A stretch of 64,000 nucleotides of DNA from Gemmatimonadales bacterium. GTDB lineage: Bacteria > Gemmatimonadota > Gemmatimonadetes > Gemmatimonadales > GWC2-71-9. How positions within the stretch are numbered: the first letter of the stretch is position 1; each line of letters starts with the position of its first letter. The DNA lies in the NCBI GenBank assembly GCA_037189525.1, contig JBBCJC010000002.1, positions 704,001-768,000 on the forward strand. Reading direction: 5' to 3'. The notes under the pieces are model-generated. The model worked only from the letters and a program-made list of their open reading frames with translations, searched no databases and had not been told where the DNA came from. Below, piece by piece: positions 1-64,000 of this stretch. The translations under genes were made by a program, and so were the position numbers.

Positions 1-1
1 C

Positions 2-220
2 ACGATCCATCATCCCGTGCCCAAAGTGGGGCTCGAGGTCGGGTTCCTGGCGGTCCGGAGCCTCCTCCGCGAGATCCTGCTTTTCGGCGAGACCTTTCCC
101 GGCGGCTCGGCGTTGTCCGACCGGGCCCTTGCTGAGGAACTGACGCGGCTGCTGCTGCGCTATCTCGGGGTGCGGGGCAGCACTCGGCTTCGGTTTTCCG
201 ATCGTCCGAAGCGCCGTTAG
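2..220 (+). CDS. 3' end of a gene entering from the left, probably the C-terminal domain of a TetR/AcrR-family regulator
   Basis: Frame is open from the window start (TIHHPVPKVGLEVGFLAVRSLLREILLFGE...SDRALAEELTRLLLRYLG), resembling TetR C-terminal helices; the HTH lies outside the window. Confidence 0.45.
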   Translation, partial: TIHHPVPKVGLEVGFLAVRSLLREILLFGETFPGGSALSDRALAEELTRLLLRYLGVRGSTRLRFSDRPKRR

Positions 221-296
221 GCGACGCCAGCACGCGGCGCTGTCCGCCGCGTACCCGCCCCAGCAATCAGGACCGGATTCTCAGGTCTACGCAGCC

Positions 297-327
297 GCCG
301 CAACGGATCGAGGTGATCCGTTGCGGC
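297..327. terminator. 13-bp perfect inverted repeat between convergent genes
   Basis: GCCGCAACGGATC-gaggt-GATCCGTTGCGGC. Confidence 0.6.
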
Positions 328-344
328 CGTTGTGCTTCAGGATG

Positions 345-2456
345 TCAGGGCTTGAGGTAGCGCTGGAAGAAATCAGCCGTGGCCCGTCCGACTGTCAGCC
401 AGTTGGCATGCCGCATGAAATGATGCGTGTCGTCGACGATGACGAGCGACTCCACCGTGACGCCCTGCCGTTCGAGCCGTTGCACCAGATCGGTGCTCTG
501 ACTGAACAGCACGTTGCGATCATCGTCTGCGTGGATCATCAGCACCGGCGAGGTCCAGGTCGACACCGCCGACGTGGGCGACGATTCCCACGCCACCTTG
601 GCCGCCAGGTCGGCATCGGGCGCCCGCTCGTACCGGTCGGGGCTCACCAGGTTCCGGGTCCGGTTGATGGTGCGATCGTGGACCCCATGAATATCCACCC
701 CGGCGGCAAAGAGTTTCGAGTCGCGCCCCAGCGCCAGGGCCACCAGATACCCGCCGTACGAACCGCCGTAGAGACCGATCTTCTTCGGATCGACATTGGA
801 CTGGGCAGCCAGCCATTCGCCGGCGGCCTTGATGTCGAGGTACTCCGAGGCGCCGTTGGTGCCGGCCCGATCCGCCTGATGGAACTCGTAGCCGTAGCCG
901 ATGCCCAGCCGGTAGTTGACCGACAGCACCACGAAGCCTTGGCTCGCCAGGTACTGGTTGGTCGCGTAGGCATTGCTGTAGTAATCGGAATAGTTCCAGC
1001 CCAGCAGCATCTGGCGCGGTGGACCGCCGTGGATGTAGATCACGGCCGGCCGGCGACCCGACCCGGTGGTCGGCTCGAACAGCTGCGCATGTACGGTCAC
1101 CCCGTCGGACGCCTTATAGACCACCTGCTTCGGCGTCACCAGCTTGCCCAGCGGGAACTGCGACGGGATCCGATCCGCACCGAGCGTGCGAATGGCGCCG
1201 CCCGCAAACGGCATCACGGACGGAAGCGGCGGCCGGTCGGTCGTGGCGCTGATGAAGGCAAGGGTGCCGTCTCCCGTTACCACCGGACTCCATTCGAGCC
1301 CCGCGCCCGGCGTTACGACTTCCATCGCGGCGCGGTCGACCGGCACCTTGACCACGTGGCGGCGATCGATATCGAGCTTGTCCGGCCCGGCATTACCCGC
1401 AAACACCATCCACTTCCGGTCCGGCGACATCTGGATGTGCTCGGCCATGAAGTTGCCGGGCGTGAGGAGCAGCGGCTCACCGCCGCTTTCCGGCAGGGAA
1501 TACAGGTGCGGCCAGCCGTCCTGATAGGAGAGGAAGACGATCCGCCCGGCCGCCCAGTGCAGGTTGGTGCCGCCATGGGTGTTCGGCACCGAGCCCCGCA
1601 AGGTGCGCGGCGAGGTCCAGAGCCGGGTCGCGGTTTCCGGCTTGGCCAGATCGACCGAGTAGAGCGACCAGGGCGAATGCCGCCGGACCAGAATCGAATC
1701 CGGCGCGCCACCGGCGCCGGGCACCCGCACGAACACGAGTTTCCGTCCGTCCGGCGACCAGCGCGGCGAGCGATCGCGGGTATAGCCCGGCGCTATCCAG
1801 GTGAGCGGTGTCTTTTCGTCGGTATAGATGCCGATGAAAGCATGGCCGCCCCGATTCGACACGAAGGCCAGCCGGCTCCCGTCCGGCGACCAGACCGGCG
1901 ATCCGTTCGAACCGCGCGCGGTGAAGAGCGCCTTGCCCGGTGCGGAGCCATCGATCGGCGCGGCATGGATCTGGTTGCCGCGCACGTAGGCGACCCGATC
2001 GCCGCGAGGCGAGATGACCGGGCTTTCGCCTTCACCGAGGGATTTGGGCTCGCCGCCGGCAAACGGCACGGCCCAGATCTGGACCCGATTCGGCGTGGTG
2101 TTGAAGGTCGGATTGACCGGCAGGGCGTCGTCCCAGTTGGAACTGAAGTCGCCGCCGCGGACATAGACGACCCAACGCCCATCCGACGAAAGACTCACGC
2201 TGGTGAGTTCCTGGCCGTCGTCCTGATCGTAGTTGGTCAGCTTGCGCGGGGTAAACGTGGGGCCTTCCGCGACGTAGATGTTGCGGAGTCCCTGTTCGTT
2301 GAGCGCCCACGCAAGCCGTGATCCCGAGCTGGCGGCGGTCAACTCGTTGGGAAACGGGTAGGAGCGGATCTGCTCCAAGGTATAGCGCGACTGCGCAGGT
2401 ACGGCCGAGGCGCCAAGCAGCGCCAGCAGCGACGAGATGAGAAAGGTGCGTTGCAT
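345..2456 (-). CDS. Secreted S9 family peptidase (prolyl oligopeptidase/DPP-IV-like) with PD40/WD40-like propeller
   Basis: Signal peptide; WSPDG repeats; HGGP; nucleophile GGSYGG; DDRNV; HHF catalytic His. Confidence 0.92.
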   Translation of the reverse strand: MQRTFLISSLLALLGASAVPAQSRYTLEQIRSYPFPNELTAASSGSRLAWALNEQGLRNIYVAEGPTFTPRKLTNYDQDDGQELTSVSLSSDGRWVVYVRGGDFSSNWDDALPVNPTFNTTPNRVQIWAVPFAGGEPKSLGEGESPVISPRGDRVAYVRGNQIHAAPIDGSAPGKALFTARGSNGSPVWSPDGSRLAFVSNRGGHAFIGIYTDEKTPLTWIAPGYTRDRSPRWSPDGRKLVFVRVPGAGGAPDSILVRRHSPWSLYSVDLAKPETATRLWTSPRTLRGSVPNTHGGTNLHWAAGRIVFLSYQDGWPHLYSLPESGGEPLLLTPGNFMAEHIQMSPDRKWMVFAGNAGPDKLDIDRRHVVKVPVDRAAMEVVTPGAGLEWSPVVTGDGTLAFISATTDRPPLPSVMPFAGGAIRTLGADRIPSQFPLGKLVTPKQVVYKASDGVTVHAQLFEPTTGSGRRPAVIYIHGGPPRQMLLGWNYSDYYSNAYATNQYLASQGFVVLSVNYRLGIGYGYEFHQADRAGTNGASEYLDIKAAGEWLAAQSNVDPKKIGLYGGSYGGYLVALALGRDSKLFAAGVDIHGVHDRTINRTRNLVSPDRYERAPDADLAAKVAWESSPTSAVSTWTSPVLMIHADDDRNVLFSQSTDLVQRLERQGVTVESLVIVDDTHHFMRHANWLTVGRATADFFQRYLKP

Positions 2457-2475
2457 CGGACTCTCCGTGGATGAA

Positions 2476-3933
2476 TCAACCCATCACGACCGGGACGAGC
2501 AGGCCCAGAATGATGACCAGAACGACGATGGATACGATGTCGAGCAGGAACCCGGCTTTGGCCATTTGCCGGACGCTGACCTGACCCGAGCCGAACACGA
2601 TGGCATTGGGCGGCGTGGCCATCGGTAACATGAACCCGACCGACGCCGCAAAGCCCGCGACCATCATCAGCACGAGCGGCGGCTGATCGAGGCTGCGGGC
2701 CAAGGCGACCGCGATCGGCATCATCATCGCGGCGACGGCCATGTTCGAGGCCAGCTCGCTCAAAATCACCACGATCACGGCCAGGCCGAGATAGATCACG
2801 ATCGGCGGCATGCCGGCGAGACCCGATAGCTGGCCGGTCAGCCAATCGGTGACGCCATGTTTTTCGATCGCGGACGCAATCGAAAGGCCGGCGCCGAAGA
2901 ACAGAAGAATATCCCAGGGAATTTTCCGCGCTTCCTGCCAGGTCATCAGCGGACGGTTTTCGCCCTGGGGCGTTTTCCCGTTCACCAGAAAGAGCGCCAG
3001 GGCCGCGCCGAGGGCAATCCCGGTGTCGGTGAGCATCGGAACGATCTGCACCAGACCAGGAATGACCACCCCGCCGATTTCTTTGGTCTCCCGGAAAAAC
3101 CAGGCAAAGGCCGTGACGGCAAAGACTATGAGGACCCGCGCCTCGCCCCCGCGAATCGGGCCCAGCGCGGCCAGGCGCTGCTCGAGCATGCCGCGCGCGC
3201 CGCTGCCCAGGTCGGCCCGGCTCCGGAAACAGACGAACGTGAGAAGAAACCAGCACGCCGGGATCAGCAGGATCACGAGCGGCATGCCTAACGCCATGAA
3301 CTGGGCAAAGGACACCGATTCGCCGACCAGCTCTTTCATCGCCCCGACGACGACCAGATTGGGCGGGGTGCTGATCATGGTGCCCATGCCCCCGATCGAC
3401 GCCGCGTACGCCACGGCCAGCATCAGCGAGGTCCGGGTGTTGTCGCCATCCCGCCCCGTGGGAAACAGCGCGCCGACGGCGAGCGCGATCGGATACATCA
3501 TGGCCGCCGTGGCCGTATTCGAAATCCAGATCGAGATGAAGGTGGTGGCCAGCATGATGCCGAGCACGGCGCGCCGGCTGGTCAACCCGATGGCCAGAAC
3601 GAGGCGATACGCTAGACGGACATGGCTCTGCCAATGCTCGAGCGCAGCCGCCAGGAAAAATCCGCCCATGAACAGGAAGACCAGCTCGTTAGCATAGGGC
3701 GCGGCTGCTTCGCGAGTGCTAGACAGACCCAAGAGCGGAAAGAGCAGAATCGGCAACAGCGACGTCGCGACGATCGGCATCGTTTCCGTGATGAGCCAGG
3801 TCATGACCCACGCGGTGACGCCCAGGGTGGTTCGGCCTTCCGGCGACAGGGCGGATGGTCCGAGCCAGATGATCAGGACGAACAGCAACGGTCCGGCGAT
3901 CTGGGCGGCCAGTTTGGGACTGAGTCGATTCAT
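2476..3933 (-). CDS. SLC13/DASS family Na+:dicarboxylate/sulfate symporter
   Basis: SNTATAAMM, STPPN, SNMAVAAMM and ATPPNAIVFG motifs; many TM helices; start placed at MNRLSPK. Confidence 0.9.
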   Translation of the reverse strand: MNRLSPKLAAQIAGPLLFVLIIWLGPSALSPEGRTTLGVTAWVMTWLITETMPIVATSLLPILLFPLLGLSSTREAAAPYANELVFLFMGGFFLAAALEHWQSHVRLAYRLVLAIGLTSRRAVLGIMLATTFISIWISNTATAAMMYPIALAVGALFPTGRDGDNTRTSLMLAVAYAASIGGMGTMISTPPNLVVVGAMKELVGESVSFAQFMALGMPLVILLIPACWFLLTFVCFRSRADLGSGARGMLEQRLAALGPIRGGEARVLIVFAVTAFAWFFRETKEIGGVVIPGLVQIVPMLTDTGIALGAALALFLVNGKTPQGENRPLMTWQEARKIPWDILLFFGAGLSIASAIEKHGVTDWLTGQLSGLAGMPPIVIYLGLAVIVVILSELASNMAVAAMMMPIAVALARSLDQPPLVLMMVAGFAASVGFMLPMATPPNAIVFGSGQVSVRQMAKAGFLLDIVSIVVLVIILGLLVPVVMG

Positions 3934-4105
3934 GAGCCTCGGGAATCCGTACTGAGAAGGCAGTCGGACGGGTCGCAAATATGACCCGGGGATCGCGGTT
4001 TCGTCCATTGCCGACTTGTGAATCCGCCAGACGGCGGCCAGAATCAAGCCATGGTGGGTGTGGTTTAACGGGGTGGCATTCAAACTGCTCGAGATGGATC
4101 GTACC

Positions 4106-5518
4106 ATGCGGCCTCTGACCCGAACCACCCTCACGCTCGCTGTCGGCCTTGCCGTCGGTGGGGCGATCGGATTCGGGGTCGGTCAGTATCGGCAGCGCGC
4201 CAAATCCACCGCCGTGGCGACCGCGCAGGTTTTCAATCACGTCTTCAACACCATCCGGGCCGACTTCGTCGACTCGCTGTCCGATGCCGAGCTGTACACC
4301 AAGGCCGCCCAAGGCATCGTCAGCACCCTCGGTGATCCCTATTCAGCCTTTCTCGGCCCGGCCGACTACCGCGCGTACCGTGACATGCTCCGCGGCCAGG
4401 GCAACACCTATGGTGTCTCGATCCAGACCGGTCTGACCGGCCTTCGGATCACATCGGTGGCTCCCAATACGGCGGCGGAACGGGCCGGCCTCGTCGTCGG
4501 CGACTTCGTCGAGGCGATTCGGGACAAATCCACCCTGGGTTGGACCTCGGCCGAGGTCGCGACGGCACTCCGGGTCGACAGCATGGCGCTCCGGCTCCGG
4601 GTCCGCGCGCCGGCGGACAGCGCCTGGACGGAGGTTGAACTGGCGGCGGAGTCTGCGCGGCTGCCGGCCGTCGGGCCGGTGGTTCGGCTAAGCGACTCGG
4701 TGGCATACGTCGCGCTGCGGACTGTATCAGACCGGTCCGGCAAGGAGCTCGAGGACGCGCTCGATACGCTCGACCCCTCGGCGCTGCGTGGACTGGTGCT
4801 CGATCTGCGCGGCAACACCGGCGGGCGGCTCGATCAGGCCATTGCCATTGCCAATACGTTTCTCAACCCGGGGCAGCGCATCGGCGAGGTGGCCAAGCGG
4901 CGGCTCCGCTGGGGCTACGAGGCGCGCGATCCGGCGCGGTATCCGGACCTGCAGCTGGCCCTCCTGGTCGACCGCCGGACCGCGAGTTCGGCCGAGATCG
5001 TGGCGGCCGCCCTCCGCGACAACGAACGGGCCAGGCTGGTGGGCGAGCGGACCTTCGGCAAAGGTCTGATCCAGACCACGATCTCGCTGGGGGACAGTAT
5101 CGGGCTCCGTCTCACGACCGGGCGTTGGCAGGGGCCTGGCGGCCGGCTGATCGCGGGGGGGCTGACCCCCGACTCCGCCGTGACGCAGAGTGAATGGGAA
5201 ACCTCTCTCAGGCGGTCGTTGACGGCTCGCGTGGACGCGGTCAACGAGGTCCTCGAACAGCTGGTGCGACGCCGGATCAAGGCCGGCATCGGGCCGGACG
5301 CCGTGGTGTTGAGCCTGGCTGAGCAGGACGAAATCCGGGCTCGGATCCGTCGGGCCGGGCTGCCGTTGTCCCGGCAGACGATTCGGGCCCACCTCTCCCT
5401 GTTCGAGCGCGAGGTCGCCCGCCAACTGGCGGTGGCGAGTCGCGACCCGCAGGTAGCCATGCGATTCGCGCTCCTGGCCGATCCGGTCGTTACGGCCGGG
5501 ATGGCGGTGCTCCAGTAA
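4106..5518 (+). CDS. S41 family C-terminal processing peptidase (PDZ + S41)
   Basis: N-terminal anchor; LGDPYSAFL; PDZ; DLRGNTGG; TASSAEI; TFGKG. Confidence 0.9.
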   Translation: MRPLTRTTLTLAVGLAVGGAIGFGVGQYRQRAKSTAVATAQVFNHVFNTIRADFVDSLSDAELYTKAAQGIVSTLGDPYSAFLGPADYRAYRDMLRGQGNTYGVSIQTGLTGLRITSVAPNTAAERAGLVVGDFVEAIRDKSTLGWTSAEVATALRVDSMALRLRVRAPADSAWTEVELAAESARLPAVGPVVRLSDSVAYVALRTVSDRSGKELEDALDTLDPSALRGLVLDLRGNTGGRLDQAIAIANTFLNPGQRIGEVAKRRLRWGYEARDPARYPDLQLALLVDRRTASSAEIVAAALRDNERARLVGERTFGKGLIQTTISLGDSIGLRLTTGRWQGPGGRLIAGGLTPDSAVTQSEWETSLRRSLTARVDAVNEVLEQLVRRRIKAGIGPDAVVLSLAEQDEIRARIRRAGLPLSRQTIRAHLSLFEREVARQLAVASRDPQVAMRFALLADPVVTAGMAVLQ

Positions 5519-5607
5519 CTGTTTCCACCTGAAACATAGTCCATGGCCTGGCCGTAGGTCGCGGTCGATCCCGGGCATTTCCGAACTTACCGACCGCGAG
5601 GTGGCGC

Positions 5608-8025
5608 GTGTTGTATTGGCAGGATATCCGGTACGCCTTCCGAACCCTGCGAAAGGCTCCGTGGTTCACGGCGCTCACGGTGGTGGTGCTGGGCGGCGGT
5701 CTTGGCATCGCGATCTTCACGTTTTCGTTCCTGTACACGGCCATGGTACGGCCGCTCCCCGTCGAGGATGGCGAAGCGATCGTCCGGATTCAATTCCGGA
5801 CCGAGGGGGGTACCCGTGGTGTCGACGCCGTCGACCTGGTGCCGCTCCGCGCCCAACTCGGTGCGGTGGCCGAGTTGGGGGCATTTGCGGGCCGGGAACT
5901 GGTGGTGGGTGATGGCGACAGTCGCCAGATCATCCAGGCGACTGCGACCGAATGGAACCTGTTTGCGGTGACCCGGACGGCGCCGGCCCGAGGGCGCGCG
6001 TTGCAGCCGGCCGATCACGAGCCGGGGGCTGATCCGGTCATCGTGCTGAGCGACTGGACCTGGCGGACGGTGTTCGGCGCCGACCCGGCCATCCTCGAGA
6101 GCCGCGTTTTGCTGAACGGGGTCTCGACCCGGGTCGTAGGCATTGCTCCGCCGGGCTTCGGCTTTCCCGTAGCGAGCCAGGCGTGGGTGCCGCTCGAGAG
6201 CAACCTGGTGCGTGGCGCGGTGCCGGTCGGCCGGCTGCTCGACGTCTATGCCCGGCTGGCGCCCGGGGCGACGCCTGCTGCGCTCGAAGCCGAGCTGGCG
6301 GTGGTGTCGGCGCGGATCAGGGCCGACCGGCCGGACGACGGCGAAAGTATGGCGCCGGTCCAGCCCCTGGTCCGCTCGTTCCCGATGGCGCAGATGGGCG
6401 AGGAAGGTCCTCTTTTCTTTGCGGTGCTGCACGTCCTGGCCGCGATGATCCTGCTCCTGGCCTGCACCAACGTCATCAATCTGCTCTTGGCGCGCACCAA
6501 CGAGCGGGTTCGGGAAACCGCGGTCCGGTTGGCGCTCGGCGCGCCGCGCGGTCGCCTGGTGATGCAGAGCATGTGGGAGACCGTTCTGCTCTGCGTCGCC
6601 GGAGGTATCCTGGCGACGGCGGTGGCGGCATGGGGTCTTTCGGTCGTCAACGGCTGGGCGCATGCCAAGCTGGCGGGAAACCTGGCGTTCTGGTGGGTCT
6701 GGGCTCCCGACCTCTCGACCCTGGCTGCCGCGGGGGTGCTGGTCACCGTCGTGATTGCGCTTCTGGGTGGCGTCGTCGCCGGCCGCGCAACCAGCACCAG
6801 CCTCAATGCCGTGCTCCAGGACGGCACGGTGAGCGGCGGATCTCGGCGCGAGGGCCGGATTGCCCGCTACCTGGTGGTGGGCCAGATCGCGACCGTCTCG
6901 GCGCTGCTCTTCTTCGGCGTCATGTCCGGGCTGGTGGCGAGCCGAATCGTCAACATCGATCTGGGCTACAACACCGAACGTCTGGTGCAGACCTGGCTCG
7001 ACGAACGCGACGTGGCGCCCGAGGGCAGGGCGGTGTTCCGGCAGTCGCTGCTCTATCAGCTCGATCAGCAGGCGGAGGCCGAGGCGCCGGTCTACCGTGC
7101 GGACCTGGCGTCTATGACGGACCCGGCCGGGAGGTTCATGATCCGAGGCCAGGAGTCTTCCCGCGATGGGGAGTTGCCGCGCGCGTTCGTTCGCGCCGTG
7201 CAAGGTGCGCTGCCGTCGGCGGGCGTCGAGGTCCTGGCGGGCCGCGCCTTCGATGAACGGGACGGCTCGGCCGGCCAGGCGGTCGTGATCGTGAGTCAGG
7301 CGGTGGCGGCGCGCTGGTGGCCGGGCCGGTCGCCGCTCGGTCAGGAGATTCGGCTGACGGGAATGCCGGACTCCCTGGCCTGGCGGACCGTGATCGGCGT
7401 TGCCCGCGACGTGCCGATGGGCAATTTCCTGGCGCGGAACCGGAGCTTCCTGGCAGTGTATCTCCCGCTCCAGCAGACGGCGGCGGAGTATCCGACCCTG
7501 GCTTTCCGCCATGTCGGCGGTGTGCCGGCTGCGCAGGCAGGATTGCACCGGGCCGTCACGACACTCGACCCGGTGATGGTGCCGGGGTCGCTCCAGAGCA
7601 TGGACGAAATCATCGAGAAGTCGACTGTCCTGACGCGGGGCACTGCCAACCTGTTCGGCACCTGTTTCGGGTTTGCGTTGCTGCTGGCCGCGAGCGGCAT
7701 TTACGGACTGGCTGCGCGGTCGATCGGGCAGCGGACCCGGGAAATCGGGGTTCGGCGGGCGGTCGGTGCCGATGATCGCCGCATCCTGGCCCTGCTGCTC
7801 GGCCAGAGCGCCCGTCAGCTGGGCATCGGAACGCTCCTGGCGCTGCCGCTTCTGATCGGAACCGCCTGGCTGTTTGCCCGGTCCCTCCCGATCGGGTTGA
7901 TCGAAGCGGTGGCGGCGGCCGTGGGCGTCGCGGTGGCGATTACCGGCGTCGTACTGGCGGCCACCTGGATCCCGGCGCGTCGCGCAGTCCGGATCGAGCC
8001 GCGCGACGCGCTGTGGCAGGGATAG
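5608..8025 (+). CDS. Duplicated MacB/FtsX-type ABC transporter permease (ADOP-like)
   Basis: WQDIRYAFRTLRKAP start; ACTNVINLLLAR; RETAVRLALGA; REIGVRRAVGA; PARRAVRIEPRDAL end. Confidence 0.9.
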   Translation: MLYWQDIRYAFRTLRKAPWFTALTVVVLGGGLGIAIFTFSFLYTAMVRPLPVEDGEAIVRIQFRTEGGTRGVDAVDLVPLRAQLGAVAELGAFAGRELVVGDGDSRQIIQATATEWNLFAVTRTAPARGRALQPADHEPGADPVIVLSDWTWRTVFGADPAILESRVLLNGVSTRVVGIAPPGFGFPVASQAWVPLESNLVRGAVPVGRLLDVYARLAPGATPAALEAELAVVSARIRADRPDDGESMAPVQPLVRSFPMAQMGEEGPLFFAVLHVLAAMILLLACTNVINLLLARTNERVRETAVRLALGAPRGRLVMQSMWETVLLCVAGGILATAVAAWGLSVVNGWAHAKLAGNLAFWWVWAPDLSTLAAAGVLVTVVIALLGGVVAGRATSTSLNAVLQDGTVSGGSRREGRIARYLVVGQIATVSALLFFGVMSGLVASRIVNIDLGYNTERLVQTWLDERDVAPEGRAVFRQSLLYQLDQQAEAEAPVYRADLASMTDPAGRFMIRGQESSRDGELPRAFVRAVQGALPSAGVEVLAGRAFDERDGSAGQAVVIVSQAVAARWWPGRSPLGQEIRLTGMPDSLAWRTVIGVARDVPMGNFLARNRSFLAVYLPLQQTAAEYPTLAFRHVGGVPAAQAGLHRAVTTLDPVMVPGSLQSMDEIIEKSTVLTRGTANLFGTCFGFALLLAASGIYGLAARSIGQRTREIGVRRAVGADDRRILALLLGQSARQLGIGTLLALPLLIGTAWLFARSLPIGLIEAVAAAVGVAVAITGVVLAATWIPARRAVRIEPRDALWQG

Positions 8026-8035
8026 GCCCCAATCC

Positions 8036-8062
8036 GGGGGCTCGGAGTATGGCCGAGCCCCC
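8036..8062 (+). terminator. GC-rich hairpin after the ABC permease
   Basis: GGGGGCTCGG-agtatgg-CCGAGCCCCC; no U-tract. Confidence 0.5.
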
Positions 8063-8070
8063 GCGCTCTG

Positions 8071-8176
8071 CTGCTGAATCCGCAGTTGTCAGTCTGCCGT
8101 CTTCGCAGGTTTCCGCAATTTTTGTTCTTCTAAGTCGTTGATTAGTAATGATATAGCATAGTGGCACCGGGTCTGC
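8071..8176 (+). promoter_or_regulatory. sigma-54 promoter with IHF site and tandem upstream activator sites
   Basis: CTGC-N7-GCAG palindromes at 8071-8085 and 8094-8108; exact IHF consensus on the - strand (AATCAACGACTTA, 8131-8143); -24/-12 element TGGCACCGGGTCTGC at 8162-8176. Confidence 0.75.
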
Positions 8177-8219
8177 CTATCAGCATCGTGTCGGAGACCG
8201 ATTCTGGTGGAGGCAGGCT

Positions 8220-8969
8220 ATGTCGATAGCAAGGTTGGAGCACGGGGTCTCGCGCCGGGCGCTGCTGGGCCGAGTCGCGGGAGCGGCCGCGACATTGGTG
8301 GTGTCTCAGAAGCTGACGGGATGCTCGGCGGTCGGTCCAGAGGATGACGACGGGACGGGTGGCTCGACCTCCTGCGTCGTGACCGCTGCGCTGACCGAAG
8401 GGCCCTACTTCGTCGACGAACGGCTCAACCGGAGTGATATTCGCACCGATCCGGTCAGTGGTGCAGTTTCTCAGGGAGCGCTGCTCGATCTGAGCTTCAA
8501 TGTCTCGCGCGTGGCAAGCGGGGCATGCACGCCGTTGACCGGAGCATACCTGGATGTATGGCACTGTGATTCTGCCGGCGTCTATTCCGATGTCTCCGGC
8601 AGCGGCGCCGGACGGAAGTTCTTGCGCGGCTACCAGATTACCGATGCATCGGGCCTGGCCCGCTTCACGACGGTCTATCCGGGCTGGTATTCGGGCCGCG
8701 CCGTCCATGTCCACTTCAAGCTCCGATTATTTACGGGCTCGACTACGAGTTACGAGTTCACGTCGCAGTTCTTTTTCGATGAGTCGCTGACCGATGCGGT
8801 TCATGCGCTGGCGCCGTATTTATCCAAGGGACGACGGAATACGCTCAATACCACCGACGGCATCTACAACAGCCTCTCGGCAAGCGAGAAGGTGGCGCTC
8901 ACGTTGAGAGCAGAGTCCAGCGGCGCCGGGTACACTGGCGTGATCGACCTGGGTGTTCGACTCTCGTGA
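8220..8969 (+). CDS. Tat-exported intradiol ring-cleavage dioxygenase-like (lipo)protein
   Basis: SRRALL twin-Arg signal, LTGC lipobox; TEGPYF, DVWHCD..GVYS, YPGWYSGRAVHVHFK iron-ligand motifs. Confidence 0.85.
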   Translation: MSIARLEHGVSRRALLGRVAGAAATLVVSQKLTGCSAVGPEDDDGTGGSTSCVVTAALTEGPYFVDERLNRSDIRTDPVSGAVSQGALLDLSFNVSRVASGACTPLTGAYLDVWHCDSAGVYSDVSGSGAGRKFLRGYQITDASGLARFTTVYPGWYSGRAVHVHFKLRLFTGSTTSYEFTSQFFFDESLTDAVHALAPYLSKGRRNTLNTTDGIYNSLSASEKVALTLRAESSGAGYTGVIDLGVRLS

Positions 8970-9038
8970 CGGTCACCTGGCCCGGGCGCCGAACGTCGTG
9001 GAGCAGCGGATGACGTGGCACGAGGAGACGGGAGCACC

Positions 9039-10364
9039 GTGCAGCGATTGAAGCGCCTGATTCGCGGGACCCCTTGGGCGTGGCTGGTAACCACGCTGGC
9101 CCTGGGCGTGGCGCTGATTCTCAGCGCCGGGACCAATCTGCGGGGCGCCCGCGCCTCGGCTGCCGAACTCGACGTGGGCCACGCGCAGGTCTTGAAAGAA
9201 GCGGTGCAGTCGCTCAACCGCCCCGGGCATCGCGCCAGCTCCGCATCGCTGGACAGCCTGGTTCGCGCCAAGGCCGATGCCGGACTTCGCTTTGTTGCGT
9301 TGATCGACACGCGCGATTCGGTGCTGGTGTCCTCCGGCCAGGCGCTGCCCGATCCCATCGTGATCGATCGGACCGCGGGACCGCAGATCGAGCCCTTGGG
9401 CGATCGGGTCCGGGGCACCTTCCCGGCCCCGCAGCCCGGCCCGCGTCCCGACGGTCCGGGTCCTGGTGGTGAGTGGCATCCCCCGCATTCTCAAGGTTCG
9501 GGACGACCCGGGCGGCCCCCGGGGCCGTGGCCGGGCGGGCCGCCGTCCATCGTCCTCGAGTTCGAGCCGACGGCATCGGAAGCGATCGTGACCCGGGCGT
9601 CACGCGTGTTCGGTGTCAGCACGGTGGTCGGGATGGCGCTGATGCTCGCCGGTGTGCTGCTCTGGCGAGCGCAGCGGGCCATGCAGGAAAACGAACGGCG
9701 GTTCGAAGAAGACCGCCGTCTGGCCATGCTGGGTCGGATGTCGGCGGTCCTGGCGCACGAAATCCGGAACCCGCTGGCATCGCTCAAGGGCCATGCGCAG
9801 CTGCTGGAAGAGCGGCTCGAGTCCGGATCGGCGGATCAGCGCAAGGCGGCCCGGGTGGTCGACGAGGCTCGGCGACTCGAGACGATTACCAACGATCTCC
9901 TCGATCTGTCCCGTTCCGGTCCGATCGACATCCGCTCCGTCGACCCGGCTGAACTGGTGCGTGCCTCGGTCGACGATCTGGGCGGCCAGGTCGTCCGGGT
10001 CGACACGGCCGCTGCGCCGGGCCGCTGGATGCTCGACGAGCGCCGGTTCCGTCTCAACGTCCTGGGCAACCTGCTGCGCAACGCGGTGGAGGCGTCGCCG
10101 CCGGACCGGCCCCCCGAAATCCGGGTCTCGATGCAGCACGGCCGCCTGATCTTTGCCGTGCGCGATTTCGGCCCGGGGATTCCCGAAGGCAACGAGACGA
10201 GGATCTTCGACCCCTTCTTCACCACACGGGTATCCGGAACCGGCCTGGGCCTGTCGCTGGCGCGGCGGATCGTCGATTTGCATGGCGGAACCATCCGGGC
10301 CGAAACCGTGGCAACCGGCGGAGCATTGTTCGTGGTGGAACTTCCCGAAACAGGTAGAGCCTGA
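9039..10364 (+). CDS. Membrane sensor histidine kinase (NtrB/ZraS-like)
   Basis: Two TMs; [10 protein letters not shown]-box; [25 protein letters not shown]; start could be 9015. Confidence 0.92.
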
Positions 10365-11683
10365 TGGCTTCGATTCTCGTAGTGGACGACGAACCCGGAA
10401 TCCGGGACTTTCTGGTCGACGCGCTGGCTGCGGACGGACATGTCCTCGATGCGGCGCCGCATGCCGCCGGCGCGCTCGCGGCGCTTTCCCGCCGGGCGTT
10501 CGATCTCCTGCTCACCGACCTCCGCATGCCGGGCGAAATGGATGGCATGGGGCTGGTCCGGCGGGTCCGGGCCGACTATCCCGAGATGGACGTCGTGGTG
10601 CTGACGGCCCACGGGACCGTACCGTCGGCCGTCGAAGCGATCAAGCTCGGTGTCTTCGACTATCTGGTCAAACCGGTCGCGAGTCCGGCCGATCTTCGTC
10701 GTCTGATCGGGCGGGCTGTCGAGCGGCGGCGGCTCCTGGTGGCCAACGAGGCGCAACGGATCGACCGGCGGCTGCCGCCCTTTTCGTACGGCGATCCGAT
10801 CATGACGCCGGTGGTGCGCGCCCTGGAACGGGTTGCGCCGACCCAGTCCTCCGTCCTGCTGCTCGGCGAAAGCGGTACCGGGAAGGAGCTTGCTGCGCAG
10901 CTGATCCACGAACACAGCCCGCGAGCCGATGGGCCTTTCGTCGCCATCAACTGCGCGGCCATTACCGACTCGCTGATGGAAAGCGAGATGTTCGGACACG
11001 AGCGCGGCGCGTTTACCGGAGCGACCGCGGCTCGGCGCGGACGGCTCGAACTCGCCGACGGTGGAACCGTCTTTCTCGACGAGGTGGGCGAACTCAAGGC
11101 CGAGTTGCAGGCCAAGCTGCTGCGGGTGGTGCAGGAGCGATGCTTCGAGCGAGTCGGTGGCAACCGGACCATTGAGGTCAATGTTCGTTGGATTGCCGCG
11201 ACCAATCGCGATCTCGAAGACGAGGTGCGCGCCGGCCGGTTCCGCGAAGATCTGTACCATCGGCTGGCGGTGTTTCCGGTGCGGATGCCGCCGCTTCGCG
11301 AACGGAAACATGACATCATCCCGCTGGCGGAACGTCTGCTAGTCCGGGTTGCTACCGCGCTCAACCGTCCGCCGCTCGCACTCGACGACGATGCCCGCTC
11401 CCGGATCCTGGCGGCGCCCTGGCCGGGCAACATTCGGCAACTGGCCAATGCACTGGAGCGGGCCGCGATTCTCGCGGAGGGGACGGTGGTGCGTGGGATC
11501 GACCTGGAGCCGGCGGGTCAGCCGGCCCGCGGCGTCGCGACCGGGACGCTGGAGGAACTGGAGCGAGACGCGATCGAGCGGACCCTGATCGAAACCGGTG
11601 GGCACCGTCGCCGCGCCGCCGAACGGCTCGGTATCGGCGAGCGGACCCTCTACGAAAAGCTCAAGCGCTACAACCTCTCGTAG
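10364..11683 (+). CDS. sigma-54-dependent response regulator (REC-AAA+-Fis HTH)
   Basis: ILVVDDE; GESGTGKE; GAFTGA; FLDEVGE; WPGNIRQL; C-terminal HTH; TGATG coupling to the kinase. Confidence 0.95.
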   Translation: MASILVVDDEPGIRDFLVDALAADGHVLDAAPHAAGALAALSRRAFDLLLTDLRMPGEMDGMGLVRRVRADYPEMDVVVLTAHGTVPSAVEAIKLGVFDYLVKPVASPADLRRLIGRAVERRRLLVANEAQRIDRRLPPFSYGDPIMTPVVRALERVAPTQSSVLLLGESGTGKELAAQLIHEHSPRADGPFVAINCAAITDSLMESEMFGHERGAFTGATAARRGRLELADGGTVFLDEVGELKAELQAKLLRVVQERCFERVGGNRTIEVNVRWIAATNRDLEDEVRAGRFREDLYHRLAVFPVRMPPLRERKHDIIPLAERLLVRVATALNRPPLALDDDARSRILAAPWPGNIRQLANALERAAILAEGTVVRGIDLEPAGQPARGVATGTLEELERDAIERTLIETGGHRRRAAERLGIGERTLYEKLKRYNLS

Positions 11684-11730
11684 CAGCGCGTCGCAGCGGG
11701 CGACGAGATCGCCGCCCGCCGCAAAATTCC

Positions 11731-12156
11731 TCAGCCGACCAGCGTGGCCTTGAGGGTCATCGGTACCGCCGAGAGGGCCCGGGATACGACACAGTTGACC
11801 TTGGTGGCTTCGGCCAGTTGCTGGAACTGATCATTCGACAGGCCCGGCACTTCGGCCTCGGTGACCAGGTCGATCCCGGTGATGGCAAAACCGCCGTCGA
11901 CCTGGCCCAGGTGGACCACGGCGTTGGTGTCGATCCGTTTGGCCGTATGTCCCGCCTTGGAAATCCCGAGCGAGAGCGCCATCGAGAAGCAGCCGGCATG
12001 GGCTGCCCCGAGCAGTTCTTCCGGATTGGTGCCGGGTGCGCCCTCGAACCGGGTCCCGAACGAATATTTCCCCTCGAAAACTCCGCTGCCGAGTTTGATC
12101 TGGCCGGAGCCCGAGCGAAGGTCGCCTTCCCAGCGTGCCGATGCTTTGCTGTCCAT
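11731..12156 (-). CDS. osmC: OsmC family peroxiredoxin
   Basis: ASARWEGDL..GSG; TNPEELLGAAHAGCFSMAL; NCVVSRAL. Confidence 0.93.
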   Translation of the reverse strand: MDSKASARWEGDLRSGSGQIKLGSGVFEGKYSFGTRFEGAPGTNPEELLGAAHAGCFSMALSLGISKAGHTAKRIDTNAVVHLGQVDGGFAITGIDLVTEAEVPGLSNDQFQQLAEATKVNCVVSRALSAVPMTLKATLVG

Positions 12157-12302
12157 AGTACACCTCGATCGTGGATGGGTCGTGGTGGCCCTGACCGGCG
12201 CCACCGGTGTTGCTCTCCCAACCTAATCGGCCGGACCGGACAAGGTATGACAGGCCTGGCTACTGTTCCCGCAGCAGCTTGCTGGGCAATTGCTATGATG
12301 CC

Positions 12303-12426
12303 TGGCAATCTGCCAACGAGTGGCGCCCGCGAGCGGTCAGCCAGTCCGTCGCGACTTGGTTAAGTGGATGATTTTAGAGCAGTTGGGGCCCAATGGACTG
12401 CCGAACGCGAATGGCGCGGGCCGTGC
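12303..12426 (+). promoter_or_regulatory. Probable sigma-54 promoter region of the diguanylate cyclase
   Basis: Palindrome TGGCAatcTGCCA (12303-12315); IHF-like site with 1 mismatch (12361-12373); GG-N10-GC element TGGCGCGGGCCGTGC (12412-12426). Confidence 0.45.
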
Positions 12427-12578
12427 CTTTGCTGGCCGTATTGCCTGGTGCCACACGGGGAGCCGTCGGCAGGAGCCGAGGTTTCCCGATCCAGGGCAGG
12501 GCCTGTCCGGGAATGGCCAGGCATGCCCCAGCGTTCCCGAAAAGGGCGGGGCGCTCTCGTGTACGCAAAGGATTGTGG

Positions 12579-13475
12579 ATGCGTGTTCTGATCGCCGACG
12601 ACGATGCTGTTTCGCGGACGTTGCTGCAGCGAACCCTGACGCAACTGGGTCACGACGTCGTTGCCGTCGAAGACGGTCCCTCGGCCATCGTCCAACTGCT
12701 GGCGCCCGACGGTCCTCGGCTGGCGATTCTCGACTGGATGATGCCGGGCGCCGACGGTCTGACGGTGTGTCGGGCGATGCGGCAGCGGAACTCACCCTAT
12801 GTGTACGCCATTCTGCTGACGGCCCGGGACGCCCGGCAGGACATGGTTGAGGCGCTCGAGGCGGGCGCGGACGACTTCCTGACCAAGCCGTTCGATTTGA
12901 CGGAACTCACTGCCCGGATGCGGGCGGGCGTGCGCGTCGTCGAACTGCAGGAGCGCCTCCTCGAGATTCAGGAAGGTCTCCGGGTGCAGGCAACCCGCGA
13001 CGACCTGACCGGACTGCACAATCGCCGTGTGGTGCTGGAGCACCTCGAGCGCGAATTGCGACGAGGACGGCACGAGCAGCGGCCGGTTGCCGTGGCCCTG
13101 GCCGACATCGACAACTTCAAAACGATCAACGACCGATACGGCCATCCCGCGGGCGACGTCGTGCTCAAGCGGGTGGCGGAGGCGTTGCGGCGGGAAGTCC
13201 GCGAGTATGACGCGGTCGGTCGCTACGGAGGCGAGGAATTCCTCTTCGTCCTGCCCGGCTGTGACCGGGAAAGCGGTCTGGTAGCTGCGGAGCGGATCAG
13301 GGCACGGGTCGCGGCAACGGCGGCGGTCTGGGAGGGCGTCGAGCTGCCGGTGACGGTGAGTGTCGGACTGGCCTGGGCCGGGCCCGGCGCGGGCACCGTG
13401 GCCGATCTGATTGCCACCGCGGACAGCGCGCTCTATCGAGCCAAGGCAGGGGGGCGGAACCGGATCGAGACCTGA
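12579..13475 (+). CDS. Response regulator diguanylate cyclase (REC-GGDEF)
   Basis: MRVLIADDD; DWMMP; KPFD; DDLTGLHNRR; DIDNFKTINDRYGH; I-site REYD; GGEEF. Confidence 0.93.
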   Translation: MRVLIADDDAVSRTLLQRTLTQLGHDVVAVEDGPSAIVQLLAPDGPRLAILDWMMPGADGLTVCRAMRQRNSPYVYAILLTARDARQDMVEALEAGADDFLTKPFDLTELTARMRAGVRVVELQERLLEIQEGLRVQATRDDLTGLHNRRVVLEHLERELRRGRHEQRPVAVALADIDNFKTINDRYGHPAGDVVLKRVAEALRREVREYDAVGRYGGEEFLFVLPGCDRESGLVAAERIRARVAATAAVWEGVELPVTVSVGLAWAGPGAGTVADLIATADSALYRAKAGGRNRIET

Positions 13476-13491
13476 TCCGCCCCCTCGCCCG

Positions 13492-13797
13492 CTAGCCGGG
13501 CTGGTTGGCGAGCCGCTCGAGCCGGCGGTCCATGATGAACGGGCCGAACGGAACCACGGCAGCGGCAATCCCCGCGAAGGTAGTACCCCGCGACAGCGGA
13601 ATGCGCTGCATACCTACCAGAAACATCACGACCAGCGCAACGAACAGCAGCCCGTGGATCGACCCCACGGCGCGCACCGCGCCAGGCATGTCGGCAAAGT
13701 ATTTGAGCGGCATGGCAATCCCGAACAGCACGAGGGTCGAGATCCCCTCGATGAAGCTCACGATGCGGAGGCTTTTGAGAAACTGTCGATCGATCAC
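13492..13797 (-). CDS. DUF3817-like small membrane protein
   Basis: IEGISTLVLFGIAMPLKY; GSIHGLLF; VPFGPF. Confidence 0.8.
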   Translation of the reverse strand: MIDRQFLKSLRIVSFIEGISTLVLFGIAMPLKYFADMPGAVRAVGSIHGLLFVALVVMFLVGMQRIPLSRGTTFAGIAAAVVPFGPFIMDRRLERLANQPG

Positions 13798-13823
13798 TGC
13801 TATGTCCTCCTGGACTCGCCGGG

Positions 13824-14570
13824 CTAGAGGCCGGGCGGGGTGGGCTTGTGGAGATGGACCGGATCACGCGCCGGCTTGCGCAGCTTGAGATTGAGAATCT
13901 CGACGAACACCGAGAACGCCATCGCGAAGTAGATGTACCCCTTCGGGATGTGCTGATCGAACCCTTCGGCCACCAGTGTCATGCCGATCAGGAGCAGGAA
14001 GCTCAGCGCCAGCATCTTGACCGTCGGATGGCGATCGACGAAGTCGCTGATCGGCGTGGCGAACAGGATCATGAAAATGACCGCGATGATCACAGCCGTG
14101 ACCATGACCCAGAGCTGATCGACCATCCCGACGGCCGTAATGACCGAGTCGAGCGAAAAGACGACGTCGAGCAGCAGGATCTGGAGGATGACGGTCCCAA
14201 ACGACGGATAGGCCGGCGTCTTCGTTTCGGTCGTGGCGCCTTCCAGCTTGCTGTGGATCTCGTGGGTACTCTTGGCCAGCAGGAAGAGGCCGCCCAGAAT
14301 CAGGATCAGATCGCGGCCGGAGATTTCCTCGGTAAGGACGGTAAAGAGCGGAGCCGTGAGCCGGATGATCCAGGAAATCGAGAAGAGCAGGCCGATCCGG
14401 GTGATCATCGCGAGCATGAGCCCGACCTGCCGGGCCCGCTTCTGCTGATGAACCGGCAGCTTGGCGCTCAGGATCGAGATGAACACGATGTTGTCGATAC
14501 CCAGGACCACTTCGAGTACCGTCAGGGTCGCCAGGGCGATCCAGATCTGGGGGTCGGCCAGCCATTCCAT
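13824..14570 (-). CDS. TerC family membrane protein
   Basis: LEVVLGIDNIVFISIL; DVVFSLDSVITAVG; IPKGYIYFAMAFS. Confidence 0.93.
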   Translation of the reverse strand: MEWLADPQIWIALATLTVLEVVLGIDNIVFISILSAKLPVHQQKRARQVGLMLAMITRIGLLFSISWIIRLTAPLFTVLTEEISGRDLILILGGLFLLAKSTHEIHSKLEGATTETKTPAYPSFGTVILQILLLDVVFSLDSVITAVGMVDQLWVMVTAVIIAVIFMILFATPISDFVDRHPTVKMLALSFLLLIGMTLVAEGFDQHIPKGYIYFAMAFSVFVEILNLKLRKPARDPVHLHKPTPPGL

Positions 14571-14573
14571 GGT

Positions 14574-16175
14574 TTACCAGTCCGTCGGTTCGTAGTCTTT
14601 GAGGAACTTGCCCCAGACGTGGCGGCCCGTGTTGAAACCGGTAATGATCGGATCGACGATGCGCGCGGCGCCGTCGACGATATCGAGCGGCGGATGAAAG
14701 CGATGCTCTGCGGTCTTGCGCGCCGCGATTTCGACGGGATCTTCGTCGGTCACCCAGCCGGTGTCGACGCTGTTCATGTGGATCCCGTCATTGAAATAAT
14801 CGGTGGCCGAGGTGCGCGTCATCATGTTGAGCGCGGCCTTGGCCATGTTGGTATGCGGATGCCGGGTCGTCTTGAACCGGCGGTAGAACTGGCCCTCGAC
14901 CGCCGACACGTTGACGATATGCTTGTCACGCTCTTGGGTCTTGAGCATCAACGGCTTGAGCCGGGCGTTCAGAATGAACGGCGCGATGGCGTTGACCAGC
15001 TGAACCTCGATCAGTTCGACCGACGGGACATCGGCCAGGAGCATCCGCCACGAGTTGTGACTGCGGAGATCGATCTGCTGGAGATCCTGATCGAAGTGCC
15101 CTTCGGGAAAGAGGTGCCGCTGCGCATCGATTTCATCGGGCAGGAGCGGCACTTGCGACAGCTCCGCGGCGTGCAGCAGGCCGGTGGCCGCCGGGGTGAC
15201 AGTCTCGCCGGCCGGCGCGCTGGAGCTTTCGGGGAGTAGCCGATGGCTGCGCAGCCCCTCGTACCCGCCCAGGAGCTTCCGGGCCGGCGTCGGTAGCTCG
15301 GTGGCGACCGCCGTTTCCCGGTCCATCATATGCTCATAGAACGCGGGCGGGCGCCGCACCGTCTGGCACGCGTTGTTGATGATGAAGTCGAGCCGGTCCC
15401 GGGTCGCCAGCAGGTGATGACAGAAGGCTTCGACGCTCGGCGTATGCCGCAAGTCGAGGCCGAAGATCTCGAGCCGGTCCTTCCACTCCTCGAAATCCGG
15501 TTCCGCTGCGTATCGGGCCGCCGAATCCCGCGGGAATCGCGTCGTGACGATCAGATGCGCGCCCGACCGGAGCAGTTTGATGCCCGCCTGGTAACCGATC
15601 TTGACCCGCCCTCCGGTGAGCAAGGCAACCCGCCCACGCAAATCGGCGAGTTCGCCGCGCTTCCGGAAGTTGAGCTCTGCGCAGCTGGGGCAGAGCTGGT
15701 CGTAGAAATGGTGGACTTCGGTAAAGCGGACTTTGCAGGTATAGCAGTGGCGCTCGTCGAGCGGGTTCTGCGCCTCGGCCTGTCCAGCGAAAGCATCGCC
15801 GTCTTCGGTGTCGTCTCCGATATCGTCCGCGTCGTGTTCTCCAGCCGGCGGAAAGACGTTCGGGGTCGTGAAGACCTTTTCCCGGCGCAGCTTCCGGATC
15901 CCTGTCGACGACAACACCTGTTCCTCGCGGGCCACCCGGGCAGCCTTCCGCTGCCGGCGCGAGGCTTTGACGAGTTGCCGGCGAACCAGCGCATCGGGCC
16001 GAGACAACCGGCCGGCGGCGCCGAGGAACCGAATTTTCAGGTCGTCCGGGATGCCGGCAAGCAGGCCGCGATCGGCGACGAGTTCTTCCAGGAGGTCGGC
16101 GGAAGCCTCCAGACGGGCCAGAAGGGCTGGATCGAGAAAGGAGAGAGGCTCGGGTGTGTCAGCGGGGCTCGACAT
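14574..16175 (-). CDS. SDR-family oxidoreductase with N-terminal extension and CxxC..CxxC motif
   Basis: [24 protein letters not shown] and CPSC. Confidence 0.8.
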
Positions 16176-16252
16176 GGGGCCGCAACTTATCAGGGCCGGC
16201 GGGGCGAGCAAGTCTCGAGGCAGGGAGGCCCGGGTCAGGGAAGAAGCCCCGG

Positions 16253-16430
16253 TTTCTGATATAAGAATTTCATTATGTCAGAAAGTCTATGGTTATCTCA
16301 TATAATGATTCATCGCTCGTATCTTGTGGATGATAATCGTCCACATAGAATATTGTTATGTCAAATAGATCTATTGATTTTGACATAAGAATACTACTGT
16401 TGTAGAAACTCAATAATTTTCTGATATATG
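16253..16430. repeat. AT-rich island with three copies of a palindromic operator-like unit
   Basis: TTTCTGATATAA-gaatttca-TTATGTCAGAAA (16253-16284); ccacata-gaatattg-TTATGTCAAA (16341-16365); TTTGACATAA-gaatacta-(degenerate) (16379-16396); extra half-site TTCTGATATA just before the ATG. Confidence 0.7.
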
Positions 16431-17579
16431 GATTTGTCTGATTTTCGGTCTGGGCGATACGAGCGCCGGTTCGAGTACCAAAGCTTTCTCCCTGCGTCGA
16501 TCCACCATCCCTGGGTGATTTCGGATCCCGAGGTGCTCGACCTCCTGGGCCGAGCGGATCGGGCACTCGGTGAGTTGAATGCGTTTTCGCAGCTGGTGCC
16601 GGACATCGACTTCTTCATTGCCACCTATGTGGCCAAGGAGGCGGCCCAGTCGAGTCGGATCGAGGGAACCCAGACCGATATCGAGGACACGTTCAAGGAT
16701 GCGGAGGATCTGTCTCCCGAGGCCCGGAACGATTGGGCGGAGGTGCGGAACTACATCCAGGCGATCAACTACGCCATCGGAAGTCTGACGCGGCTGCCCT
16801 TTTCCAACCGGTTGCTTCGGGAGACCCACGCGGTGCTGATGCAGGGAATGCGGGGCCAGACCAAACAGCCGGGTGAGTTTCGCGTCAGCCAGAACTGGAT
16901 CGGTGTCAGCCTGGCCAACGCTACCTTCGTACCGCCGCACCACGAGCACGTTCCCGGATTGATGGGCGACATGGAGAAGTTTCTCCACGACCGAACCCTG
17001 CGGGTACCGCCGCTGATCCGGATTGCGATGGCGCACTATCAGTTCGAGACCATCCATCCGTTTCTCGATGGCAACGGCCGGCTCGGCCGGCTGATGATCT
17101 CGCTCTATCTGGCGGCGGAGAACCTGCTCGCCAGGCCGGCGCTCTATCTGTCGGACTACTTCGAGCGGCACAAAACCGCCTATGTGGATCATCTCATGGC
17201 GGTGCGTGAGGGCAATCACATTCGGGAATGGCTGCTCTTCTTTCTGCAGGGGACCGAACACACGGCCCGATCGGCGATCGACGTATTTCGGGCGATCCTG
17301 GCATTGAAGGAGGAGGTCGAGCAGGAGGTGCTGCCGCACTTCGGCCATCGGCGGCAGGCCAATGCGCAGCGACTGATCCGCTATCTCTACCGGCAGCCCG
17401 TCACCAGCGTCAAAGCGGTGACCAGGCTGCTCGGGACGACGATCAACACGGCAGCGTCGCTGGTCGACGATCTGCTCGAGCATGATGTACTGGTGGAGAT
17501 TACCGGACAGCGGCGCAATCGGCTGTTCAGCTTCAGCCGCTATCTGTCCCTGTTCACGGCAGGTCCGTCAGGAGATTGA
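16428..17579 (+). CDS. Fic family protein (class II, N-terminal inhibitory helix) with C-terminal HTH-like region
   Basis: HPFLDGNGRLGR Fic motif; SSRIEG inhibitory motif; C-terminal TGQRRNRLF. Confidence 0.93.
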   Translation: MDLSDFRSGRYERRFEYQSFLPASIHHPWVISDPEVLDLLGRADRALGELNAFSQLVPDIDFFIATYVAKEAAQSSRIEGTQTDIEDTFKDAEDLSPEARNDWAEVRNYIQAINYAIGSLTRLPFSNRLLRETHAVLMQGMRGQTKQPGEFRVSQNWIGVSLANATFVPPHHEHVPGLMGDMEKFLHDRTLRVPPLIRIAMAHYQFETIHPFLDGNGRLGRLMISLYLAAENLLARPALYLSDYFERHKTAYVDHLMAVREGNHIREWLLFFLQGTEHTARSAIDVFRAILALKEEVEQEVLPHFGHRRQANAQRLIRYLYRQPVTSVKAVTRLLGTTINTAASLVDDLLEHDVLVEITGQRRNRLFSFSRYLSLFTAGPSGD

Positions 17580-17636
17580 CTCTCGTGCGTCAGGTCCGTA
17601 CCGGTGCGCGGACCTGCGCAGATCCATCGGAGGCGA

Positions 17637-17993
17637 TCAGGGCCCGACCGGCAGCCGGGCCCCGCTTGGTGTGAACACCTCGACGGCCAGCGTAAAGGTG
17701 CGTTCGTCCGTGCCCTGCAGTGCGCCTACTCCCACGACGTGGCGGCCGATCTCTTCGCCCTTCGCGTTGCGAATGGTGAGCAGGACCGAGTACTCCCACG
17801 CTTCCCCGACGTTCGGGTGGCGGATGGTCCCCTCGACCTGAAGCGCCGAGAAGGCCGGCGCGACTTTGCCGCCTGCGCCGGAGCGCAGGTGGTGTCGGCA
17901 CGCCGGGCATACGCTGGCGCTTTCGAGGATCGAGGTACGACAATGGGGGCAGGTACGTGTTGCCCCCGGAGTACCCGGTCGGGCGTTGCTCAT
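17637..17993 (-). CDS. Hypothetical zinc-ribbon protein
   Basis: CPHC...CPAC; ATGA overlap with the bactofilin gene. Confidence 0.7.
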   Translation of the reverse strand: MSNARPGTPGATRTCPHCRTSILESASVCPACRHHLRSGAGGKVAPAFSALQVEGTIRHPNVGEAWEYSVLLTIRNAKGEEIGRHVVGVGALQGTDERTFTLAVEVFTPSGARLPVGP

Positions 17994-18475
17994 TTCCCGC
18001 TGTTGTCCCAGCCGAACTCGGCCTGGCCGCGCATCCGGGACCCGGCAGCCACGGTGAGGGAGCCGGCCTTGAGGTCGCCGGTCAGCACGCCGGTCTGGAG
18101 CAGCTCGACTCGGGTGGCGTCTTCGATGTTGCCCTCGACCTCGCCCCCGATGATGACGGTATGGGCGCGCACGGCGCCGGTCAGCTTGGCGCCCTGCTCG
18201 ATGGTCAGATTGCCCTGGACGTTGACATCGCCCTTGAAGCGGCCCGCGATCCGGATGTGGCCATTCCCCTCGATCTTACCCTCGATCGTCAGCTCGGCTG
18301 CAATCAGGGATTCTTTCATGTCTCGCTCCGGGGCTTTCCGCCCCGCGTCAAAGTTGGTCGATGGGAGGGTGATACGGTTGGCTTCAGGTTCCTTGGCGGT
18401 CGCGGGCTCCGGGATCGGTGCGGCGTCCTTTTTGACGAGAACCGGTTCCTTTTCCTTTTCTTTCCAGATGGCCAT
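17990..18475 (-). CDS. Bactofilin (polymer-forming cytoskeletal protein)
   Basis: SLIAAELTIEGKIEG..IRIAGRFKGDV..VIIGGEVEGNI..LTGDLKAGSLTV beta-helix repeats; AGGAG RBS. Confidence 0.9.
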   Translation of the reverse strand: MAIWKEKEKEPVLVKKDAAPIPEPATAKEPEANRITLPSTNFDAGRKAPERDMKESLIAAELTIEGKIEGNGHIRIAGRFKGDVNVQGNLTIEQGAKLTGAVRAHTVIIGGEVEGNIEDATRVELLQTGVLTGDLKAGSLTVAAGSRMRGQAEFGWDNSGK

Positions 18476-18667
18476 GGTGTGAAGCTCCTGTGAGCACCGA
18501 CGCCCTGCCGGCCGGAAGAGGGCGGCCGCAGCGAGATCGATGGACGGTGATGGTCGCTACTACCCGGAACTCGAGGGAGGCCCGCCCGGGTCGAGCCGGG
18601 TACGGCGCGCGAGGCGCGTACCCCGAAGACCGGGGGACGTCCCACCCGGCCCAATGCTGCACATCTC

Positions 18668-18704
18668 AGGGAGAGCGACTGTCGAGATCCTGGGCGCTCT
18701 CCCT
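18668..18704 (-). terminator. 10-bp stem-loop downstream of the dehydrogenase
   Basis: AGGGAGAGCG...CGCTCTCCCT. Confidence 0.4.
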
Positions 18705-18725
18705 CGATCAACTACGTCGTGAATC

Positions 18726-19898
18726 TTAGTACCCGGCCGCCTTGTCGACCACGTTGAGCAGCGGTTCACCGGCGGCAAACCGCCGGAGGTTTTCGCGGTA
18801 GAGCGCCGCCCCGCGTTCGATCGTCAGCTCCCCGCGTGATGCCATGTGGGGCGTGATGATGACGTTGGCCTGCTTCCAGAGCGGGTGATCGGTCGGCAGC
18901 GGCTCCGGATCGGTCACGTCGAGTCCGGCGCCCGCCAGGCGGCCCGAGCGGAGGGCCTCCAGCAGGGGTCCGGTTTCCACCACTTTGCCGCGCGCGATGT
19001 TGATCAGGTAGCTGCCCGGCTTCATCGCGGCAAAGGCCGCCGCGTTGAACATGTGCTCGGTTTCGGGCGTGAGTGGCACCGCAATGGCCACCACGTCGGC
19101 CTCGGGGAGCATGGCCAGCAGTTCGTTCGGCTTGCCGACCCGCTCGACGAACGGCGGCGCCGGATCATCGCTCCGGCGGGTGCCGATGACCCGCATTCCG
19201 AATCCGGCGCCGCGCCGCGCGATCTCCGTTCCGATGCCACCCACTCCGACGACCAGCAGCGTGCGACCCTGCAGGGCCACGCGCGGCAGTCCGATGCTCT
19301 CGTCGCGCACCCACTGTCCGGTCTTCTGGGCGTCGAGATAGGTCGGCAGGTTCCGGGTCAGCCCCAGCAGCATGGCAAAGACGTGGTCGGCAATGGCCGG
19401 CCCGTGGACCGCGCGCGAATTGGTGACCACGATCTGATCGGACCGCTCGCCGAGTTGGACCAGGAGCTGGTCGACACCGGCGCTGGGGGTGTGGACCCAG
19501 GCGAGATTCTTGGCCGCTGCAATGAACTCCGGCCGGGCGTACGATGCGTCGATTCCATGCGCCTCCTCGGCTCGGCTCAACGCTTCTTCTCGCGAGAGTC
19601 CGATCACGACGCGGACATCAGGGCCCAAGCCGGTCGTGTCGCCGAGCCGTTCCCGGGCGCTGGCGGGTACGAAAAAGGTGAGCGGCGGTGCGCCGGCACT
19701 TCGCTCGATGGCGACCTTGCTGTTACGGGTCGAGCCGAGTTCCTCTGCGGTCGATCGGACATCGGCGGCCGCGTTGCGTTTGCCGCCGGCCGGTTCGGGC
19801 GCCTTCGACGCGACACTGCAGCTCGAGCCGACCGCCCCGGCAAGGCAGACGAACAGCATCCAGGACGAGGCACGTGAGCGCGCAGCAAGGGTTGGCAT
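18726..19898 (-). CDS. D-2-hydroxyacid dehydrogenase family protein with N-terminal signal-like extension
   Basis: VGVGGIG; PLTPET; INIARG; LDVTDPEPL; ITPH; start uncertain. Confidence 0.88.
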   Translation of the reverse strand: MPTLAARSRASSWMLFVCLAGAVGSSCSVASKAPEPAGGKRNAAADVRSTAEELGSTRNSKVAIERSAGAPPLTFFVPASARERLGDTTGLGPDVRVVIGLSREEALSRAEEAHGIDASYARPEFIAAAKNLAWVHTPSAGVDQLLVQLGERSDQIVVTNSRAVHGPAIADHVFAMLLGLTRNLPTYLDAQKTGQWVRDESIGLPRVALQGRTLLVVGVGGIGTEIARRGAGFGMRVIGTRRSDDPAPPFVERVGKPNELLAMLPEADVVAIAVPLTPETEHMFNAAAFAAMKPGSYLINIARGKVVETGPLLEALRSGRLAGAGLDVTDPEPLPTDHPLWKQANVIITPHMASRGELTIERGAALYRENLRRFAAGEPLLNVVDKAAGY

Positions 19899-20073
19899 AG
19901 CGGAGACTCGTGGCGGTGGAGGGGCAGAGATGGTGCTGACGTTCCAAGATACGATAAACCGAGCCGGCAGGGGAGCGGCGAAATTCGGTTTCGGTTGACG
20001 GGGTTGGCCTCGACCCCCGAACTTTGGCCACATTCCGGCAGATTCGATTCACCGATTACCCTGTTTGGTCTCT

Positions 20074-21666
20074 ATGATGAACCGTTCCGTGCTCCCGTTC
20101 GTTGCGACGCTGCTGGTGTTCGGCTCGGCGGCCGCATCGGCGCAACGTGATGCCAGCAGTCTGGCGCCGCCGCCGGCATTTCCCGACCCCGATCGGGTCG
20201 CCAAACTGTCTCAGGCTTTTCCGGCCATCGACCGCCTGATGCGTGACTTTGCAGAGCGCTCGCGAGTGCCGGGCATTGCCTACGGCATCATCATCGACGG
20301 GAAGCTCGCCCATCGCGGCACCGCCGGTTTCCGCAACCTCGCGTCGCGCGCGCCGGTCGATTCTTCGAGCGTGTTCCGGATTGCCTCGATGTCCAAGAGC
20401 TTCACGGCACTCGCAATTCTCCAGCTGCGAGACGAAGGAAAGCTCGCGCTGGACGATCCGGCCGAACGGTATGTGCCGGAACTCGCCACGCTCCGGTATC
20501 CGACCACCGACTCGCCCAAGATCACGATTCGTCACCTGCTTTCGCATTCCGAAGGATTTCCTGAAGACAATCCCTGGGGCGACCAACAGCTGGCCATTCG
20601 TGACGACGAGATGAATCGGCTGATGCGGAGCGGGATCCCGTTTTCGACGGCGCCGGGCACGGCGTACGAGTACTCGAACTACGGCTTTGCCATCCTGGGG
20701 CGGATCGTGGCCAACGTGTCGGGGATGCCCTTCGCGCGGTATCTGGAGCAGCGGATCCTCGCGCCGCTCGGGATGACGGTGACCACGCTGGAGGCGTCGA
20801 CCGTGTCTCCTGCCCGGCTGGCGCACGGCTACCGGTGGCAGGATACCACCTGGCTCGAAGAAGCGCAGCTGGCGGATGGCGCCTTCGGCCCGATGGGCGG
20901 GATCCTGACCTCGGTCGACGACCTGAGCCGCTGGGTCGGGTTCATGCTCGCTGCCTGGCCGCCGCGCGACGGGGAGGAGCGCGGGCCGGTGCGCCGATCC
21001 TCGGTCCGTGAGATGCAGCAGGTGGCGCGGTACAACGGCGCTTCGACGGTGCGCGACGCCGCGACCGGTACGGTCACGCTGAGCGCGGGCGGATACGGTT
21101 ATGGTCTCGGTATCAGGCAGTCCTGCCAGGTGCCGTCCAACGTCTCGCACAGCGGCGGGTTGCCCGGCTTCGGCTCGATCATGCAGTGGTTGCCCGACTA
21201 TGGCGTCGGCATCGTGACGCTCGGTAACGTGACCTACACTCCATGGCGGGTGCCGGTCGAGCAGGCGTTCGATCTGCTCGACAAGACCGGCGGCCTGGTC
21301 CGGCGGGTGCCGCAGCCGGCGCCCGTGCTCGTGCAGGCGCGGGAGCAGGTGACCCGTCTGGTGCAGAATTGGAGCGAGCCGCTGGCCGATAGCGTCGCCG
21401 CGATGAATCTCTATCTGGACGAGCCCAAACCCCGCCGGCGCGCGGCGATCGAGCGGCTCCGGAACCAGGTCGGTGGAAGCTGCCGTCCGGAAGGGCCGTT
21501 CGAAGTCGAGAATGCGCTCCGGGGCCGGTGGCGGCTGCGCTGTGCATCGGGCGACCTGCGTGTCTCGATTACGCTGGCGCCGACCGAACCGGCCCGTGTG
21601 CAGCAACTCGATGTGCGGACCATGAAGCGGGAGGAGTCGCTGGCGGCGCCGGCGGCCTGCCGGTAG
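20074..21666 (+). CDS. Secreted serine hydrolase (beta-lactamase class C/AmpH-like)
   Basis: Signal peptide; FRIASMSK; LLSHSEG; YSN; HSGG. Confidence 0.9.
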   Translation: MMNRSVLPFVATLLVFGSAAASAQRDASSLAPPPAFPDPDRVAKLSQAFPAIDRLMRDFAERSRVPGIAYGIIIDGKLAHRGTAGFRNLASRAPVDSSSVFRIASMSKSFTALAILQLRDEGKLALDDPAERYVPELATLRYPTTDSPKITIRHLLSHSEGFPEDNPWGDQQLAIRDDEMNRLMRSGIPFSTAPGTAYEYSNYGFAILGRIVANVSGMPFARYLEQRILAPLGMTVTTLEASTVSPARLAHGYRWQDTTWLEEAQLADGAFGPMGGILTSVDDLSRWVGFMLAAWPPRDGEERGPVRRSSVREMQQVARYNGASTVRDAATGTVTLSAGGYGYGLGIRQSCQVPSNVSHSGGLPGFGSIMQWLPDYGVGIVTLGNVTYTPWRVPVEQAFDLLDKTGGLVRRVPQPAPVLVQAREQVTRLVQNWSEPLADSVAAMNLYLDEPKPRRRAAIERLRNQVGGSCRPEGPFEVENALRGRWRLRCASGDLRVSITLAPTEPARVQQLDVRTMKREESLAAPAACR

Positions 21667-21681
21667 CCGCGTAGCAATCGG

Positions 21682-23022
21682 TCAGACGGTCGGCGGCCGG
21701 CTCCGGGCGCCGCCGACCGTGCTTCGCGAGGCGAGCGGGATGAGCGGAAGCCCCGCCACCACGACCGCGATCCCCAGCAGCGATCCGATACCTGCGTAGA
21801 GCACGCTCGAGTACACCATCCAGGCTGCCGCCGCGCCGAAGAGGAGCGGCGGCAGCGGGTAGAGCGGCATCCGGTACGGCAGGAGGACACCGCGCCCGCG
21901 GGCGATGAACACCGAGCCTGCCACCAGCAGCAGGAAGAACCAGAAGACCGGCGCCGTGTAGGCCACCATCGCTTCGAAGCCGTTTCGAGTCACCGCACCG
22001 AACACCACCAGCCCGACGGCAATTGCCGCTTGCAGCAGCAAGGCATTGGCCGGTTTCTCTCCCTGCTCGTTCCAGATACCCAGCCGCCGGATCGGCGGCA
22101 CGTCCCGTCCGAGCGCATAATAGGCCCGTGCGCCCGTGAAGACCGTGGCATTGAGGGTGCTGAGGGCGCAGGCGCAGACGCAGAGGCTGAAGAGCATGGC
22201 GCCGACGTCACCTGCCAGGCGGCGGATCAGTTCGGCGCCGACGGTATCGGTGGCACGAAGCTGCTCCAGGCCGAGTGTGCGCAGGTAGCCAAAGTTGGCG
22301 GCGAGATAGAGGACTACCACGACCACCGTGCCCAGGCCCAGGGCGCGGATCATGTTGCGCTGCACGTCCCGCATCTCGCCGGACAGATAGGCAACCTCGT
22401 TCCACCCGCCGTAGGTGAGCAGGACGAAGACCATGGCAAGGCCGATCGATCCGCTGCCGCTCGGAGGCGGCGCGGGTGGCGCGGCCGGGACGGTGAACCC
22501 CGCGACGATCACGATGCCCAGCGCTGCGACGGTCAGGACCGTGAGCCCCACCTGGACCCGGGTGCTGGGGCGGGTACCCGCGAGGTTGATCCCCGTGATG
22601 ACCACGACGGCGAGCAAGGCATGGATGGCGCTGCCGAACTCGCCCAGGGGCAGAATACGGGAGGCGTAGTCCCCATGAACGAACGCGACCGCAGCGATCG
22701 CGCCCGTCTGAATCACGGTGCCTCGGCTCCAGGCAAAGAGGACGCCGAGCCGAGGGCCGTAGGCGGAGCGCAGGAAGTGATACTCACCTCCGGCGTCGGG
22801 CCAGGCGCTGCCCAGTTCTGCGTAGCAGAGGGCGCCGACCAGCATGATCAGTCCGCCCGCCAGCCAGACGGCCATGAAGGCGGTATCGCTCGTCACGTTC
22901 GCCGCAACCAGCGATGGGGTCCGAAAGATCCCGATGCCGATCACGATCCCGATCAGGAAGGAAGCCCCGGCCGTGAAGGACAACGTCTGGCGCGGACCGC
23001 TCGACTGGGTCTGGTCAGTCAC
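21682..23022 (-). CDS. APC family amino acid permease
   Basis: IGIGIFRTPS; CYAELGS..P.AGGEY; YGGWNE; PYRMPLYP. Confidence 0.92.
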   Translation of the reverse strand: MTDQTQSSGPRQTLSFTAGASFLIGIVIGIGIFRTPSLVAANVTSDTAFMAVWLAGGLIMLVGALCYAELGSAWPDAGGEYHFLRSAYGPRLGVLFAWSRGTVIQTGAIAAVAFVHGDYASRILPLGEFGSAIHALLAVVVITGINLAGTRPSTRVQVGLTVLTVAALGIVIVAGFTVPAAPPAPPPSGSGSIGLAMVFVLLTYGGWNEVAYLSGEMRDVQRNMIRALGLGTVVVVVLYLAANFGYLRTLGLEQLRATDTVGAELIRRLAGDVGAMLFSLCVCACALSTLNATVFTGARAYYALGRDVPPIRRLGIWNEQGEKPANALLLQAAIAVGLVVFGAVTRNGFEAMVAYTAPVFWFFLLLVAGSVFIARGRGVLLPYRMPLYPLPPLLFGAAAAWMVYSSVLYAGIGSLLGIAVVVAGLPLIPLASRSTVGGARSRPPTV

Positions 23023-23093
23023 GAATCAGCTCGCTTGGGGAGGGGAGTCGGGGAGCGCGCGGTCATGCATCGCTCCCCGAGGGATTTGAACGA

Positions 23094-23894
23094 TCAGGAC
23101 CCGCGAGTCGCGCCCCAGGGACGTCCGCCCGCGCCTTGGACGGCCGAGATGCGGTCGCCGGCGACGCGCCCGACGTAAGCGTGGCGGCCGTCGGGGCCGT
23201 CGATCACGAAACGGATCTCGTCGCCGCGCAGCGCGGTTTCCTGCAGCCGGTAGCTCGATTCGCCGATCTTGGCGGTGCCGTCGATGATCTGGTACTGCTG
23301 ATTGAGATCGATGGTGAAAGTGCGCGGACCATCGGTCACGTTCCACTGTCCCGCGACTTTGGCCGGCACGATCCACAGATAGGCGCTCCGTCCGTCGACC
23401 ACATCATGGCGATCGGGCCGCCAGTCGCCCATGTCGAAGGCGTGGGAGGCGAGCCGGGTGCCGGGCTTCAAGTCGAGGAGGATCGGCCGGAGTTTGACGT
23501 TCAAGCTCGGCAGCAGGTACATCGTGATGACGGTGGCTTTGCTGAGATCGGTTTCGAACAGGTTCTGCTGCTGGAAGCTGACCCGATCGCCAACGCCGGC
23601 GGTGCGCAGGTTTTCCTGGGCTTCACGGATCCGCTCGGGGTCGAGGTCAACGCCCATGCCGCGCGCGCCGTTCCGCTTGGCGGCCGCAATCGGGATCCGG
23701 CCGTCGCCCGAGCCGAGATCGATCACGAAGTCGGCCTTGGTCACCTTGGCCATGTCGAGCATCCGTTCCACCACCTGGGTCGGGGTGGGGACGAAGTGGA
23801 CGTCGAGGTTGGGCGGGTCCTGCGCGTAGGCGGGCGCGGCGGCCGTGGCCAGCATGACGAGCGCAGCAAGCGTAGTGGTGGTGCGAGTCATCAT
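23094..23894 (-). CDS. Class I SAM-dependent methyltransferase with signal peptide
   Basis: AYA-Q signal cleavage; DVHFVPTP; DLGSGDGRI; ATVITMYLL; SHAFDMGDW. Confidence 0.85.
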   Translation of the reverse strand: MMTRTTTTLAALVMLATAAAPAYAQDPPNLDVHFVPTPTQVVERMLDMAKVTKADFVIDLGSGDGRIPIAAAKRNGARGMGVDLDPERIREAQENLRTAGVGDRVSFQQQNLFETDLSKATVITMYLLPSLNVKLRPILLDLKPGTRLASHAFDMGDWRPDRHDVVDGRSAYLWIVPAKVAGQWNVTDGPRTFTIDLNQQYQIIDGTAKIGESSYRLQETALRGDEIRFVIDGPDGRHAYVGRVAGDRISAVQGAGGRPWGATRGS

Positions 23895-23947
23895 TGGGAC
23901 CGTTCTCCTCTGGGAGTGATCGGGCCGGGCCGGGATGGTCGCCGCGA

Positions 23948-26900
23948 TCACGGCGCGAGCTCCGGTTCGGCGGCGGCATGCGACGACTCGTCCGGAGTGC
24001 CGATGACGGCTCGGCGGATCCGGTCGGTGATCGCGTGGGCCTGCAGGTACACTGCGGGGACGACCAGCAGGGTCAGCGCCGTGGACACGATGATACCGCC
24101 GACCAGGGTGACCGCCAGCGGCTGCATCAGTTCGGTGCCCTCGCCGATCCCCAAGGCGAGCGGCAGCATGCCGAGGATGCTGGTAAACGTCGTCATCAGA
24201 ATGGGTCGGAGGCGCACCACGCCGGCTTCGACCACGGCATCCTCGGTCGACAGGCCGTCGTCCTGCCTTCCGATCTCGACGTACTCGACCAGGAGGATGG
24301 CGTTGTTGACCACGATGCCCGCCAGCAGGATGACACCCAGCAGCACGGGGGCGCTGAGTGGCGTCCCGGTCAGCAGCAGCGCGGCGCCGACCCCGACCAG
24401 AGCCAGCGGAACCGAGACCAGAATGACCAGCGGATTGACCACGCTTTCGTACTGGATCGCCATTACGACGAAGACCAGAAAGATGGCCAGCACGATGACG
24501 ATGGCGAGATTGCGATTGTTCTCGCGAATGGCCTCTTCTTCGCCGCCGTAGAGAATGGCAAACCCTTCCGGCAGCGTCAGGTCCGCAAGACGGGCGCGAA
24601 TCTCGGCGCTGACCCGGCTGATATTGGTGAGCGAGGTGTTGACGTCGCCCTCGACCTGGATCTGGCGGTTCTGATTCTCGCGAATGATGGTCGTCGGTCC
24701 GGTGCCGATACTGACCGACGCCACGTCTCGCAGATAGATCGGCCGGTCGCGGCCCGAGAACAGCGCGATGGCGCCCAGGTCCTCGGCGCTGGTGAACTGC
24801 TCGCGCGGCAAGCGGACCCGGACGTCGTATTCGTAGTTGCCTTCGGCGTACCGGGTGGGAATGGCGCCCTCGAGCGCGGTGCGTACGCTCTGCCCGACGG
24901 CCGCGACATTGAGGCCCAGGTCGGAGGTACGGTCGCGGTCGATCCGAATCGCGAGTTGCGGGCTCGCCTCTTCGGTCGACATCTGAATGCTCTCCAGCCC
25001 TTCGATGCCCTGCATTCGGGCCATCACCTCGGAGCCGATCCGCTGCAGGGTCGCGAGGTCGTTGCCCTGGATGGCGACGGCCGCGTCGGTGCCGGAGCGA
25101 TTGGTGCGCAAACCGCGGATTCGCGGCGGCCGGACTCCGATGCGGGCGCCGGGAATGCCCAGCGCATCGATGTCCCGCTGAAATTCGGCAACCCAGTCCG
25201 ACGCGCTGACGCCGGGCCGGTCGGGGGCGGGGGTCAGCTGGATGTTGATCGAGCCTCGTCCGCCGCGTTCCGACGTGCTGCTGCCGAACAGGAATCCTCC
25301 GGCGGTGGCAAAGACATCCTGCACATGCGGCCGCTCGGCGATCATCGATTCGAGTTGCCGGACGATCTGATCAGTGCGTTCGGGTGGCGTACCGGGAGGC
25401 ATGGAGACCCAGACGCCGATGGTGCCGTCGTCGACCACCGGGAGGAATTCGCTGGGGAGCCGCGTCGCCAGATACAGCGTACCTGCCAGGACCGCGAACG
25501 AGCCGCCGATGACCCAGCCGCGCCGGCGCAGGGTTCCGCGCGCCAGAGTGCGGTACCGATCGCCCAGCCGGGTGATGGCGCGATTGAAGGCCACGATCGG
25601 ACGGGAGCGATCAAGCCCGGTACTCCAGCGCACCTTGGCCAGCTGCGCCGTGAGCATCGGCACCAGGGTGAGCGCGATGGGCAGCGACGCCGCGATAGCG
25701 AAGGTGACGGTCAGGATCAGTTCCCGGAAGATCAACGCAGCAAGCCCGGTGATCAGGAGGAACGGCACCACGGCGGCGAGATTGGTCGTGGTCGAGGCAA
25801 TCACCGCCGAGGTGACCTCACCGGCGCCGTCGTGGGCGGCGGTGTCCGGATCTTTGCCCATGGCCCGGTGTCGGAAGACGTTCTCGAGCATCACGATCGC
25901 ATTGTCGAGCAGCAGCCCGACGCCCAGCGCCAGGCCGCCCATGCTCATGATGTTGAGCGTGAGTCCGGTGCCGCCCATCAGCGCCAAAGTAGCCAGGATG
26001 GCAATCGGGATCGAGATGCCGATGATCAGCGTCTTCCGGACGCTGCCCAGAAAGAGCAACACCACGACCATGGCCAGGAGCGAGCCGGCGATCGCGGCAT
26101 CCGTCACGCTCGCGATGGCATTTTCGATGAAGAACGACTGGTCGGCAACGACCCGGTAGGCGACGTCGTCGGGAATGAACCGCGAGTCGGCCAGCTGTCC
26201 CAGCTTGTCGCCGACGCCCGCGGCAACCGCGACGGTATTGGCCTCGGGCAGCTTGCGCACCGAGAGCTTGACCGCCGGCACCCCGTTCAGCCGGCTCCAG
26301 AGGCGCTGCTCCCGATTAGTGTCCGATACCTGGGCAAGGTCGGACAATGGCAGCCGCTGCGACGTCCCGGGCCGGTTGATCAGCAGCCGGCGGATGTCGT
26401 CGACCGACTGGAACTTGCCGGCGGTTTTGCCGACCACCTCGAACTGAGGCGACGTCAGACTCCCGGCGGCGACGTCCTGATTCTCGTCCCGCAGCGTGGT
26501 CAGGATATCGGTGACTGTAAAGCCGTAGGAGCGGAGCCGTTCCTGGTCGAGCGTTACGCGCACTTCGCGAATCAGACCGCCGGAAATGTCGATCGAGCCG
26601 ACGCCTTCGACGGTCAGCAACTGCGGCAGCAACTGCAGATCGACCCATCTGCGCAGCTCCACCTGGCTCATGCTGCCCGAGCTGAAGCCGACTTCGTAGA
26701 CCGGCATCTGCGACGGGTCGGACTTGTTGATCGACGGAGGCTGGACGTCGACGGGCAGGCGTGAACGGGCACGATCGAGGTTCTTCGACGCATCCTGCAG
26801 CGCGAAGTTCATGTCCGTGCCGTAACGGAAGTGGAGCCCGACTTCGGCGCGTCCTTCCTGGGTTTCCGATTCGAGGCGGATCAGGTTCTCGGTGGTGGCG

Positions 26901-27127
26901 AGCGCCGTTTCCAGCACCTTGGTAACCTGTTCCTCCATGACCTCGGGGGCCACGCCGGGATACTGGACGTTGACCCGGACCTGCGGATAGACGATCTGCG
27001 GCAGAAGGTCGATCGGCAGGCGCCGGCCGATGAAGACGCCGAGCACGATAACGACCGCAGCAAGCGAAAGGGTGCCGATCGGACGCCGGATGGCGAGGCT
27101 GGGAAGGGTCGAGCGCCGGTCGCTCAT
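23948..27127 (-). CDS. RND efflux permease (AcrB/CusA family)
   Basis: AIRRPI; PIDLLP; LDNAIVMLEN; GIVVNNAILLVE; RLRPILMT. Confidence 0.95.
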   Translation of the reverse strand: MSDRRSTLPSLAIRRPIGTLSLAAVVIVLGVFIGRRLPIDLLPQIVYPQVRVNVQYPGVAPEVMEEQVTKVLETALATTENLIRLESETQEGRAEVGLHFRYGTDMNFALQDASKNLDRARSRLPVDVQPPSINKSDPSQMPVYEVGFSSGSMSQVELRRWVDLQLLPQLLTVEGVGSIDISGGLIREVRVTLDQERLRSYGFTVTDILTTLRDENQDVAAGSLTSPQFEVVGKTAGKFQSVDDIRRLLINRPGTSQRLPLSDLAQVSDTNREQRLWSRLNGVPAVKLSVRKLPEANTVAVAAGVGDKLGQLADSRFIPDDVAYRVVADQSFFIENAIASVTDAAIAGSLLAMVVVLLFLGSVRKTLIIGISIPIAILATLALMGGTGLTLNIMSMGGLALGVGLLLDNAIVMLENVFRHRAMGKDPDTAAHDGAGEVTSAVIASTTTNLAAVVPFLLITGLAALIFRELILTVTFAIAASLPIALTLVPMLTAQLAKVRWSTGLDRSRPIVAFNRAITRLGDRYRTLARGTLRRRGWVIGGSFAVLAGTLYLATRLPSEFLPVVDDGTIGVWVSMPPGTPPERTDQIVRQLESMIAERPHVQDVFATAGGFLFGSSTSERGGRGSINIQLTPAPDRPGVSASDWVAEFQRDIDALGIPGARIGVRPPRIRGLRTNRSGTDAAVAIQGNDLATLQRIGSEVMARMQGIEGLESIQMSTEEASPQLAIRIDRDRTSDLGLNVAAVGQSVRTALEGAIPTRYAEGNYEYDVRVRLPREQFTSAEDLGAIALFSGRDRPIYLRDVASVSIGTGPTTIIRENQNRQIQVEGDVNTSLTNISRVSAEIRARLADLTLPEGFAILYGGEEEAIRENNRNLAIVIVLAIFLVFVVMAIQYESVVNPLVILVSVPLALVGVGAALLLTGTPLSAPVLLGVILLAGIVVNNAILLVEYVEIGRQDDGLSTEDAVVEAGVVRLRPILMTTFTSILGMLPLALGIGEGTELMQPLAVTLVGGIIVSTALTLLVVPAVYLQAHAITDRIRRAVIGTPDESSHAAAEPELAP

Positions 27128-28227
27128 GGGTTGTCCATCCGAACGACGGACACCGAGTCACGAATCGGGCGGCCTGCCGTGATGCGAACTTGTGCGCCGG
27201 GCCGGAGATTGAGTTGGCCCGAGGTGACGACCAGCTCGCCCGGGGCGAGTCCCTCGGTGACTTCCACTACGCCGCCGGACGTCATGCCGATCACGATCGG
27301 GCGGCGCATCAGGGTGTCGTTCTCGACGACGAAGACGAAATTGCCGTCGGAGGTGGCGCCGATGGCGCCCGCAGGCACGGCCAGGATGCCGTTGCGCCGT
27401 TCGACGCTGAACTCGGCGCGCGCCAGGAAGCCTGGTTGGATCCGAACGGTTGGTGGAGGACGTGCCAGCCCGACTTCCACGGGGACTAGACGGGTGGCGG
27501 GATCGGCGCTCGGAAAGACCCGGCGAACCCAGCCCCGCAAGCGCACCCCTGGCTGCGCATCGAGGCGCACCGAAACCGAATCGTTGTCGGCGACATGGAC
27601 GACGTCGAGTTCCGACATCTGCACCCGCACGACCAGCAAGGCGTCGTCGGCGATGTCGAAGAGCCGCTGGTTGGTGGAAACCGCGCTGCCCGTTTCCACC
27701 GCTTTGCTGGTGATGACGCCAGCGCTCGGTGCGGTGACGCGACTGAACTCGAGCCGGGTCTCCCATAACTTGACGTCGCTCGTGGCCGTCGCGAACGCCG
27801 CACGCGCCAGCTCGAACTCGGCGTCGGTGATGATGCCTGCCTTCTGCATCTCCTCGCTGCGTTCGAACGCGGTCCGCGCATTGGCCAGGACCGCGCGGGC
27901 GCGCTCCAGTTGGGCGACCGTTTCCCGGGCGTCCAGCTCAGCAAGCAGCTGGCCGGGGCGGACCCGGTCGCCCTCGGTGACACGGACGGCGAGAATCGTC
28001 CCGGACGCCTGGCTGTTGACGCCGATCACACGGATCGGTTCGACCGGACCCGTCAGCGTGACGGTGCGAGCCAGGTTCTGACGTTCCGCAGGCACCACGG
28101 CAACGGCCGTGGCCGGCCGGCGATTGCGTTCTTGATCACTGGTGCTGGAGGAGCATCCGGCCAGCGCGGCGGCCGACGTGGTCAGGAGGGCCATGAGCGG
28201 CCCGTGGCGTGCGGGGAGGAAAGCCAT
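27124..28227 (-). CDS. RND membrane-fusion (periplasmic adaptor) lipoprotein
   Basis: LAGC lipobox; VTEGDRVRPGQLLAELD; APSAGVI; GLAPGELVVTSG; start may be 28194. Confidence 0.92.
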   Translation of the reverse strand: MAFLPARHGPLMALLTTSAAALAGCSSSTSDQERNRRPATAVAVVPAERQNLARTVTLTGPVEPIRVIGVNSQASGTILAVRVTEGDRVRPGQLLAELDARETVAQLERARAVLANARTAFERSEEMQKAGIITDAEFELARAAFATATSDVKLWETRLEFSRVTAPSAGVITSKAVETGSAVSTNQRLFDIADDALLVVRVQMSELDVVHVADNDSVSVRLDAQPGVRLRGWVRRVFPSADPATRLVPVEVGLARPPPTVRIQPGFLARAEFSVERRNGILAVPAGAIGATSDGNFVFVVENDTLMRRPIVIGMTSGGVVEVTEGLAPGELVVTSGQLNLRPGAQVRITAGRPIRDSVSVVRMDNP

Positions 28228-28263
28228 ATAACCCCTACGCGCCACGGGCCCGCAATGTTGAAC

Positions 28264-28911
28264 TCAGTCGTCGGAGTTGTTCGGAACGCCTTCGATCACG
28301 AAGACCACTCGGCGATTGGCTTCGGCTCCGGGCATGTCGCCGTAGGCGCCTTCGACCAACTGACGGGTTTTGCCCATACCGACCGCGCGGAGCGTTACAC
28401 CCGACGCGCCCGCCTGTTCCAGGTAGGCGCGAACGTTGTCGGCGCGCTCCTGCGAGAGACGGCGATTGTACGCGGTCGTGCCGGCCGGATCTGCAAAGCC
28501 TTCGATCGTGACGATGGACCCGGCATAGTGGCGGCTGACGACCTGCGCAAAGCGGTCGAGCGCGGCGCGATCTTCCGGCCGAACAGTGGCGTCGTCATAT
28601 GCGAAGCGAATCGGGAAGGCAAACTGCATCCCGCCTTCCATCGCGATGATGCGGGCGCCGAGTGAATCGCGGAGGACGCGAAGATCCTGCTGCAGTGTCG
28701 TGACATCGCGCTTGACGCCGTCGACATCCGTACGGACGCTGGCGATCTGGCCGGACAGGTCACGTCGCACCCCTTCGTCGCCCGCCGTCCATCCCGCGCG
28801 GCTGCTATCTGCCGCGGCCTGGACCTGTCGATTGACGTACCCCTTGGTTGCGCAGCCACTTACCGAGGCGATCAGGAGTACCGCGCCCGTGAACTTCGCG
28901 ATCGTCGTCAT
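28264..28911 (-). CDS. OmpA family lipoprotein
   Basis: VSGC lipobox; coiled segment; FAYDDATV; EGFADPAG..YNRRLSQERA; NRRV. Confidence 0.9.
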   Translation of the reverse strand: MTTIAKFTGAVLLIASVSGCATKGYVNRQVQAAADSSRAGWTAGDEGVRRDLSGQIASVRTDVDGVKRDVTTLQQDLRVLRDSLGARIIAMEGGMQFAFPIRFAYDDATVRPEDRAALDRFAQVVSRHYAGSIVTIEGFADPAGTTAYNRRLSQERADNVRAYLEQAGASGVTLRAVGMGKTRQLVEGAYGDMPGAEANRRVVFVIEGVPNNSDD

Positions 28912-29104
28912 CTGGAGTCCCCCATCAGGTTGATACGTTCAATCCCCGAAGTCCAATCGGGGGTCGGTGCTCGAAATGCCGCACCATGACGTGGTGTCTG
29001 AGTGAGAGACGAACGAGGGCGCTCGAGGTGGACGTGTCTGAGAACCGCCACTCATAAGTGACGGGAAACCGGTCGGAAAATTCCGCCGCCTGAGCGCGAC
29101 GAGG

Positions 29105-29833
29105 TCAGTGTTTCGGGCGGGCGATGAAGATCTGCCGGTCCCAGGGATCGTGCGCCGTCTCGAACGTGAGGCCGGCCGCGTCGAGCCATTCGTGCCACTG
29201 GGCGAGCGAGAAGAGACCTTCCATATGCCGGTCGTGCTCGACCGTGATGCGGCCATCCGAATCGCGCAGCAGGAAGGCGTAGTCGACCAGATAGGTACCG
29301 TCGGTCGGATCAGGGTCCCAGCGCCATTCGAGGTATCGCAAACCTCGGCCATCGGGTCCGTCGGTGCCTTCGGCCTCGGTGCCCTCGGTAAACGTTTCGC
29401 GCAGGTAGTCGGGCAGGATGGCGATGACCCCGTCCGTGCGGCAGTGGAGCACGGCGGTGCGAAGCGCGGCGCGGACGGCATCCGGGGTGGTGGCATACAT
29501 GATCGCGTCATGTACCAGGACGACGTCGAACTGCCGGTCCAGTCGCAACGTCTGCATGTCCCCGACCAGGTGCTCTGCCTCGGGGTTCAGGGTGGCGCTG
29601 ACGGCCAGCATGGCCGGGGCGCGATCGGTCAGGGTCAGGGCGAAATGAGGGGCCAGGTGCGAGGCCAGGTTCCCGCCGCCGGCGCCGAGTTCGAGCAGGG
29701 TCGGGCGGCGGTCCGCGGGCAGGGGGCCGAGGCGCTGCAGCAGGTCGAGGGCCTCGGCGTCATAGTCGTCGGGGGGCGAAAAGAGGGGCCACCAGTGCGC
29801 CAACTCGTCGTAGAAACGGGGTCGCGTCGACAT
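29105..29833 (-). CDS. Class I SAM-dependent methyltransferase
   Basis: LLELGAGGG; GDMQTL; FDVVLVHDAIMY. Confidence 0.88.
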   Translation of the reverse strand: MSTRPRFYDELAHWWPLFSPPDDYDAEALDLLQRLGPLPADRRPTLLELGAGGGNLASHLAPHFALTLTDRAPAMLAVSATLNPEAEHLVGDMQTLRLDRQFDVVLVHDAIMYATTPDAVRAALRTAVLHCRTDGVIAILPDYLRETFTEGTEAEGTDGPDGRGLRYLEWRWDPDPTDGTYLVDYAFLLRDSDGRITVEHDRHMEGLFSLAQWHEWLDAAGLTFETAHDPWDRQIFIARPKH

Positions 29834-29926
29834 GCTGCAGTATGCTCGCAACGCCAACCTGGTTCAACGGCGGGGGTGGGCCGGGGCGACCGGGGCAGGT
29901 GGGGGTGGCGGGCCGGTCCGGAATCA

Positions 29927-30019
29927 AGGCACACTTTATGCATATATATCTAAGTTATATCTGAGTCGATTTATACTAAGCATGCAGATATTTACATTAA
30001 ATCACGTCTTGCTTAGCTT
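29927..30019 (+). promoter_or_regulatory. AT-rich glnA promoter region with candidate sigma-54 and sigma-70 elements
   Basis: AGGCACACTTTATGCA (GG-N10-GC, 29927-29942); TTTACA-N17-TAGCTT (29991-30019). Confidence 0.5.
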
Positions 30020-30062
30020 ATAGCAGTGTAGTTCAACAATCTGACCTGTCGGAGCAACATCC

Positions 30063-31490
30063 ATGAGCATGCGCGACTTCCTCGAAATCCCGTATGACGA
30101 GCTCGAGGAAATCAACCTCGAAGCCAAGGCGGAACGGCTCGACCTGATCGACCCGGATGTGATTCGCGAAAAGCGCATCAAGTACTTGAGCGACGAAAAG
30201 CGCATCAAGGCGGTTACCGTCTGCTTCGCAGACCTCGAAGGCCGCCTGCACATGCTCGACTACGACAAGAAGTTTCTGATCAAGTCGTATGACAATCTCA
30301 CGTTCGACGGATCGTCGGTGCGCGGCTTTTCTGCGCAGCAGGAGTCCGATCTTCGCTTGAGCATCGACTGGCCCGCGTTCTACTGGTTGCCGTCCGACGT
30401 CTTCGGTCCGGGCAAGACGCTGGTCTTTGGCGACGTGCTGGAAAAGGATGGCGCGCCGTACGCGGCCGATGTGCGTTCCCGGCTCAAGAGCTATCTCAAG
30501 ACGCTGCGGGAGACGGAAGGGTTCACCTGCAATGCGGCGCCGGAGATCGAGGGTTTCCTCTTCAAGGGGCGGGACGCCGAGCGTCGCTATCACGAGACGG
30601 GCAAGTTCGAGTATGTGTCGACGGGCGGCTACTATCACTCGCTGCCGGGTGATGCGCTGCGTACGTTCATCGACACTGTCGCGGAGTCGCAGCGGGCGCT
30701 CGGGTTCGGCAACGAGAAGGATCATCCAGAGGTGGCGCCGTCGCAGTTCGAGGTCAACTACAGCTACACCGAGGCCAGTGTCGCGGCCGATCAGGTCCTG
30801 CTGTACAAGCTGGTCTGCCGCCAGATTGCGTCGCGGCTCGACATGACGGCGTCGTTCCTGCCCAAGCCGGTGACCGGCGTCAACGGGTCGGGCATGCACA
30901 TCAACATGTCGGTCAGCAAGGGCGGCAAGAACCTGTTCTACGACAAGAAGGGTCAGGACCAACTTTCCGAGTTCGGCTGGACCTTCATCGATCGGATCTT
31001 GTCGAGTGGTCAGGAGTTGTGTCTGGTCCTCAACCCGAGCGTCAACGCCTATCGTCGTCTCGACCCGCACTTCGAGGCGCCGAATCAGATCAAGGCGTCC
31101 GCCGTCGATCGTGGCTCGATGGTTCGGATTCCGATCGGCAACGAAAAGTCGGCGCGGGTCGAAGTGCGATCGATCGCACCCGATGCCAATCCGTATCTGG
31201 TGCTCTATTCGCTGCTCCGGACCGGACTCGAAGGGCCGATCGAGGATTCGGGCGACAAGAAGCGGGATCGGACCAAGTTTCTGCCGGACAACATCTATGA
31301 CGGCATCCGGCTCTTCAAGAGCTCGAAGTTTGCTGCGGATCTGCTGACGGAGTCCGTTCACAAGAAGTATGCGGACCTGAAGCTCGCCTCGGCGGAGCGG
31401 TGTCCGAAGGCGTTGGGCTCGCAGATCAAGATTCCGGAAATTCAGTTCCACCACGAGATCACCAATCAGTATCTCTGGTCGAAGTTCTGA
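30063..31490 (+). CDS. glnA: Glutamine synthetase (type I family)
   Basis: FDGSSVRGF; EVAPSQFE; FLPKPVTGVNGSGMH; RGSMVRIP; EVRSIAPDANPYL; strongly biased codon use. Confidence 0.9.
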   Translation: MSMRDFLEIPYDELEEINLEAKAERLDLIDPDVIREKRIKYLSDEKRIKAVTVCFADLEGRLHMLDYDKKFLIKSYDNLTFDGSSVRGFSAQQESDLRLSIDWPAFYWLPSDVFGPGKTLVFGDVLEKDGAPYAADVRSRLKSYLKTLRETEGFTCNAAPEIEGFLFKGRDAERRYHETGKFEYVSTGGYYHSLPGDALRTFIDTVAESQRALGFGNEKDHPEVAPSQFEVNYSYTEASVAADQVLLYKLVCRQIASRLDMTASFLPKPVTGVNGSGMHINMSVSKGGKNLFYDKKGQDQLSEFGWTFIDRILSSGQELCLVLNPSVNAYRRLDPHFEAPNQIKASAVDRGSMVRIPIGNEKSARVEVRSIAPDANPYLVLYSLLRTGLEGPIEDSGDKKRDRTKFLPDNIYDGIRLFKSSKFAADLLTESVHKKYADLKLASAERCPKALGSQIKIPEIQFHHEITNQYLWSKF

Positions 31491-31531
31491 GTCGGGATTC
31501 GCCGGTTACACGGCCGGCGTAGTCTGAGAAG

Positions 31532-31567
31532 AGGGGGCGAATTTCGGTTCGCCCCCTTATTCTTTTC
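31532..31567 (+). terminator. Rho-independent terminator after glnA
   Basis: AGGGGGCGAA-tttcgg-TTCGCCCCCT followed by TATTCTTTTC. Confidence 0.8.
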
Positions 31568-31656
31568 GCGCACCATGCGTCGTGGCCGGTTCGGTTCGGC
31601 CATGTTGCCGCGGCGTGCTCGATCCAGACTGATATCCTGCGCCTTTCGTGAGACCC

Positions 31657-33117
31657 ATGACCGATTCGGCAGCTTTGATTGTGCGTTTGAAGGAGTTGGA
31701 GCGCGCGTCCCGTCCTCTCAATCCCGGAACCGGGCGTCGCCGTGCCGCGCGCGCCGCCGTCGCGGCCGCAGGCGATCGTTTCCTGCGGCAGATCGAGCAT
31801 CTGCCGGCATTCGATCATCATCAGGGCGAGGGCGTGCTCGACGCACCGATCGGTGAGCAGGGTGTCGGTTTGGGAGACCTGATTCCGCTGATCGAACAGG
31901 ACGTGCTGCGCTCCGGCGCCACTACGGCGGCGCCGGGCTATCTGGGTTATATCCCCGGCGGCGGAATCTATTATTCGGCGTTAGGCGACTACCTCGCGGC
32001 CGTCTCCAACAAGTTTTCCGGGGTCTTTTTCGGCAGCCCTGGCGCAGTCCGCGCCGAGAACATGGTGTTGCGTTGGGTGGCGGATGAACTCGGCTTGCCG
32101 GCCAGTACGGTGGGCAATCTGACGTCGGGGGGCAGCATTGCCAACCTGATTGCGGTGGTTGCTGCGCGGGAAGCCCACGGGATTGGTGCGGCGTCGGTGC
32201 CGTCGCAGGTGGTGTATCTGACGTCGCAGGCACACCACTCGCTCGATAAAGCACTTCGGATTGCCGGACTCGGTGAGGCGGTCGTTCGTCAGATTCCGAT
32301 CGACGCGGCGTTTCGGATGCGGGCCGACCTGCTCGCCGAACAGATCGTCGCCGATCGCGCTGCGGGGCTCAGTCCCTGGCTCATCCTCGGCGCGGCAGGA
32401 ACCACCGATACGGGTGCGGTCGATCCTCTCGATCAGTTGGCGGACATCGCCGCGCGGGAGCGATGCTGGTTCCATGTCGACGGCGCCTACGGCGGCTTCT
32501 TTGCGCTGACCGAGGCCGGTAAGCGAACCCTTCGCGGCATCGAACGCGCGGATTCGGTGGTCCTGGATCCGCACAAGAGCCTTTTTCTGCCCTATGGGTC
32601 CGGCATGGTGCTGGTTCGCGATCCGGAACCGTTGCGCCAGGCGCATCGTGGCGGGGGCGCCTATCTCCAGGACATTCCAGACGACCCTACCCAGGTATCG
32701 CCCGCCGATGTCTCGCCCGAGCTGTCGCGACCGTTTCGCGGGATGCGGATCTGGTTGCCTCTCAAGCTCCTCGGCGCCAAGCCGTTTCGGGCGGCGCTGG
32801 ACGAGAAACTGTTACTGGCCCAGTACTTCTATGCTCGGGTAGCGGAGTTGGGGTTCGAAGTCGGTCCGCCGCCCGATCTGTCGTTGGTGACGTTCCGCTG
32901 GGCGCCGGAGGGCATGACCCTCGACGAGGCCAACGCGATGAACCGCCGGATCATCGAGTGGTTGCGCGACGACGGGCGGATTTTTCTGTCGTCGACCATG
33001 ATCGACGGGCGCTATACTCTGCGCATGGTGATCCTGTCGTTCCGAACCCATCGGCGCACCGTCGACGTGGCTTTACGGGCGCTCAGCGAAGCAGTCAACG
33101 CGCTGCAGCCAGGTTGA
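31657..33117 (+). CDS. Group II PLP-dependent decarboxylase (aromatic amino acid/glutamate decarboxylase-like)
   Basis: SGGSIANL; AHHSLDKA; AGTTDTGAVD; HVDGAYGG; DPHK PLP lysine. Confidence 0.92.
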   Translation: MTDSAALIVRLKELERASRPLNPGTGRRRAARAAVAAAGDRFLRQIEHLPAFDHHQGEGVLDAPIGEQGVGLGDLIPLIEQDVLRSGATTAAPGYLGYIPGGGIYYSALGDYLAAVSNKFSGVFFGSPGAVRAENMVLRWVADELGLPASTVGNLTSGGSIANLIAVVAAREAHGIGAASVPSQVVYLTSQAHHSLDKALRIAGLGEAVVRQIPIDAAFRMRADLLAEQIVADRAAGLSPWLILGAAGTTDTGAVDPLDQLADIAARERCWFHVDGAYGGFFALTEAGKRTLRGIERADSVVLDPHKSLFLPYGSGMVLVRDPEPLRQAHRGGGAYLQDIPDDPTQVSPADVSPELSRPFRGMRIWLPLKLLGAKPFRAALDEKLLLAQYFYARVAELGFEVGPPPDLSLVTFRWAPEGMTLDEANAMNRRIIEWLRDDGRIFLSSTMIDGRYTLRMVILSFRTHRRTVDVALRALSEAVNALQPG

Positions 33118-33766
33118 GCAGGTACGCGAAGAGGTTGTCTCCCAATCGGGTTGGCGTGGCTTTCGCATCGTAGTGATCGAAGCGGGTACAGGCAACCACG
33201 ACATGGCCGGTTCCGTAGGCGGCCTCGACGATCACGGCGTTGCGATTCAGCTTGGCATGCCGGGCGAGCACCTTCCACTCGCGTGCCGGCTCCGTCAGGG
33301 AGCAGTTGCCGACGAAGGCTCCGTTCGATTCGGCGAAGTCGGTGAGCTTGTCGCCGGAGATTCCCGCGAAGATCGGGTGCTTGCGATCGGTGATTCGCGC
33401 TTCGACGGTGTGTTCGCCGGCAAAGATCTCGTAGGGCGCCCAGCCTCGTGAAAAACCGTCGACCTTCGGATTGATGACCAGCAGGATGCCGCCGTTCTGG
33501 ACATATGCCTTGAAGGCGGGGCCGTTGAGATCCTGGAGACGGAACAGATTATCGACCACGATGAGGTCGTAGCGGCCGAGATCGGCGCCGGTGATCGAGG
33601 TCGGAATGGTGTCGAACGGGGTCTGGCGATGCGCCAGGATCGTGGCACCGAACGACCCCATGCCGGCCGCCTGAATGATCCCGACCCGCGGCTGATCCTG
33701 CGCTGCGCCGTTGCCGGCTCCGGCCAGCACGAGCAACAGGACGAAAATCGGGCCGAGGTGAGGCAT
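33095..33766 (-). CDS. Secreted hypothetical protein (possibly glutamine-amidotransferase-like fold)
   Basis: Signal peptide; DLGRYDLIVV; YVQNGGILLV; YGTGHVVV. Confidence 0.65.
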   Translation of the reverse strand: MPHLGPIFVLLLVLAGAGNGAAQDQPRVGIIQAAGMGSFGATILAHRQTPFDTIPTSITGADLGRYDLIVVDNLFRLQDLNGPAFKAYVQNGGILLVINPKVDGFSRGWAPYEIFAGEHTVEARITDRKHPIFAGISGDKLTDFAESNGAFVGNCSLTEPAREWKVLARHAKLNRNAVIVEAAYGTGHVVVACTRFDHYDAKATPTRLGDNLFAYLLNLAAAR

Positions 33767-33923
33767 TGGGGTCTCCGTGGTACGAGTGTCGGGAATCTGC
33801 GGGTCCCGGGTCGGGTCGCAAGGGGTGCGACCTTGCTGCCAAGGTGATACTGTCTAACGTTAGGAGCCCGGCCGCGCGCGATGCCGGGTCCCTCCGATCA
33901 ACTTTGCTGTGGAGTTGGTGACT

Positions 33924-35786
33924 GTGGCCGACGGTCAGACCATGTTCAATGTTGCCCCGGGTGGCGGCGATCCGTTCGAGCAGCTGCTGGAACAGGTGCG
34001 CCTGGCCGCCGAGGGAGCGTACGATATCCTCGGCGAAATGGGGCGCAGCAAGAGCGGCAACGTCGTGTATCTCGCGCGGGAGCTCGAGACCGGCAATCTC
34101 GTGGCGATGAAGCTCTCGCGTGACGCGGGGGCGCCGGACGAATTCACTCTCGAAGTGGTGCGAACGCTGGACGGGTCGGTGCCGGGGCTCGAGAGCAAGT
34201 GTCCGGAGTGCAAAGGCCTCCTTCCGGATTGGGATCGCTTCTGTTTCCGGTGCGGCGCTGACTTGTCCGTCGTCGGGTTTACCCCGGGCGACGACGAAGG
34301 GGCCGAGATTCTGGCCGCCGTGAAGGAAGCGACGGCGGGTGCCTACGATATCGTCGGCAAAATGGATCGCGCCGATGGAGGCGGGGTCGTGTTCTTTGCC
34401 CGCGATCTGGAGCGGAACCGTCTGGTGGCGCTCCGTCTCAAGCAGGACCAGAGCGCCGATCCGGAGCAGGCGAGCTACTCGATCGGTGAGACGCAGGTCT
34501 TCCGTCCGCTTGCTGCGGAGCTGGGCGCGACCCAGATCGCTCCGGCTGCGTTTGTGATGCCGACCCCGCCGCCTGCCGCGGCTCCGGTGGTCGCGGCGGC
34601 CGTGTCGGAGCCGATTCCGGCCGCCGTTCCTCCGGTGCGGAGTGGCGCGCGCCCGTCCGGCATGGGGAAGAAGTTGGCGCTGGCCGGTGGATTGGTGTTG
34701 CTCGTGGTGATTGCCGTGCTGGCGTTCAGCGGAGGCGATGACGTGACGCCGACGCCTCCGCCTGCTGTCGTCGAAACCCCTCCGCCGGCGGCCGAACCCG
34801 CCGAGCCGGTTGTCACCGAGCCGGTTGCTTCGATTGCCGCGGCGGATTCCGGTGTGATTACCGTGGGGGTGCCGCTGCCCGGTGGAGCGCGCCTCACCAT
34901 CGACGGCCGCGCGGTGCGGGGTGCGCAGCATCGGGTCGCGGCGGGCACCCGAGCGCTGGTCCTGACGGCCGCCGGGTATGAAACCGTGCGCGAGCGGATC
35001 GAGGTCGGGGCTGAGCAAACGGTGGTCTGGCGCCCCCAGCTCTCCCGGGTTGCTGCGTCAGCACCGGCGCCTGCGCCTGAACCGGCGCCGCCGCCCGTTG
35101 CGCCGCCCCCCGCGCAGACGGTGGCGCCGACCTGCGCCCGCGCCGTCAGCCGATCGGAGTGGAGCGCGGCGCTGGATCTCTGCCGCGCCGAGGCGCAGGC
35201 GGGCAATGCGACTGCGCAGCGGAACCTGGCCAAGCTCTATGATGACGGGAACGGGGTGGCGCAGGACCGTGCCCAGGCAGCGGAGTGGTATCAGCGCGCT
35301 GCAGCGGGCGGGAGCCGGGAAGCCCAGGAGCGGCTCGGCTACCTCTATCGGGAGGGACTTGGCGTCCGGCGCGACGAGCGGCAATCCGCGACCTTCTTCC
35401 GGCAGGCGGCGGAGGGGGGCCAGGTTCGGGCCCAGCTCGAATACGGGGTGGCGCTGGAAGACGGCAAGGGGGTAGACCGGGACCAGGCGCAAGCTGCGCA
35501 ATGGTATGAGAAGGCCTCGTCGGGCGGTAGCCCGCAGGCGGCCCGGCGCCTGGGACGGTTGTATGAGCGTGGCAGCGGCGTCTCGAAAGACGAAGCCGCG
35601 GCGGCCAAGTGGTATCGGGTCGGGGGTGATCGCGGCGATGCGGAGGCCCAGTACTTCCTCGGCCGGCTGTACAAGGACGGCAAAGGGGTATCGAAGTCTG
35701 CGGAGCAGGCGTTGGTGTGGTTTCAGAAGGCGGCGGCACAGGGGCATCGTGACGCGGCCAACGAAGCGCGCCGGCTGACGCCCTGA
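33924..35786 (+). CDS. Membrane protein: two kinase N-lobe-like repeats around a zinc ribbon, TM, PEGA-like domain, SEL1 repeats
   Basis: YDILGEMGR..VVYLARE..LVAMK and YDIVGKMDR..VVFFARD..LVALR; CPEC..CFRC; TM; five AQxxLGxLYxxGxGV-type repeats; start 33909-33942. Confidence 0.8.
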   Translation: MADGQTMFNVAPGGGDPFEQLLEQVRLAAEGAYDILGEMGRSKSGNVVYLARELETGNLVAMKLSRDAGAPDEFTLEVVRTLDGSVPGLESKCPECKGLLPDWDRFCFRCGADLSVVGFTPGDDEGAEILAAVKEATAGAYDIVGKMDRADGGGVVFFARDLERNRLVALRLKQDQSADPEQASYSIGETQVFRPLAAELGATQIAPAAFVMPTPPPAAAPVVAAAVSEPIPAAVPPVRSGARPSGMGKKLALAGGLVLLVVIAVLAFSGGDDVTPTPPPAVVETPPPAAEPAEPVVTEPVASIAAADSGVITVGVPLPGGARLTIDGRAVRGAQHRVAAGTRALVLTAAGYETVRERIEVGAEQTVVWRPQLSRVAASAPAPAPEPAPPPVAPPPAQTVAPTCARAVSRSEWSAALDLCRAEAQAGNATAQRNLAKLYDDGNGVAQDRAQAAEWYQRAAAGGSREAQERLGYLYREGLGVRRDERQSATFFRQAAEGGQVRAQLEYGVALEDGKGVDRDQAQAAQWYEKASSGGSPQAARRLGRLYERGSGVSKDEAAAAKWYRVGGDRGDAEAQYFLGRLYKDGKGVSKSAEQALVWFQKAAAQGHRDAANEARRLTP

Positions 35787-35815
35787 TTCCGTGTCCATCC
35801 ATTATTGAGGATTTC

Positions 35816-36859
35816 ATGAAGGGCGTATTCTCGGCGGCCGGGCTGACGCTCGTGCTTGCCATGACCGCGTGCGGCCGTTCGCCGTCGGCTGAGCAGGAAG
35901 CGCGCGCGAAGGTCCTGCACGACATACCGGCTTCGATCATCCTCCCGACCTACCGCCAACTCGACGCGCGTGCTGCGGAGCTGGCAGAGCGGATTGCCGT
36001 GCTGGCTGCGGAGCCGACGGAGCCGAATCTGGAGTTGGCGCGGACGGCGTGGCGCGAGGCCCGGCGCAGCTGGGAACAGGGCGAGGGATTTCTTTTCGGG
36101 CCCGTCGATAGTGACGGCCTCGATCCGCAGATCGATAGCTGGCCGGTCAATCGGACGGACCTGGATGCAGTCCTGGCCGGCGCCGACTCTCTTACGGTTA
36201 GTGCCGTGAGCCGCCTCGACGTGACACTGCAGGGATTTCACACGCTCGAGTATCTGCTCTGGGGCACCGGAAAGAAGCGAGCGGCCGATCTTACGAAGCG
36301 GGAGTTGGCGTATCTCCAGGCATCCGCGGGCGCCCTCAAGCAGGCCACCGGGGCGCTGGTGTCGGCGTGGGGCGCCGAGGGGGGTAACTATCTGTCCGTG
36401 CTGCAGTCGGCCGGCGAGCCGTCCAATGTGATTTATCCTTCGCAGCAGGCGGGGTTGCAGGAGCTGGTGAACGGTCTGATCAAGATTGCCGACGAATTGT
36501 CGGCGACCAAAATCGCCGAGCCACTCGAAGCACGCGATCCGGCCCTTCAGGAATCACAGTTCAGCGACAACTCGCTCGCCGACTATCTCGACAACGTCCG
36601 GTCCATCGATCATGTCTATCGCGGGGTCTTCGGTTCGGACAGCGTAGCGGGGCTGACGACGCTCGTCCGTCCCGGCGCGGCGCAGGTCGACGAGCGGATC
36701 CGGCGCGAGATTGCCGACGCGTTGATTGCGCTCGAAGCGCTCGCACCGTCGTTCGGCGACGCCATCCTGACTCGGCCGGTCGCGGTGGAGTCGGCCAGGC
36801 AGGCCGTTGCGACCTTGCGGGCGACACTCGAGCGCGACCTGCTTCCGCTGGTCGAGTGA
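35816..36859 (+). CDS. Imelysin family (IrpA-like) iron-uptake lipoprotein
   Basis: MTAC lipobox; FLFGPV; IDSWPVN; GFHTLEYLLW (HxxE); ESQFSDNS. Confidence 0.88.
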   Translation: MKGVFSAAGLTLVLAMTACGRSPSAEQEARAKVLHDIPASIILPTYRQLDARAAELAERIAVLAAEPTEPNLELARTAWREARRSWEQGEGFLFGPVDSDGLDPQIDSWPVNRTDLDAVLAGADSLTVSAVSRLDVTLQGFHTLEYLLWGTGKKRAADLTKRELAYLQASAGALKQATGALVSAWGAEGGNYLSVLQSAGEPSNVIYPSQQAGLQELVNGLIKIADELSATKIAEPLEARDPALQESQFSDNSLADYLDNVRSIDHVYRGVFGSDSVAGLTTLVRPGAAQVDERIRREIADALIALEALAPSFGDAILTRPVAVESARQAVATLRATLERDLLPLVE

Positions 36860-38217
36860 CGCAGCGGCAGTCGACCGTGATGCGTGCGTTGGCGGGGCTC
36901 CTCATTCTCCTCGGGGCATCGAGCTGCCGCTCGGGTCATGCCTCCGATCGATCGTCGCATTCGGGCGGGGATCTGACGATTTTCGACCGCACCAGCGGCG
37001 CCTTTCGCGCGCCCGCTCCCAATCTGGATTCTGCGGAGCTTGCGCGGCATCGGATCGGTGATGTCGCGTTCGAAGCGGCGTTCGTTTCTTCGCCGGCGCC
37101 GTTCAATCCCGGGCTCGGCCCGTTCTTCAACGATTTATCGTGCCGAGCTTGTCACCAGGGTGATGGTCGGGGGCGGGCCGCGGAGCCCGGCGCGATTCCG
37201 AACGCACTGCTCCTCCGGGTGAGCGTGCCGGGCACGCCGGCCGTCCCGCGTTTCGGTGCTCAGCTTCAGTTGCGCGCCACCGTCGGCTTCGAACCTGAGG
37301 CCACGGCCGTGGTCTCCTATGTGATGACGCGAGGCCAGCTGGCGGACGGTACGCCCTATGAGCTTCGCGCGCCCCGCTTCGAGGTCGCTTCGGCGCTCGG
37401 GTCGCTTCCGGCCGATCTCGAGCTGTCTCCGCGGCTGGCGCCGCCCGTTTTCGGGCTCGGTTTGCTCGAGGCGGTTGCGGATCAGGATATCCTCGCCCGC
37501 GCCGATCCGGACGATCGCGACGGCGACGGCATTTCGGGGCGTCCGAACTATGCGATCGACGCGACGACCGGGGAACGGAAGCTGGGCCGTTTCGGATGGA
37601 AGGCCGGGGTGCCGTCGCTCCTGCATCAGAGCGCACTCGCGTATTCGGAGGACATGGGGATCACCTCCGCCTACTTTCCGACGGAAACATGCCGGGATCT
37701 GATCAAGCATAGCCGCTGTGAAGATCACGACGCCGACCTTCCGTCTTCCACCATCGATCTGGTCACCTGGTATGTCCGGACGCTCGCCGTGCCGGCGCGC
37801 CGCGGCCTCGACGACCGAACCGTGCGCCGGGGAGAGGCGACCTTTCGGCGGATCGGCTGCGCCTCGTGCCATGTGGAGTCGATGCGGACCGCGGAGACCG
37901 GCGTGCCGCGTTTGCTTGCCGGGCAATCGTTCCGCCCGTATACGGACCTGCTGCTTCACGATATGGGCGATGGCCTTGCCGATGGCCGACCCGATGGCCT
38001 GGCCAACGGGCGGGAATGGCGGACGCCGCCGCTCTGGGGTATCGGGCTCACCCGAGTGGTCAACGGCCATACCAGCTTCCTGCACGACGGGCGCGCCCGG
38101 AATCTGCTCGAGGCCATCCTCTGGCATGCCGGAGAAGCGGACGCGGCGGCAACCCGGTTCCGGAATCTCTCGGCCAAGGATCGTGCCGCCCTGCTCGCCT
38201 TTCTCGAAAGCCTCTGA
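36856..38217 (+). CDS. Di-heme oxidoreductase (DHOR/DUF1111) family protein
   Basis: GLGPFFN..CRACH; DPDDRDGDGISGR; GRFGWKA; CASCH; TDLLLHDMG; WRTPPLWG; LHDGRAR; GTGA overlap with imelysin. Confidence 0.92.
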   Translation: MTQRQSTVMRALAGLLILLGASSCRSGHASDRSSHSGGDLTIFDRTSGAFRAPAPNLDSAELARHRIGDVAFEAAFVSSPAPFNPGLGPFFNDLSCRACHQGDGRGRAAEPGAIPNALLLRVSVPGTPAVPRFGAQLQLRATVGFEPEATAVVSYVMTRGQLADGTPYELRAPRFEVASALGSLPADLELSPRLAPPVFGLGLLEAVADQDILARADPDDRDGDGISGRPNYAIDATTGERKLGRFGWKAGVPSLLHQSALAYSEDMGITSAYFPTETCRDLIKHSRCEDHDADLPSSTIDLVTWYVRTLAVPARRGLDDRTVRRGEATFRRIGCASCHVESMRTAETGVPRLLAGQSFRPYTDLLLHDMGDGLADGRPDGLANGREWRTPPLWGIGLTRVVNGHTSFLHDGRARNLLEAILWHAGEADAAATRFRNLSAKDRAALLAFLESL

Positions 38218-38226
38218 TCGTCCGGA

Positions 38227-39780
38227 TCAGGATCGGGTCCGGATGTATTCGATCAGGTCGCCCAGCGCGGCGCCGATCTGCTTGGCTAGCGGAATGGCGT
38301 CGTGCCGGAAGAAGCGGATGATGTCCGGCAGCGACGTGAAGAAGCTGTGGATTATCAGCAGGGAAAGTCCCATCACCGCGAGCGTCAGGGTCGTGGTCAT
38401 CACCGCTACGACCAGCATCGCCACCAGGGCGACCGTCATCAGCGCGCCGATGAACAGCGTCAGGATCCCGCCCAGGACTCGGGCCACGAGGCCGGGGCGC
38501 GGGTAGCCGCCCGACCCAAAGCGCAGCAAGCGGGCTCCCTGTGCCTGGAGCCGCTGCAGGCGTCTGGCGGACCCGGGGTGGTAGCCTCCCGCGGGGGTGG
38601 TGGCGCCGCGGTGTCCGCTGGTCGAGGGCCAGAGGATGAAGAGGAGGCCCGCCTTGGCGCCGGCCGGGAACATCACATCGGTGCGTTGCAACCGCTGAAT
38701 GGCATGCGCCATTCCGTCGGGGTTGCGGGTCAACTGGACGGCGGTGGCGTCGGCCAGGTAGCGGCGGGCGCGCCAGAGGGCGGCGAGGATCGGGCCGAAG
38801 AAGATCCACTGGCCCAGCAGGATGAAAAGCTGGGTCGTGGCGCCGGCCAGGACGAACGGCATCGTCAGCATGGCGCGGCATCCCGACGGCGAGGTGGTCT
38901 CGGGTGAATGCTCCTGGGCCAGCAGTTCGGCAACCTCTTCGACGGCGCGGGCGTCTCGGCTGAACAGCCCGGTGATACTCCGCCTGAGGGTTCGGGCGGC
39001 GCTCTTGGCGGACCCGGCCGTGAGGATGGCGCCCAGCAGACCGAAGGTCCGGTCGACGGAGAGGACCAGATTGGCAATGCGCAGATCGCCGTTGCCCACC
39101 GAGCCGATCAGGTGGCCCAGGACGGCCTGGGTCTCATTGCGGTCGAGGGTGCTCAGCAAGCCACTGGTGACCACGATGGTGGCGTCGTCGGGTCCGGTGC
39201 CCACGGCCGCCGCGTTGGCGGCGGACTGATCGAGCAGCTTGACGCGTGGCGGCCGCATCCCCGCGGCGATGGACATTTCTTCCAGCACATTGATGAGTTG
39301 CCGCTCTTCCAGGTCGTGGGGTCGCGGGTCACGCGCCTCGATGGCGAGCAGCACCCCGCCCGGGCCGGCGCGCCGGAACAGGGCCAGCACCCAGACCCAG
39401 AGCAGCAGCATGCCGAGCATGCCGGGCGCGATGAGCAGCATCCCGAGGCGGGCGAGTGCGGCCAGGTCGAGTCCGGACCAGTCGCCGGCATTGAGGCCCC
39501 GGTCCAGGGGGGCCAGGATTTCGGGGAGCAGCCGGCCGATCCGCTCGATCAGCGCCCAGAGCTCGGCAGGCAGCGGCACGACCAGGTTGACGAGGTGAAT
39601 CAGCGTCAGCGAGATCAGGTAGAGGATCGGGGTCAGGATCAGGCTGAGTGGGATCCCCGCCAGCGCCACCGCGGCGGCGCCGGCCACGGCAAAGCGCCAC
39701 GTCCGGCGGCGATGCCGCGCCTGCTCCGCAAAGAAGGTGGTTCGGTCCGCGGGGCCGAACCGGGATGGAGGAGCCGTCAT
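38227..39780 (-). CDS. M48/HtpX-like membrane protein with degenerate zinc-binding motifs
   Basis: NVLEEMSIAAG..P; ANAAAVG; VVTSGLL..L.RNE; HLIGS in place of HExxH; RRYLADATAVQLTRNP; YHP. Confidence 0.8.
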   Translation of the reverse strand: MTAPPSRFGPADRTTFFAEQARHRRRTWRFAVAGAAAVALAGIPLSLILTPILYLISLTLIHLVNLVVPLPAELWALIERIGRLLPEILAPLDRGLNAGDWSGLDLAALARLGMLLIAPGMLGMLLLWVWVLALFRRAGPGGVLLAIEARDPRPHDLEERQLINVLEEMSIAAGMRPPRVKLLDQSAANAAAVGTGPDDATIVVTSGLLSTLDRNETQAVLGHLIGSVGNGDLRIANLVLSVDRTFGLLGAILTAGSAKSAARTLRRSITGLFSRDARAVEEVAELLAQEHSPETTSPSGCRAMLTMPFVLAGATTQLFILLGQWIFFGPILAALWRARRYLADATAVQLTRNPDGMAHAIQRLQRTDVMFPAGAKAGLLFILWPSTSGHRGATTPAGGYHPGSARRLQRLQAQGARLLRFGSGGYPRPGLVARVLGGILTLFIGALMTVALVAMLVVAVMTTTLTLAVMGLSLLIIHSFFTSLPDIIRFFRHDAIPLAKQIGAALGDLIEYIRTRS

Positions 39781-39839
39781 GCCGCTGCTCCGGACCAGGA
39801 GTGACTGCAGCTGCCGGTACTTCGGGCGCGAGCGTCCGG

Positions 39840-42239
39840 CTAGGGGACCTTGGGAATACGCACGCGAACCGTCGCTTCATACTCAAACGGCTCGGTGTCG
39901 CCGAACATACCGCTGATCACGTTGATCTGCTGCGCCAGGTTGTTGCCCGCGCCCACTAGCACGAATCGGTTACCGAAGAGTTTGGCGGTGACCACATTGG
40001 GCTGACCCGGCGGCTGTTCCGAGGCATTGGCCTTCAGGAACTTCACCAGCCGCTCCGGGCTCGAGATCAGGTCCCAGTTCGGCGTGACCCGCCCCCGGAC
40101 GAACGCCAGCTCGGACGGCAGCAGATCGATCCCGACGCCCTCGACCCACCCGATCGGATCGTCGGCCCGATTGAAGATCGGCGCGGGGCGAACCCAGAGC
40201 TCGCGCGCTATCGCGGAGACCCGATTCTTCTCGGCCAGCTCGTCCTTTTCTCGCTCGGCGTCGATGTCGGAGAGCCAGTCGGGCGTGAAGCGCTGCCCGA
40301 TGAAATCATCGACGCCATCGAGCAACTGGTCGATCCGATCCAGATCCGCTTCGATCGCGATCTTCTGGGCGACCGTCGTGGCGGTCTTGAGCTTTTCCTC
40401 GAGATCCTTCTTGACGTCGATGATGCCGCCGACCCGCAGGTGGCGGTCCTTGAGTGTGGTGCCTTCGAGGAACTCGCCGAAGCCGTGCCGCGTGGTGCCG
40501 TGAACCATGATCGCCATCCGCGCGTCCTTCGGCAGATGGAACTGCTCCTTCTGATTGATCGGCACCAGGTCGTCTTCGTCGACATCGCCGAGGATCTTGG
40601 CCTGCCAGCGTCCGTTGATGCAGGTTTTGATCCGGACCGGCGCATGGTCCTCGGCGAAGGTGAGCGACTCGAACGTGATGTCGACCTGCTGCAGGAGCTC
40701 GACCTCGGAGCCGTCCGGATCATGCCAACCAAGCGCCAGATCGAAGGCATAGACCTCTCCTTCGTCGGGGTTGGCGGCGGGCAGCTTGTCCAGCGGCACG
40801 ATCACCCGCGCCTGCTTGGGCGCCTGGCCGGGCTGCTCGGGGGGCATGAGCACGACCTTGGGGAGGACGGAATCGTGGAACCGGATGTCCGAGGCCCAAC
40901 GGGGTGTCTGTTTGTCGCCGCCCACGAACGGCGCCATCCGGATCTGCATCAGCAGGCGGGGCCGGATCGCGATGGTGTTGCGCATGAAGCGGGTGGTGGC
41001 GCCGATCGGATGGGGACTGCGGACGAAGCTCCGTTCGGGCAGGTCGACCAGGAACTCGTAATTGCGGTCGCGCAGCGTGATCGGCGCCGTATGGGTCTTG
41101 CCGTCCCGGTCGGATTCGTTCCGGAAGTTGACGTAGCCGCCCTCGGAGGTCGCGAGAAAAAAGAACCGGACCGCCCGGACGCCGCCCTTGTTCTCGGGAA
41201 ACTTGAATCCTTCGTAACGCGAGAACGCAATCGCCTTGCAGGGATGGATCTGGGTCGGGTGGATCTCATCGGCCTGGTCCTCCCGGCCCAACGGCTTGCC
41301 CGCCCGGGCGCAGTCATATGCCCAGCGACCGGCGGCCCAGAAGTGGTCGCCCACCATCGGCCAGTAGGGCCAGCGGGGGTCGAACATCACGCCGTGCGAG
41401 CCGCCGTCGGCCGGGGGCAGCGAGATGGCGCCGACGTCGAAGAGACACTCGATGGCGCCCAGGTCGCCCTCGTCCCGCTTGACGTGCTGGCCGTAGATAT
41501 CGAGCACCGGCTTGAAGCGATCGGTACCGAGCTGCGCTTCGGGCGGATCGATGAAGTCCCTTTCCTGGCTGATCGGGACGTTGCCCTTACCGATCACCTT
41601 CCGGTAGCCGGGCAGCGGGCGGACATGGAAATGCCAACGGGAGAATTTGGTCCACTGGGTATTCGGAACGTCGTTGCAGCCCTGATAGCTCGCGGTGAGG
41701 ACGCCTTCGACCTCGCGCTCCTCCTCCTTTGACGCGTCGCGCGACTCGCCCTGATCGGGGTAGGCGAACTTGGCGGCGTCGTAGCCCGTCCGGCCCACCG
41801 GCACCCAGGCGGGGATGACGCGCATATAGCGGTCGAAGAGCGCGCTCTCGAACGCCTTGGCGATGGCCTTGGCCAGTTCCTTCTTGGCTTCCTCGATCAG
41901 GTCCTTGTCGGTGAACTTCTTGACGGCCGCGTTGACCGCCTCGATGGCGCCCACGATCACATTGACGCCCGGGATGATCTTGAGCAGCGTGTCGAGACCG
42001 TCCACCAGGGCCTTCGCCAGCTTCTGCGTGAAGCCGGATTCGACGAAATCTTGAGGGCCGCGCGCGCCCGAGCGCCGCGCCACCCCGTCGGGTTGCTCGA
42101 GCGACTTGGCGGGCACGGCCTCGTCCCGCTGGTCGACGGCGAGGTCGTAGCTCGGGCAGTTGATCCGATGGAACTGGCGGACCGCGATCTCGTGCGGCTT
42201 GGCCGTGTTGGTGTACTGGTCGATGTTCGCGAACGACAC
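39840..42239 (-). CDS. Hypothetical 799-aa protein, candidate T6SS effector
   Basis: Long ORF with strong codon bias; no signal peptide; 5 nt downstream of the OmpA/PGBD gene in the PAAR operon. Confidence 0.75.
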   Translation of the reverse strand: MSFANIDQYTNTAKPHEIAVRQFHRINCPSYDLAVDQRDEAVPAKSLEQPDGVARRSGARGPQDFVESGFTQKLAKALVDGLDTLLKIIPGVNVIVGAIEAVNAAVKKFTDKDLIEEAKKELAKAIAKAFESALFDRYMRVIPAWVPVGRTGYDAAKFAYPDQGESRDASKEEEREVEGVLTASYQGCNDVPNTQWTKFSRWHFHVRPLPGYRKVIGKGNVPISQERDFIDPPEAQLGTDRFKPVLDIYGQHVKRDEGDLGAIECLFDVGAISLPPADGGSHGVMFDPRWPYWPMVGDHFWAAGRWAYDCARAGKPLGREDQADEIHPTQIHPCKAIAFSRYEGFKFPENKGGVRAVRFFFLATSEGGYVNFRNESDRDGKTHTAPITLRDRNYEFLVDLPERSFVRSPHPIGATTRFMRNTIAIRPRLLMQIRMAPFVGGDKQTPRWASDIRFHDSVLPKVVLMPPEQPGQAPKQARVIVPLDKLPAANPDEGEVYAFDLALGWHDPDGSEVELLQQVDITFESLTFAEDHAPVRIKTCINGRWQAKILGDVDEDDLVPINQKEQFHLPKDARMAIMVHGTTRHGFGEFLEGTTLKDRHLRVGGIIDVKKDLEEKLKTATTVAQKIAIEADLDRIDQLLDGVDDFIGQRFTPDWLSDIDAEREKDELAEKNRVSAIARELWVRPAPIFNRADDPIGWVEGVGIDLLPSELAFVRGRVTPNWDLISSPERLVKFLKANASEQPPGQPNVVTAKLFGNRFVLVGAGNNLAQQINVISGMFGDTEPFEYEATVRVRIPKVP

Positions 42240-42244
42240 GCCGG

Positions 42245-43975
42245 TCAGCTCCCGTAGTCCTCGAAGAGCTGCTTCGACGTGGGCTCGTCGCGCACTCCGG
42301 TCTCCTCGAGCTTGTGGTCCCGCTGATAGGCCACGATTACGCGGCGGCGGTCGTCGGCGTCCCAGTTCGCAAAGTCTTTGCCGGTATCGTCGGGTCCGTA
42401 GCCCAGATTGTAGAGGCGCTGAAGCATGCCCAGGTCGGCGTCCGCGTCGGACGGCGGCGGCGCATCGAGATCGAAATCCGGATCGAAGCCGTCGTCGGAC
42501 GGTTCCTGGGCACGAAGGGGCTTGAGCGCGCCGCCGTCGAGCCGGATCAGATGAAAGGTGTCCTCGTCCGGGAAGGCCTGCGAATCGACCGTGCCAGCGC
42601 CGGTCTCCGGTTCCGGGGTATCGGGATCGCGGTAGATGTCGAGCTTGAGGGCGATCTTCGTCGTGGGATGGAAGGCGGGCAGACCGATCACGCCGTTGAC
42701 GGTGGTTCGGCCCCGGATCACGGGCGCATCACGCGAGTCGCCCACGATCGCGACGAAGCGGCGGTTGGCAAGCGGAACCTGCTCGGCTGGCGGTGTCGGG
42801 CGGTCGAATCGGGTAAAGGTCGGCCGGTCGATCATGATCTGGAGCACCCAGATGCGGAGGTCGCGCTCACAGGGCGAATGCAGTGCCACGCCGTGATAGA
42901 AGCGGCAGCCGAACGTCGTCTCCTCGCGTCCCAGCTCCTTCGCCAGCTCCGGATTGGGCGGCGTCAGATTGCGCCGGTGCTCCGGTACCTCGCGGCCGAA
43001 CCGGCGCCGCTGAGTGTCGAATGCGGTTTCGCGCCGCTGCTTACCGTTCGACCAGAACCGCTTGGTGCAGCCTGTGATACCCTGTGCGGCAGCCGGGCAG
43101 GGCCACTTGTCGGGATCGATCCGGGTGCCCTTCGCGAACAGGAAGACGATGACTCGGCGGTTGGGGGCGTTGAGCGCGTCTCGACTCGCCTTGCCCTCGT
43201 CGCCGGCTTTCTCGAGCGCCGCGAGCTCCTCGCGCCCCATCAGGAACTGGGGATTGAACTCGCTGCAACCTTGGAAGGTTGCCTTGGCCTTTCCGCGGCC
43301 CAGGAAATCGTCATCGGTGAGTTCCGGAAAGTCTTCCTCGCCTTCGACGCTCGTGCGGAGGAAATCCATATACTTACCGAAGATCACGGCCCGGTTTGCC
43401 TTGGTGTTGGTGGCCGTGGAGCCAGGTGGCTGGTCGAGCGCCGCGGCGATCGCTTCGGCGGTCAGCGTATCTTGCTTACCGTCGAAGTTGCCGGGGGTGA
43501 ATCCCAGAGCGTCGAGCATCAGCTGAACCGAGCGCAGGCCCCAGGCATCGCCGGACGCGCCTTGGGGGTCGGAGTAGAGTGCTTCCCAGATCGCCACGTC
43601 CCGCCGCATCACGGCGTAGATCGAGCGGGCCCGCCGTTCGCTCAGCCACTTGTTGTAGATGTCGTTGCCGCTCGGGTCGGCGTGGCCGAAGAGCGACATC
43701 GGACAGCCGGGGTGGCGGCGGATGATCCGGCCCAGGCTTTGGAACCCCTCCCGTGCCTCAGGCGCGACGACCGAGGAGTCGAAGGCGAAGTTCGAGGGAT
43801 ACAGATTGGCGCAGGCCACCGCGACCGTGTCCTTCCGCACGGTATTGAACGCCTTGGCGCGGTCGCTGGCGGTCGGAGCGACGATGACCGGTAGCACCGC
43901 TCGGTTCGCATGACTGGCGAAGATGCCGGCGGTGGTCTCGTCGACCATGTCGGGAATGTAGATCGAGTTGGCCAT
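42245..43975 (-). CDS. OmpA-like/peptidoglycan-binding multidomain protein without signal peptide
   Basis: FAFDSSVV; GHADPSG..YNKWLSERRA; inserted VQLMLDALGF.PG.FDG; GCSEFNP..NRRV; C-terminal LQRLYNLGY..YQRDHKL..TG; start at MANSIY. Confidence 0.8.
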   Translation of the reverse strand: MANSIYIPDMVDETTAGIFASHANRAVLPVIVAPTASDRAKAFNTVRKDTVAVACANLYPSNFAFDSSVVAPEAREGFQSLGRIIRRHPGCPMSLFGHADPSGNDIYNKWLSERRARSIYAVMRRDVAIWEALYSDPQGASGDAWGLRSVQLMLDALGFTPGNFDGKQDTLTAEAIAAALDQPPGSTATNTKANRAVIFGKYMDFLRTSVEGEEDFPELTDDDFLGRGKAKATFQGCSEFNPQFLMGREELAALEKAGDEGKASRDALNAPNRRVIVFLFAKGTRIDPDKWPCPAAAQGITGCTKRFWSNGKQRRETAFDTQRRRFGREVPEHRRNLTPPNPELAKELGREETTFGCRFYHGVALHSPCERDLRIWVLQIMIDRPTFTRFDRPTPPAEQVPLANRRFVAIVGDSRDAPVIRGRTTVNGVIGLPAFHPTTKIALKLDIYRDPDTPEPETGAGTVDSQAFPDEDTFHLIRLDGGALKPLRAQEPSDDGFDPDFDLDAPPPSDADADLGMLQRLYNLGYGPDDTGKDFANWDADDRRRVIVAYQRDHKLEETGVRDEPTSKQLFEDYGS

Positions 43976-43977
43976 GG

Positions 43978-45408
43978 TCAGGGCACGGTTTCGTCGGGCA
44001 GCAGATCGCCGTGCTCGTGCGCAATCCGGTTGTAAACCTTGGGGTCGTCGAACTTGCCGGTAACCTTCATCTTGTGGTCGAACTCGAATTCCTCGGTGGC
44101 CCAGCGCAACTGCACCTCGTCCTCGACGGCAAAGCCGGCAAAGTAGCCCAGGTTGTTGAGTCGCATCTGGACGCCGCGAATCGTGTTGGCGGGCGCGAGT
44201 TCTCCGATCCGCATCCACAGTGTCAGTTCGGCCGGGGAGTCGGCCGGCGGTTCGACCTCATCGTCGGGGGGCCGTTCGGCGGCGGGTTCGTGCACCGCGA
44301 GTTCGCCCGCGCGGTGCGTGTGAGAGAGCGCCTGCGACAGGCGCCCGTCGCCGTCGGTCGTATTGCCCACCACGCCGTCGACGGCTGCGCCGTCTCCGCC
44401 GGTGCCGAGGACGATGCGCGCCGTGCGATCGGCCATCGGCATCCGGTCGGCGTCGAGGACCTTGAGATTGAGCAGCAGCGCGGGCGCCGTGCCGACGAAC
44501 GCGTGCTCCTGATCGGCTGAGCGGGAAAACCGGCGCAGTTTGCGGGGCGGAGCGAGGAGCTGGTCGCTCGGCATCAGCGTGAACGGGTTGACGCGCTCCT
44601 TGCGGAGATCGTTGTTCGCGGAGTCTTCCCAGACGGTTCGCCAGCTCCGGAACTGCGCCTGGGTCGAGACGACCGCCGTATGCTCACCGGGCTGGAGGAC
44701 ATGCTCCAGCGGCTCGGTGCGCTCGTCCGCCGCGATGGCTTCGCCCTCGTCGCCTCCGTCGGCCCGGACGGCGCGATCCTCGAGGTTGAGGAAGGTGACG
44801 TGGTAGCTGCCCGGCTCGATCCCGTCGTGGCGGGCGCGGCCTCGGCCGTCTAGGAGCCCGGCGATCGGCTCGTTCTCGCCCAGCTGGAGCTCGTAGGGTT
44901 CGCCGACCATCGGATTTCCATCGTCGTCCACCAACGCGATCTCGATCCAGTGCAGCTGGGTCGGGTTCGGGGGCGGCGGCACGAAGCGCGAGGCCGCGAC
45001 CACTTCCTGCGCGCCTTGCGAGGCGCAGTCGGTGCGCGTGAAGGCCAGGCCCTTGGCCTTGGCGGCCGCCATGGTGAAGCCGGCCGCGCCGCCCGCGCCG
45101 CCGCCGGAGTCGCCGATCGTGACATTGGGAGAGCCCGCGACGATCGTTCCGCCATGGGCGGTCTGGTCGCCCATGCGTGCCGCGGGGATGCCGCCGATCA
45201 GGCAGGTCGGCGATCCGGCGACGATGACGTCGGGTGGCCCGACGCACATCGCCACGTCGCCGACGCGCGCGGCCGGCAGCCCATTGATCAGCACGGTCGG
45301 CGCGCCCTGGAACATGATGGGCCCGCCCACGTGCGGAATGGGCACGACGGCCGGCGTCTGCATCGGGCAGGCGTGCATGTCGGTGAGCCGCGCAGCCGGT
45401 TTCGACAT
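43978..45408 (-). CDS. PAAR spike-tip protein with C-terminal TTR-like, LysM-like and PG-binding domains
   Basis: PAARLTD, PAARVGD, PAARMGD with His/Cys ligands (HACP, PHVGG, AHGG); about 370-aa extension. Confidence 0.92.
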   Translation of the reverse strand: MSKPAARLTDMHACPMQTPAVVPIPHVGGPIMFQGAPTVLINGLPAARVGDVAMCVGPPDVIVAGSPTCLIGGIPAARMGDQTAHGGTIVAGSPNVTIGDSGGGAGGAAGFTMAAAKAKGLAFTRTDCASQGAQEVVAASRFVPPPPNPTQLHWIEIALVDDDGNPMVGEPYELQLGENEPIAGLLDGRGRARHDGIEPGSYHVTFLNLEDRAVRADGGDEGEAIAADERTEPLEHVLQPGEHTAVVSTQAQFRSWRTVWEDSANNDLRKERVNPFTLMPSDQLLAPPRKLRRFSRSADQEHAFVGTAPALLLNLKVLDADRMPMADRTARIVLGTGGDGAAVDGVVGNTTDGDGRLSQALSHTHRAGELAVHEPAAERPPDDEVEPPADSPAELTLWMRIGELAPANTIRGVQMRLNNLGYFAGFAVEDEVQLRWATEEFEFDHKMKVTGKFDDPKVYNRIAHEHGDLLPDETVP

Positions 45409-45605
45409 GCCTGCAACATCGGATCAGGCCGGCCCCGTGTCTAGTCCGTCCGATGTCCCGCGGTTGCGGATGTGGAAGCCGGTGTCGTCATGGCGATGCA
45501 GGAGGGAACGCTCCGGGTACCGGAGGCCGGTGTCCCGACCGGCCGGACGATGCATGCGGGCGCGATGCTCTGGACGCCCGGCCCGAACGTTCCGAGATTA
45601 TCGAG

Positions 45606-48600
45606 ATGACTCCTCCGCCCGCAGGTACCCGAATTCGAAGGCGCGAGGCCGGCTCTTCGTTCGATCGGGCTACCGGGTCGGTCCATCGCTTCGTTTTTGG
45701 CCGATTTCGCTCCCGCCGGTTGGAGGTTGAGGACGCTCATTTCAACCTGAACAGCGCGGTGCTGCTGCCGGACGCCGTCGGCGCGGACGACAGTGATCAG
45801 AATCACGTCACCGGGCTCGGCGTGCTCCGGACCGCCTACCTGCATGCGCAGCGGCATGACGCCGACCGTCTCCTGGTAGCCGGGCACACGGATCGCTTGG
45901 GGTCCGATGCCGACAACCTGACCCTCTCGCGACGACGCTCCGCCAACGTACTCCACCTGCTCCTGGGCGACCGGGATGCCTGGGCCGCGTCGTCCCAGCA
46001 ACAACACAAAAATGAGGACATCCAGGAGATTCTGGCCTGGGTCGACCGCACGTTCGGCTGGGGGTGTCATCCGGGGCCTGTCACGGCCGCGATGAACGAT
46101 CAGACCCGGGCGGCCCTCCGCGCTTTCAAGACGCGCTACAATACCGAGTTCGACCCCGATATCACGGTCACGGGATCGATCGACGTACCGACGTGGAAGG
46201 CGTTCTTCGACCTGTATTTCCTGGAGCTCAAGGGGATGCTCCGGACCGACGACGCCGGACTCGCCACGCTCCGGTCGGGGCTCCGCTTCGTCGATGACGG
46301 GAAGAAGGGGGTCGGCTGCGGTGAGCACCATCCCGTCACCGCCGCTCATACCAGTCGAGTCGACCGCCGAGTCGAACTCCTGTTCTTCGATGCTGCCGAG
46401 CTACCGCTGCTCGACTGCCACCCGTCGGCGACGGGATGCGTACCCGGCAAATGTGAGATCTATCCGCCCGGCGCGGTATTCGACGTCGATCCGATTCCGG
46501 CCGACGATTGGACCGTGCTGCCGGTGCACCTTCGGCTCCAGTGGAAGGGGCCGGATGAGTCCGAGCACGATTTTCCCCCGGGCTTTCCGGTCATCGTCGT
46601 TCCCGGCGGAGGGGGCGCGGAGATCAACGCGCAAGTCGGCGCCGACGGCCGGCTGACCTTTTCGCTCGACCGCCGGCTCGGCTCGTTCACGCTCCGATTC
46701 GAGACGGCAAACGCGGCCTTCATCACCTCGCCGCCCGGCGGGGTGACCGGCGTCGAGGAGATGGTCTTCGAGCCCGAGCTGGCGCAGCAGATCCGCGACC
46801 GGCGGCGGTTCTGGAAGCTTCCCGCGCAGTGGTCGCTGCGCATGGCGGATTGGGCGGGTCCTACGGAGGGCGATGCCACCACGGCCGTGTTTGCCAGCCA
46901 CGAGTTCACCGGCCTCGACGATGCGTCCAAGACGGTGGGCAAACGGTCGGCGCCGGTCCGCTTCGTGCTCGATCCGCATTGGCAGTTCCTCCGCCTCACC
47001 TATTTCGACCGCTTTCACAAACGGCGGATCAGCATTCCGCGCAGTGTGGTCGAAGGGTTTCTCACGGTCGCGGCCGGCGATGCGACCGATGCCGTTCCCG
47101 ATACGGTCAGCAATTGGACCGTCAACACCGACGAGGACGCGCGGCAGTGTCTGCCGTGGGTGGTGCAACGGGACGGGTCCGGCGCCGCGGCGCCCAAGCC
47201 CGACGGGGCCGGCATGCTCAGGTACCGATCGATGGCCGGTACCTTCATCGAGTCGAGCGCGCCCAACACGCGGCGGCTCGTAACGGTGAGTAGCTCGGGT
47301 GATCCCACGCCGGCCAGTCCGTTCATCAATGCCGGGTTGGGCACGTCGGTGGACCTCAACATTCCCAATGCGGATCGGCTCCGGTTCTACGACCTGCCGG
47401 AGATCTGGAAATCGCGCGGGTACTTCGGGCGGCTCACCAACGCCGCCGGCCCGGGGCCGGTGGCCGATAATTTCTACGACCAGCTTGCCACGCAACCGAC
47501 CAGCGACGAGCGCCCGCTCTCGTTTTCGCTCGACGATATCGTGCTCTTCGAGGGGACGGACACCGGCGCGCTGAGCCGGCCGCTGCCCTGGAACGGCGGG
47601 ACCGATCGGCTGGCGCTCTTCGTCAACACCTTCGCGCCGCCGTCGGGCACGGTTACGTCCGATCCGTTCCAGGGTCTGGGCCTCTACAAGCCGGATACGG
47701 CAGGGAATCTGCCGTTCCTCAGCGAACGGGTGGCCGACACGGCGAATCGCAACTACGTCGCGGACTACCCCGATTGGGTCCGGCTGGTGGTCACGGGCGG
47801 TAATCTGTTCGACTGCTTCGATCGGCGGACGCCGGACGCCGCCGGACAGACGGTCGGAGCGCGGGCGGCGGTCCGGTTCGTGGATCTGACGCCGGCCGGC
47901 GTCGGCGTGGCGCCAGGCGCGCAGAAGGTGGCCCGCTCGCCGACCGCGGTCCGATTCTTCGTGGTGCAGCCGCTTTTCGACGCCATCACGCCGTACGCCT
48001 CGCCCGACCGGCTCTTTCCGAACAGTCGGGTCGGTCGTTTCGATATCGTGCTGCTCCGGTGCTGCGACGCCGACGGTACGACGGAGATTGCCCTCAACCT
48101 CCACTATTTCCGGTTCGCCTTCACCTTCACGCAGCAAGCGATGGAGAACGGCGCGCCGGTCCCGAACCACGCCGCGCCCGCCAATCTCGCGGGGCCGGTC
48201 GCCGCGCAGTTTCAGATCGACGCCATCGGCAACACGCTGGGGCGCTGGAACGGCCAGGACGGCCGCGGGGGCGGCGTCGATATCGTGCCGGCGACGGGCT
48301 CCGCGCTGCGGGTAATGGCGCGCTGGTTCGCGCAGGCGCTGCCGACGGGCGTATCGCACTTCCTGCTCCGCGTCTACCTTCCCGATACCCGCGCATTCAT
48401 GGGCAGCTTCGACGGCGACGGCGAGATGGGCCTCGAGGACAATCCGGGGGCCTGGGTGACGCTGGCGGGTCCGCCGCTCAGCACCAATCCCGATGTCAGC
48501 GCGACACCGGGCGACAGTCTCGTCATTGCGCACGAAGCGGGGCACGGCAACGGCTTGACCGACGAGTATACCGAGTCGTCCCGGACGGCGACCTATCTCT

Positions 48601-49505
48601 CGCAGCCGGGGATCTACAGTTTCTCCCCCGGCTCGCCCTACGATTCCGATGGGCGCTCGATGATGCTCTCCAATCGGAACGTGCGGGCCCGGCATTTCTG
48701 GCACGCGGCCGAGTGGGTCCGCCGGCAGGTGCCCGGCAATCCACCGCTTCAGGTGCGCCAGCGGATCGGCGGCACCACCTACGACTATCGGTTGCCCCCG
48801 CATCCGACGCTCGGCCGCCACTATACCACCGAGCCCTGGCACCAGGCCGCCGATACCAGCCGGGGTACGCGGGGACGGTACGATGCGTTCCTCTACACCC
48901 TCTCGCAGGACGAGTTCAGCCACCAGGTGATGGCAGGCGGTCACTTTGCCGGTGGCGCGCCGGCAGACGCGTTCGACGGCATTCTGATCATCGTGGTCAA
49001 GCTGCGGGTCCGCTTTCACGAAGATCTGTCGACGGTGGTCCGACCCGGGCTGGTGCAGATGACGCGGACCATCCAGGCCGCTTTCAACGACAAATGGATG
49101 GCGTCCGGGACGGCGCGAGGACGGCGGTTCGAGCGGTGCCTGCTGCATTTCGCGCCACGGTATGTGGTCCGCAACTATCCGGGCGACGCCTCTGACGCGA
49201 CCTTCCGGGGTCGTTACCATGCCGGCATGGGGATCACCAATCAGGCCGGGCTCGACAGCCGCGTCTCGAACCTGGTGGCGACGCACGGGATCCATTTCCG
49301 GATTCGCACCGCGGCAAGCGGCACGACTGCCTGGCAATCGTCTCATCTCCGGCTGGTGGTCGACGGTGGTCCGGGTGTCGCGCCCGGACTCGAAACAGCC
49401 TTCGGCGAAATGCTGGGCATCGATGGCACGCCCATCTCGGCGGCCGCGAGCTTCGTCGGGGTGGCCCAGGCGGTGTTGAGCGATTGTCGAGTCGTCGCGT
49501 TGTGA
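45606..49505 (+). CDS. About 1300-aa candidate T6SS effector: OmpA/PGBD N-terminus, C-terminal zinc metallopeptidase
   Basis: HFNLNSAVLLP; GHTDRLG..NLTLSRRR; GCGEHHP..DRRVE; HEAGHGNGLTDEY plus SMM Met-turn; start placed at MTPPPAG. Confidence 0.8.
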   Translation: MTPPPAGTRIRRREAGSSFDRATGSVHRFVFGRFRSRRLEVEDAHFNLNSAVLLPDAVGADDSDQNHVTGLGVLRTAYLHAQRHDADRLLVAGHTDRLGSDADNLTLSRRRSANVLHLLLGDRDAWAASSQQQHKNEDIQEILAWVDRTFGWGCHPGPVTAAMNDQTRAALRAFKTRYNTEFDPDITVTGSIDVPTWKAFFDLYFLELKGMLRTDDAGLATLRSGLRFVDDGKKGVGCGEHHPVTAAHTSRVDRRVELLFFDAAELPLLDCHPSATGCVPGKCEIYPPGAVFDVDPIPADDWTVLPVHLRLQWKGPDESEHDFPPGFPVIVVPGGGGAEINAQVGADGRLTFSLDRRLGSFTLRFETANAAFITSPPGGVTGVEEMVFEPELAQQIRDRRRFWKLPAQWSLRMADWAGPTEGDATTAVFASHEFTGLDDASKTVGKRSAPVRFVLDPHWQFLRLTYFDRFHKRRISIPRSVVEGFLTVAAGDATDAVPDTVSNWTVNTDEDARQCLPWVVQRDGSGAAAPKPDGAGMLRYRSMAGTFIESSAPNTRRLVTVSSSGDPTPASPFINAGLGTSVDLNIPNADRLRFYDLPEIWKSRGYFGRLTNAAGPGPVADNFYDQLATQPTSDERPLSFSLDDIVLFEGTDTGALSRPLPWNGGTDRLALFVNTFAPPSGTVTSDPFQGLGLYKPDTAGNLPFLSERVADTANRNYVADYPDWVRLVVTGGNLFDCFDRRTPDAAGQTVGARAAVRFVDLTPAGVGVAPGAQKVARSPTAVRFFVVQPLFDAITPYASPDRLFPNSRVGRFDIVLLRCCDADGTTEIALNLHYFRFAFTFTQQAMENGAPVPNHAAPANLAGPVAAQFQIDAIGNTLGRWNGQDGRGGGVDIVPATGSALRVMARWFAQALPTGVSHFLLRVYLPDTRAFMGSFDGDGEMGLEDNPGAWVTLAGPPLSTNPDVSATPGDSLVIAHEAGHGNGLTDEYTESSRTATYLSQPGIYSFSPGSPYDSDGRSMMLSNRNVRARHFWHAAEWVRRQVPGNPPLQVRQRIGGTTYDYRLPPHPTLGRHYTTEPWHQAADTSRGTRGRYDAFLYTLSQDEFSHQVMAGGHFAGGAPADAFDGILIIVVKLRVRFHEDLSTVVRPGLVQMTRTIQAAFNDKWMASGTARGRRFERCLLHFAPRYVVRNYPGDASDATFRGRYHAGMGITNQAGLDSRVSNLVATHGIHFRIRTAASGTTAWQSSHLRLVVDGGPGVAPGLETAFGEMLGIDGTPISAAASFVGVAQAVLSDCRVVAL

Positions 49506-50800
49506 GGCGCCGGATCGGGTGGCTTGCCGCGGCGCTGACGGTCGGCGCTGGATGTACACGAGGAGCGGAGATGGAACAGTCCTTCAAACGACTTTCGGGA
49601 ACCGCGGTGGAGTCGGTGCGGAGCATCGATCCGATTGTCTCGATCCTGGATCAGGCCGTGGTGACGGTAACGCCGGCCCCGTCCGAGTCCGGCGATTTCG
49701 TCCGCCCCTTGGGCAATCCCGAGCAGAACTCGCGACTCGGTCGGGCCCTCCCGGACGGCGCCTGGAAGCTGCGCTGGCGCGCGCCCCTCCGCGGCTTAGG
49801 CACTCCGCTCGACGTGCTGAGCGCAGGTGACCGCGTCGTGGTGCGTGCCGAATCGGGCTGGATGCTGTTCGATGCGGACGGTGAGATGCTGGCGCGCGGC
49901 CCCGCGGGCGACGGCACCATGCTGCTCGATCCGAACGACGGACTCCTGCTCGGCCTCGATGGAGCCGGATTTCTGGCAGGATGGGGTCTCGCCGACGGGG
50001 CTCGGCGCTTCCGGATGATCCTCACCATGCCCGGCGACCTGACCTACACCTTCATCGATCGACCCGGTGATCTCTACCTCGCCTCGGTCGAGCGGCGTTT
50101 GCCGCCGCATACACCCGGAGTGCCGAGTGCGGCGTTCGTCGAGCGGATCACGCTGGGCGCGCCGATCGCGGTCGACGACAACGGCACGCTCCGATCCGCG
50201 GCGCGGCTCGGCGATCTGGTGCGCGAAGTCTCGGACCTCCAGATCGCGCGCCGAGGCGAGACCTTCGTGCTGGCCGTGACCGATACGCTCTACCGTGCCG
50301 ACCTGGCGCTCAGGCTCTCTGCCCGGCTGACGGGATCGTTTCGCCCGCTAGCACTGAGCCTGGACGAGCAGGGTCGTGCGCACCTGGTGGTCATGACGGC
50401 GACAGGGCCCGCCCTGTGGGTGGTCGAGCCGGACGGGCGCCGAGTGGTCGACCGGTCCGTGCCGCTCACGTCCAAACGGCTCCTGGCGCCGCCCATCATC
50501 AGCCATCACCACCAGATCTATCTGGTCTACGCTGATCGGATCACGGCGTTCGAGTCCGACGGGCGTTCGTGGTGGGATACGAGATTGGATACCATTGCTG
50601 GTGCCGTGCTGACGGCCGATGACCAGTTGCTGGTGGCGGCGGGCCGGCAGGTGCTGGCGTATCGCGGCGCTGCGGCCGCGGTGCTTGCCACGGCGCTCGA
50701 CCCGTTGGTGACGCCGCCGATTCTCTCGGGGACCGGCCTCCTGCTGGTGGCGTCGGCCGATGCGCTCTTTGCCTACGAAGCAACCGGAAAGCGGCCATGA
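49502..50800 (+). CDS. Lipoprotein with PQQ-like beta-propeller features, candidate immunity protein
   Basis: GTGA overlap with the effector stop; MRRRIGWLAAALTVGAG-C lipobox; LRWRAP and W-terminated strand repeats. Confidence 0.7.
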   Translation: MRRRIGWLAAALTVGAGCTRGAEMEQSFKRLSGTAVESVRSIDPIVSILDQAVVTVTPAPSESGDFVRPLGNPEQNSRLGRALPDGAWKLRWRAPLRGLGTPLDVLSAGDRVVVRAESGWMLFDADGEMLARGPAGDGTMLLDPNDGLLLGLDGAGFLAGWGLADGARRFRMILTMPGDLTYTFIDRPGDLYLASVERRLPPHTPGVPSAAFVERITLGAPIAVDDNGTLRSAARLGDLVREVSDLQIARRGETFVLAVTDTLYRADLALRLSARLTGSFRPLALSLDEQGRAHLVVMTATGPALWVVEPDGRRVVDRSVPLTSKRLLAPPIISHHHQIYLVYADRITAFESDGRSWWDTRLDTIAGAVLTADDQLLVAAGRQVLAYRGAAAAVLATALDPLVTPPILSGTGLLLVASADALFAYEATGKRP

Positions 50801-51129
50801 AGATCAGCCAATCGCAGGCCGACGCGCTGGGCGGCTGCAGCGAGTGCGCCCATGCGCCGGTGGAGGGCGGCTCATCCGGTGGCGAGGGGGGGCCGTCGGT
50901 GGTGGTGGCCGATCCAACCAAGTCGGCGTGGATCGTGATCGAGCTGATCGACTCGACCGGCGCGCCACGCGCGGGCGAGGCGTTTTCGGTACGCCCGTCG
51001 GGTGGATTGCCGATTGAAGGAACGCTGGACCCGAAAGGCAAAGTTCGCATCGAAGGGATCGACCCGGGAAGCTGCGCCGTGTCCTTCCCCAAGCTGGGGT
51101 ACCAGGCCGAGCAGGCAACGGCAAGCTGA
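50797..51129 (+). CDS. Small stand-alone transthyretin-like (PAAR/VgrG-tail-like) protein
   Basis: ATGA overlap; CSEC; WIVIELIDSTGAP..GTLD.KGKVRIEGIDPGSCAVSFP. Confidence 0.75.
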   Translation: MKISQSQADALGGCSECAHAPVEGGSSGGEGGPSVVVADPTKSAWIVIELIDSTGAPRAGEAFSVRPSGGLPIEGTLDPKGKVRIEGIDPGSCAVSFPKLGYQAEQATAS

Positions 51130-51177
51130 GCACAGGGCGCGGCCGTCCGGGTGGATTCAAAACGATCGAGAATCTCC

Positions 51178-51732
51178 ATGTCTCTGGTCAATGAGCGACT
51201 GCTGTCCATCATCCAGGTCCGGGAGTGGGCCGTGCGCGGTCGACTCTTTGCGATCATCGATGCATGTGATGCGCCGGCCGTTCCCCTCCGTGCCCGTGAC
51301 GCGGGGCCGGAGCGGGCCGTTTCGCTCTATCGCGGCCGGGCGGAGGAGGACCTCTGGGCAGTGGCGCCGTATCTGTTTCGGGTCGATCCCGAGCTCTTCG
51401 ACTGGATCAGCGCCGAGCTGTGGTCGACGTCGTGGGGCATCTTTGCCGTCGCGGATACGAGCCTCGACGCGATGCGACTCCATTTCCGGCGCTTTCTGAC
51501 CGTGCGAAATCCGCAAGGCGAGCCCTGGTACTTCCGGTTCTACGATCCCGCCGTGTTGCCCACGTTCCTGGCGACCGCGGACGCCGAGCAGGTGATCGAC
51601 TTCATCGGACCGGCGCGCGCTCTCGCGGCGACCGATCCGGTTTCGTACGGAATCCGGGTCTTTACTAGGCGTGACGGTCCAATGAGGGGCGAGCGTCCGC
51701 GCCCCGCGATCGCAGTCCGGCGCGCGCGTTGA
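51178..51732 (+). CDS. DUF4123 T6SS effector chaperone (Tec/Tap-1-like)
   Basis: LFAIIDAC; SLYRG; APYL; WGIF; LHFRRFLTV; YFRFYDP; start could be 51151. Confidence 0.88.
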   Translation: MSLVNERLLSIIQVREWAVRGRLFAIIDACDAPAVPLRARDAGPERAVSLYRGRAEEDLWAVAPYLFRVDPELFDWISAELWSTSWGIFAVADTSLDAMRLHFRRFLTVRNPQGEPWYFRFYDPAVLPTFLATADAEQVIDFIGPARALAATDPVSYGIRVFTRRDGPMRGERPRPAIAVRRAR

Positions 51733-51842
51733 CTCCGTTCTGTTCGATTTCCGTTCGTTGGGATCAGGATTCCGTCGCATCGTTGTCGCTCGACCCGTCA
51801 GGTCGCCTTCGCAAGCTGAGCATTCTCGTTCCGGGAGGGACC

Positions 51843-52049
51843 ATGGCCGGCTCGAACACCCGCGAGATCCGTAACGAAGATGGCGACGTCATTGCGCGCG
51901 TCTCGGAAGAGAATCCGGGCACGGTGCTCCAGTGTCTCCGGTGCGAATTGGCGGGCGAGGTCCGGGAGCTGATCGAATATCCCCCCACCTGGGCCAAGCT
52001 GTCCGATCGCAATTTGTTCGCGTTGTGCCGACAGGGTGACGTCCGGTGA
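51843..52049 (+). CDS. 68-aa hypothetical protein
   Basis: Strong GGAGG RBS before ATG; codon bias typical of the genome. Confidence 0.55.
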   Translation: MAGSNTREIRNEDGDVIARVSEENPGTVLQCLRCELAGEVRELIEYPPTWAKLSDRNLFALCRQGDVR

Positions 52050-52059
52050 AGATGGAACG

Positions 52060-52183
52060 ATGAGTCGGTCCGCTGCGCGAGTGTCCGATCTGTATCCCTG
52101 TCCTAGGTGATGGGGATCGTACCGTACGTGGGAGGGCGGATTTTCCTGTCCGGACAGGGCAGGATGGGGCCGGCTCGGGTATG
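52060..52183 (+). pseudogene. Decayed PAAR gene remnant
   Basis: MSRSAARVSDLYPCP, then a -1 frameshift to VMGIVPYVGGRI..GRMGPARV; matches the PAAR start xxxPAARxxDxHxCPMVTGxVPHVGGPI. Confidence 0.7.
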
Positions 52184-52267
52184 GCCGGGTGCTGTCAAAT
52201 TCGTACGGAGCGGGCCTCCCGGACGGCTGTCGATACCTTTGACATACGGCGCCCCAGGGTGCAATGC

Positions 52268-52297
52268 TTGACCGGGCCTAACGGTTGCCGCTACACT
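52268..52297 (+). promoter_or_regulatory. Candidate sigma-70 promoter of the T6SS structural operon
   Basis: TTGACC-N18-TACACT, 25 nt before the ATG at 52323. Confidence 0.55.
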
Positions 52298-52322
52298 ATC
52301 ATACCTCCTCTACCCCCTGCGG

Positions 52323-53468
52323 ATGCCAACATATAGTGTCGATCTCACGACCGAGCGTGGCGTTTCGCGGGTGTCCTTTACCCTCGATGACGACCGCCCG
52401 TTAGGGCTGCAGATCAATCATATCCTCGAGGAGTTTCGCCAGCGGGGACTGGTGCTCAAGGGTGGTCCCGAGGACGAGTTGATGGTCGCCTGGAACGGGC
52501 GGCCGGTCGATGGCAGCAGGACGCCGCATGCGCTCGGCATCTCGCCGCTGCACGCCATCGAGTTGCGGATGCGGCCGCGGAGCGCCGCCGTGGTCGCCCG
52601 GGTCGAACCCCCCGCGGCGCCCTTCCTGTCGAAGACATCGTACCTGGCGCTGGTGACGGCCTGTACCGGCGCGGCGATCGCGTGGATCGTGACGGCCACG
52701 CTGTTCACGGATCTGGGAGATGTGCTGACCAGCTACGGGACGCTAGACGTCGTGGTGGCCACCGTGCTCGGTGCGGCGGTCGGGGGTGTCCTGCTAGGTG
52801 CGCTTGCGCGGGCTCGAAGCGAGTCGGTGGTGGTTGGGCTGGCGGCGGGAATCGGGCTCGGAGCCGTCGGGGCGGCCATGGGGGCATTCTCGGGTCTCGT
52901 GATTGCGGGGTACGCCGGGCTCGGCGACTCGCGCCAGAGCTTCATCGTCGCGCGGTTGGTGACCTGGGCGTTGGCCAGCGGCTTCCTCGGCATGTTCCTG
53001 GCCTTTCGCTGGGTACGGACGCATGCCGTGGTACCGTTCGAATCGCTGCTCTGGGGCTGTGGAGCCGGTATCGTCGCCGCCTTGCTGCTGTCGTTGCCGG
53101 GGCCGTCCGATCTCTGGCAATTGCTGGCGTTTCTGGTGGTCGGCGCGGGGACGGGCGCCGGTGTCGTCCATCCCGTCATGGTCCGTTCGCTCGGCGTCAT
53201 CGAGCTGGAGCGCACCGGTGCCGGAACCGTGGGCCTGCTGGGTCATCGGGGCTGGATGGTGCCCTTCCACGGAACGGCTGCGGTCGGTCGAACCCTGAAT
53301 GTGCGCAGCGAGCAGGGACGCTGCCAGGTGGCTCTGACCGGGGCGGCGGCTGAACCGGTCACCCTGGGCGGACGTGCGGTCAGCGGCCCGCACGACCTGC
53401 TCAATCAGGATACCATCACTATCGGGTCGCGCGTCTTCCTCTACCGCCGTTTTCCGGAGGCGAGCTAG
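52323..53468 (+). CDS. Membrane protein: ubiquitin-like (YukD/EsaB-like) domain, about 6 Gly-rich TMs, degenerate FHA-like domain
   Basis: WNGRPVDGSRTPHALGI..IEL ubiquitin-like pattern; six hydrophobic segments; VGR..VTLGGRAV..LLNQDTITIG FHA-like tail. Confidence 0.65.
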   Translation: MPTYSVDLTTERGVSRVSFTLDDDRPLGLQINHILEEFRQRGLVLKGGPEDELMVAWNGRPVDGSRTPHALGISPLHAIELRMRPRSAAVVARVEPPAAPFLSKTSYLALVTACTGAAIAWIVTATLFTDLGDVLTSYGTLDVVVATVLGAAVGGVLLGALARARSESVVVGLAAGIGLGAVGAAMGAFSGLVIAGYAGLGDSRQSFIVARLVTWALASGFLGMFLAFRWVRTHAVVPFESLLWGCGAGIVAALLLSLPGPSDLWQLLAFLVVGAGTGAGVVHPVMVRSLGVIELERTGAGTVGLLGHRGWMVPFHGTAAVGRTLNVRSEQGRCQVALTGAAAEPVTLGGRAVSGPHDLLNQDTITIGSRVFLYRRFPEAS

Positions 53469-54754
53469 TGAAAGGCGCGGCGGGTGTCGCACTCTGCCTG
53501 ACTCTCTTCGGGGCGTCGGGTCTGGTCGGGCAGGACGGCGACGTGACGCTGCTGCGCTGCGGCGAGCGATCGGCTCGGCCGTGTCTGATGACCACCGTCT
53601 CACTTCGTCCGGAGCAGGCTCGTCAGTTGGCGGGGCGCTCGCCGGACAGCTTGAGCGTGGCCTGGCGGGCGCGATTCCTGCGGGACACCAGCCTGGCGGG
53701 CCGCGCGCAGAGAACCTGGTCGAGCGCAATGCGCGGAAATCGGGTGCTGATCCTGGTCGATGTCAGCGGCAGCATGAAAAATCTGGGGATCGGGACCGCC
53801 AAGCTCGTCGTCGGAAACTTTCTCCGTACGCTCGATTCGCTGCCCGCCGGGTCGGTCCGGGTGGCGGTTGCGCCGTTCGGCAGTGTCAGCGTTGCCGACC
53901 GGATTGCCGCTGCCCGATTCACGACGCCCGACTCGGCCCGCCACGCGATCGACCGGCTGCCCAATCCGGATCGGGAGAATACCGGGCTGTATAGCGCGGT
54001 GGAGGCAGGCGTCGAGCGGCTGTCGCGTGAATTGGCGGAGGCTGGCGAGGGCCTCGGTGCACTGGTCGTGCTGACCGATGGCGACAACGACGTCGGGCGG
54101 CCTGGAGACGATCCGGGATTGCTGGCGGGGACCGCCGGATTGACCCGTGCCGCGCAGGCCGTGGATCAGAGTGCGGCATTCACCACCATCGTCGGGATCG
54201 GCAATCTCAACGCGCAGGCGTTGAGAACTCTTGCGGGCCCCCGAGGGCGGGCGTATCTCAAGAGCTTGGACGCGTATGAGCTGGCCCGTCCGCTGGCGGA
54301 AGTGCGCGACCTGTTTGCGATCAGCTGGGAAGTGCTGTTCCCGTTGTCCGTCGCGCGCGAAGGTCTCGGGCGAGGGCCTGCGTCGTTGGTGCCTTCGCTC
54401 GGCGCCGTGGCGGGAACGGCATTGTGGCGGCCGCCCGTGATTGCATTGCCCGCGTTCGTCGGCGTGGCGTCGTCGGCATTGCTCCCGAGCGGCGTTGGAG
54501 CGGCTCCGGTCGGTTTCGTTCTGGATCGGCGCTGGCCGCTCGCGTTGATGGCGGGGGTGCTTCTGTTCTTGTTATGGTTCGTGGCTCCCCGGTTGTTGTG
54601 GCCATCATCGCCTGCGGTGGCGCTTGCGCAGGGTGCGCCGACACCGCCCAAGGTGGTGTCACCGCCCGCGGGTGGATTGCGAGCCGATGTGAAAGAAGTC
54701 GCGCCGCGCCGGCCGTCGGACACGACGGCGGCCAAAGCGCGGCGCGCCCAATAG
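53468..54754 (+). CDS. Exported vWA-domain protein with C-terminal TM anchor
   Basis: Signal peptide; MIDAS DVSGSM, T (NTGLY), LTDG; C-terminal TM; TAGTG coupling to the upstream gene. Confidence 0.85.
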   Translation: MKGAAGVALCLTLFGASGLVGQDGDVTLLRCGERSARPCLMTTVSLRPEQARQLAGRSPDSLSVAWRARFLRDTSLAGRAQRTWSSAMRGNRVLILVDVSGSMKNLGIGTAKLVVGNFLRTLDSLPAGSVRVAVAPFGSVSVADRIAAARFTTPDSARHAIDRLPNPDRENTGLYSAVEAGVERLSRELAEAGEGLGALVVLTDGDNDVGRPGDDPGLLAGTAGLTRAAQAVDQSAAFTTIVGIGNLNAQALRTLAGPRGRAYLKSLDAYELARPLAEVRDLFAISWEVLFPLSVAREGLGRGPASLVPSLGAVAGTALWRPPVIALPAFVGVASSALLPSGVGAAPVGFVLDRRWPLALMAGVLLFLLWFVAPRLLWPSSPAVALAQGAPTPPKVVSPPAGGLRADVKEVAPRRPSDTTAAKARRAQ

Positions 54755-54800
54755 CAGCGTAGCAGTGAGACAATCCTATTCTCTTTGAGGGGAGCCAGAC

Positions 54801-55271
54801 ATGCCAGTCGTGAAGGTCACGCGGGCCGGGGTCAAAATGGCGCCGCGACAGGTGCCGACCGAGACCACCGCGACCATTCTGCCGATGACCGTCGACCGGG
54901 TCGGGCAGGAGGCGCTCGAGGACGAGCAGCCCACCAAGGTGTCGAGTCTGGCCGAAGCGTTCGAGAAGTTCAAACCGGCGCTCGATTTCAAAGCCAACGT
55001 GGGCGACGAGGGAACCGAGTTTGCGGCGGACCTCGAGTTCAAGAGCCTCAAAGACTTCGACCCCAAGCGGGTGATGACGCGCGAGCCCGGCAAGCGGAAC
55101 GACGTCGCCGATCTGCAGAGTCAGATCGATCTGCTGCACCGGATGCGCGAGCGGTTCGCCGTGTTGTCGGTCCGGCGGGCCTGGGACAATCCCGAGCAGC
55201 GGAAAGAAATCATCGAAGCGGTGGCCGAGTTCCAGGATGCGTTGCGGAAGATCTCCGGAGGTGACGCGTGA
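54801..55271 (+). CDS. tssB: T6SS contractile sheath small subunit, Bacteroidota-like
   Basis: SLAEAFEKFKP..LEFKSLKDFDPK and C-terminal WDNPEQRKEII helix; GTGA overlap with tssC. Confidence 0.8.
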   Translation: MPVVKVTRAGVKMAPRQVPTETTATILPMTVDRVGQEALEDEQPTKVSSLAEAFEKFKPALDFKANVGDEGTEFAADLEFKSLKDFDPKRVMTREPGKRNDVADLQSQIDLLHRMRERFAVLSVRRAWDNPEQRKEIIEAVAEFQDALRKISGGDA

Positions 55272-56602
55272 GCGAGGTCAAGACCGCGCAGGACATCATC
55301 GCCAAGAAGGGCGCGAGCAAGGCGATCGAGGAAATCTTCAACGTGATCCATCCGGCGCCCTCCAAGACGGCGCTCAAGGACATTTTCACCGCCGAGTCGG
55401 CGTCGCAATTCCTCAAACGGGTAACCGACTTCTCGAGCCTGCTGTCCGCCGAAGACAGCTACGATCAAGCGCTCAAGAAACTCGATGCCCAGCTCAAGTC
55501 GCTCGAGTCGACCCGCGACGAGGTGCTCAAGCAGATCTACGAGAAGATTCGCCCGATCGAGCGGAGCTACCGTGAAATCCAGCTCTTCTTCGAGAACGCG
55601 GAGGTTCGCGACAGCGTCCAGCGTCCGCCGGTCGAGTTCTTCATTTTCAACGCCGACACTCGTGCGGTCACGAGCGACGTCAACAGCTCCACCGTGCAGG
55701 CCGTCGACGAGTTCGTCCAGAGCCGCAACGACAGCTTCAACTTCCGCCAGTTCATCTGCAACATGGTGCTGCCGGGATACGTGCCGGATAATGTCCGGAA
55801 GCGGTTCGAGGACATGGCCAACAAGTGGGGCATGCTGCTGATCGGCGATCTCAAGGACGAGCTGTCCTTCAAGTCGCTCTCCGATCAGTTCCGGACCGAT
55901 GGCGGCGCGTACGAGTTTCTCAAGCGGCCCGAGGATCGTGCCGCGGCCGACGTGGTCATCGCGGGTTTCGTCAAGCTGCGCGACAAGCACTGGTTCGAGG
56001 CGGCGGACGACGACAGCGAGAATGCGGACCTATACGGCCCGTCGTCGCTTCTGTTTGCCGGGTCGCTCGCCCGGACGGATCGGACCACGGGCGGCGGTAT
56101 TGCGCAGGGACCGGTCGGGATGATCTTCGGACAGATTCGCGGCCCCGAAAAAGCCCGGATCGAGCCGCGGATTTCTCAGATGGAGCATCTGTCGATGGAA
56201 CGACAGGTCGTCACCATTATCCGGAACGAAGACAATCAACTCTGCTTCGTGGGCAGCCGGACCCAGGCCGAAGATCCGAAGGGCGTGCTCAAGTTCTTCA
56301 CGTCCTACCGGGTGCTGCGTTACCTGGAGCGCCGGATTGCCGTCTATCTCCGGCGGGTGGCCGAGCAGCGGCTCACGCGCGATCTGGTCAAGGAACAGGT
56401 GCGCAATCCGATCGAGGAGTTCCTCGAGGACGAGCTCAAGAAGGGAACGATCTACAAGTACGACATCGATATCGACATGGACGAGGACAAGTTTGCGCAG
56501 GGAGTCCTCGACATCAAGCTGGAAGTCTTGCCGGTTGGTCCGGCCGAGACCTTCGAGCTCAAGATCGATACGCCCGACTTCAAGAAGGACGGTAAGGAGT
56601 AA
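55268..56602 (+). CDS. tssC: T6SS contractile sheath large subunit (DUF5458-like, subtype iii-like)
   Basis: IERSYREIQLFFEN; MVLPGY; sheath-like C-terminus (RVLRYLERRI..IKLEVLPVGPAE). Confidence 0.8.
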   Translation: MSEVKTAQDIIAKKGASKAIEEIFNVIHPAPSKTALKDIFTAESASQFLKRVTDFSSLLSAEDSYDQALKKLDAQLKSLESTRDEVLKQIYEKIRPIERSYREIQLFFENAEVRDSVQRPPVEFFIFNADTRAVTSDVNSSTVQAVDEFVQSRNDSFNFRQFICNMVLPGYVPDNVRKRFEDMANKWGMLLIGDLKDELSFKSLSDQFRTDGGAYEFLKRPEDRAAADVVIAGFVKLRDKHWFEAADDDSENADLYGPSSLLFAGSLARTDRTTGGGIAQGPVGMIFGQIRGPEKARIEPRISQMEHLSMERQVVTIIRNEDNQLCFVGSRTQAEDPKGVLKFFTSYRVLRYLERRIAVYLRRVAEQRLTRDLVKEQVRNPIEEFLEDELKKGTIYKYDIDIDMDEDKFAQGVLDIKLEVLPVGPAETFELKIDTPDFKKDGKE

Positions 56603-56616
56603 CGGCGGAGGATTGC

Positions 56617-57009
56617 ATGGCCGATGACGAGGGCCGGGCCGACGATGTCGGCGGGGTGAATCCGGACGGGTCGCCCAAGCGCGATCTGCGGTACAGCAGT
56701 CATGAGGATCGCTCGGTCCGGGTCGATCGCGAGCTGGACGGCACCGGTCGCCTGGCTCGTGGTGATCGTACCAAGATGTCGGTGCTCAATTTCTCGTCGC
56801 GTCACCCGGTCCGCACCGAGCGCGATCCGGAGTTCACCTTCCGCCCCGCTCCGGCCGCTGCCTCGGCGCCGCCGGCTGCGGAGGTTCCGGCTCCCGCCGC
56901 GTCGGAGGCCAAGGCGCCTGACGATGCGGCGGGATCGACGGCTCCACAGGAGTCGGCCGATCGATCGCCGTCCGTGATGGATCGGGTGAAACATCTGTTC
57001 GGGTTTTAG
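56617..57009 (+). CDS. 130-aa hypothetical protein inside the T6SS operon
   Basis: GGAGGA RBS; Ala/Pro linker; C-terminal amphipathic VMDRVKHLFGF. Confidence 0.65.
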   Translation: MADDEGRADDVGGVNPDGSPKRDLRYSSHEDRSVRVDRELDGTGRLARGDRTKMSVLNFSSRHPVRTERDPEFTFRPAPAAASAPPAAEVPAPAASEAKAPDDAAGSTAPQESADRSPSVMDRVKHLFGF

Positions 57010-57036
57010 GTCTCTCGTCAACGCATCGGAGCTGCC

Positions 57037-57477
57037 ATGGCCACGTATAACCGCGTCAAAGTCAAAATCGATTCCGTCGAGTTTCGTCCGGTCGAGGCCA
57101 AGTACACCATTACGCGCAATGCCAACCAGGTTGGTCGTCGGGTCGGCGACTCGCTGATCGGCCGGGTCGAAGTCTGGATGGACGCCAGCGTGCTGGACAA
57201 CCTGCCGCAGTCCGCTCAGATCGAACTCTGGAAAATCGCCACCGAATCCAAGGACCCGCTCCATAAGGTCGAGGTGACGTGGTACCTCGATGAAGCGGAC
57301 AAAGTGCTGCATGCGGTCGAGTTCATGGGCTGGATTGCCGCCTTCGAGGTCGGGAATCCCCAGGCCGACGTCTCGGGCGGCGGTGTCAGCTCGGTGCAGT
57401 TCAAGAACCTGTTGCGGCTCGAACTCGCCGTCGTGGTCGACGAGTCGAATGTGAGCAAGCACAAGTTCACCAAGTAG
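57037..57477 (+). CDS. tssD: T6SS tube protein Hcp/TssD (subtype iii-like)
   Basis: 146 aa, beta-rich; YTITR..GR..GRVEV; position between sheath and baseplate genes. Confidence 0.72.
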   Translation: MATYNRVKVKIDSVEFRPVEAKYTITRNANQVGRRVGDSLIGRVEVWMDASVLDNLPQSAQIELWKIATESKDPLHKVEVTWYLDEADKVLHAVEFMGWIAAFEVGNPQADVSGGGVSSVQFKNLLRLELAVVVDESNVSKHKFTK

Positions 57478-57507
57478 CGAGCGCCCTTCGGCGCGCGGGA
57501 CCGCATC

Positions 57508-57900
57508 GTGCCTTCGATTGCCCTTCCTCTCCGGATCGATGCGACCGGTTCGCTCGTCCGGCAGGATGATTTCGACGCGGTCGTCGGAATCATCGGCAAG
57601 ATGGCCGGAACGACCTCGACCACCTGGCCCCACGCCAGGTGGTTCGGGTTGTTCGAAGCCTTCATGGAAGCCGGGCGCCGTCAGCAGCAGGATCACGAAT
57701 CGCTCAAGGACGCCATCAACCTCGCCCTCCGCGAACTCGGTGTGCAGCAGTTCCGGGTCCAGGCGGTGACGACGGTGCGGAGCGATCACGGTTTCGGTCA
57801 CCGCCACTTCCGGATCACCATGACCGACGCCGAGGGTCGCTCTCGTTTTGCCGAGTTGGATGGAGAGGGCCGCCGCGCCGAGACGGAATCGCCATCATGA
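57508..57900 (+). CDS. tssE: gp25-like baseplate protein
   Basis: Size, IALPLRI start, SLKDAINLAL helix, position before vgrG. Confidence 0.6.
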   Translation: MPSIALPLRIDATGSLVRQDDFDAVVGIIGKMAGTTSTTWPHARWFGLFEAFMEAGRRQQQDHESLKDAINLALRELGVQQFRVQAVTTVRSDHGFGHRHFRITMTDAEGRSRFAELDGEGRRAETESPS

Positions 57901-59744
57901 AAGTCACCGTCTTCGTCACGATCGGCGATCTGGTCCTCCGCAACAGCGAACTCGACGTCCTCGAGGTCGTGCAGGAACTCGGTCAGCATACCACCTGCCG
58001 GATCGAGTTCATTCGGGATTCCGCGCTGGATGTTTCCCTCGATCAGCTGCTCCGTGACGAAGTGGTGGTGACGCTCAAGGCGGAGGGCGGCCAGATCATC
58101 CCGATCTTCCGAGGAACGATCGGCGACGGGGTGCAGAGCCACCTGCTCAACTATGGCTCGCGTTTCCGTCTCGAGGCCACCTCGGAGTCCGAACGGCTCG
58201 AGTACGTCAATACCGCCTACTTTCCAAACAGCACGTTCGGCGACGTGGCCCAACAGTTCGGGGTCCGGATCGACGGATCGATCCGCCGCGACCAGACGCC
58301 ACTCGACCTGGTCCAGTGGAACGAGACCGAGTTTGCCTTCCTGAAACGGCTGGCCGACGAGCACGGCGCTTTCCTGGTCACTCACGGCCCGCAACCGGAG
58401 ATCCGGACCGAGTTCAAGGATGAGGGTTGGGAACTCATCTGGGGCGACAGCCTGCTCGAGGCGAGCGTGCGGGCGCGACCGACCAGTCATGGCGTGGCGG
58501 GCGCGAGTTACGATCCGCTCACCAAGCACACCCATCGGCACGCGGGCGTCAGGCAGAATCCGCCATCGTTAGGCGGCGCCGCGAAGATCGTCAATGCCGT
58601 GACCGACCTGGCGCGGCAGATGGGCGGCGACCCCGGGCTGGAGTTTCCGAGCGCGCGGGAGACGACGCATCAGAGTTTCAAGACCATTCTGCGCCAGGAG
58701 AGCGAACGGGCTCTCGGAAGCGCGGTGCTGGTCGAGGGACACAGCGTCAAAGTCGGTCTGGGCGCCGGTGACCTGGTCGAGTTGGTCGGCGGGGTCAACT
58801 TCACCCTGCCGACGACCGGCAAGCTCGGTCTCATCAAAGTCGTCCATACCTTCCAGGATCAGCACTACAGCAACCGGTTCGTGGCCACGCCGTGGAAGAC
58901 GTTTACCAACCTCGAGCGTCCCCCGACCCCGCGGGAGCGCACCGTGGTGACGGCGGAAGTGGTCGAGACGGCGACGGATCCAGAGAAGCTGGGACGGATT
59001 CGCATCGCCTACCGATGGCAGACCGGCGCCGATATGACCGGTTGGGCCCGGATCGCGGCCCCGCACGCGGGCAACGGGCGCGGCATCATGTTCCTTCCGG
59101 AGGTCGGCGATGAGGTGCTGGTGGCCTTCGACGACGGCGATCCGGAACACCCGATCGTGATCGGCGCGCTCTGGAACGGCCGGGACCGCCCGCCCGAGGT
59201 TACCGAAAAGAACACCGCCAAGCGGATCATCACCCGGTCGGGCAGCACGATTCAGTTGCTCGACGACGAAGGGAAAGAAACGGTCGAGATCTTCACGCCG
59301 GAGGGGCGCTGTCTGGTCCAGCTCACTAACCAGGGTGGGCATCCGGTCGTGACCGTCTATTCCGATGGCGACATCGCGCTGGAGGCCAAAGAAGAGATTC
59401 GGGTCAAGTGCAAAAAGCTGGTGCACGACGTGGAAACCGATGTAATCGTCAAAGCCGGTGGTGACGTTTCGGTGGATGCTGCGGCCAATGCCGTCATCAA
59501 GGCCAACGTCGACGCGGCGCTGTCGGGAACCAATGCGATTCTCAAAGGCGCCGCCATGGTCGAGTCGGTCGCTGGCGGCGTCAACAACGTCGTCGGGGCC
59601 ATGGTGCAGATCCAGCCGCCCGGTTTCATGGGCAAACAGGTCAATCCCAAGTCGGTCTCGGTGCCCAATGTCGACGTCGGCTCTCGGCCGACGCCGCAAT
59701 CGGCTGATCCGGAGCGGACGGCGGATCCGGAGACGCCGCGATGA
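57897..59744 (+). CDS. vgrG: VgrG/TssI spike protein
   Basis: QWNETEFAFLKRLA; DPEKLGRIRI; WARIAAPHAG; FLPEVGDEVLVAF; IITRSG; beta-helix tail; ATGA overlap with tssE. Confidence 0.93.
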   Translation: MKVTVFVTIGDLVLRNSELDVLEVVQELGQHTTCRIEFIRDSALDVSLDQLLRDEVVVTLKAEGGQIIPIFRGTIGDGVQSHLLNYGSRFRLEATSESERLEYVNTAYFPNSTFGDVAQQFGVRIDGSIRRDQTPLDLVQWNETEFAFLKRLADEHGAFLVTHGPQPEIRTEFKDEGWELIWGDSLLEASVRARPTSHGVAGASYDPLTKHTHRHAGVRQNPPSLGGAAKIVNAVTDLARQMGGDPGLEFPSARETTHQSFKTILRQESERALGSAVLVEGHSVKVGLGAGDLVELVGGVNFTLPTTGKLGLIKVVHTFQDQHYSNRFVATPWKTFTNLERPPTPRERTVVTAEVVETATDPEKLGRIRIAYRWQTGADMTGWARIAAPHAGNGRGIMFLPEVGDEVLVAFDDGDPEHPIVIGALWNGRDRPPEVTEKNTAKRIITRSGSTIQLLDDEGKETVEIFTPEGRCLVQLTNQGGHPVVTVYSDGDIALEAKEEIRVKCKKLVHDVETDVIVKAGGDVSVDAAANAVIKANVDAALSGTNAILKGAAMVESVAGGVNNVVGAMVQIQPPGFMGKQVNPKSVSVPNVDVGSRPTPQSADPERTADPETPR

Positions 59745-59751
59745 TCCGGTC

Positions 59752-61482
59752 ATGAGCGAGTTCAAGAGCCTCCGTCCGCCCGAACGCAGCGCGACCGACA
59801 TTGCCCGGGAGCTGCGCGAGCACTTTACCCGGTCTCTCTATGAGGTGACGGGTGCGCAGGCCCAGCCCGATCCGGTGCTCGGCGCGCTCTTTCATGCGCT
59901 TGCCGTGCAGGTCGATCGGGTCTATCAGGAAGCGGATCAGGTATTCTTTGCGGCGGCGCTCGATGACCTGATTCGCGGTCTCGGGATGCCCGCACGGCTG
60001 GCTCGGCCGGCCCAGGCCGTGGTGCAGTTCTCTCAGCTGCAGGGCCGAGAGACGCTTGCTCCGGAGACGGAGCTGATCGGCTATCAGGCGACCGGTGCGC
60101 AGATCGTCTTTACCCCCGACGCGCCGGTCGACATTGCGCCGACGGAAATCGTCTTTGCCGGAGTTGCGGAGGCGGGACGCCTGTCGACCCTGCCGGGGGC
60201 GCGGTTGCCTTGGACCAATCAGCCGATCCTGCCCGGGAATTCGACGCCCATCGACCTCTCGCCGGCCGCCCCGACCCTGTTCCTCGCGTTTGAAACGGAC
60301 GCCGAACACCTGAGCCGGATCGGTCTCTACGTGGAGGCCGCCAGCCAGGCATCGCCCATCCTTGGGGTGCTGGCCCGGAGTCCGTGGCAGTTGCTCGACA
60401 ACCGCGGACAGGTCTCCGAACGCGGGGTGCTCCGGGCGTCTCGAACGCGTGGGGGTATGCAGCGGCTGGATTTCGTCAAAGACCGGCGGCCTGCGCTCGA
60501 GGATACCGGCACAATCGACCGTCTGGTCCCGCTGGTCGGCGGTGTTTACGGAGCAAGCGTATGGCTGATGCCCGAACTGACGCCGGATCGTCGCTGGCGT
60601 TCGGTGATCCCGCCGTCGATTGCCACGGCAGTGCCGCGGGTGCTTCCTCCCGGGCAGGAACGAGCGCTGGATCGCCAGCTGGCCTGGTTGCAGGTGCCTC
60701 TCCCGGCTGGCAGCCGCGGCGTGGCGAGCCAGATTGCCCGCATCGCGGTCAACTGTGTCACGGCGTCGAACATCGAAGCGTGGAACGAGCAGATCGACTT
60801 CGGCCGGATGGGCGCCGTAGTCAGCCACCGTCCGCTTGGCGCAACCGATCGGCATATCATGGGTGTGCTCGGTGTGACGGGTGAAGCCGGGACCCCCTAT
60901 CTCGATATCTCGGATCTGGAGGCGCCGGCCGGATCGGGGCGATACCGGTATCGGGGCAACGCCAGCTTCGAGTTCACCCCTGCCAAGCAGGCGAGCGGGC
61001 GCTTCGACGGCTACGGAATGATGCGACTCCTCTACTGCGACGGCGAAGGCGGCAACGGAATCGCGGTGGGGGAGATCAAGCAGATCCGGAGTGAGCTTGC
61101 CCGGAATCCGACGGCGCGGGTGGCCAGCCTGACGCCGACACGGGGCGGGGCGGCGCCGCCGGCATACAGCGATGCGCGCGACCGTTTCGCAGAGTTGCTC
61201 CGCACTCGCGAACGAATCGTGACCCCTGCCGATATCGAGATCGCCGCCAAGGCGACCGATCCCCGGATCGGCAACGTCAGCGTTACCAGCGCATCGCAGA
61301 TTACCGATACCGGGCTGGAACTGGTGACCGATGTAACGGTTTCGGTGTCGCCCGACGACTTCGCGGACCCGGAGGCGGAACTCGAACGTCTGCGGACCGA
61401 GCTGGAGCAATACCTCGGCGAACGCTGCATGATCGGGCAGCAAATCCGGGTCGCGATTGCCGAGGAGCGGCGCGCCTCATGA
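59752..61482 (+). CDS. tssF: Baseplate wedge protein TssF (gp6/baseplate J-like)
   Basis: DPVLGALFHALA; ARPAQAVV; VNCVTASN; GG..RERIVTPADIE. Confidence 0.8.
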   Translation: MSEFKSLRPPERSATDIARELREHFTRSLYEVTGAQAQPDPVLGALFHALAVQVDRVYQEADQVFFAAALDDLIRGLGMPARLARPAQAVVQFSQLQGRETLAPETELIGYQATGAQIVFTPDAPVDIAPTEIVFAGVAEAGRLSTLPGARLPWTNQPILPGNSTPIDLSPAAPTLFLAFETDAEHLSRIGLYVEAASQASPILGVLARSPWQLLDNRGQVSERGVLRASRTRGGMQRLDFVKDRRPALEDTGTIDRLVPLVGGVYGASVWLMPELTPDRRWRSVIPPSIATAVPRVLPPGQERALDRQLAWLQVPLPAGSRGVASQIARIAVNCVTASNIEAWNEQIDFGRMGAVVSHRPLGATDRHIMGVLGVTGEAGTPYLDISDLEAPAGSGRYRYRGNASFEFTPAKQASGRFDGYGMMRLLYCDGEGGNGIAVGEIKQIRSELARNPTARVASLTPTRGGAAPPAYSDARDRFAELLRTRERIVTPADIEIAAKATDPRIGNVSVTSASQITDTGLELVTDVTVSVSPDDFADPEAELERLRTELEQYLGERCMIGQQIRVAIAEERRAS

Positions 61483-62387
61483 CGGCCGTGATGCCCGACC
61501 TGGCGGCGACCTATCGGGGGGTGCGACACACCCTCGATTCGGCCGTGCCCGCCTTGCTCAGGCTCGGAGTTGATCCCGATCGAATCATCCTGACGGCGGC
61601 GGGCGCCGGCTGGGTGCGCGGCACTATCGTGTCGCAGGAGCCGGCTCCGGGTGAGATCCTGTATCCGGAAACCCGGGTCACACTCGGCGTGGCCGGAACT
61701 GGGGCGCTCGAATCGGTGCCGTTCCCGATGCGCGACAGTGCCGACGGGGAGTTCCGCATCGATCGGCTCTTCAGCCTGTTCGACAACCATTTCCTTCGCC
61801 TGACGCACCATCTCCGGGCGGCGGGTGGCCTGCTCGATCTCCATCCGGATGACAGCGAAGGTGCCAACCGATGGATCGTCGAGATCTTCCGGTTGAGTTC
61901 GGCGCCGTGGCCGAGGGAACGCTGGTACGATGTTGCGCGGCTTTTGCCGGCGTTGCATCGGATAGCGGGCCGGGTCGATGGTCCCGCGCTGGCGCTCAAG
62001 GCGGTGTTTCGGATTCCGGCCTCGCCGATTCGTCTGGTGGCCGGGATTGCGCCGGTTCCGGACGATCGTCGCACCCGACTTGGTGTTCGGAACGGACGAC
62101 TGGGGGTGGACGCATTGATCGGCGACGGGATTACCGCGGCCGTCGGCGTCGAAATCGATATCGGGCCAGTCGATCTTCGCACCTACCGCAGGTTGCAGAC
62201 CGCGGCCGAGTATCGCCAGCGCCAGGCGCTCTATCGGCTGGTGCTTCCGGCCCATCTGCAGCATGACGTGCGTGAACGTTGGATCGTCGGCGACCGGCGC
62301 GATGCGGCCGTCCTGGGCGATTCCGATCGTGAGGCGGCGCTGGGCGTCAACAGTTACCTGGGTTCGCCCGGGAGGAGTGCAGCGTAA
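61479..62387 (+). CDS. tssG: Baseplate wedge protein TssG
   Basis: LLPALHRIAG..LKAVF; RLGVDALIGD; IDIGPV; LVLPAH; ATGA overlap with tssF. Confidence 0.75.
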   Translation: MTAVMPDLAATYRGVRHTLDSAVPALLRLGVDPDRIILTAAGAGWVRGTIVSQEPAPGEILYPETRVTLGVAGTGALESVPFPMRDSADGEFRIDRLFSLFDNHFLRLTHHLRAAGGLLDLHPDDSEGANRWIVEIFRLSSAPWPRERWYDVARLLPALHRIAGRVDGPALALKAVFRIPASPIRLVAGIAPVPDDRRTRLGVRNGRLGVDALIGDGITAAVGVEIDIGPVDLRTYRRLQTAAEYRQRQALYRLVLPAHLQHDVRERWIVGDRRDAAVLGDSDREAALGVNSYLGSPGRSAA

Positions 62388-64000
62388 TGGAGCGTGATCC
62401 GTACTTCCGCTCGGTCAACTGGACGACCGGGATGTTGCTGACCCCGGAGCATTTCCTCCGACAGGATCGGTATGTCGAGGAGCAGGTTGCCTGGTTGCTC
62501 CGCTATTGCCTGTCGGGGACGGGCCTGGTCGGCGGCGGCGTTCGGCTCGATGCGGTGGAGCAGGGGCTGGCCAAATTCGATCCGAAGATCGAACTGGTCA
62601 ACGACGGCGATCGCCTGCGCATCACGGTACTCCGGGCGCGCGGCATCACGCCGAACGGAGAGATCGTCGAGGTCGACGAGTCCCGGCCGTTGCATGGCGA
62701 AGTCCGGCGGGGCGATCTGGCCGGCGTCAGCGAGTTGCTGGTCTATGTCGTTCGGATGCCCGAGAAGGAGCCCGATCCGGAGTCGGTTGGCGCCGACCCC
62801 GGCAATCCCAATCAGGCGGCGCTCAATCGGATCCGCTACGAGGTCCAGCTGGGTATCACTGCGGAACTGGGCCCGGTCTCCATGGCCGTCGCTCGCTTGC
62901 GGCGAGCGTCCGAATCGCTCGGCTTCGAACTCGACGGGCAGTACATCCCGCCATGCGCATCTTTGATCGCGCACAGCGCGTTGCACAATGCCGCAACCCG
63001 GATCCAGTCAGAAGTTCGGTTGCTGAGCAATGAGTATCAGCTGGTTCACGAGCGCGCGGGACATTTTGCCGACCGGACCGCGGCGCGCGGGGTCGATGTG
63101 CGCAACGATCTGGAAATCCGGGCGTTCGTGGAGCGCGCCGTGCTGGCGCTCGAGACAGCGGCGTACGAGACGGCTGATCTCGCCATTCCGCCGGTGCGAT
63201 TCTTCCAGCAGATCGAACGCGCCAGCCGGCTGATTGCCCTGGCTCTCAACCTCAGCCCCTCGACGCGACAGTTCTTCAAGGACTTGGGCCAGGTCGACGG
63301 CGGCTACACCGAGTTGCTCGATGCGGAGCAGGGCCTGCTGGCCGTGCAGCGGGAACTCGACCGGCGGGAAGAACTGCGGCCGCTGGTGGTCCGGTCGACT
63401 GACACGTTGCAGCGGCTCCGCAGGCTGGTCGACGCACTGGCGGGCAAGTACGTCGATTACCGGCAGAACCGGAACATCGAGTCGATCCGCTTCATGCTGG
63501 ATCGCGACGGCGAGCATTTCTACGAAGCCGTCACCTCGCCCTCGCATCCGCAGCGCGATGGCGACCTGCTCACCTTCGTCTTCACGCAGCTCGAACTGAG
63601 CGGCCGTCACGAATATCGCGTCGTGTTGACCGGTGATCCGCGAGCCAGCGCGCAGTGGGCCGTGGGCCAGGAACTGAGCGTCACGCTGCGTGTCAACGCC
63701 TCGGGTGGACCACGAGCGCCGATGACCCGGTCGGTGATGTGCGAGGTCGAGGGGCAGCGCAACTTCGCGGTCAATTTCGATACCCCGCAAGATGTCGCGA
63801 CGATTGCAGGCCTGACGGTCACGGTGCAGCCTGGCCACGGGATTCGGGGCGCAGTGCTGTTCCGCCGCCGGCTGGGCATGGTCGGATCGGGCAGCGGTGC
63901 GGCAATGCCCCTGCCTTCGCCGCCTGTCGTCTCGGAACCGCCGGTGTCCGCCCCGATCCCGTCCGCCGAGACACCGGCGCCGTCTCGGCCGCCCAAGATC
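62387..64000 (+). CDS. tssK: TssK baseplate protein, partial (open past the window end; not in the ORF track)
   Basis: TAATG coupling; VNWTTGMLLTPEHF; RGITPNG; DGQYIPPC; frame open for 538 codons. Confidence 0.85.
   Translation, partial: MERDPYFRSVNWTTGMLLTPEHFLRQDRYVEEQVAWLLRYCLSGTGLVGGGVRLDAVEQGLAKFDPKIELVNDGDRLRITVLRARGITPNGEIVEVDESRPLHGEVRRGDLAGVSELLVYVVRMPEKEPDPESVGADPGNPNQAALNRIRYEVQLGITAELGPVSMAVARLRRASESLGFELDGQYIPPCASLIAHSALHNAATRIQSEVRLLSNEYQLVHERAGHFADRTAARGVDVRNDLEIRAFVERAVLALETAAYETADLAIPPVRFFQQIERASRLIALALNLSPSTRQFFKDLGQVDGGYTELLDAEQGLLAVQRELDRREELRPLVVRSTDTLQRLRRLVDALAGKYVDYRQNRNIESIRFMLDRDGEHFYEAVTSPSHPQRDGDLLTFVFTQLELSGRHEYRVVLTGDPRASAQWAVGQELSVTLRVNASGGPRAPMTRSVMCEVEGQRNFAVNFDTPQDVATIAGLTVTVQPGHGIRGAVLFRRRLGMVGSGSGAAMPLPSPPVVSEPPVSAPIPSAETPAPSRPPKI

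Follow-up and report, generated by a model that had tools for sequence, protein, structure and literature searches.

A probable new subtype of type VI secretion system in Gemmatimonadota and Acidobacteriota, with a ubiquitin-like domain in a candidate membrane anchor

What kind of contractile system is encoded by an operon whose tail resembles that of Bacteroidota and whose host, as a check of its taxonomy confirmed, is a Gemmatimonadales genome outside that phylum? Surveys and a review of August 2026 recognise four clades of type VI secretion system (T6SS), with T6SS-iii confined to Bacteroidota (PMC10781749, PMC4793230, PMC13098142, PMC13584744). The reading favoured here, at a probability of roughly 60%, is that the sequence encodes a contractile, cell-anchored T6SS that belongs to an undescribed subtype common to Gemmatimonadota and Acidobacteriota. 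This apparently undescribed kind of T6SS, whose carriers live in soil and water, is missed by several standard profiles. The two phyla that have it are abundant in soil. It would offer a third answer to the open question of how contractile tails came by their membrane complexes.

The window, the whole stretch of 64,000 nucleotides that was analysed, contains most of the genes in Table 1. A preliminary description had reported a tightly coupled operon. All of its ORFs lie in place on the plus strand, spaced -4 to 46 bp apart across positions 52323-68619, and the operon runs beyond the window end into clpV, TM-FHA, kinase and FHA-TM genes. Codon use is host-like, as had been proposed (CAI percentiles 4-96 among 3093 genes). 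The 28 proteins that were scanned include no integrase or transposase; elsewhere in the window the analysis was limited to gene calling.

Table 1. Genes of the T6SS locus and its surroundings (positions counted from the first letter of the window)
Feature	Position	Strand	Evidence or occurrence
c12 accessory protein: zinc ribbon, one TM, PEGA, Sel1 repeats	33909..35786	+	Pfam; 13/68 loci
799-aa protein of no known family, last gene of PAAR cassette; candidate effector	39840..42239	-	6/68 loci
OmpA-like and peptidoglycan-binding protein	42245..43975	-	8/68 loci
PAAR fusion protein (spike tip)	43978..45408	-	PF05488, E 3e-24
Large OmpA-like protein with weak M6-metalloprotease motif; candidate effector, start uncertain	45453..49505	+	
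PQQ-like beta-propeller protein; possible immunity protein	49571..50800	+	weak PF13360
DUF4123 effector adaptor	51178..51732	+	PF13503, E 1.8e-29
Ubiquitin-like domain (1-87), 6 TM helices, FHA-fold domain (289-378); candidate inner-membrane hub	52323..53468	+	
Signal peptide, vWA (DxSxS..T..D motif), C-terminal TM	53468..54754	+	fused in frame to 52323 homolog in G104, L064, apparently L065
TssB sheath small subunit	54801..55271	+	PF05591, 25.8 bits; best score to iii
TssC sheath large subunit	55268..56602	+	PF17541; tree
130-aa ORF, kept in Gemmatimonadota loci	56617..57009	+	31/68 loci
Hcp/TssD tube	57037..57477	+	hhalign to iii TssD; weak PF17642 in 3/43 members
Probable TssE/gp25	57508..57900	+	gene position; ESM-Atlas; no profile match
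VgrG spike	57897..59744	+	Phage_base_V/TIGR03361
TssF	59752..61482	+	profile comparison to iii TssF; baseplate-J-like tail
TssG with N-terminal PASTA-like domain	61479..62387	+	PF06996, E 4.6e-12; PF03793, E 1.7e-4
TssK, 546 aa, end at 64027 just outside window	62387..64000 in window	+	TIGR03353, E 2.4e-20
ClpB-like ATPase, probable TssH, outside window	64033-66687	+	
Signal peptide-TM-FHA protein, outside window	66696-67796	+	
Ser/Thr kinase, outside window	67804-68619	+	
FHA-TM protein, outside window	68641-69834	-	

The hallmarks of a T6SS tail are all encoded: split TssB and TssC, Hcp, VgrG and PAAR, together with baseplate proteins TssE (weak), TssF, TssG and TssK and a Clp ATPase. TssC scores 76 bits against PF17541 (cut-off 25). 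VipA/VipB signatures had been called absent; this holds for TssC, which has no VipB match, but TssB lies just over the VipA Pfam cut-off (25.8 against 24 bits). The iii-like motifs reported earlier are present in the window, but loosened patterns recur unevenly in the six iii reference loci (TssB motif in 4, ERSYR..FFEN in 1, and [LIV]PGY, a weak motif, in 5). Hcp, TssE and TssF have no meaningful Pfam match; by hhalign, Hcp matches Capnocytophaga TssD at 86.5% and TssF matches Capnocytophaga TssF at 95.2%. The tail of TssF matches a baseplate-J-like chain (E 4.9e-6), as had been noted. The gene preceding vgrG is probably tssE: its look-alikes in ESM-Atlas are gp25/sheath initiators (0.89-0.92), and hhalign gave no match to iii TssE.

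The membrane complex is a different matter. A downstream search, recommended in the preliminary description, revealed clpV but not tssA, TssL or TssM; these three were not found in profile searches with positive controls. TssN, TssO and TssR were found in 0 of 4 carrier genomes, with a control plasmid positive; very diverged forms could escape such a search, and TssO, TssQ and TssR are often missed owing to divergence (PMC10781749). As regards TssP and TssQ, the scanned proteins of the cluster include no PKD protein. The analysis turned up neither an outer-membrane channel nor a lipoprotein.

Two conserved genes lie 5' of tssB, and if the system has an anchor of a third kind, their products, Ubl-6-TM-FHA and vWA-TM, are the likeliest to form it. 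The nature of both genes, and the link to ubiquitin-like (Ubl) conjugation, had been overlooked previously. In T6SS-iii, TssN combines a beta-grasp domain with a TM bundle, and TssR has a vWA domain (PMC10781749). A likeness seen by eye between the Ubl domain and the C-terminal domain of TssN is unsupported: hhalign matched neither the whole protein nor its Ubl domain to TssN (a profile of three rows), nor the vWA protein to TssR. In a fold search, EccD5 is among the tied best matches of the Ubl-6-TM-FHA protein, and the same entry has been reported for TssN. The tie is with SUMO/ubiquitin folds, and over the whole chain the rmsd amounts to 23.6, so only a domain fold is common to this protein and EccD. 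As in T7SS EccD/YukD-like proteins, an N-terminal beta-grasp domain is followed by a TM bundle; however, there are six TM helices rather than ten, an FHA domain is added, the cluster has no ESX genes, and the match is one of fold only.

In Acidobacteriota, the same Ubl domain forms a protein of its own, 86 aa long with a C-terminal Gly, encoded in an E1-RING-Ubl-E2-kinase operon. In Gemmatimonadota it is fused, and E1, E2 and RING are absent; none was found in the source genome (E2 was searched with the UQ_con profile, control positive). The Acidobacteriota cassette resembles prokaryotic tri-ligase Ubl systems and Bil/Bub operons in its C-terminal-Gly Ubl, ThiF E1, UQ_con E2 with Cys, and Prok-RING (RING matches fall below the Pfam cut-off). 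It differs in being tied to a T6SS, in its membrane-bound RING protein and in that no JAB peptidase is seen in the cassette; the fused Ubl of Gemmatimonadota, with the enzymes missing, is a further difference. TssC, Ubl and E2 co-occur in the same 8 of 301 genomes, although the carriers are related and the counts are not independent. In the 9 rows listed, the short N-terminus of the Acidobacteriota TM-FHA protein lacks Lys; therefore, to mimic the fusion seen in Gemmatimonadota, the Ubl would have to be linked through the N-terminus or in some other way.

These gene contents suggest that ubiquitin-like tagging or docking may build or control this T6SS. Tentatively, the system may represent a fifth subtype of T6SS in which the membrane anchor is a third, independent one and assembly or firing is governed by E1-E2-membrane RING Ubl conjugation. 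The anchor would consist of the 6-TM FHA protein, the periplasmic vWA-TM protein and the single-TM FHA protein, helped by OmpA/peptidoglycan-binding proteins. The cytoplasmic Ubl domain would be a docking hub for the baseplate, comparable to the beta-grasp domain in TssN and EccD. Predicting a complex between TssK 195-500 and the Ubl domain (score 0.02) speaks neither for nor against this. The Ser/Thr kinase and FHA domains, with a PP2C phosphatase in Acidobacteria, would switch assembly on and off. Acidobacteria would attach free Ubl to a T6SS component by E1, E2 and membrane-bound RING E3, whereas in Gemmatimonadota it would be permanently hard-wired through gene fusion. Effectors would be fired into neighbouring bacteria. 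If true, bacterial E1-E2-RING Ubl systems have a role beyond phage defence, and the natural fusion points to the target.

A divergent T6SS-iii gained by transfer from Bacteroidota, with TssNOPQR diverged past recognition, would account for the best scores of TssB, TssC, Hcp, TssF and VgrG, which are to T6SS-iii (TssK scores higher to the single T6SS-i reference locus), but it is very improbable. The two systems share a PF17541-type TssC, a ClpB-like TssH, the lack of TssA, TssL and TssM, and the presence of both a vWA protein and a TM protein whose cytoplasmic part includes a beta-grasp domain. In domain order and topology these two proteins depart from TssN and TssR: the Ubl is N-terminal here, before six TM helices and FHA, whereas TssN has five TM helices and then its C-terminal domain; the vWA protein is TM-anchored, whereas TssR is a lipoprotein. 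The new system is also in other phyla and has kinase/FHA and E1/E2/RING genes. Identity between its TssC and iii sequences is 21-24%, compared with 40-75% within the named iii set. In the tree, this TssC groups with sequences from Gemmatimonadota and Acidobacteriota in a separate clade outside the iii clade (six named references). Nesting in the iii core is rejected (p-AU 3.3e-5, for a group named after tree inspection). The tree has 66 rows. Of 149 new representatives it includes 39, after removal of short ones and thinning of iii-like ones; it also includes 3 of 6 T6SS-i, and 10 locus rows were left out as near-duplicates. Of T6SS sheaths it covers i, iii and the new clade with its relatives, alongside P2 and one other phage sheath, and it is best read as unrooted. 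Because of the separate clade at this identity and the absence of TssN, TssO and TssR, the system is not T6SS-iii proper; the earlier label "Bacteroidota-type" overstated a tail that is indeed nearer to iii than to i, while the suggestion that the branch is divergent and may be a new subtype holds. T6SS-i with the PpkA/Fha1/PppA threonine phosphorylation pathway has a kinase, FHA proteins, PP2C, DUF4123, PAAR and the TssK and TssG families in common with it, but VipB-type TssC, TssL, TssM and TssA are not found here (controls positive). A split sheath with TssK argues against T6SS-iv/eCIS. An extracellular CIS or tailocin freed by lysis is hardly credible, and the earlier argument against an extracellular injection system or prophage tail stands: despite the lack of a known membrane complex, the baseplate-J-like TssF tail and a pyocin sheath as the sole PDB sheath match of the TssC profile (E 1.4e-4), the locus has split TssB/TssC, TssK, TssG, a ClpB-type ATPase and DUF4123, and tape-measure, cap and lysis genes are absent among the cluster proteins scanned.

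Within a new T6SS subtype, the Ubl/TM-FHA/vWA/kinase genes might instead be a regulatory sensing module like TagQRST-PpkA-Fha1-PppA, the true anchor being other, unrecognised genes or missing. This is unlikely, though FHA and kinase domains do predominate in these genes. In G298 and G222, a c12/TM-FHA/vWA/TM-FHA module that lacks the Ubl is present with no sheath close by, which shows that the module can be independent of this T6SS; G036 has two copies, and in eight loci (L016, L017, L018, L030, L036, L041, L045, L072) the module is not directly 5' of tssB. Against this, the loci show no other conserved membrane genes and the Ubl-bearing form follows TssC strictly. It is rather improbable that the Acidobacteria operon is an independent system, for example an anti-phage one of Bil/Bub type, merely travelling with the T6SS island. 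Some bacterial Ubl operons work in phage defence (PMC11601603), and the E1 weakly matches PADLOC E1-E2 models. However, E2 or a strong Ubl match occurs in 0 of 293 TssC-negative genomes (one weak Ubl, E 8e-4), the pair persists where unlinked (G349), and the same Ubl family is fused to a T6SS-operon gene in another phylum.

The favoured T6SS is rare: 6 of 301 Gemmatimonadota carry it, and 3 of 5 genomes of the genus. T6SS-i is found in 30 other genomes of the 301 and in 0 of the 6 carriers. The preliminary description had called the system long-resident; codon use and phylum-separate subclades fit this, but the distribution is sparse. Its appeal to FCB-group heritage leaves the Acidobacteriota carriers unexplained. 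Cultured carriers include the harmless Granulicella mallensis. Four loci labelled Bacillota, Janthinobacterium or Acidimicrobiales are probably misbinned and are not counted as extra phyla; IMG/VR yielded 2 weak partial loci only. Cluster look-ups for 20 deep TssC relatives returned no taxon.

Accessory genes vary. The c12 gene sits shortly 5' of the Ubl-TM-FHA gene in many relatives, and the stretch 45453-51732 is a variable insert, missing at this site in same-genus G124. The 799-aa protein has no Pfam/NCBIfam match, and its best ESM-Atlas match is 0.85, with nothing at 0.9 (a lead only). Traces of the locus, for which DNA carry-over is possible, occur in one metatranscriptome run (share 0.06) and, with the same proviso, in two short RNA contigs of depth 3 that match tssC (267 nt, 7 differences) and the 130-aa ORF (216 nt, 0 differences).

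The window covers C2:704001-768000 of the source genome (4.65 Mb, 98% complete, 66% GC), which carries a run of fourteen forward-strand genes with intergenic gaps of -4 to 46 bp. Their order is Ubl-TM-FHA, vWA, tssB, tssC, orf130 (a 130-aa ORF), hcp, tssE, vgrG, tssF, tssG, tssK, Clp ATPase, single-TM FHA protein and kinase. The run crosses the window end; the next gene, FHA-TM, is convergent. Upstream lie genes for DUF4123, a PAAR fusion, OmpA/peptidoglycan-binding proteins and large proteins of no assigned family. The preliminary description had claimed a tightly coupled operon with host-like codon use; the spacing and the computed codon use of the T6SS genes bear it out. TssC, VgrG, TssG, TssK and Clp have firm family assignments; Hcp and TssF are identified at profile level, and evidence for TssE is weak. 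Downstream of tssK, where clpV, tssA and membrane genes were to be looked for, lie the Clp ATPase, the single-TM FHA protein, the kinase and FHA-TM; TssA is absent from the genome, as are TssL and TssM, by searches whose controls were detected. The Clp ATPase scores 904 bits as ClpB versus 687 as ClpV1, and is 44% and 38% identical to the genome's other two copies.

Coordinates of the T6SS gene run and of other features
Feature	Location	Strand	Remarks
Fourteen-gene T6SS run	window 52323-68619	+	
PASTA-like domain, TssG N-terminus	window 61479-61700		unusual in a cytoplasmic baseplate protein
Variable insert	window 45453-51732		large OmpA/M6-motif protein, beta-propeller, DUF4123; missing at the same place in same-genus genome G124
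Imelysin, di-haem oxidoreductase, M48 peptidase	window 35816-39780		split accessory region between c12 (zinc ribbon, one TM, PEGA, Sel1) and PAAR cassette
Orphan DUF4123	G000:C2:219153-223177 (source genome)	-	50% identical to the window's; then genes of no assigned function
NRPS/PKS-like genes	G000:C2 about 801500-815000 (source genome)		begins in locus L002, ~35-45 kb downstream of window; judged by eye
E1-RING-Ubl-E2-kinase operon	G301:C4:355400-358000 (acidobacterial locus L104)		beside T6SS; also in loci L046-L068

The system is real, and by the features tested it is neither T6SS-i nor T6SS-iii. Against reference loci (six iii from Bacteroidota, one T6SS-i), the TssB, TssC, Hcp, TssF and VgrG profiles prefer iii, TssK prefers i (46 versus 32 bits), TssG has no clear preference and TssE matches neither. 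These five components agree with the iii-type affinity first proposed, but 'Bacteroidota-type' overstates it: TssC has 21-24% identity with the named iii proteins (40-75% among themselves), and TssN, TssR and TssO, of the canonical TssNOPQR set, occur in none of four carrier genomes (a control plasmid was detected). In a quick 66-row TssC tree (LG+G4), Gemmatimonadota and Acidobacteriota form separate subclades inside one 32-row clade (SH-aLRT 93). All six named iii proteins fall in another, 17-row clade (support 98); root and deep branching are not settled, and the tree gives no sister relation to iii. An AU test rejects nesting of the clade within the iii core (p-AU 3.3e-5, for a group named after the tree was seen). 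The suggestion of a divergent branch is supported, and we put the probability that this variant deserves its own subtype at about 0.85.

Three papers limit iii to Bacteroidota (PMC4793230, PMC13098142, PMC13584744); the last mentions neither 'ubiquitin' nor 'vWA'. Plasmid T6SSs of Gemmatimonadetes and Acidobacteria are typed i4b in PMC9113992. The survey PMC10781749 used gathering thresholds and mandatory components, and plausibly missed the system for that reason. Other papers treat bacterial Ubl operons in general (PMC11601603, PMC11354881) and vWA-MoxR-FtsH conflict operons that contain tri-ligase Ubl systems (PMC7159879). In the mostly open-access literature searched, no title or abstract opening describes this subtype, or an E1/E2/RING operon linked to a T6SS.

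The non-Bacteroidota host is confirmed by the closest named TssC homologs, which are Gemmatimonadales/Gemmatimonadetes (98% to 83%). By record title, 68 loci in species-representative genomes comprise 45 Gemmatimonadota, 19 Acidobacteriota and 4 from other taxa, the last probably misbinned. The Acidobacteriota loci (~53% identity) include Terriglobus and Granulicella, among them cultured G. mallensis X5P3. The system is present but rare in both phyla: 6/301 Gemmatimonadota genomes (three families; 3/5 genomes within the host genus) and 8/301 Acidobacteriota. Of these 301 Gemmatimonadota genomes, 30 have ordinary T6SS-i sheaths; none of the six carriers is among them.

In Acidobacteria both halves of the first gene are separate: TM-FHA still precedes vWA, and Ubl is free. 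This Ubl (~86 aa; 27-32% identical to the window's domain) ends in NG in every copy among those listed, and lies within an operon E1-RING-Ubl-E2, usually with a kinase gene after it. Pfam identifies E1 as ThiF (E 8e-11 and 1e-12) and E2 as UQ_con (27 bits; at cut-off in 2/3); Prok-RING is below cut-off on the RING protein, whose two Cys-rich domains are accompanied by hydrophobic helices at the N-terminus. All seven E2 proteins compared keep the residues HPN-HP-TGFVC unchanged (7/7). The E1 LGC motif, kept in 5/5 of the rows listed, holds a candidate catalytic Cys, by analogy. All four genes are present in 11/11 mapped genomes: adjacent and divergent in nine, 6 kb upstream in a tenth, where a contig end truncates E1, and on another contig in the eleventh. 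Nine of 14 further loci have all four; five are cut by locus ends. Among the 301 Acidobacteriota genomes sampled, TssC, Ubl and E2 coincide in one set of eight, with a weak Ubl match in one other. The anatomy and co-occurrence of the system's genes are direct observations. A PP2C phosphatase and a single-TM FHA homolog also occur in many acidobacterial loci. Burroughs et al. 2011 reportedly listed a small number of bacteria, one acidobacterium among them, with Ubl-E1-E2-RING operons; the cassette by itself may therefore be known already.

In the source genome nothing matches the acidobacterial E1, E2 or RING profiles; E2 is absent from 5/5 other Gemmatimonadota carriers, and the linker after the fused Ubl has no NG at the equivalent place. 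One phylum has free Ubl with ligases and the other fused Ubl without them; the best reading is that both arrangements would bring this domain to the inner membrane, each by its own route. Anchoring, conjugation and killing are inferred. The T6SS would most likely be anchored at the membrane, with the TM-FHA/vWA pair as hub, Ubl serving for docking or licensing and phosphorylation acting as the switch. Candidate conjugation targets are TM-FHA, the baseplate, or the sheath (for Clp disassembly). That ubiquitin-like conjugation is part of the system's working is possible, at somewhat less than even odds.

A Ubl-less c12/TM-FHA/vWA/TM-FHA/FHA module lies with no sheath nearby in loci L086 (genome G298) and L087 (G222), and as a second copy in L088 (G036). 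The orphan DUF4123 region is a probable orphan effector island. Several Gemmatimonadaceae-type loci, and most of those from Acidobacteria, carry a tandem pair of divergent hcp genes (L021-L026, L046-L063). When 1.84 billion representatives were searched with TssC, 235 matched, among them a graded series of relatives. Some are 555-613 aa with ~120-200 extra N-terminal residues (P0157, P0159, P0165, P0168, P0218, P0238-P0241), and are possibly TssB-TssC fusions. Several deep TssC clades among representatives P0207-P0304 share only ~23-31% identity with either named iii or the window's clade, and may be further undescribed subtypes.

Follow-up and report, generated by a model that had tools for sequence, protein, structure and literature searches.

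Only two membrane complexes have been described for type VI secretion systems (T6SSs), and T6SSiii has been reported only in Bacteroidota, in which TssN carries an EccD-like domain on its cytoplasmic side and TssK co-purifies with it (PMC10781749). The published Gemmatimonadota and Acidobacteria plasmid T6SSs belong to subtype i4b (PMC9113992). In T6SSi, TssL is phosphorylated at Thr14 and bound by Fha (PMC3953482), and in type VIIb secretion an FHA domain is held in place by YukD, which also recruits a pseudokinase (PMC12637312). Ubiquitination in bacteria has been linked so far mostly to phage defense, and several operons of this kind are without a known function (PMC11601603).

The window, meaning the whole stretch of 64,000 nucleotides analyzed here, together with the contig beyond it, carries a T6SS locus with a TssB/TssC sheath, a VgrG spike, PAAR, and ClpV/TssH. 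On the forward strand, tssB (54801 to 55271; PF05591, E value of 1e-5) encodes the small sheath subunit and tssC (55268 to 56602) the large one, which matches the T6SSiii-type profile PF17541 over its full length with an E value of 3.7e-21. These are followed on the same strand by a small ORF (56617 to 57009) whose N-terminal region of about 65 amino acids is conserved and by the probable tssD/Hcp gene (57037 to 57477), a conserved gene after tssC encoding 146 amino acids, and the probable tssE gene (57508 to 57900), which were both assigned by position and size, the first without a family match and the second without a significant one. The next gene, vgrG (57897 to 59744, forward), matches PF04717, PF05954, and TIGR01646, and the probable tssF gene (59752 to 61482, forward) was assigned by synteny and a match to TIGR02243 below the cutoff (E value of 1.5e-8). 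tssG (61479 to 62387), with an N-terminal PASTA-like domain, and tssK (62387 to 64000), which ends 27 bases past the window, are also on the forward strand, and both score over the Pfam cutoffs. Upstream, a cargo block (42245 to 51732) encodes an OmpA/peptidoglycan-binding protein, a PAAR fusion, a putative effector of 1,350 amino acids, a beta-propeller protein, a 110-amino-acid ORF, and a DUF4123 adaptor. Past the window, contig positions 768033 to 774000 hold tssH, gene C, a Ser/Thr kinase gene, and gene D (minus strand). TssH is a Clp ATPase of 884 amino acids that is 40% identical over 691 amino acids to ClpV of the T6SSi locus in genome G067.

Between the cargo block and tssB lie gene A (52323 to 53468, 381 amino acids) and gene B (53468 to 54754, 428 amino acids), both on the forward strand, whose ORFs overlap by one base (TAGTG), in agreement with the earlier note, which had described two coupled membrane-protein genes. 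A weak sigma70-like promoter match (52268 to 52297, forward; 9 of 12 positions, one found versus 0.4 expected) precedes gene A and is a match to the consensus only. The 24 homologs of gene A and the 33 genomic loci found indicate that A and B are conserved genes. The AlphaFold2 model of gene A (pLDDT, 86.4) comprises a ubiquitin-like (Ubl) beta-grasp domain without a terminal Gly (residues 1 to 87; 52323 to 52583), six long transmembrane helices (residues 104 to 287; 52632 to 53183), and an FHA sandwich (residues 289 to 379; 53187 to 53459), and six hydropathy peaks and a Gly content of 15% in the helix region agree with it. Phosphothreonine-binding FHA domains carry GR, SxxH, and NG residues. 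The gene A FHA domain is degenerate: the fold is present (3poa; Z score of 11.2, root mean square deviation of 1.8, 80 residues aligned), and the SxxH loop is deleted across the Gemmatimonadota family and the GR position is not conserved; the RAQxK loop of related proteins is also absent. The six Gly-rich helices and the FHA-like tail lacking SxxH that had been read from the letters were confirmed by the model, hydropathy, and alignment. The proposed YukD/EsaB-like N terminus held at the fold level and failed in sequence. In the structure search, the top Ubl row was that of EccD5 (7b7j; Z score of 10.6, root mean square deviation of 2.1, 83 residues aligned), with other Ubl folds nearly as good (Z scores of 9 to 10), and the YukD Pfam profile matched none of 33 full proteins or six isolated Ubl domains at E values of up to 5, in a search whose filters drop weak matches. 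Gene A had no family match in Pfam or NCBIfam and no match among plasmids.

Gene B encodes a signal peptide (residues 1 to 21), a vWA domain set inside a beta-sandwich (residues 89 to 285; 53732 to 54322; Pfam E value of 8e-11), one C-terminal transmembrane helix (residues 355 to 377; 54530 to 54598), and a cytoplasmic tail. The MIDAS residues D98, S100, S102, T172, and D204 are invariant or nearly so among 25 homologs, which confirms an exported vWA protein with an intact MIDAS. A tail motif from E410 to T420 (54695 to 54727) is a candidate phosphorylation and FHA-ligand site, and Thr420 is kept in all 25 homologs. The Cys pair C31 and C39, located in the beta-sandwich part, is near-invariant. 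The model, with a vWA domain in a beta-sandwich ahead of one transmembrane helix, recalls the integrin beta headpiece, and integrin beta chains and the archaeal FHA-vWA pair ArnA/ArnB are among the structure matches, which reflect the fold that vWA domains share and barely test the sandwich; no homology is claimed.

The host is a member of the Gemmatimonadota, and the sheath of its T6SS is T6SSiii-like but appears to form a separate lineage. The profile of this TssC matches four of four Bacteroidota TssC proteins (E values of 1e-13 to 1e-16), and VipB-type TssC (PF05943) has no match in the host genome and matches in genomes G067, G215, and G224. In a tree of 20 rows, this TssC forms its own deep clade (support, 95/96), with an unstarred placement relative to T6SSi and T6SSiii on long branches; with eCIS sheaths as the outgroup, the clade falls outside T6SSi plus T6SSiii at 93/91, again unstarred. 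A sister relation of the clade to T6SSiii is not supported by this rooting. Neither described membrane complex was found with this sheath in the 4 to 5 carrier genomes searched. TssJ, TssL, and TssM each matched none of five carrier genomes (the E. coli control matched), and TssN, the TssR vWA domain, and TssO matched none of four (the plasmid control W01 matched). For TssP and TssQ, single-sequence tblastn of the host genome, with PKD and DUF5457 proteins as queries, gave no match, and tblastn with T6SSiii membrane-protein queries was negative. No canonical membrane complex was found elsewhere in the host genome or downstream, where the contig continues with tssH and then encodes two FHA membrane proteins with a kinase between them.

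Compared with Bacteroidota T6SSiii (PMC10781749), the host T6SS is alike in its PF17541-type TssC, for which the only plasmid sheaths that match are from Bacteroidota, in having no TssJLM, and in pairing a multi-transmembrane protein that has an EccD-like cytoplasmic domain (TssN versus A) with a periplasmic vWA domain (TssR versus B). However, A carries an N-terminal Ubl and an FHA domain, B is anchored by a transmembrane helix and is no lipoprotein, no TssN, TssO, or TssR match was found in the host, and the similarity of its TssK to the single Bacteroidota TssK compared stops before the head domain. The predicted complex of gene A with the TssK head (residues 352 to 500) scored 0.01 (mark, 0.32), which speaks neither for nor against contact. 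Homology of A to TssN and of B to TssR, the comparison that the earlier note had raised, was dropped, since profile and HMM-HMM comparisons with two and one reference sequences, respectively, showed no similarity. Its suggested link to FtsZ/tubulin loci also fell away, with Tubulin_2 in none of five genomes and three controls matched.

The module is larger than the two genes first proposed, since A and B travel with three further membrane proteins (C, D, and E) and a kinase, and in loci L034 and L040 genes C, kinase, D, A, and B are contiguous. Gene E (33918 to 35786, forward) encodes two repeats that resemble a kinase N lobe by eye around a zinc ribbon, followed by a transmembrane helix, PEGA, and Sel1 repeats. 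In the host genome, it lies about 16.5 kb away from A, with the PAAR/effector cargo among the genes in between, and the view that A and B head the operon is correct for this genome; elsewhere it is not, because gene E adjoins gene A, ending less than 130 bp from it, in 11 of 33 related loci. Gene C has a signal peptide, a helical part, a transmembrane helix, and an FHA domain that keeps SRYH and NG in 10 of 10 proteins but not the Arg. Gene D has an FHA domain, a transmembrane helix, and a periplasmic domain with invariant His/Asp/HxH residues, a pattern that we take to recall M15 peptidases; a PDB profile search with this domain returned nothing relevant, and a peptidoglycan hydrolase role for gene D is a guess. 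Since no lipoprotein or outer-membrane part was identified among genes A to E, any attachment of the machine through this module is probably confined to the inner membrane.

Both genes recur alongside this tssBC clade, and since no canonical membrane complex lies downstream either, the outcome that would have refuted the proposal of the earlier note was not observed. Full-length A is present in 6 of 301 genomes, and exactly these six also contain this TssC and match TssK strongly. Gene B comes after A in 29 of 33 genomic loci; the remaining four end at contig edges. In 64 metagenome loci, whose named sheath relatives are Acidobacteriota, a vWA gene comes next in 50, this TssC is present in 26, and TssK is present in 18; with flanks of up to 10 kb, D and full-length E were not detected in these loci and C appeared in two as a separate gene. 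WXG100 and EssC genes are not among the recurring neighbors of A/B loci. Distant 6TM-FHA proteins are widespread (285 matches), and some are fused to vWA domains or kinases without a sign of a T6SS, which would fit a general kinase/FHA/vWA envelope-signaling pair that hitchhikes on the T6SS island without acting on the T6SS. This seems very improbable to us, because the linkage to the same tssBC/tssK clade survives inversions and gene-order changes in two lineages and the match among the 301 genomes is six of six in both directions.

We assign a probability of roughly 0.58 to the reading in which A and B form the conserved core of an envelope module in a T6SS lineage of Gemmatimonadota and Acidobacteriota for which no known membrane complex was found. 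A rather unlikely alternative is that A and B are a trigger only, functionally analogous to Tag/PpkA/Fha, and that C, D, E, or some unlinked complex that went unrecognized provides the physical anchor. The domains are of the signaling type (FHA, kinase, vWA, and Sel1), and the tail Thr of gene B is invariant. Moreover, genomes G300 (no sheath or VgrG match) and G224 (only T6SSi present) carry a cassette of Ubl-less A', vWA-less B', C', D', and E' with intact conserved motifs, which indicates that the module is able to persist without this T6SS machine, and 6TM-FHA and vWA pairs adjoin kinases in loci L103, L132, and L133 without a T6SS gene in the DNA examined. Against a trigger alone, A and B are the sole membrane pair seen alongside this sheath in both lineages, with D and full E not detected in the 64 loci within flanks of at most 10 kb and C a separate gene in two, the Ubl domain is retained in the T6SS-linked copy of A and lost in the detached ones, and no other candidate anchor recurs in the neighborhood clusters. 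The same 6TM-FHA and vWA combination also occurs in the distant fusions P0125 and P0168.

The Ubl domain of gene A is homologous to free Ubl proteins that end in Gly (profile E values of 1e-8 to 1e-17 for 40 of 41 matches) and is the fused form of the Ubl that accompanies E1, E2, JAB, and zinc-finger genes in related loci. Among the 64 metagenome loci, E1, a zinc finger, and a free E2 are encoded in 20 of 20 free Ubl-Gly loci, with JAB in none; E1, a zinc finger, and JAB are encoded in seven of seven loci with a Ubl-E2 fusion; and E1, E2, or JAB is encoded in 0 of 14 loci with the Ubl fused to the 6TM protein, which is the state of host gene A. The zinc finger is a membrane protein. Ubl-Gly, E1, and E2 with catalytic motifs share one operon in 27 related loci, the E2 scoring below the PF00179 cutoff; the motifs are kept in 28 of 29 E2 (HPN..C), 12 of 12 JAB, and 29 of 31 E1 (GxGxxG) proteins. 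Each of the 20 free Ubls has the terminal Gly, and the seven Ubl-E2 fusions all keep it at the equivalent position; in the fused A proteins, no Gly is conserved after the last Ubl strand, and 27 of 33 have none there. The RAQxK loop is found in all 24 readable proteins of free-Ubl and Ubl-E2 loci and in none of 13 fused ones, in which the Lys position is Arg in nine and Lys in four. The Ubl states fall into few clades, with at least two changes on the tree, so the perfect counts of state and enzyme reflect only a few independent events. In the host genome, no E2, JAB, or zinc-finger match was found, and two partial ThiF-like matches lie on other contigs; the E2 query matched none of the six carrier genomes.

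Operons of the E1-E2-RING-JAB type were reportedly predicted by Burroughs, Iyer, and Aravind in 2011. Like the Bil, Bub, and CBASS operons, the related loci hold Ubl-Gly, ThiF/E1, UBC-type E2, JAB, and a zinc-finger protein; unlike them, they sit in a T6SS locus beside a 6TM-FHA/vWA pair and have a membrane-anchored zinc finger, and the window itself has no enzymes and a fused Ubl. The type VIIb YukB-YukC-YukD system (PMC12637312) also has a Ubl that acts next to FHA domains and to a membrane protein whose cytoplasmic part is kinase-like, and T7SSa EccD, like gene A, has an N-terminal Ubl on a transmembrane bundle. However, the machine here has a contractile sheath, A lacks a YukD Pfam match, and YukD acts noncovalently, whereas the relatives of the A Ubl have a C-terminal Gly and are encoded with E1 and E2.

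These patterns would fit a third kind of envelope module, in a separate T6SS lineage of two abundant soil phyla, whose assembly is licensed when a eukaryote-style system (E1, E2, a membrane zinc finger, and JAB) ubiquitinates one particular lysine of a 6TM-FHA hub, with A as a genetically pre-ubiquitinated end state reached by fusion more than once. We propose this tentatively and give it somewhat less than an even chance. Improbable, in our judgment, is the alternative that the Ubl is a noncovalent structural subunit of the YukD/EccD kind, that E1, E2, and JAB of the relatives modify another target, for instance a phage protein or T6SS parts that resemble a tail, and that the fusion reflects only noncovalent partnership. 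YukD needs no conjugation to function (PMC12637312), the bacterial systems known to conjugate Ubls serve phage defense (PMC10557695), the best Ubl match of gene A is EccD5, and the acceptor Lys is a correlation only; but the terminal Gly is kept in the free Ubls and Ubl-E2 fusions, JAB occurs only where the precursor needs cutting, and fused forms lose Gly, E1, E2, and the RAQxK loop together.

Our best reading, in which we infer conjugation, docking, and function, is that A acts as an inner-membrane hub that is "ubiquitinated" in a hard-wired way, with B as a phospho-switched partner on the periplasmic side. In free-Ubl relatives, E1 would activate the Ubl and pass it to E2, and the 6TM-FHA protein would then receive it, probably on the Lys in the conserved RAQxK loop, which would license assembly; in the host genome, the tag would be fused genetically, with enzymes and loop gone and the step constitutive. 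Like YukD in type VIIb secretion, the Ubl of A may clamp the degenerate FHA domain and bring in partners, and A may recruit the baseplate, by analogy with the role of TssN in Bacteroidota. Gene B would resemble integrin beta as a partner in the periplasm: its MIDAS would bind a ligand, and its tail Thr, once the kinase of the locus had phosphorylated it, could be read by the better-preserved FHA domain of gene C. This arrangement recalls the PpkA-TssL(pThr14)-Fha switch of T6SSi (PMC3953482), in that the locus encodes a kinase, FHA proteins, and a protein of the inner membrane whose cytoplasmic side bears a conserved Thr, but here TssL and TssM were not found, FHA is membrane bound, and phosphorylation is only predicted.

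A T6SS lineage of Gemmatimonadota and Acidobacteriota in which neither complex was found poses the question of what holds its sheath in place and points to candidates. The set of three Ubl states is a natural experiment that predicts the substrate (6TM-FHA), the site (RAQxK Lys), and the role of JAB (Ubl-E2 cutting). If the conjugation reading is true, ubiquitin-like conjugation controls a bacterial secretion machine, one such Ubl operon gains a structural target, and the uses of Ubl in type VI and type VII secretion are linked. Literature searches found no description of this system; Burroughs et al. (2011, 2012) may list these operons. Loci with no Ubl in view keep the loop Lys as well, in 19 of their 21 readable proteins. 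Four database proteins join A and B as one ORF, and these fusions retain the B signal peptide, so binding of A to B need not follow.

The two ORFs that the earlier note placed at the head of the T6SS operon were borne out as described, the stop of the first overlapping the start of the second by one base. Gene A (52323 to 53468) encodes 381 aa and gene B (53468 to 54754) encodes 428 aa, and tssB starts 46 bases after B, preceded by the ribosome-binding-like sequence GAGGGGAG. Gene A has 24 close homologues and no family match in Pfam or NCBIfam. The predicted model of A (pLDDT 86.4; 23 sequences) combines a beta-grasp domain with six helices and an FHA sandwich. Its matches in structure searches were FHA domains (Z 11.2) and ubiquitin-like (Ubl) folds, with that of EccD5 at Z 10.6 and many others at Z 9 to 10. 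In the predicted model of B (pLDDT 86.7), a vWA domain set inside a beta-sandwich is followed by one TM and a tail; the vWA domain is an insertion, since vWA-less paralogues retain the sandwich and tail. The MIDAS residues, a Cys pair, and Thr420 of B are invariant or nearly so across 25 homologues. In the A-related database proteins P0026, P0031, P0045, and P0052 and at L012:9089-11482, A and B form a single reading frame with the B signal peptide retained inside.

In the window (G000:C2:704001-768000), the operon order is A, B, tssB, tssC, a small ORF, probable tssD, probable tssE, vgrG, probable tssF, tssG, and tssK, followed past the window end by tssH, gene C (signal peptide, helical domain, TM, and FHA), a Ser/Thr kinase gene, and gene D (FHA, TM, and periplasmic domain). 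TssC matches the Bacteroidota-type PF17541 and not VipB, its four plasmid matches are from Bacteroidota only, and it falls in a separate clade whose position relative to the others is not settled by the tree. Searches of five carrier genomes of the 95 to 100% completeness class (98.1% for that of the window) gave no TssL, TssM, or TssJ, and searches of four carrier genomes gave no TssN, TssO, or TssR-vWA; the respective E. coli and Bacteroidota plasmid controls were positive. According to Bongiovanni et al. (PMC10781749), T6SSiii is reported in Bacteroidota only, TssN has an EccD-like cytoplasmic domain and co-purifies TssK, and TssR contains a vWA domain. The T6SS of the window carries a real and previously undescribed envelope module; the system is not described in the open-access literature covered, including passages of PMC13098142, PMC9113992, PMC7159879, and PMC11601603.

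The TssG N-terminus is a PASTA-like domain (61479 to 61718; PF03793, 26 bits, over cut-off), which is odd for a cytoplasmic baseplate protein, and a metagenome TssG has a similar N-terminus. The small ORF between tssC and tssD (56617 to 57009) has an N-terminus of ~65 aa conserved in 14 of 33 loci and was not detected among the 64 metagenome loci listed. The tssH gene is missing between tssK and gene C in L034, L036, and L040, two tandem tssD-like genes occur in L026 to L031 and many metagenome loci, and in a locus of the Ubl-E2 type (L101:9212-11853) ImpE and TssA genes follow TssK, with the same clusters in L102 and L104.

Among 301 sampled genomes of the phylum, window-type TssC, a strong TssK match, and full-length A occur in the same six, and since kin genomes and loci are not independent, such co-occurrence counts overstate the number of events. 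Weak T6SSi-type TssK matches were seen in four other genomes (two confirmed by VipB) and partial A matches in four further genomes (Ubl-less paralogues in two, weak matches in the other two). The titled loci with an A relative number 33, 32 from Gemmatimonadota and 1 labelled Bacillota; three duplicate others and were left out of neighbourhood clustering. B follows A in 29, the remaining loci stopping at contig edges, and 22 have core T6SS genes in view, 7 have PAAR or DUF4123 cargo, and 4 are too short. Gene order is variable and the gene set constant, with C, the kinase gene, D, A, and B contiguous in L034 and L040. Gene E (33918 to 35786; kinase-lobe-like repeats, zinc ribbon, TM, PEGA, and Sel1) lies upstream of A in 19 of the 33 loci, and in 11 of these the gap is at most 130 bp. 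Set beside this distribution, the reading of A and B as hitch-hikers is very improbable. Gene A is absent from a related genome, G067 (L073, L076, and L078), which carries a canonical T6SSi locus and, separate from it, an eCIS-like one.

Cassettes that combine C, D, and a short E with an A lacking the Ubl and a B lacking the vWA occur in G300, which gave no match to VipB, VgrG-OB, or window-type TssC or TssK, and in G224, whose T6SSi lies on a different contig; in G038, a copy of the Ubl-less/vWA-less type adjoins its own T6SS. The Ubl-less database proteins look derived, because they are nested in the fused family (tree support, 93 to 94), and the detached cassettes nonetheless retain the conserved motifs. 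Some distant 6TM-FHA/vWA pairs show no T6SS gene nearby, and this membrane pair serves other signalling loci too. A search of A to E for a lipoprotein or an outer-membrane component was negative, which, together with the detached cassettes and the pairs without a T6SS gene nearby, argues against a purely structural role. That A and B are solely a trigger is the less distant of the alternatives, and it is still rather unlikely. Fusions of the kinase-6TM-FHA and vWA-TM-FHA types were also observed without any T6SS gene in view (loci L103, L132, and L133; proteins P0100, P0125, and P0168).

A profile search with A yielded 285 relatives, and at least 64 metagenome loci were fetched as a sample via a distant group of them. 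Among the 64 listed, a vWA gene follows in 50, window-type TssC is present in 26, and TssK is present in 18; one metagenome TssC has three named relatives among the best 120 of 850 matches, all Acidobacteriota. The Ubl profile of A matches 41 of these 64 loci, in three states, and the other 23, most of them short, have no Ubl in view. In 20 loci the Ubl is a free protein with a terminal Gly; all 20 have ThiF/E1, a standalone E2, and a membrane zinc-finger protein, and none has JAB. A Ubl-Gly-E2 fusion (7 loci) is accompanied in all 7 by E1, the zinc finger, and JAB. In the remaining 14 loci the Ubl is joined to the 6TM protein; E1, E2, and JAB were found in none of them and the zinc finger in 11, and 10 of them show 2.8 kb or more of upstream DNA. 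ThiF and JAB exceeded the Pfam cut-offs in the metagenome loci, and catalytic motifs are present despite E2 matches below cut-off and faint RING matches. The window's genome gave no match to E2, JAB, or the zinc finger, and the two genomes matched by the E2 query among the 301 are both non-carriers.

The terminal Gly of the Ubl is lost in fused forms. The RAQxK loop at the FHA start, whose Lys is a candidate Ubl acceptor, is present in 24/24 readable proteins of the listed free-Ubl and Ubl-E2 loci and 0/13 fused ones, with the caution that the Lys also occurs in 19/21 readable proteins of unknown Ubl state and 4/13 fused; the loop is absent from Gemmatimonadota A. The unrooted Ubl-state tree (42 rows once 8 near-duplicates were dropped) needs only two changes of state. 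The leftover zinc finger and the differing junctions favour, by inference, loss of the enzymes with repeated Ubl fusion. The link of this T6SS module to ubiquitin-like conjugation is strong and testable; that the Ubl acts non-covalently is improbable. In one Ubl-fused lineage (L112, L117 to L121, L123, L131, and L139), the A homologues' C-terminus lacks the last FHA strands and a similar segment sits after the Ubl and ahead of the first TM, so that the FHA is apparently split.

Thr420 is invariant in Gemmatimonadota, and a [DE]-x-T-hydrophobic motif occurs in 35/39 distinct complete B tails of the listed metagenome loci (a loose pattern and a raw count without a shuffle control). The gene C FHA retains SRYH and NG in 10/10. 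The tail Thr, a candidate phosphosite, and the FHA of C parallel PpkA-TssL-Fha (PMC3953482). The analysis demonstrates the domain anatomy, the linkage, the absence of the canonical membrane complexes from the carrier genomes searched, the homology of the Ubl, and a gene content that depends on the Ubl state. Our overall reading, to which we give a probability of about 0.58, is that A would be an inner-membrane hub with a Ubl conjugated in relatives and fused in the A of the window, and B a partner for periplasmic sensing or binding, switched at its tail. By analogy with YukD, which acts in this way on YukB and on YukC, a pseudokinase (PMC12637312), the Ubl may stabilise the degenerate FHA of A and recruit partners.

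The periplasmic domain of gene D (G000:C2:772641-774000; L067:10644-11918, minus strand) had no PDB sequence match and contains invariant D-H-x-E-H, G-x-A-x-D, and H-x-H, suggesting a metal site. The stretch that separates gene E from the cargo block holds an Imelysin gene with a long ORF beside it, and a gene for an M48 peptidase (35816 to 39876). A PAAR protein fused to more domains, with a PG-binding tail, adjoins an OmpA/PG-binding protein (42245 to 45408), and this pair recurs near A/B in 7/33 loci. A 1,350-aa putative effector has weak OmpA-like and M6 metalloprotease matches, and the gene after it, a candidate immunity gene, encodes a beta-propeller protein whose N-terminus is lipoprotein-like (45453 to 50800 together); both genes are absent at the corresponding place in another sampled genome, G126.
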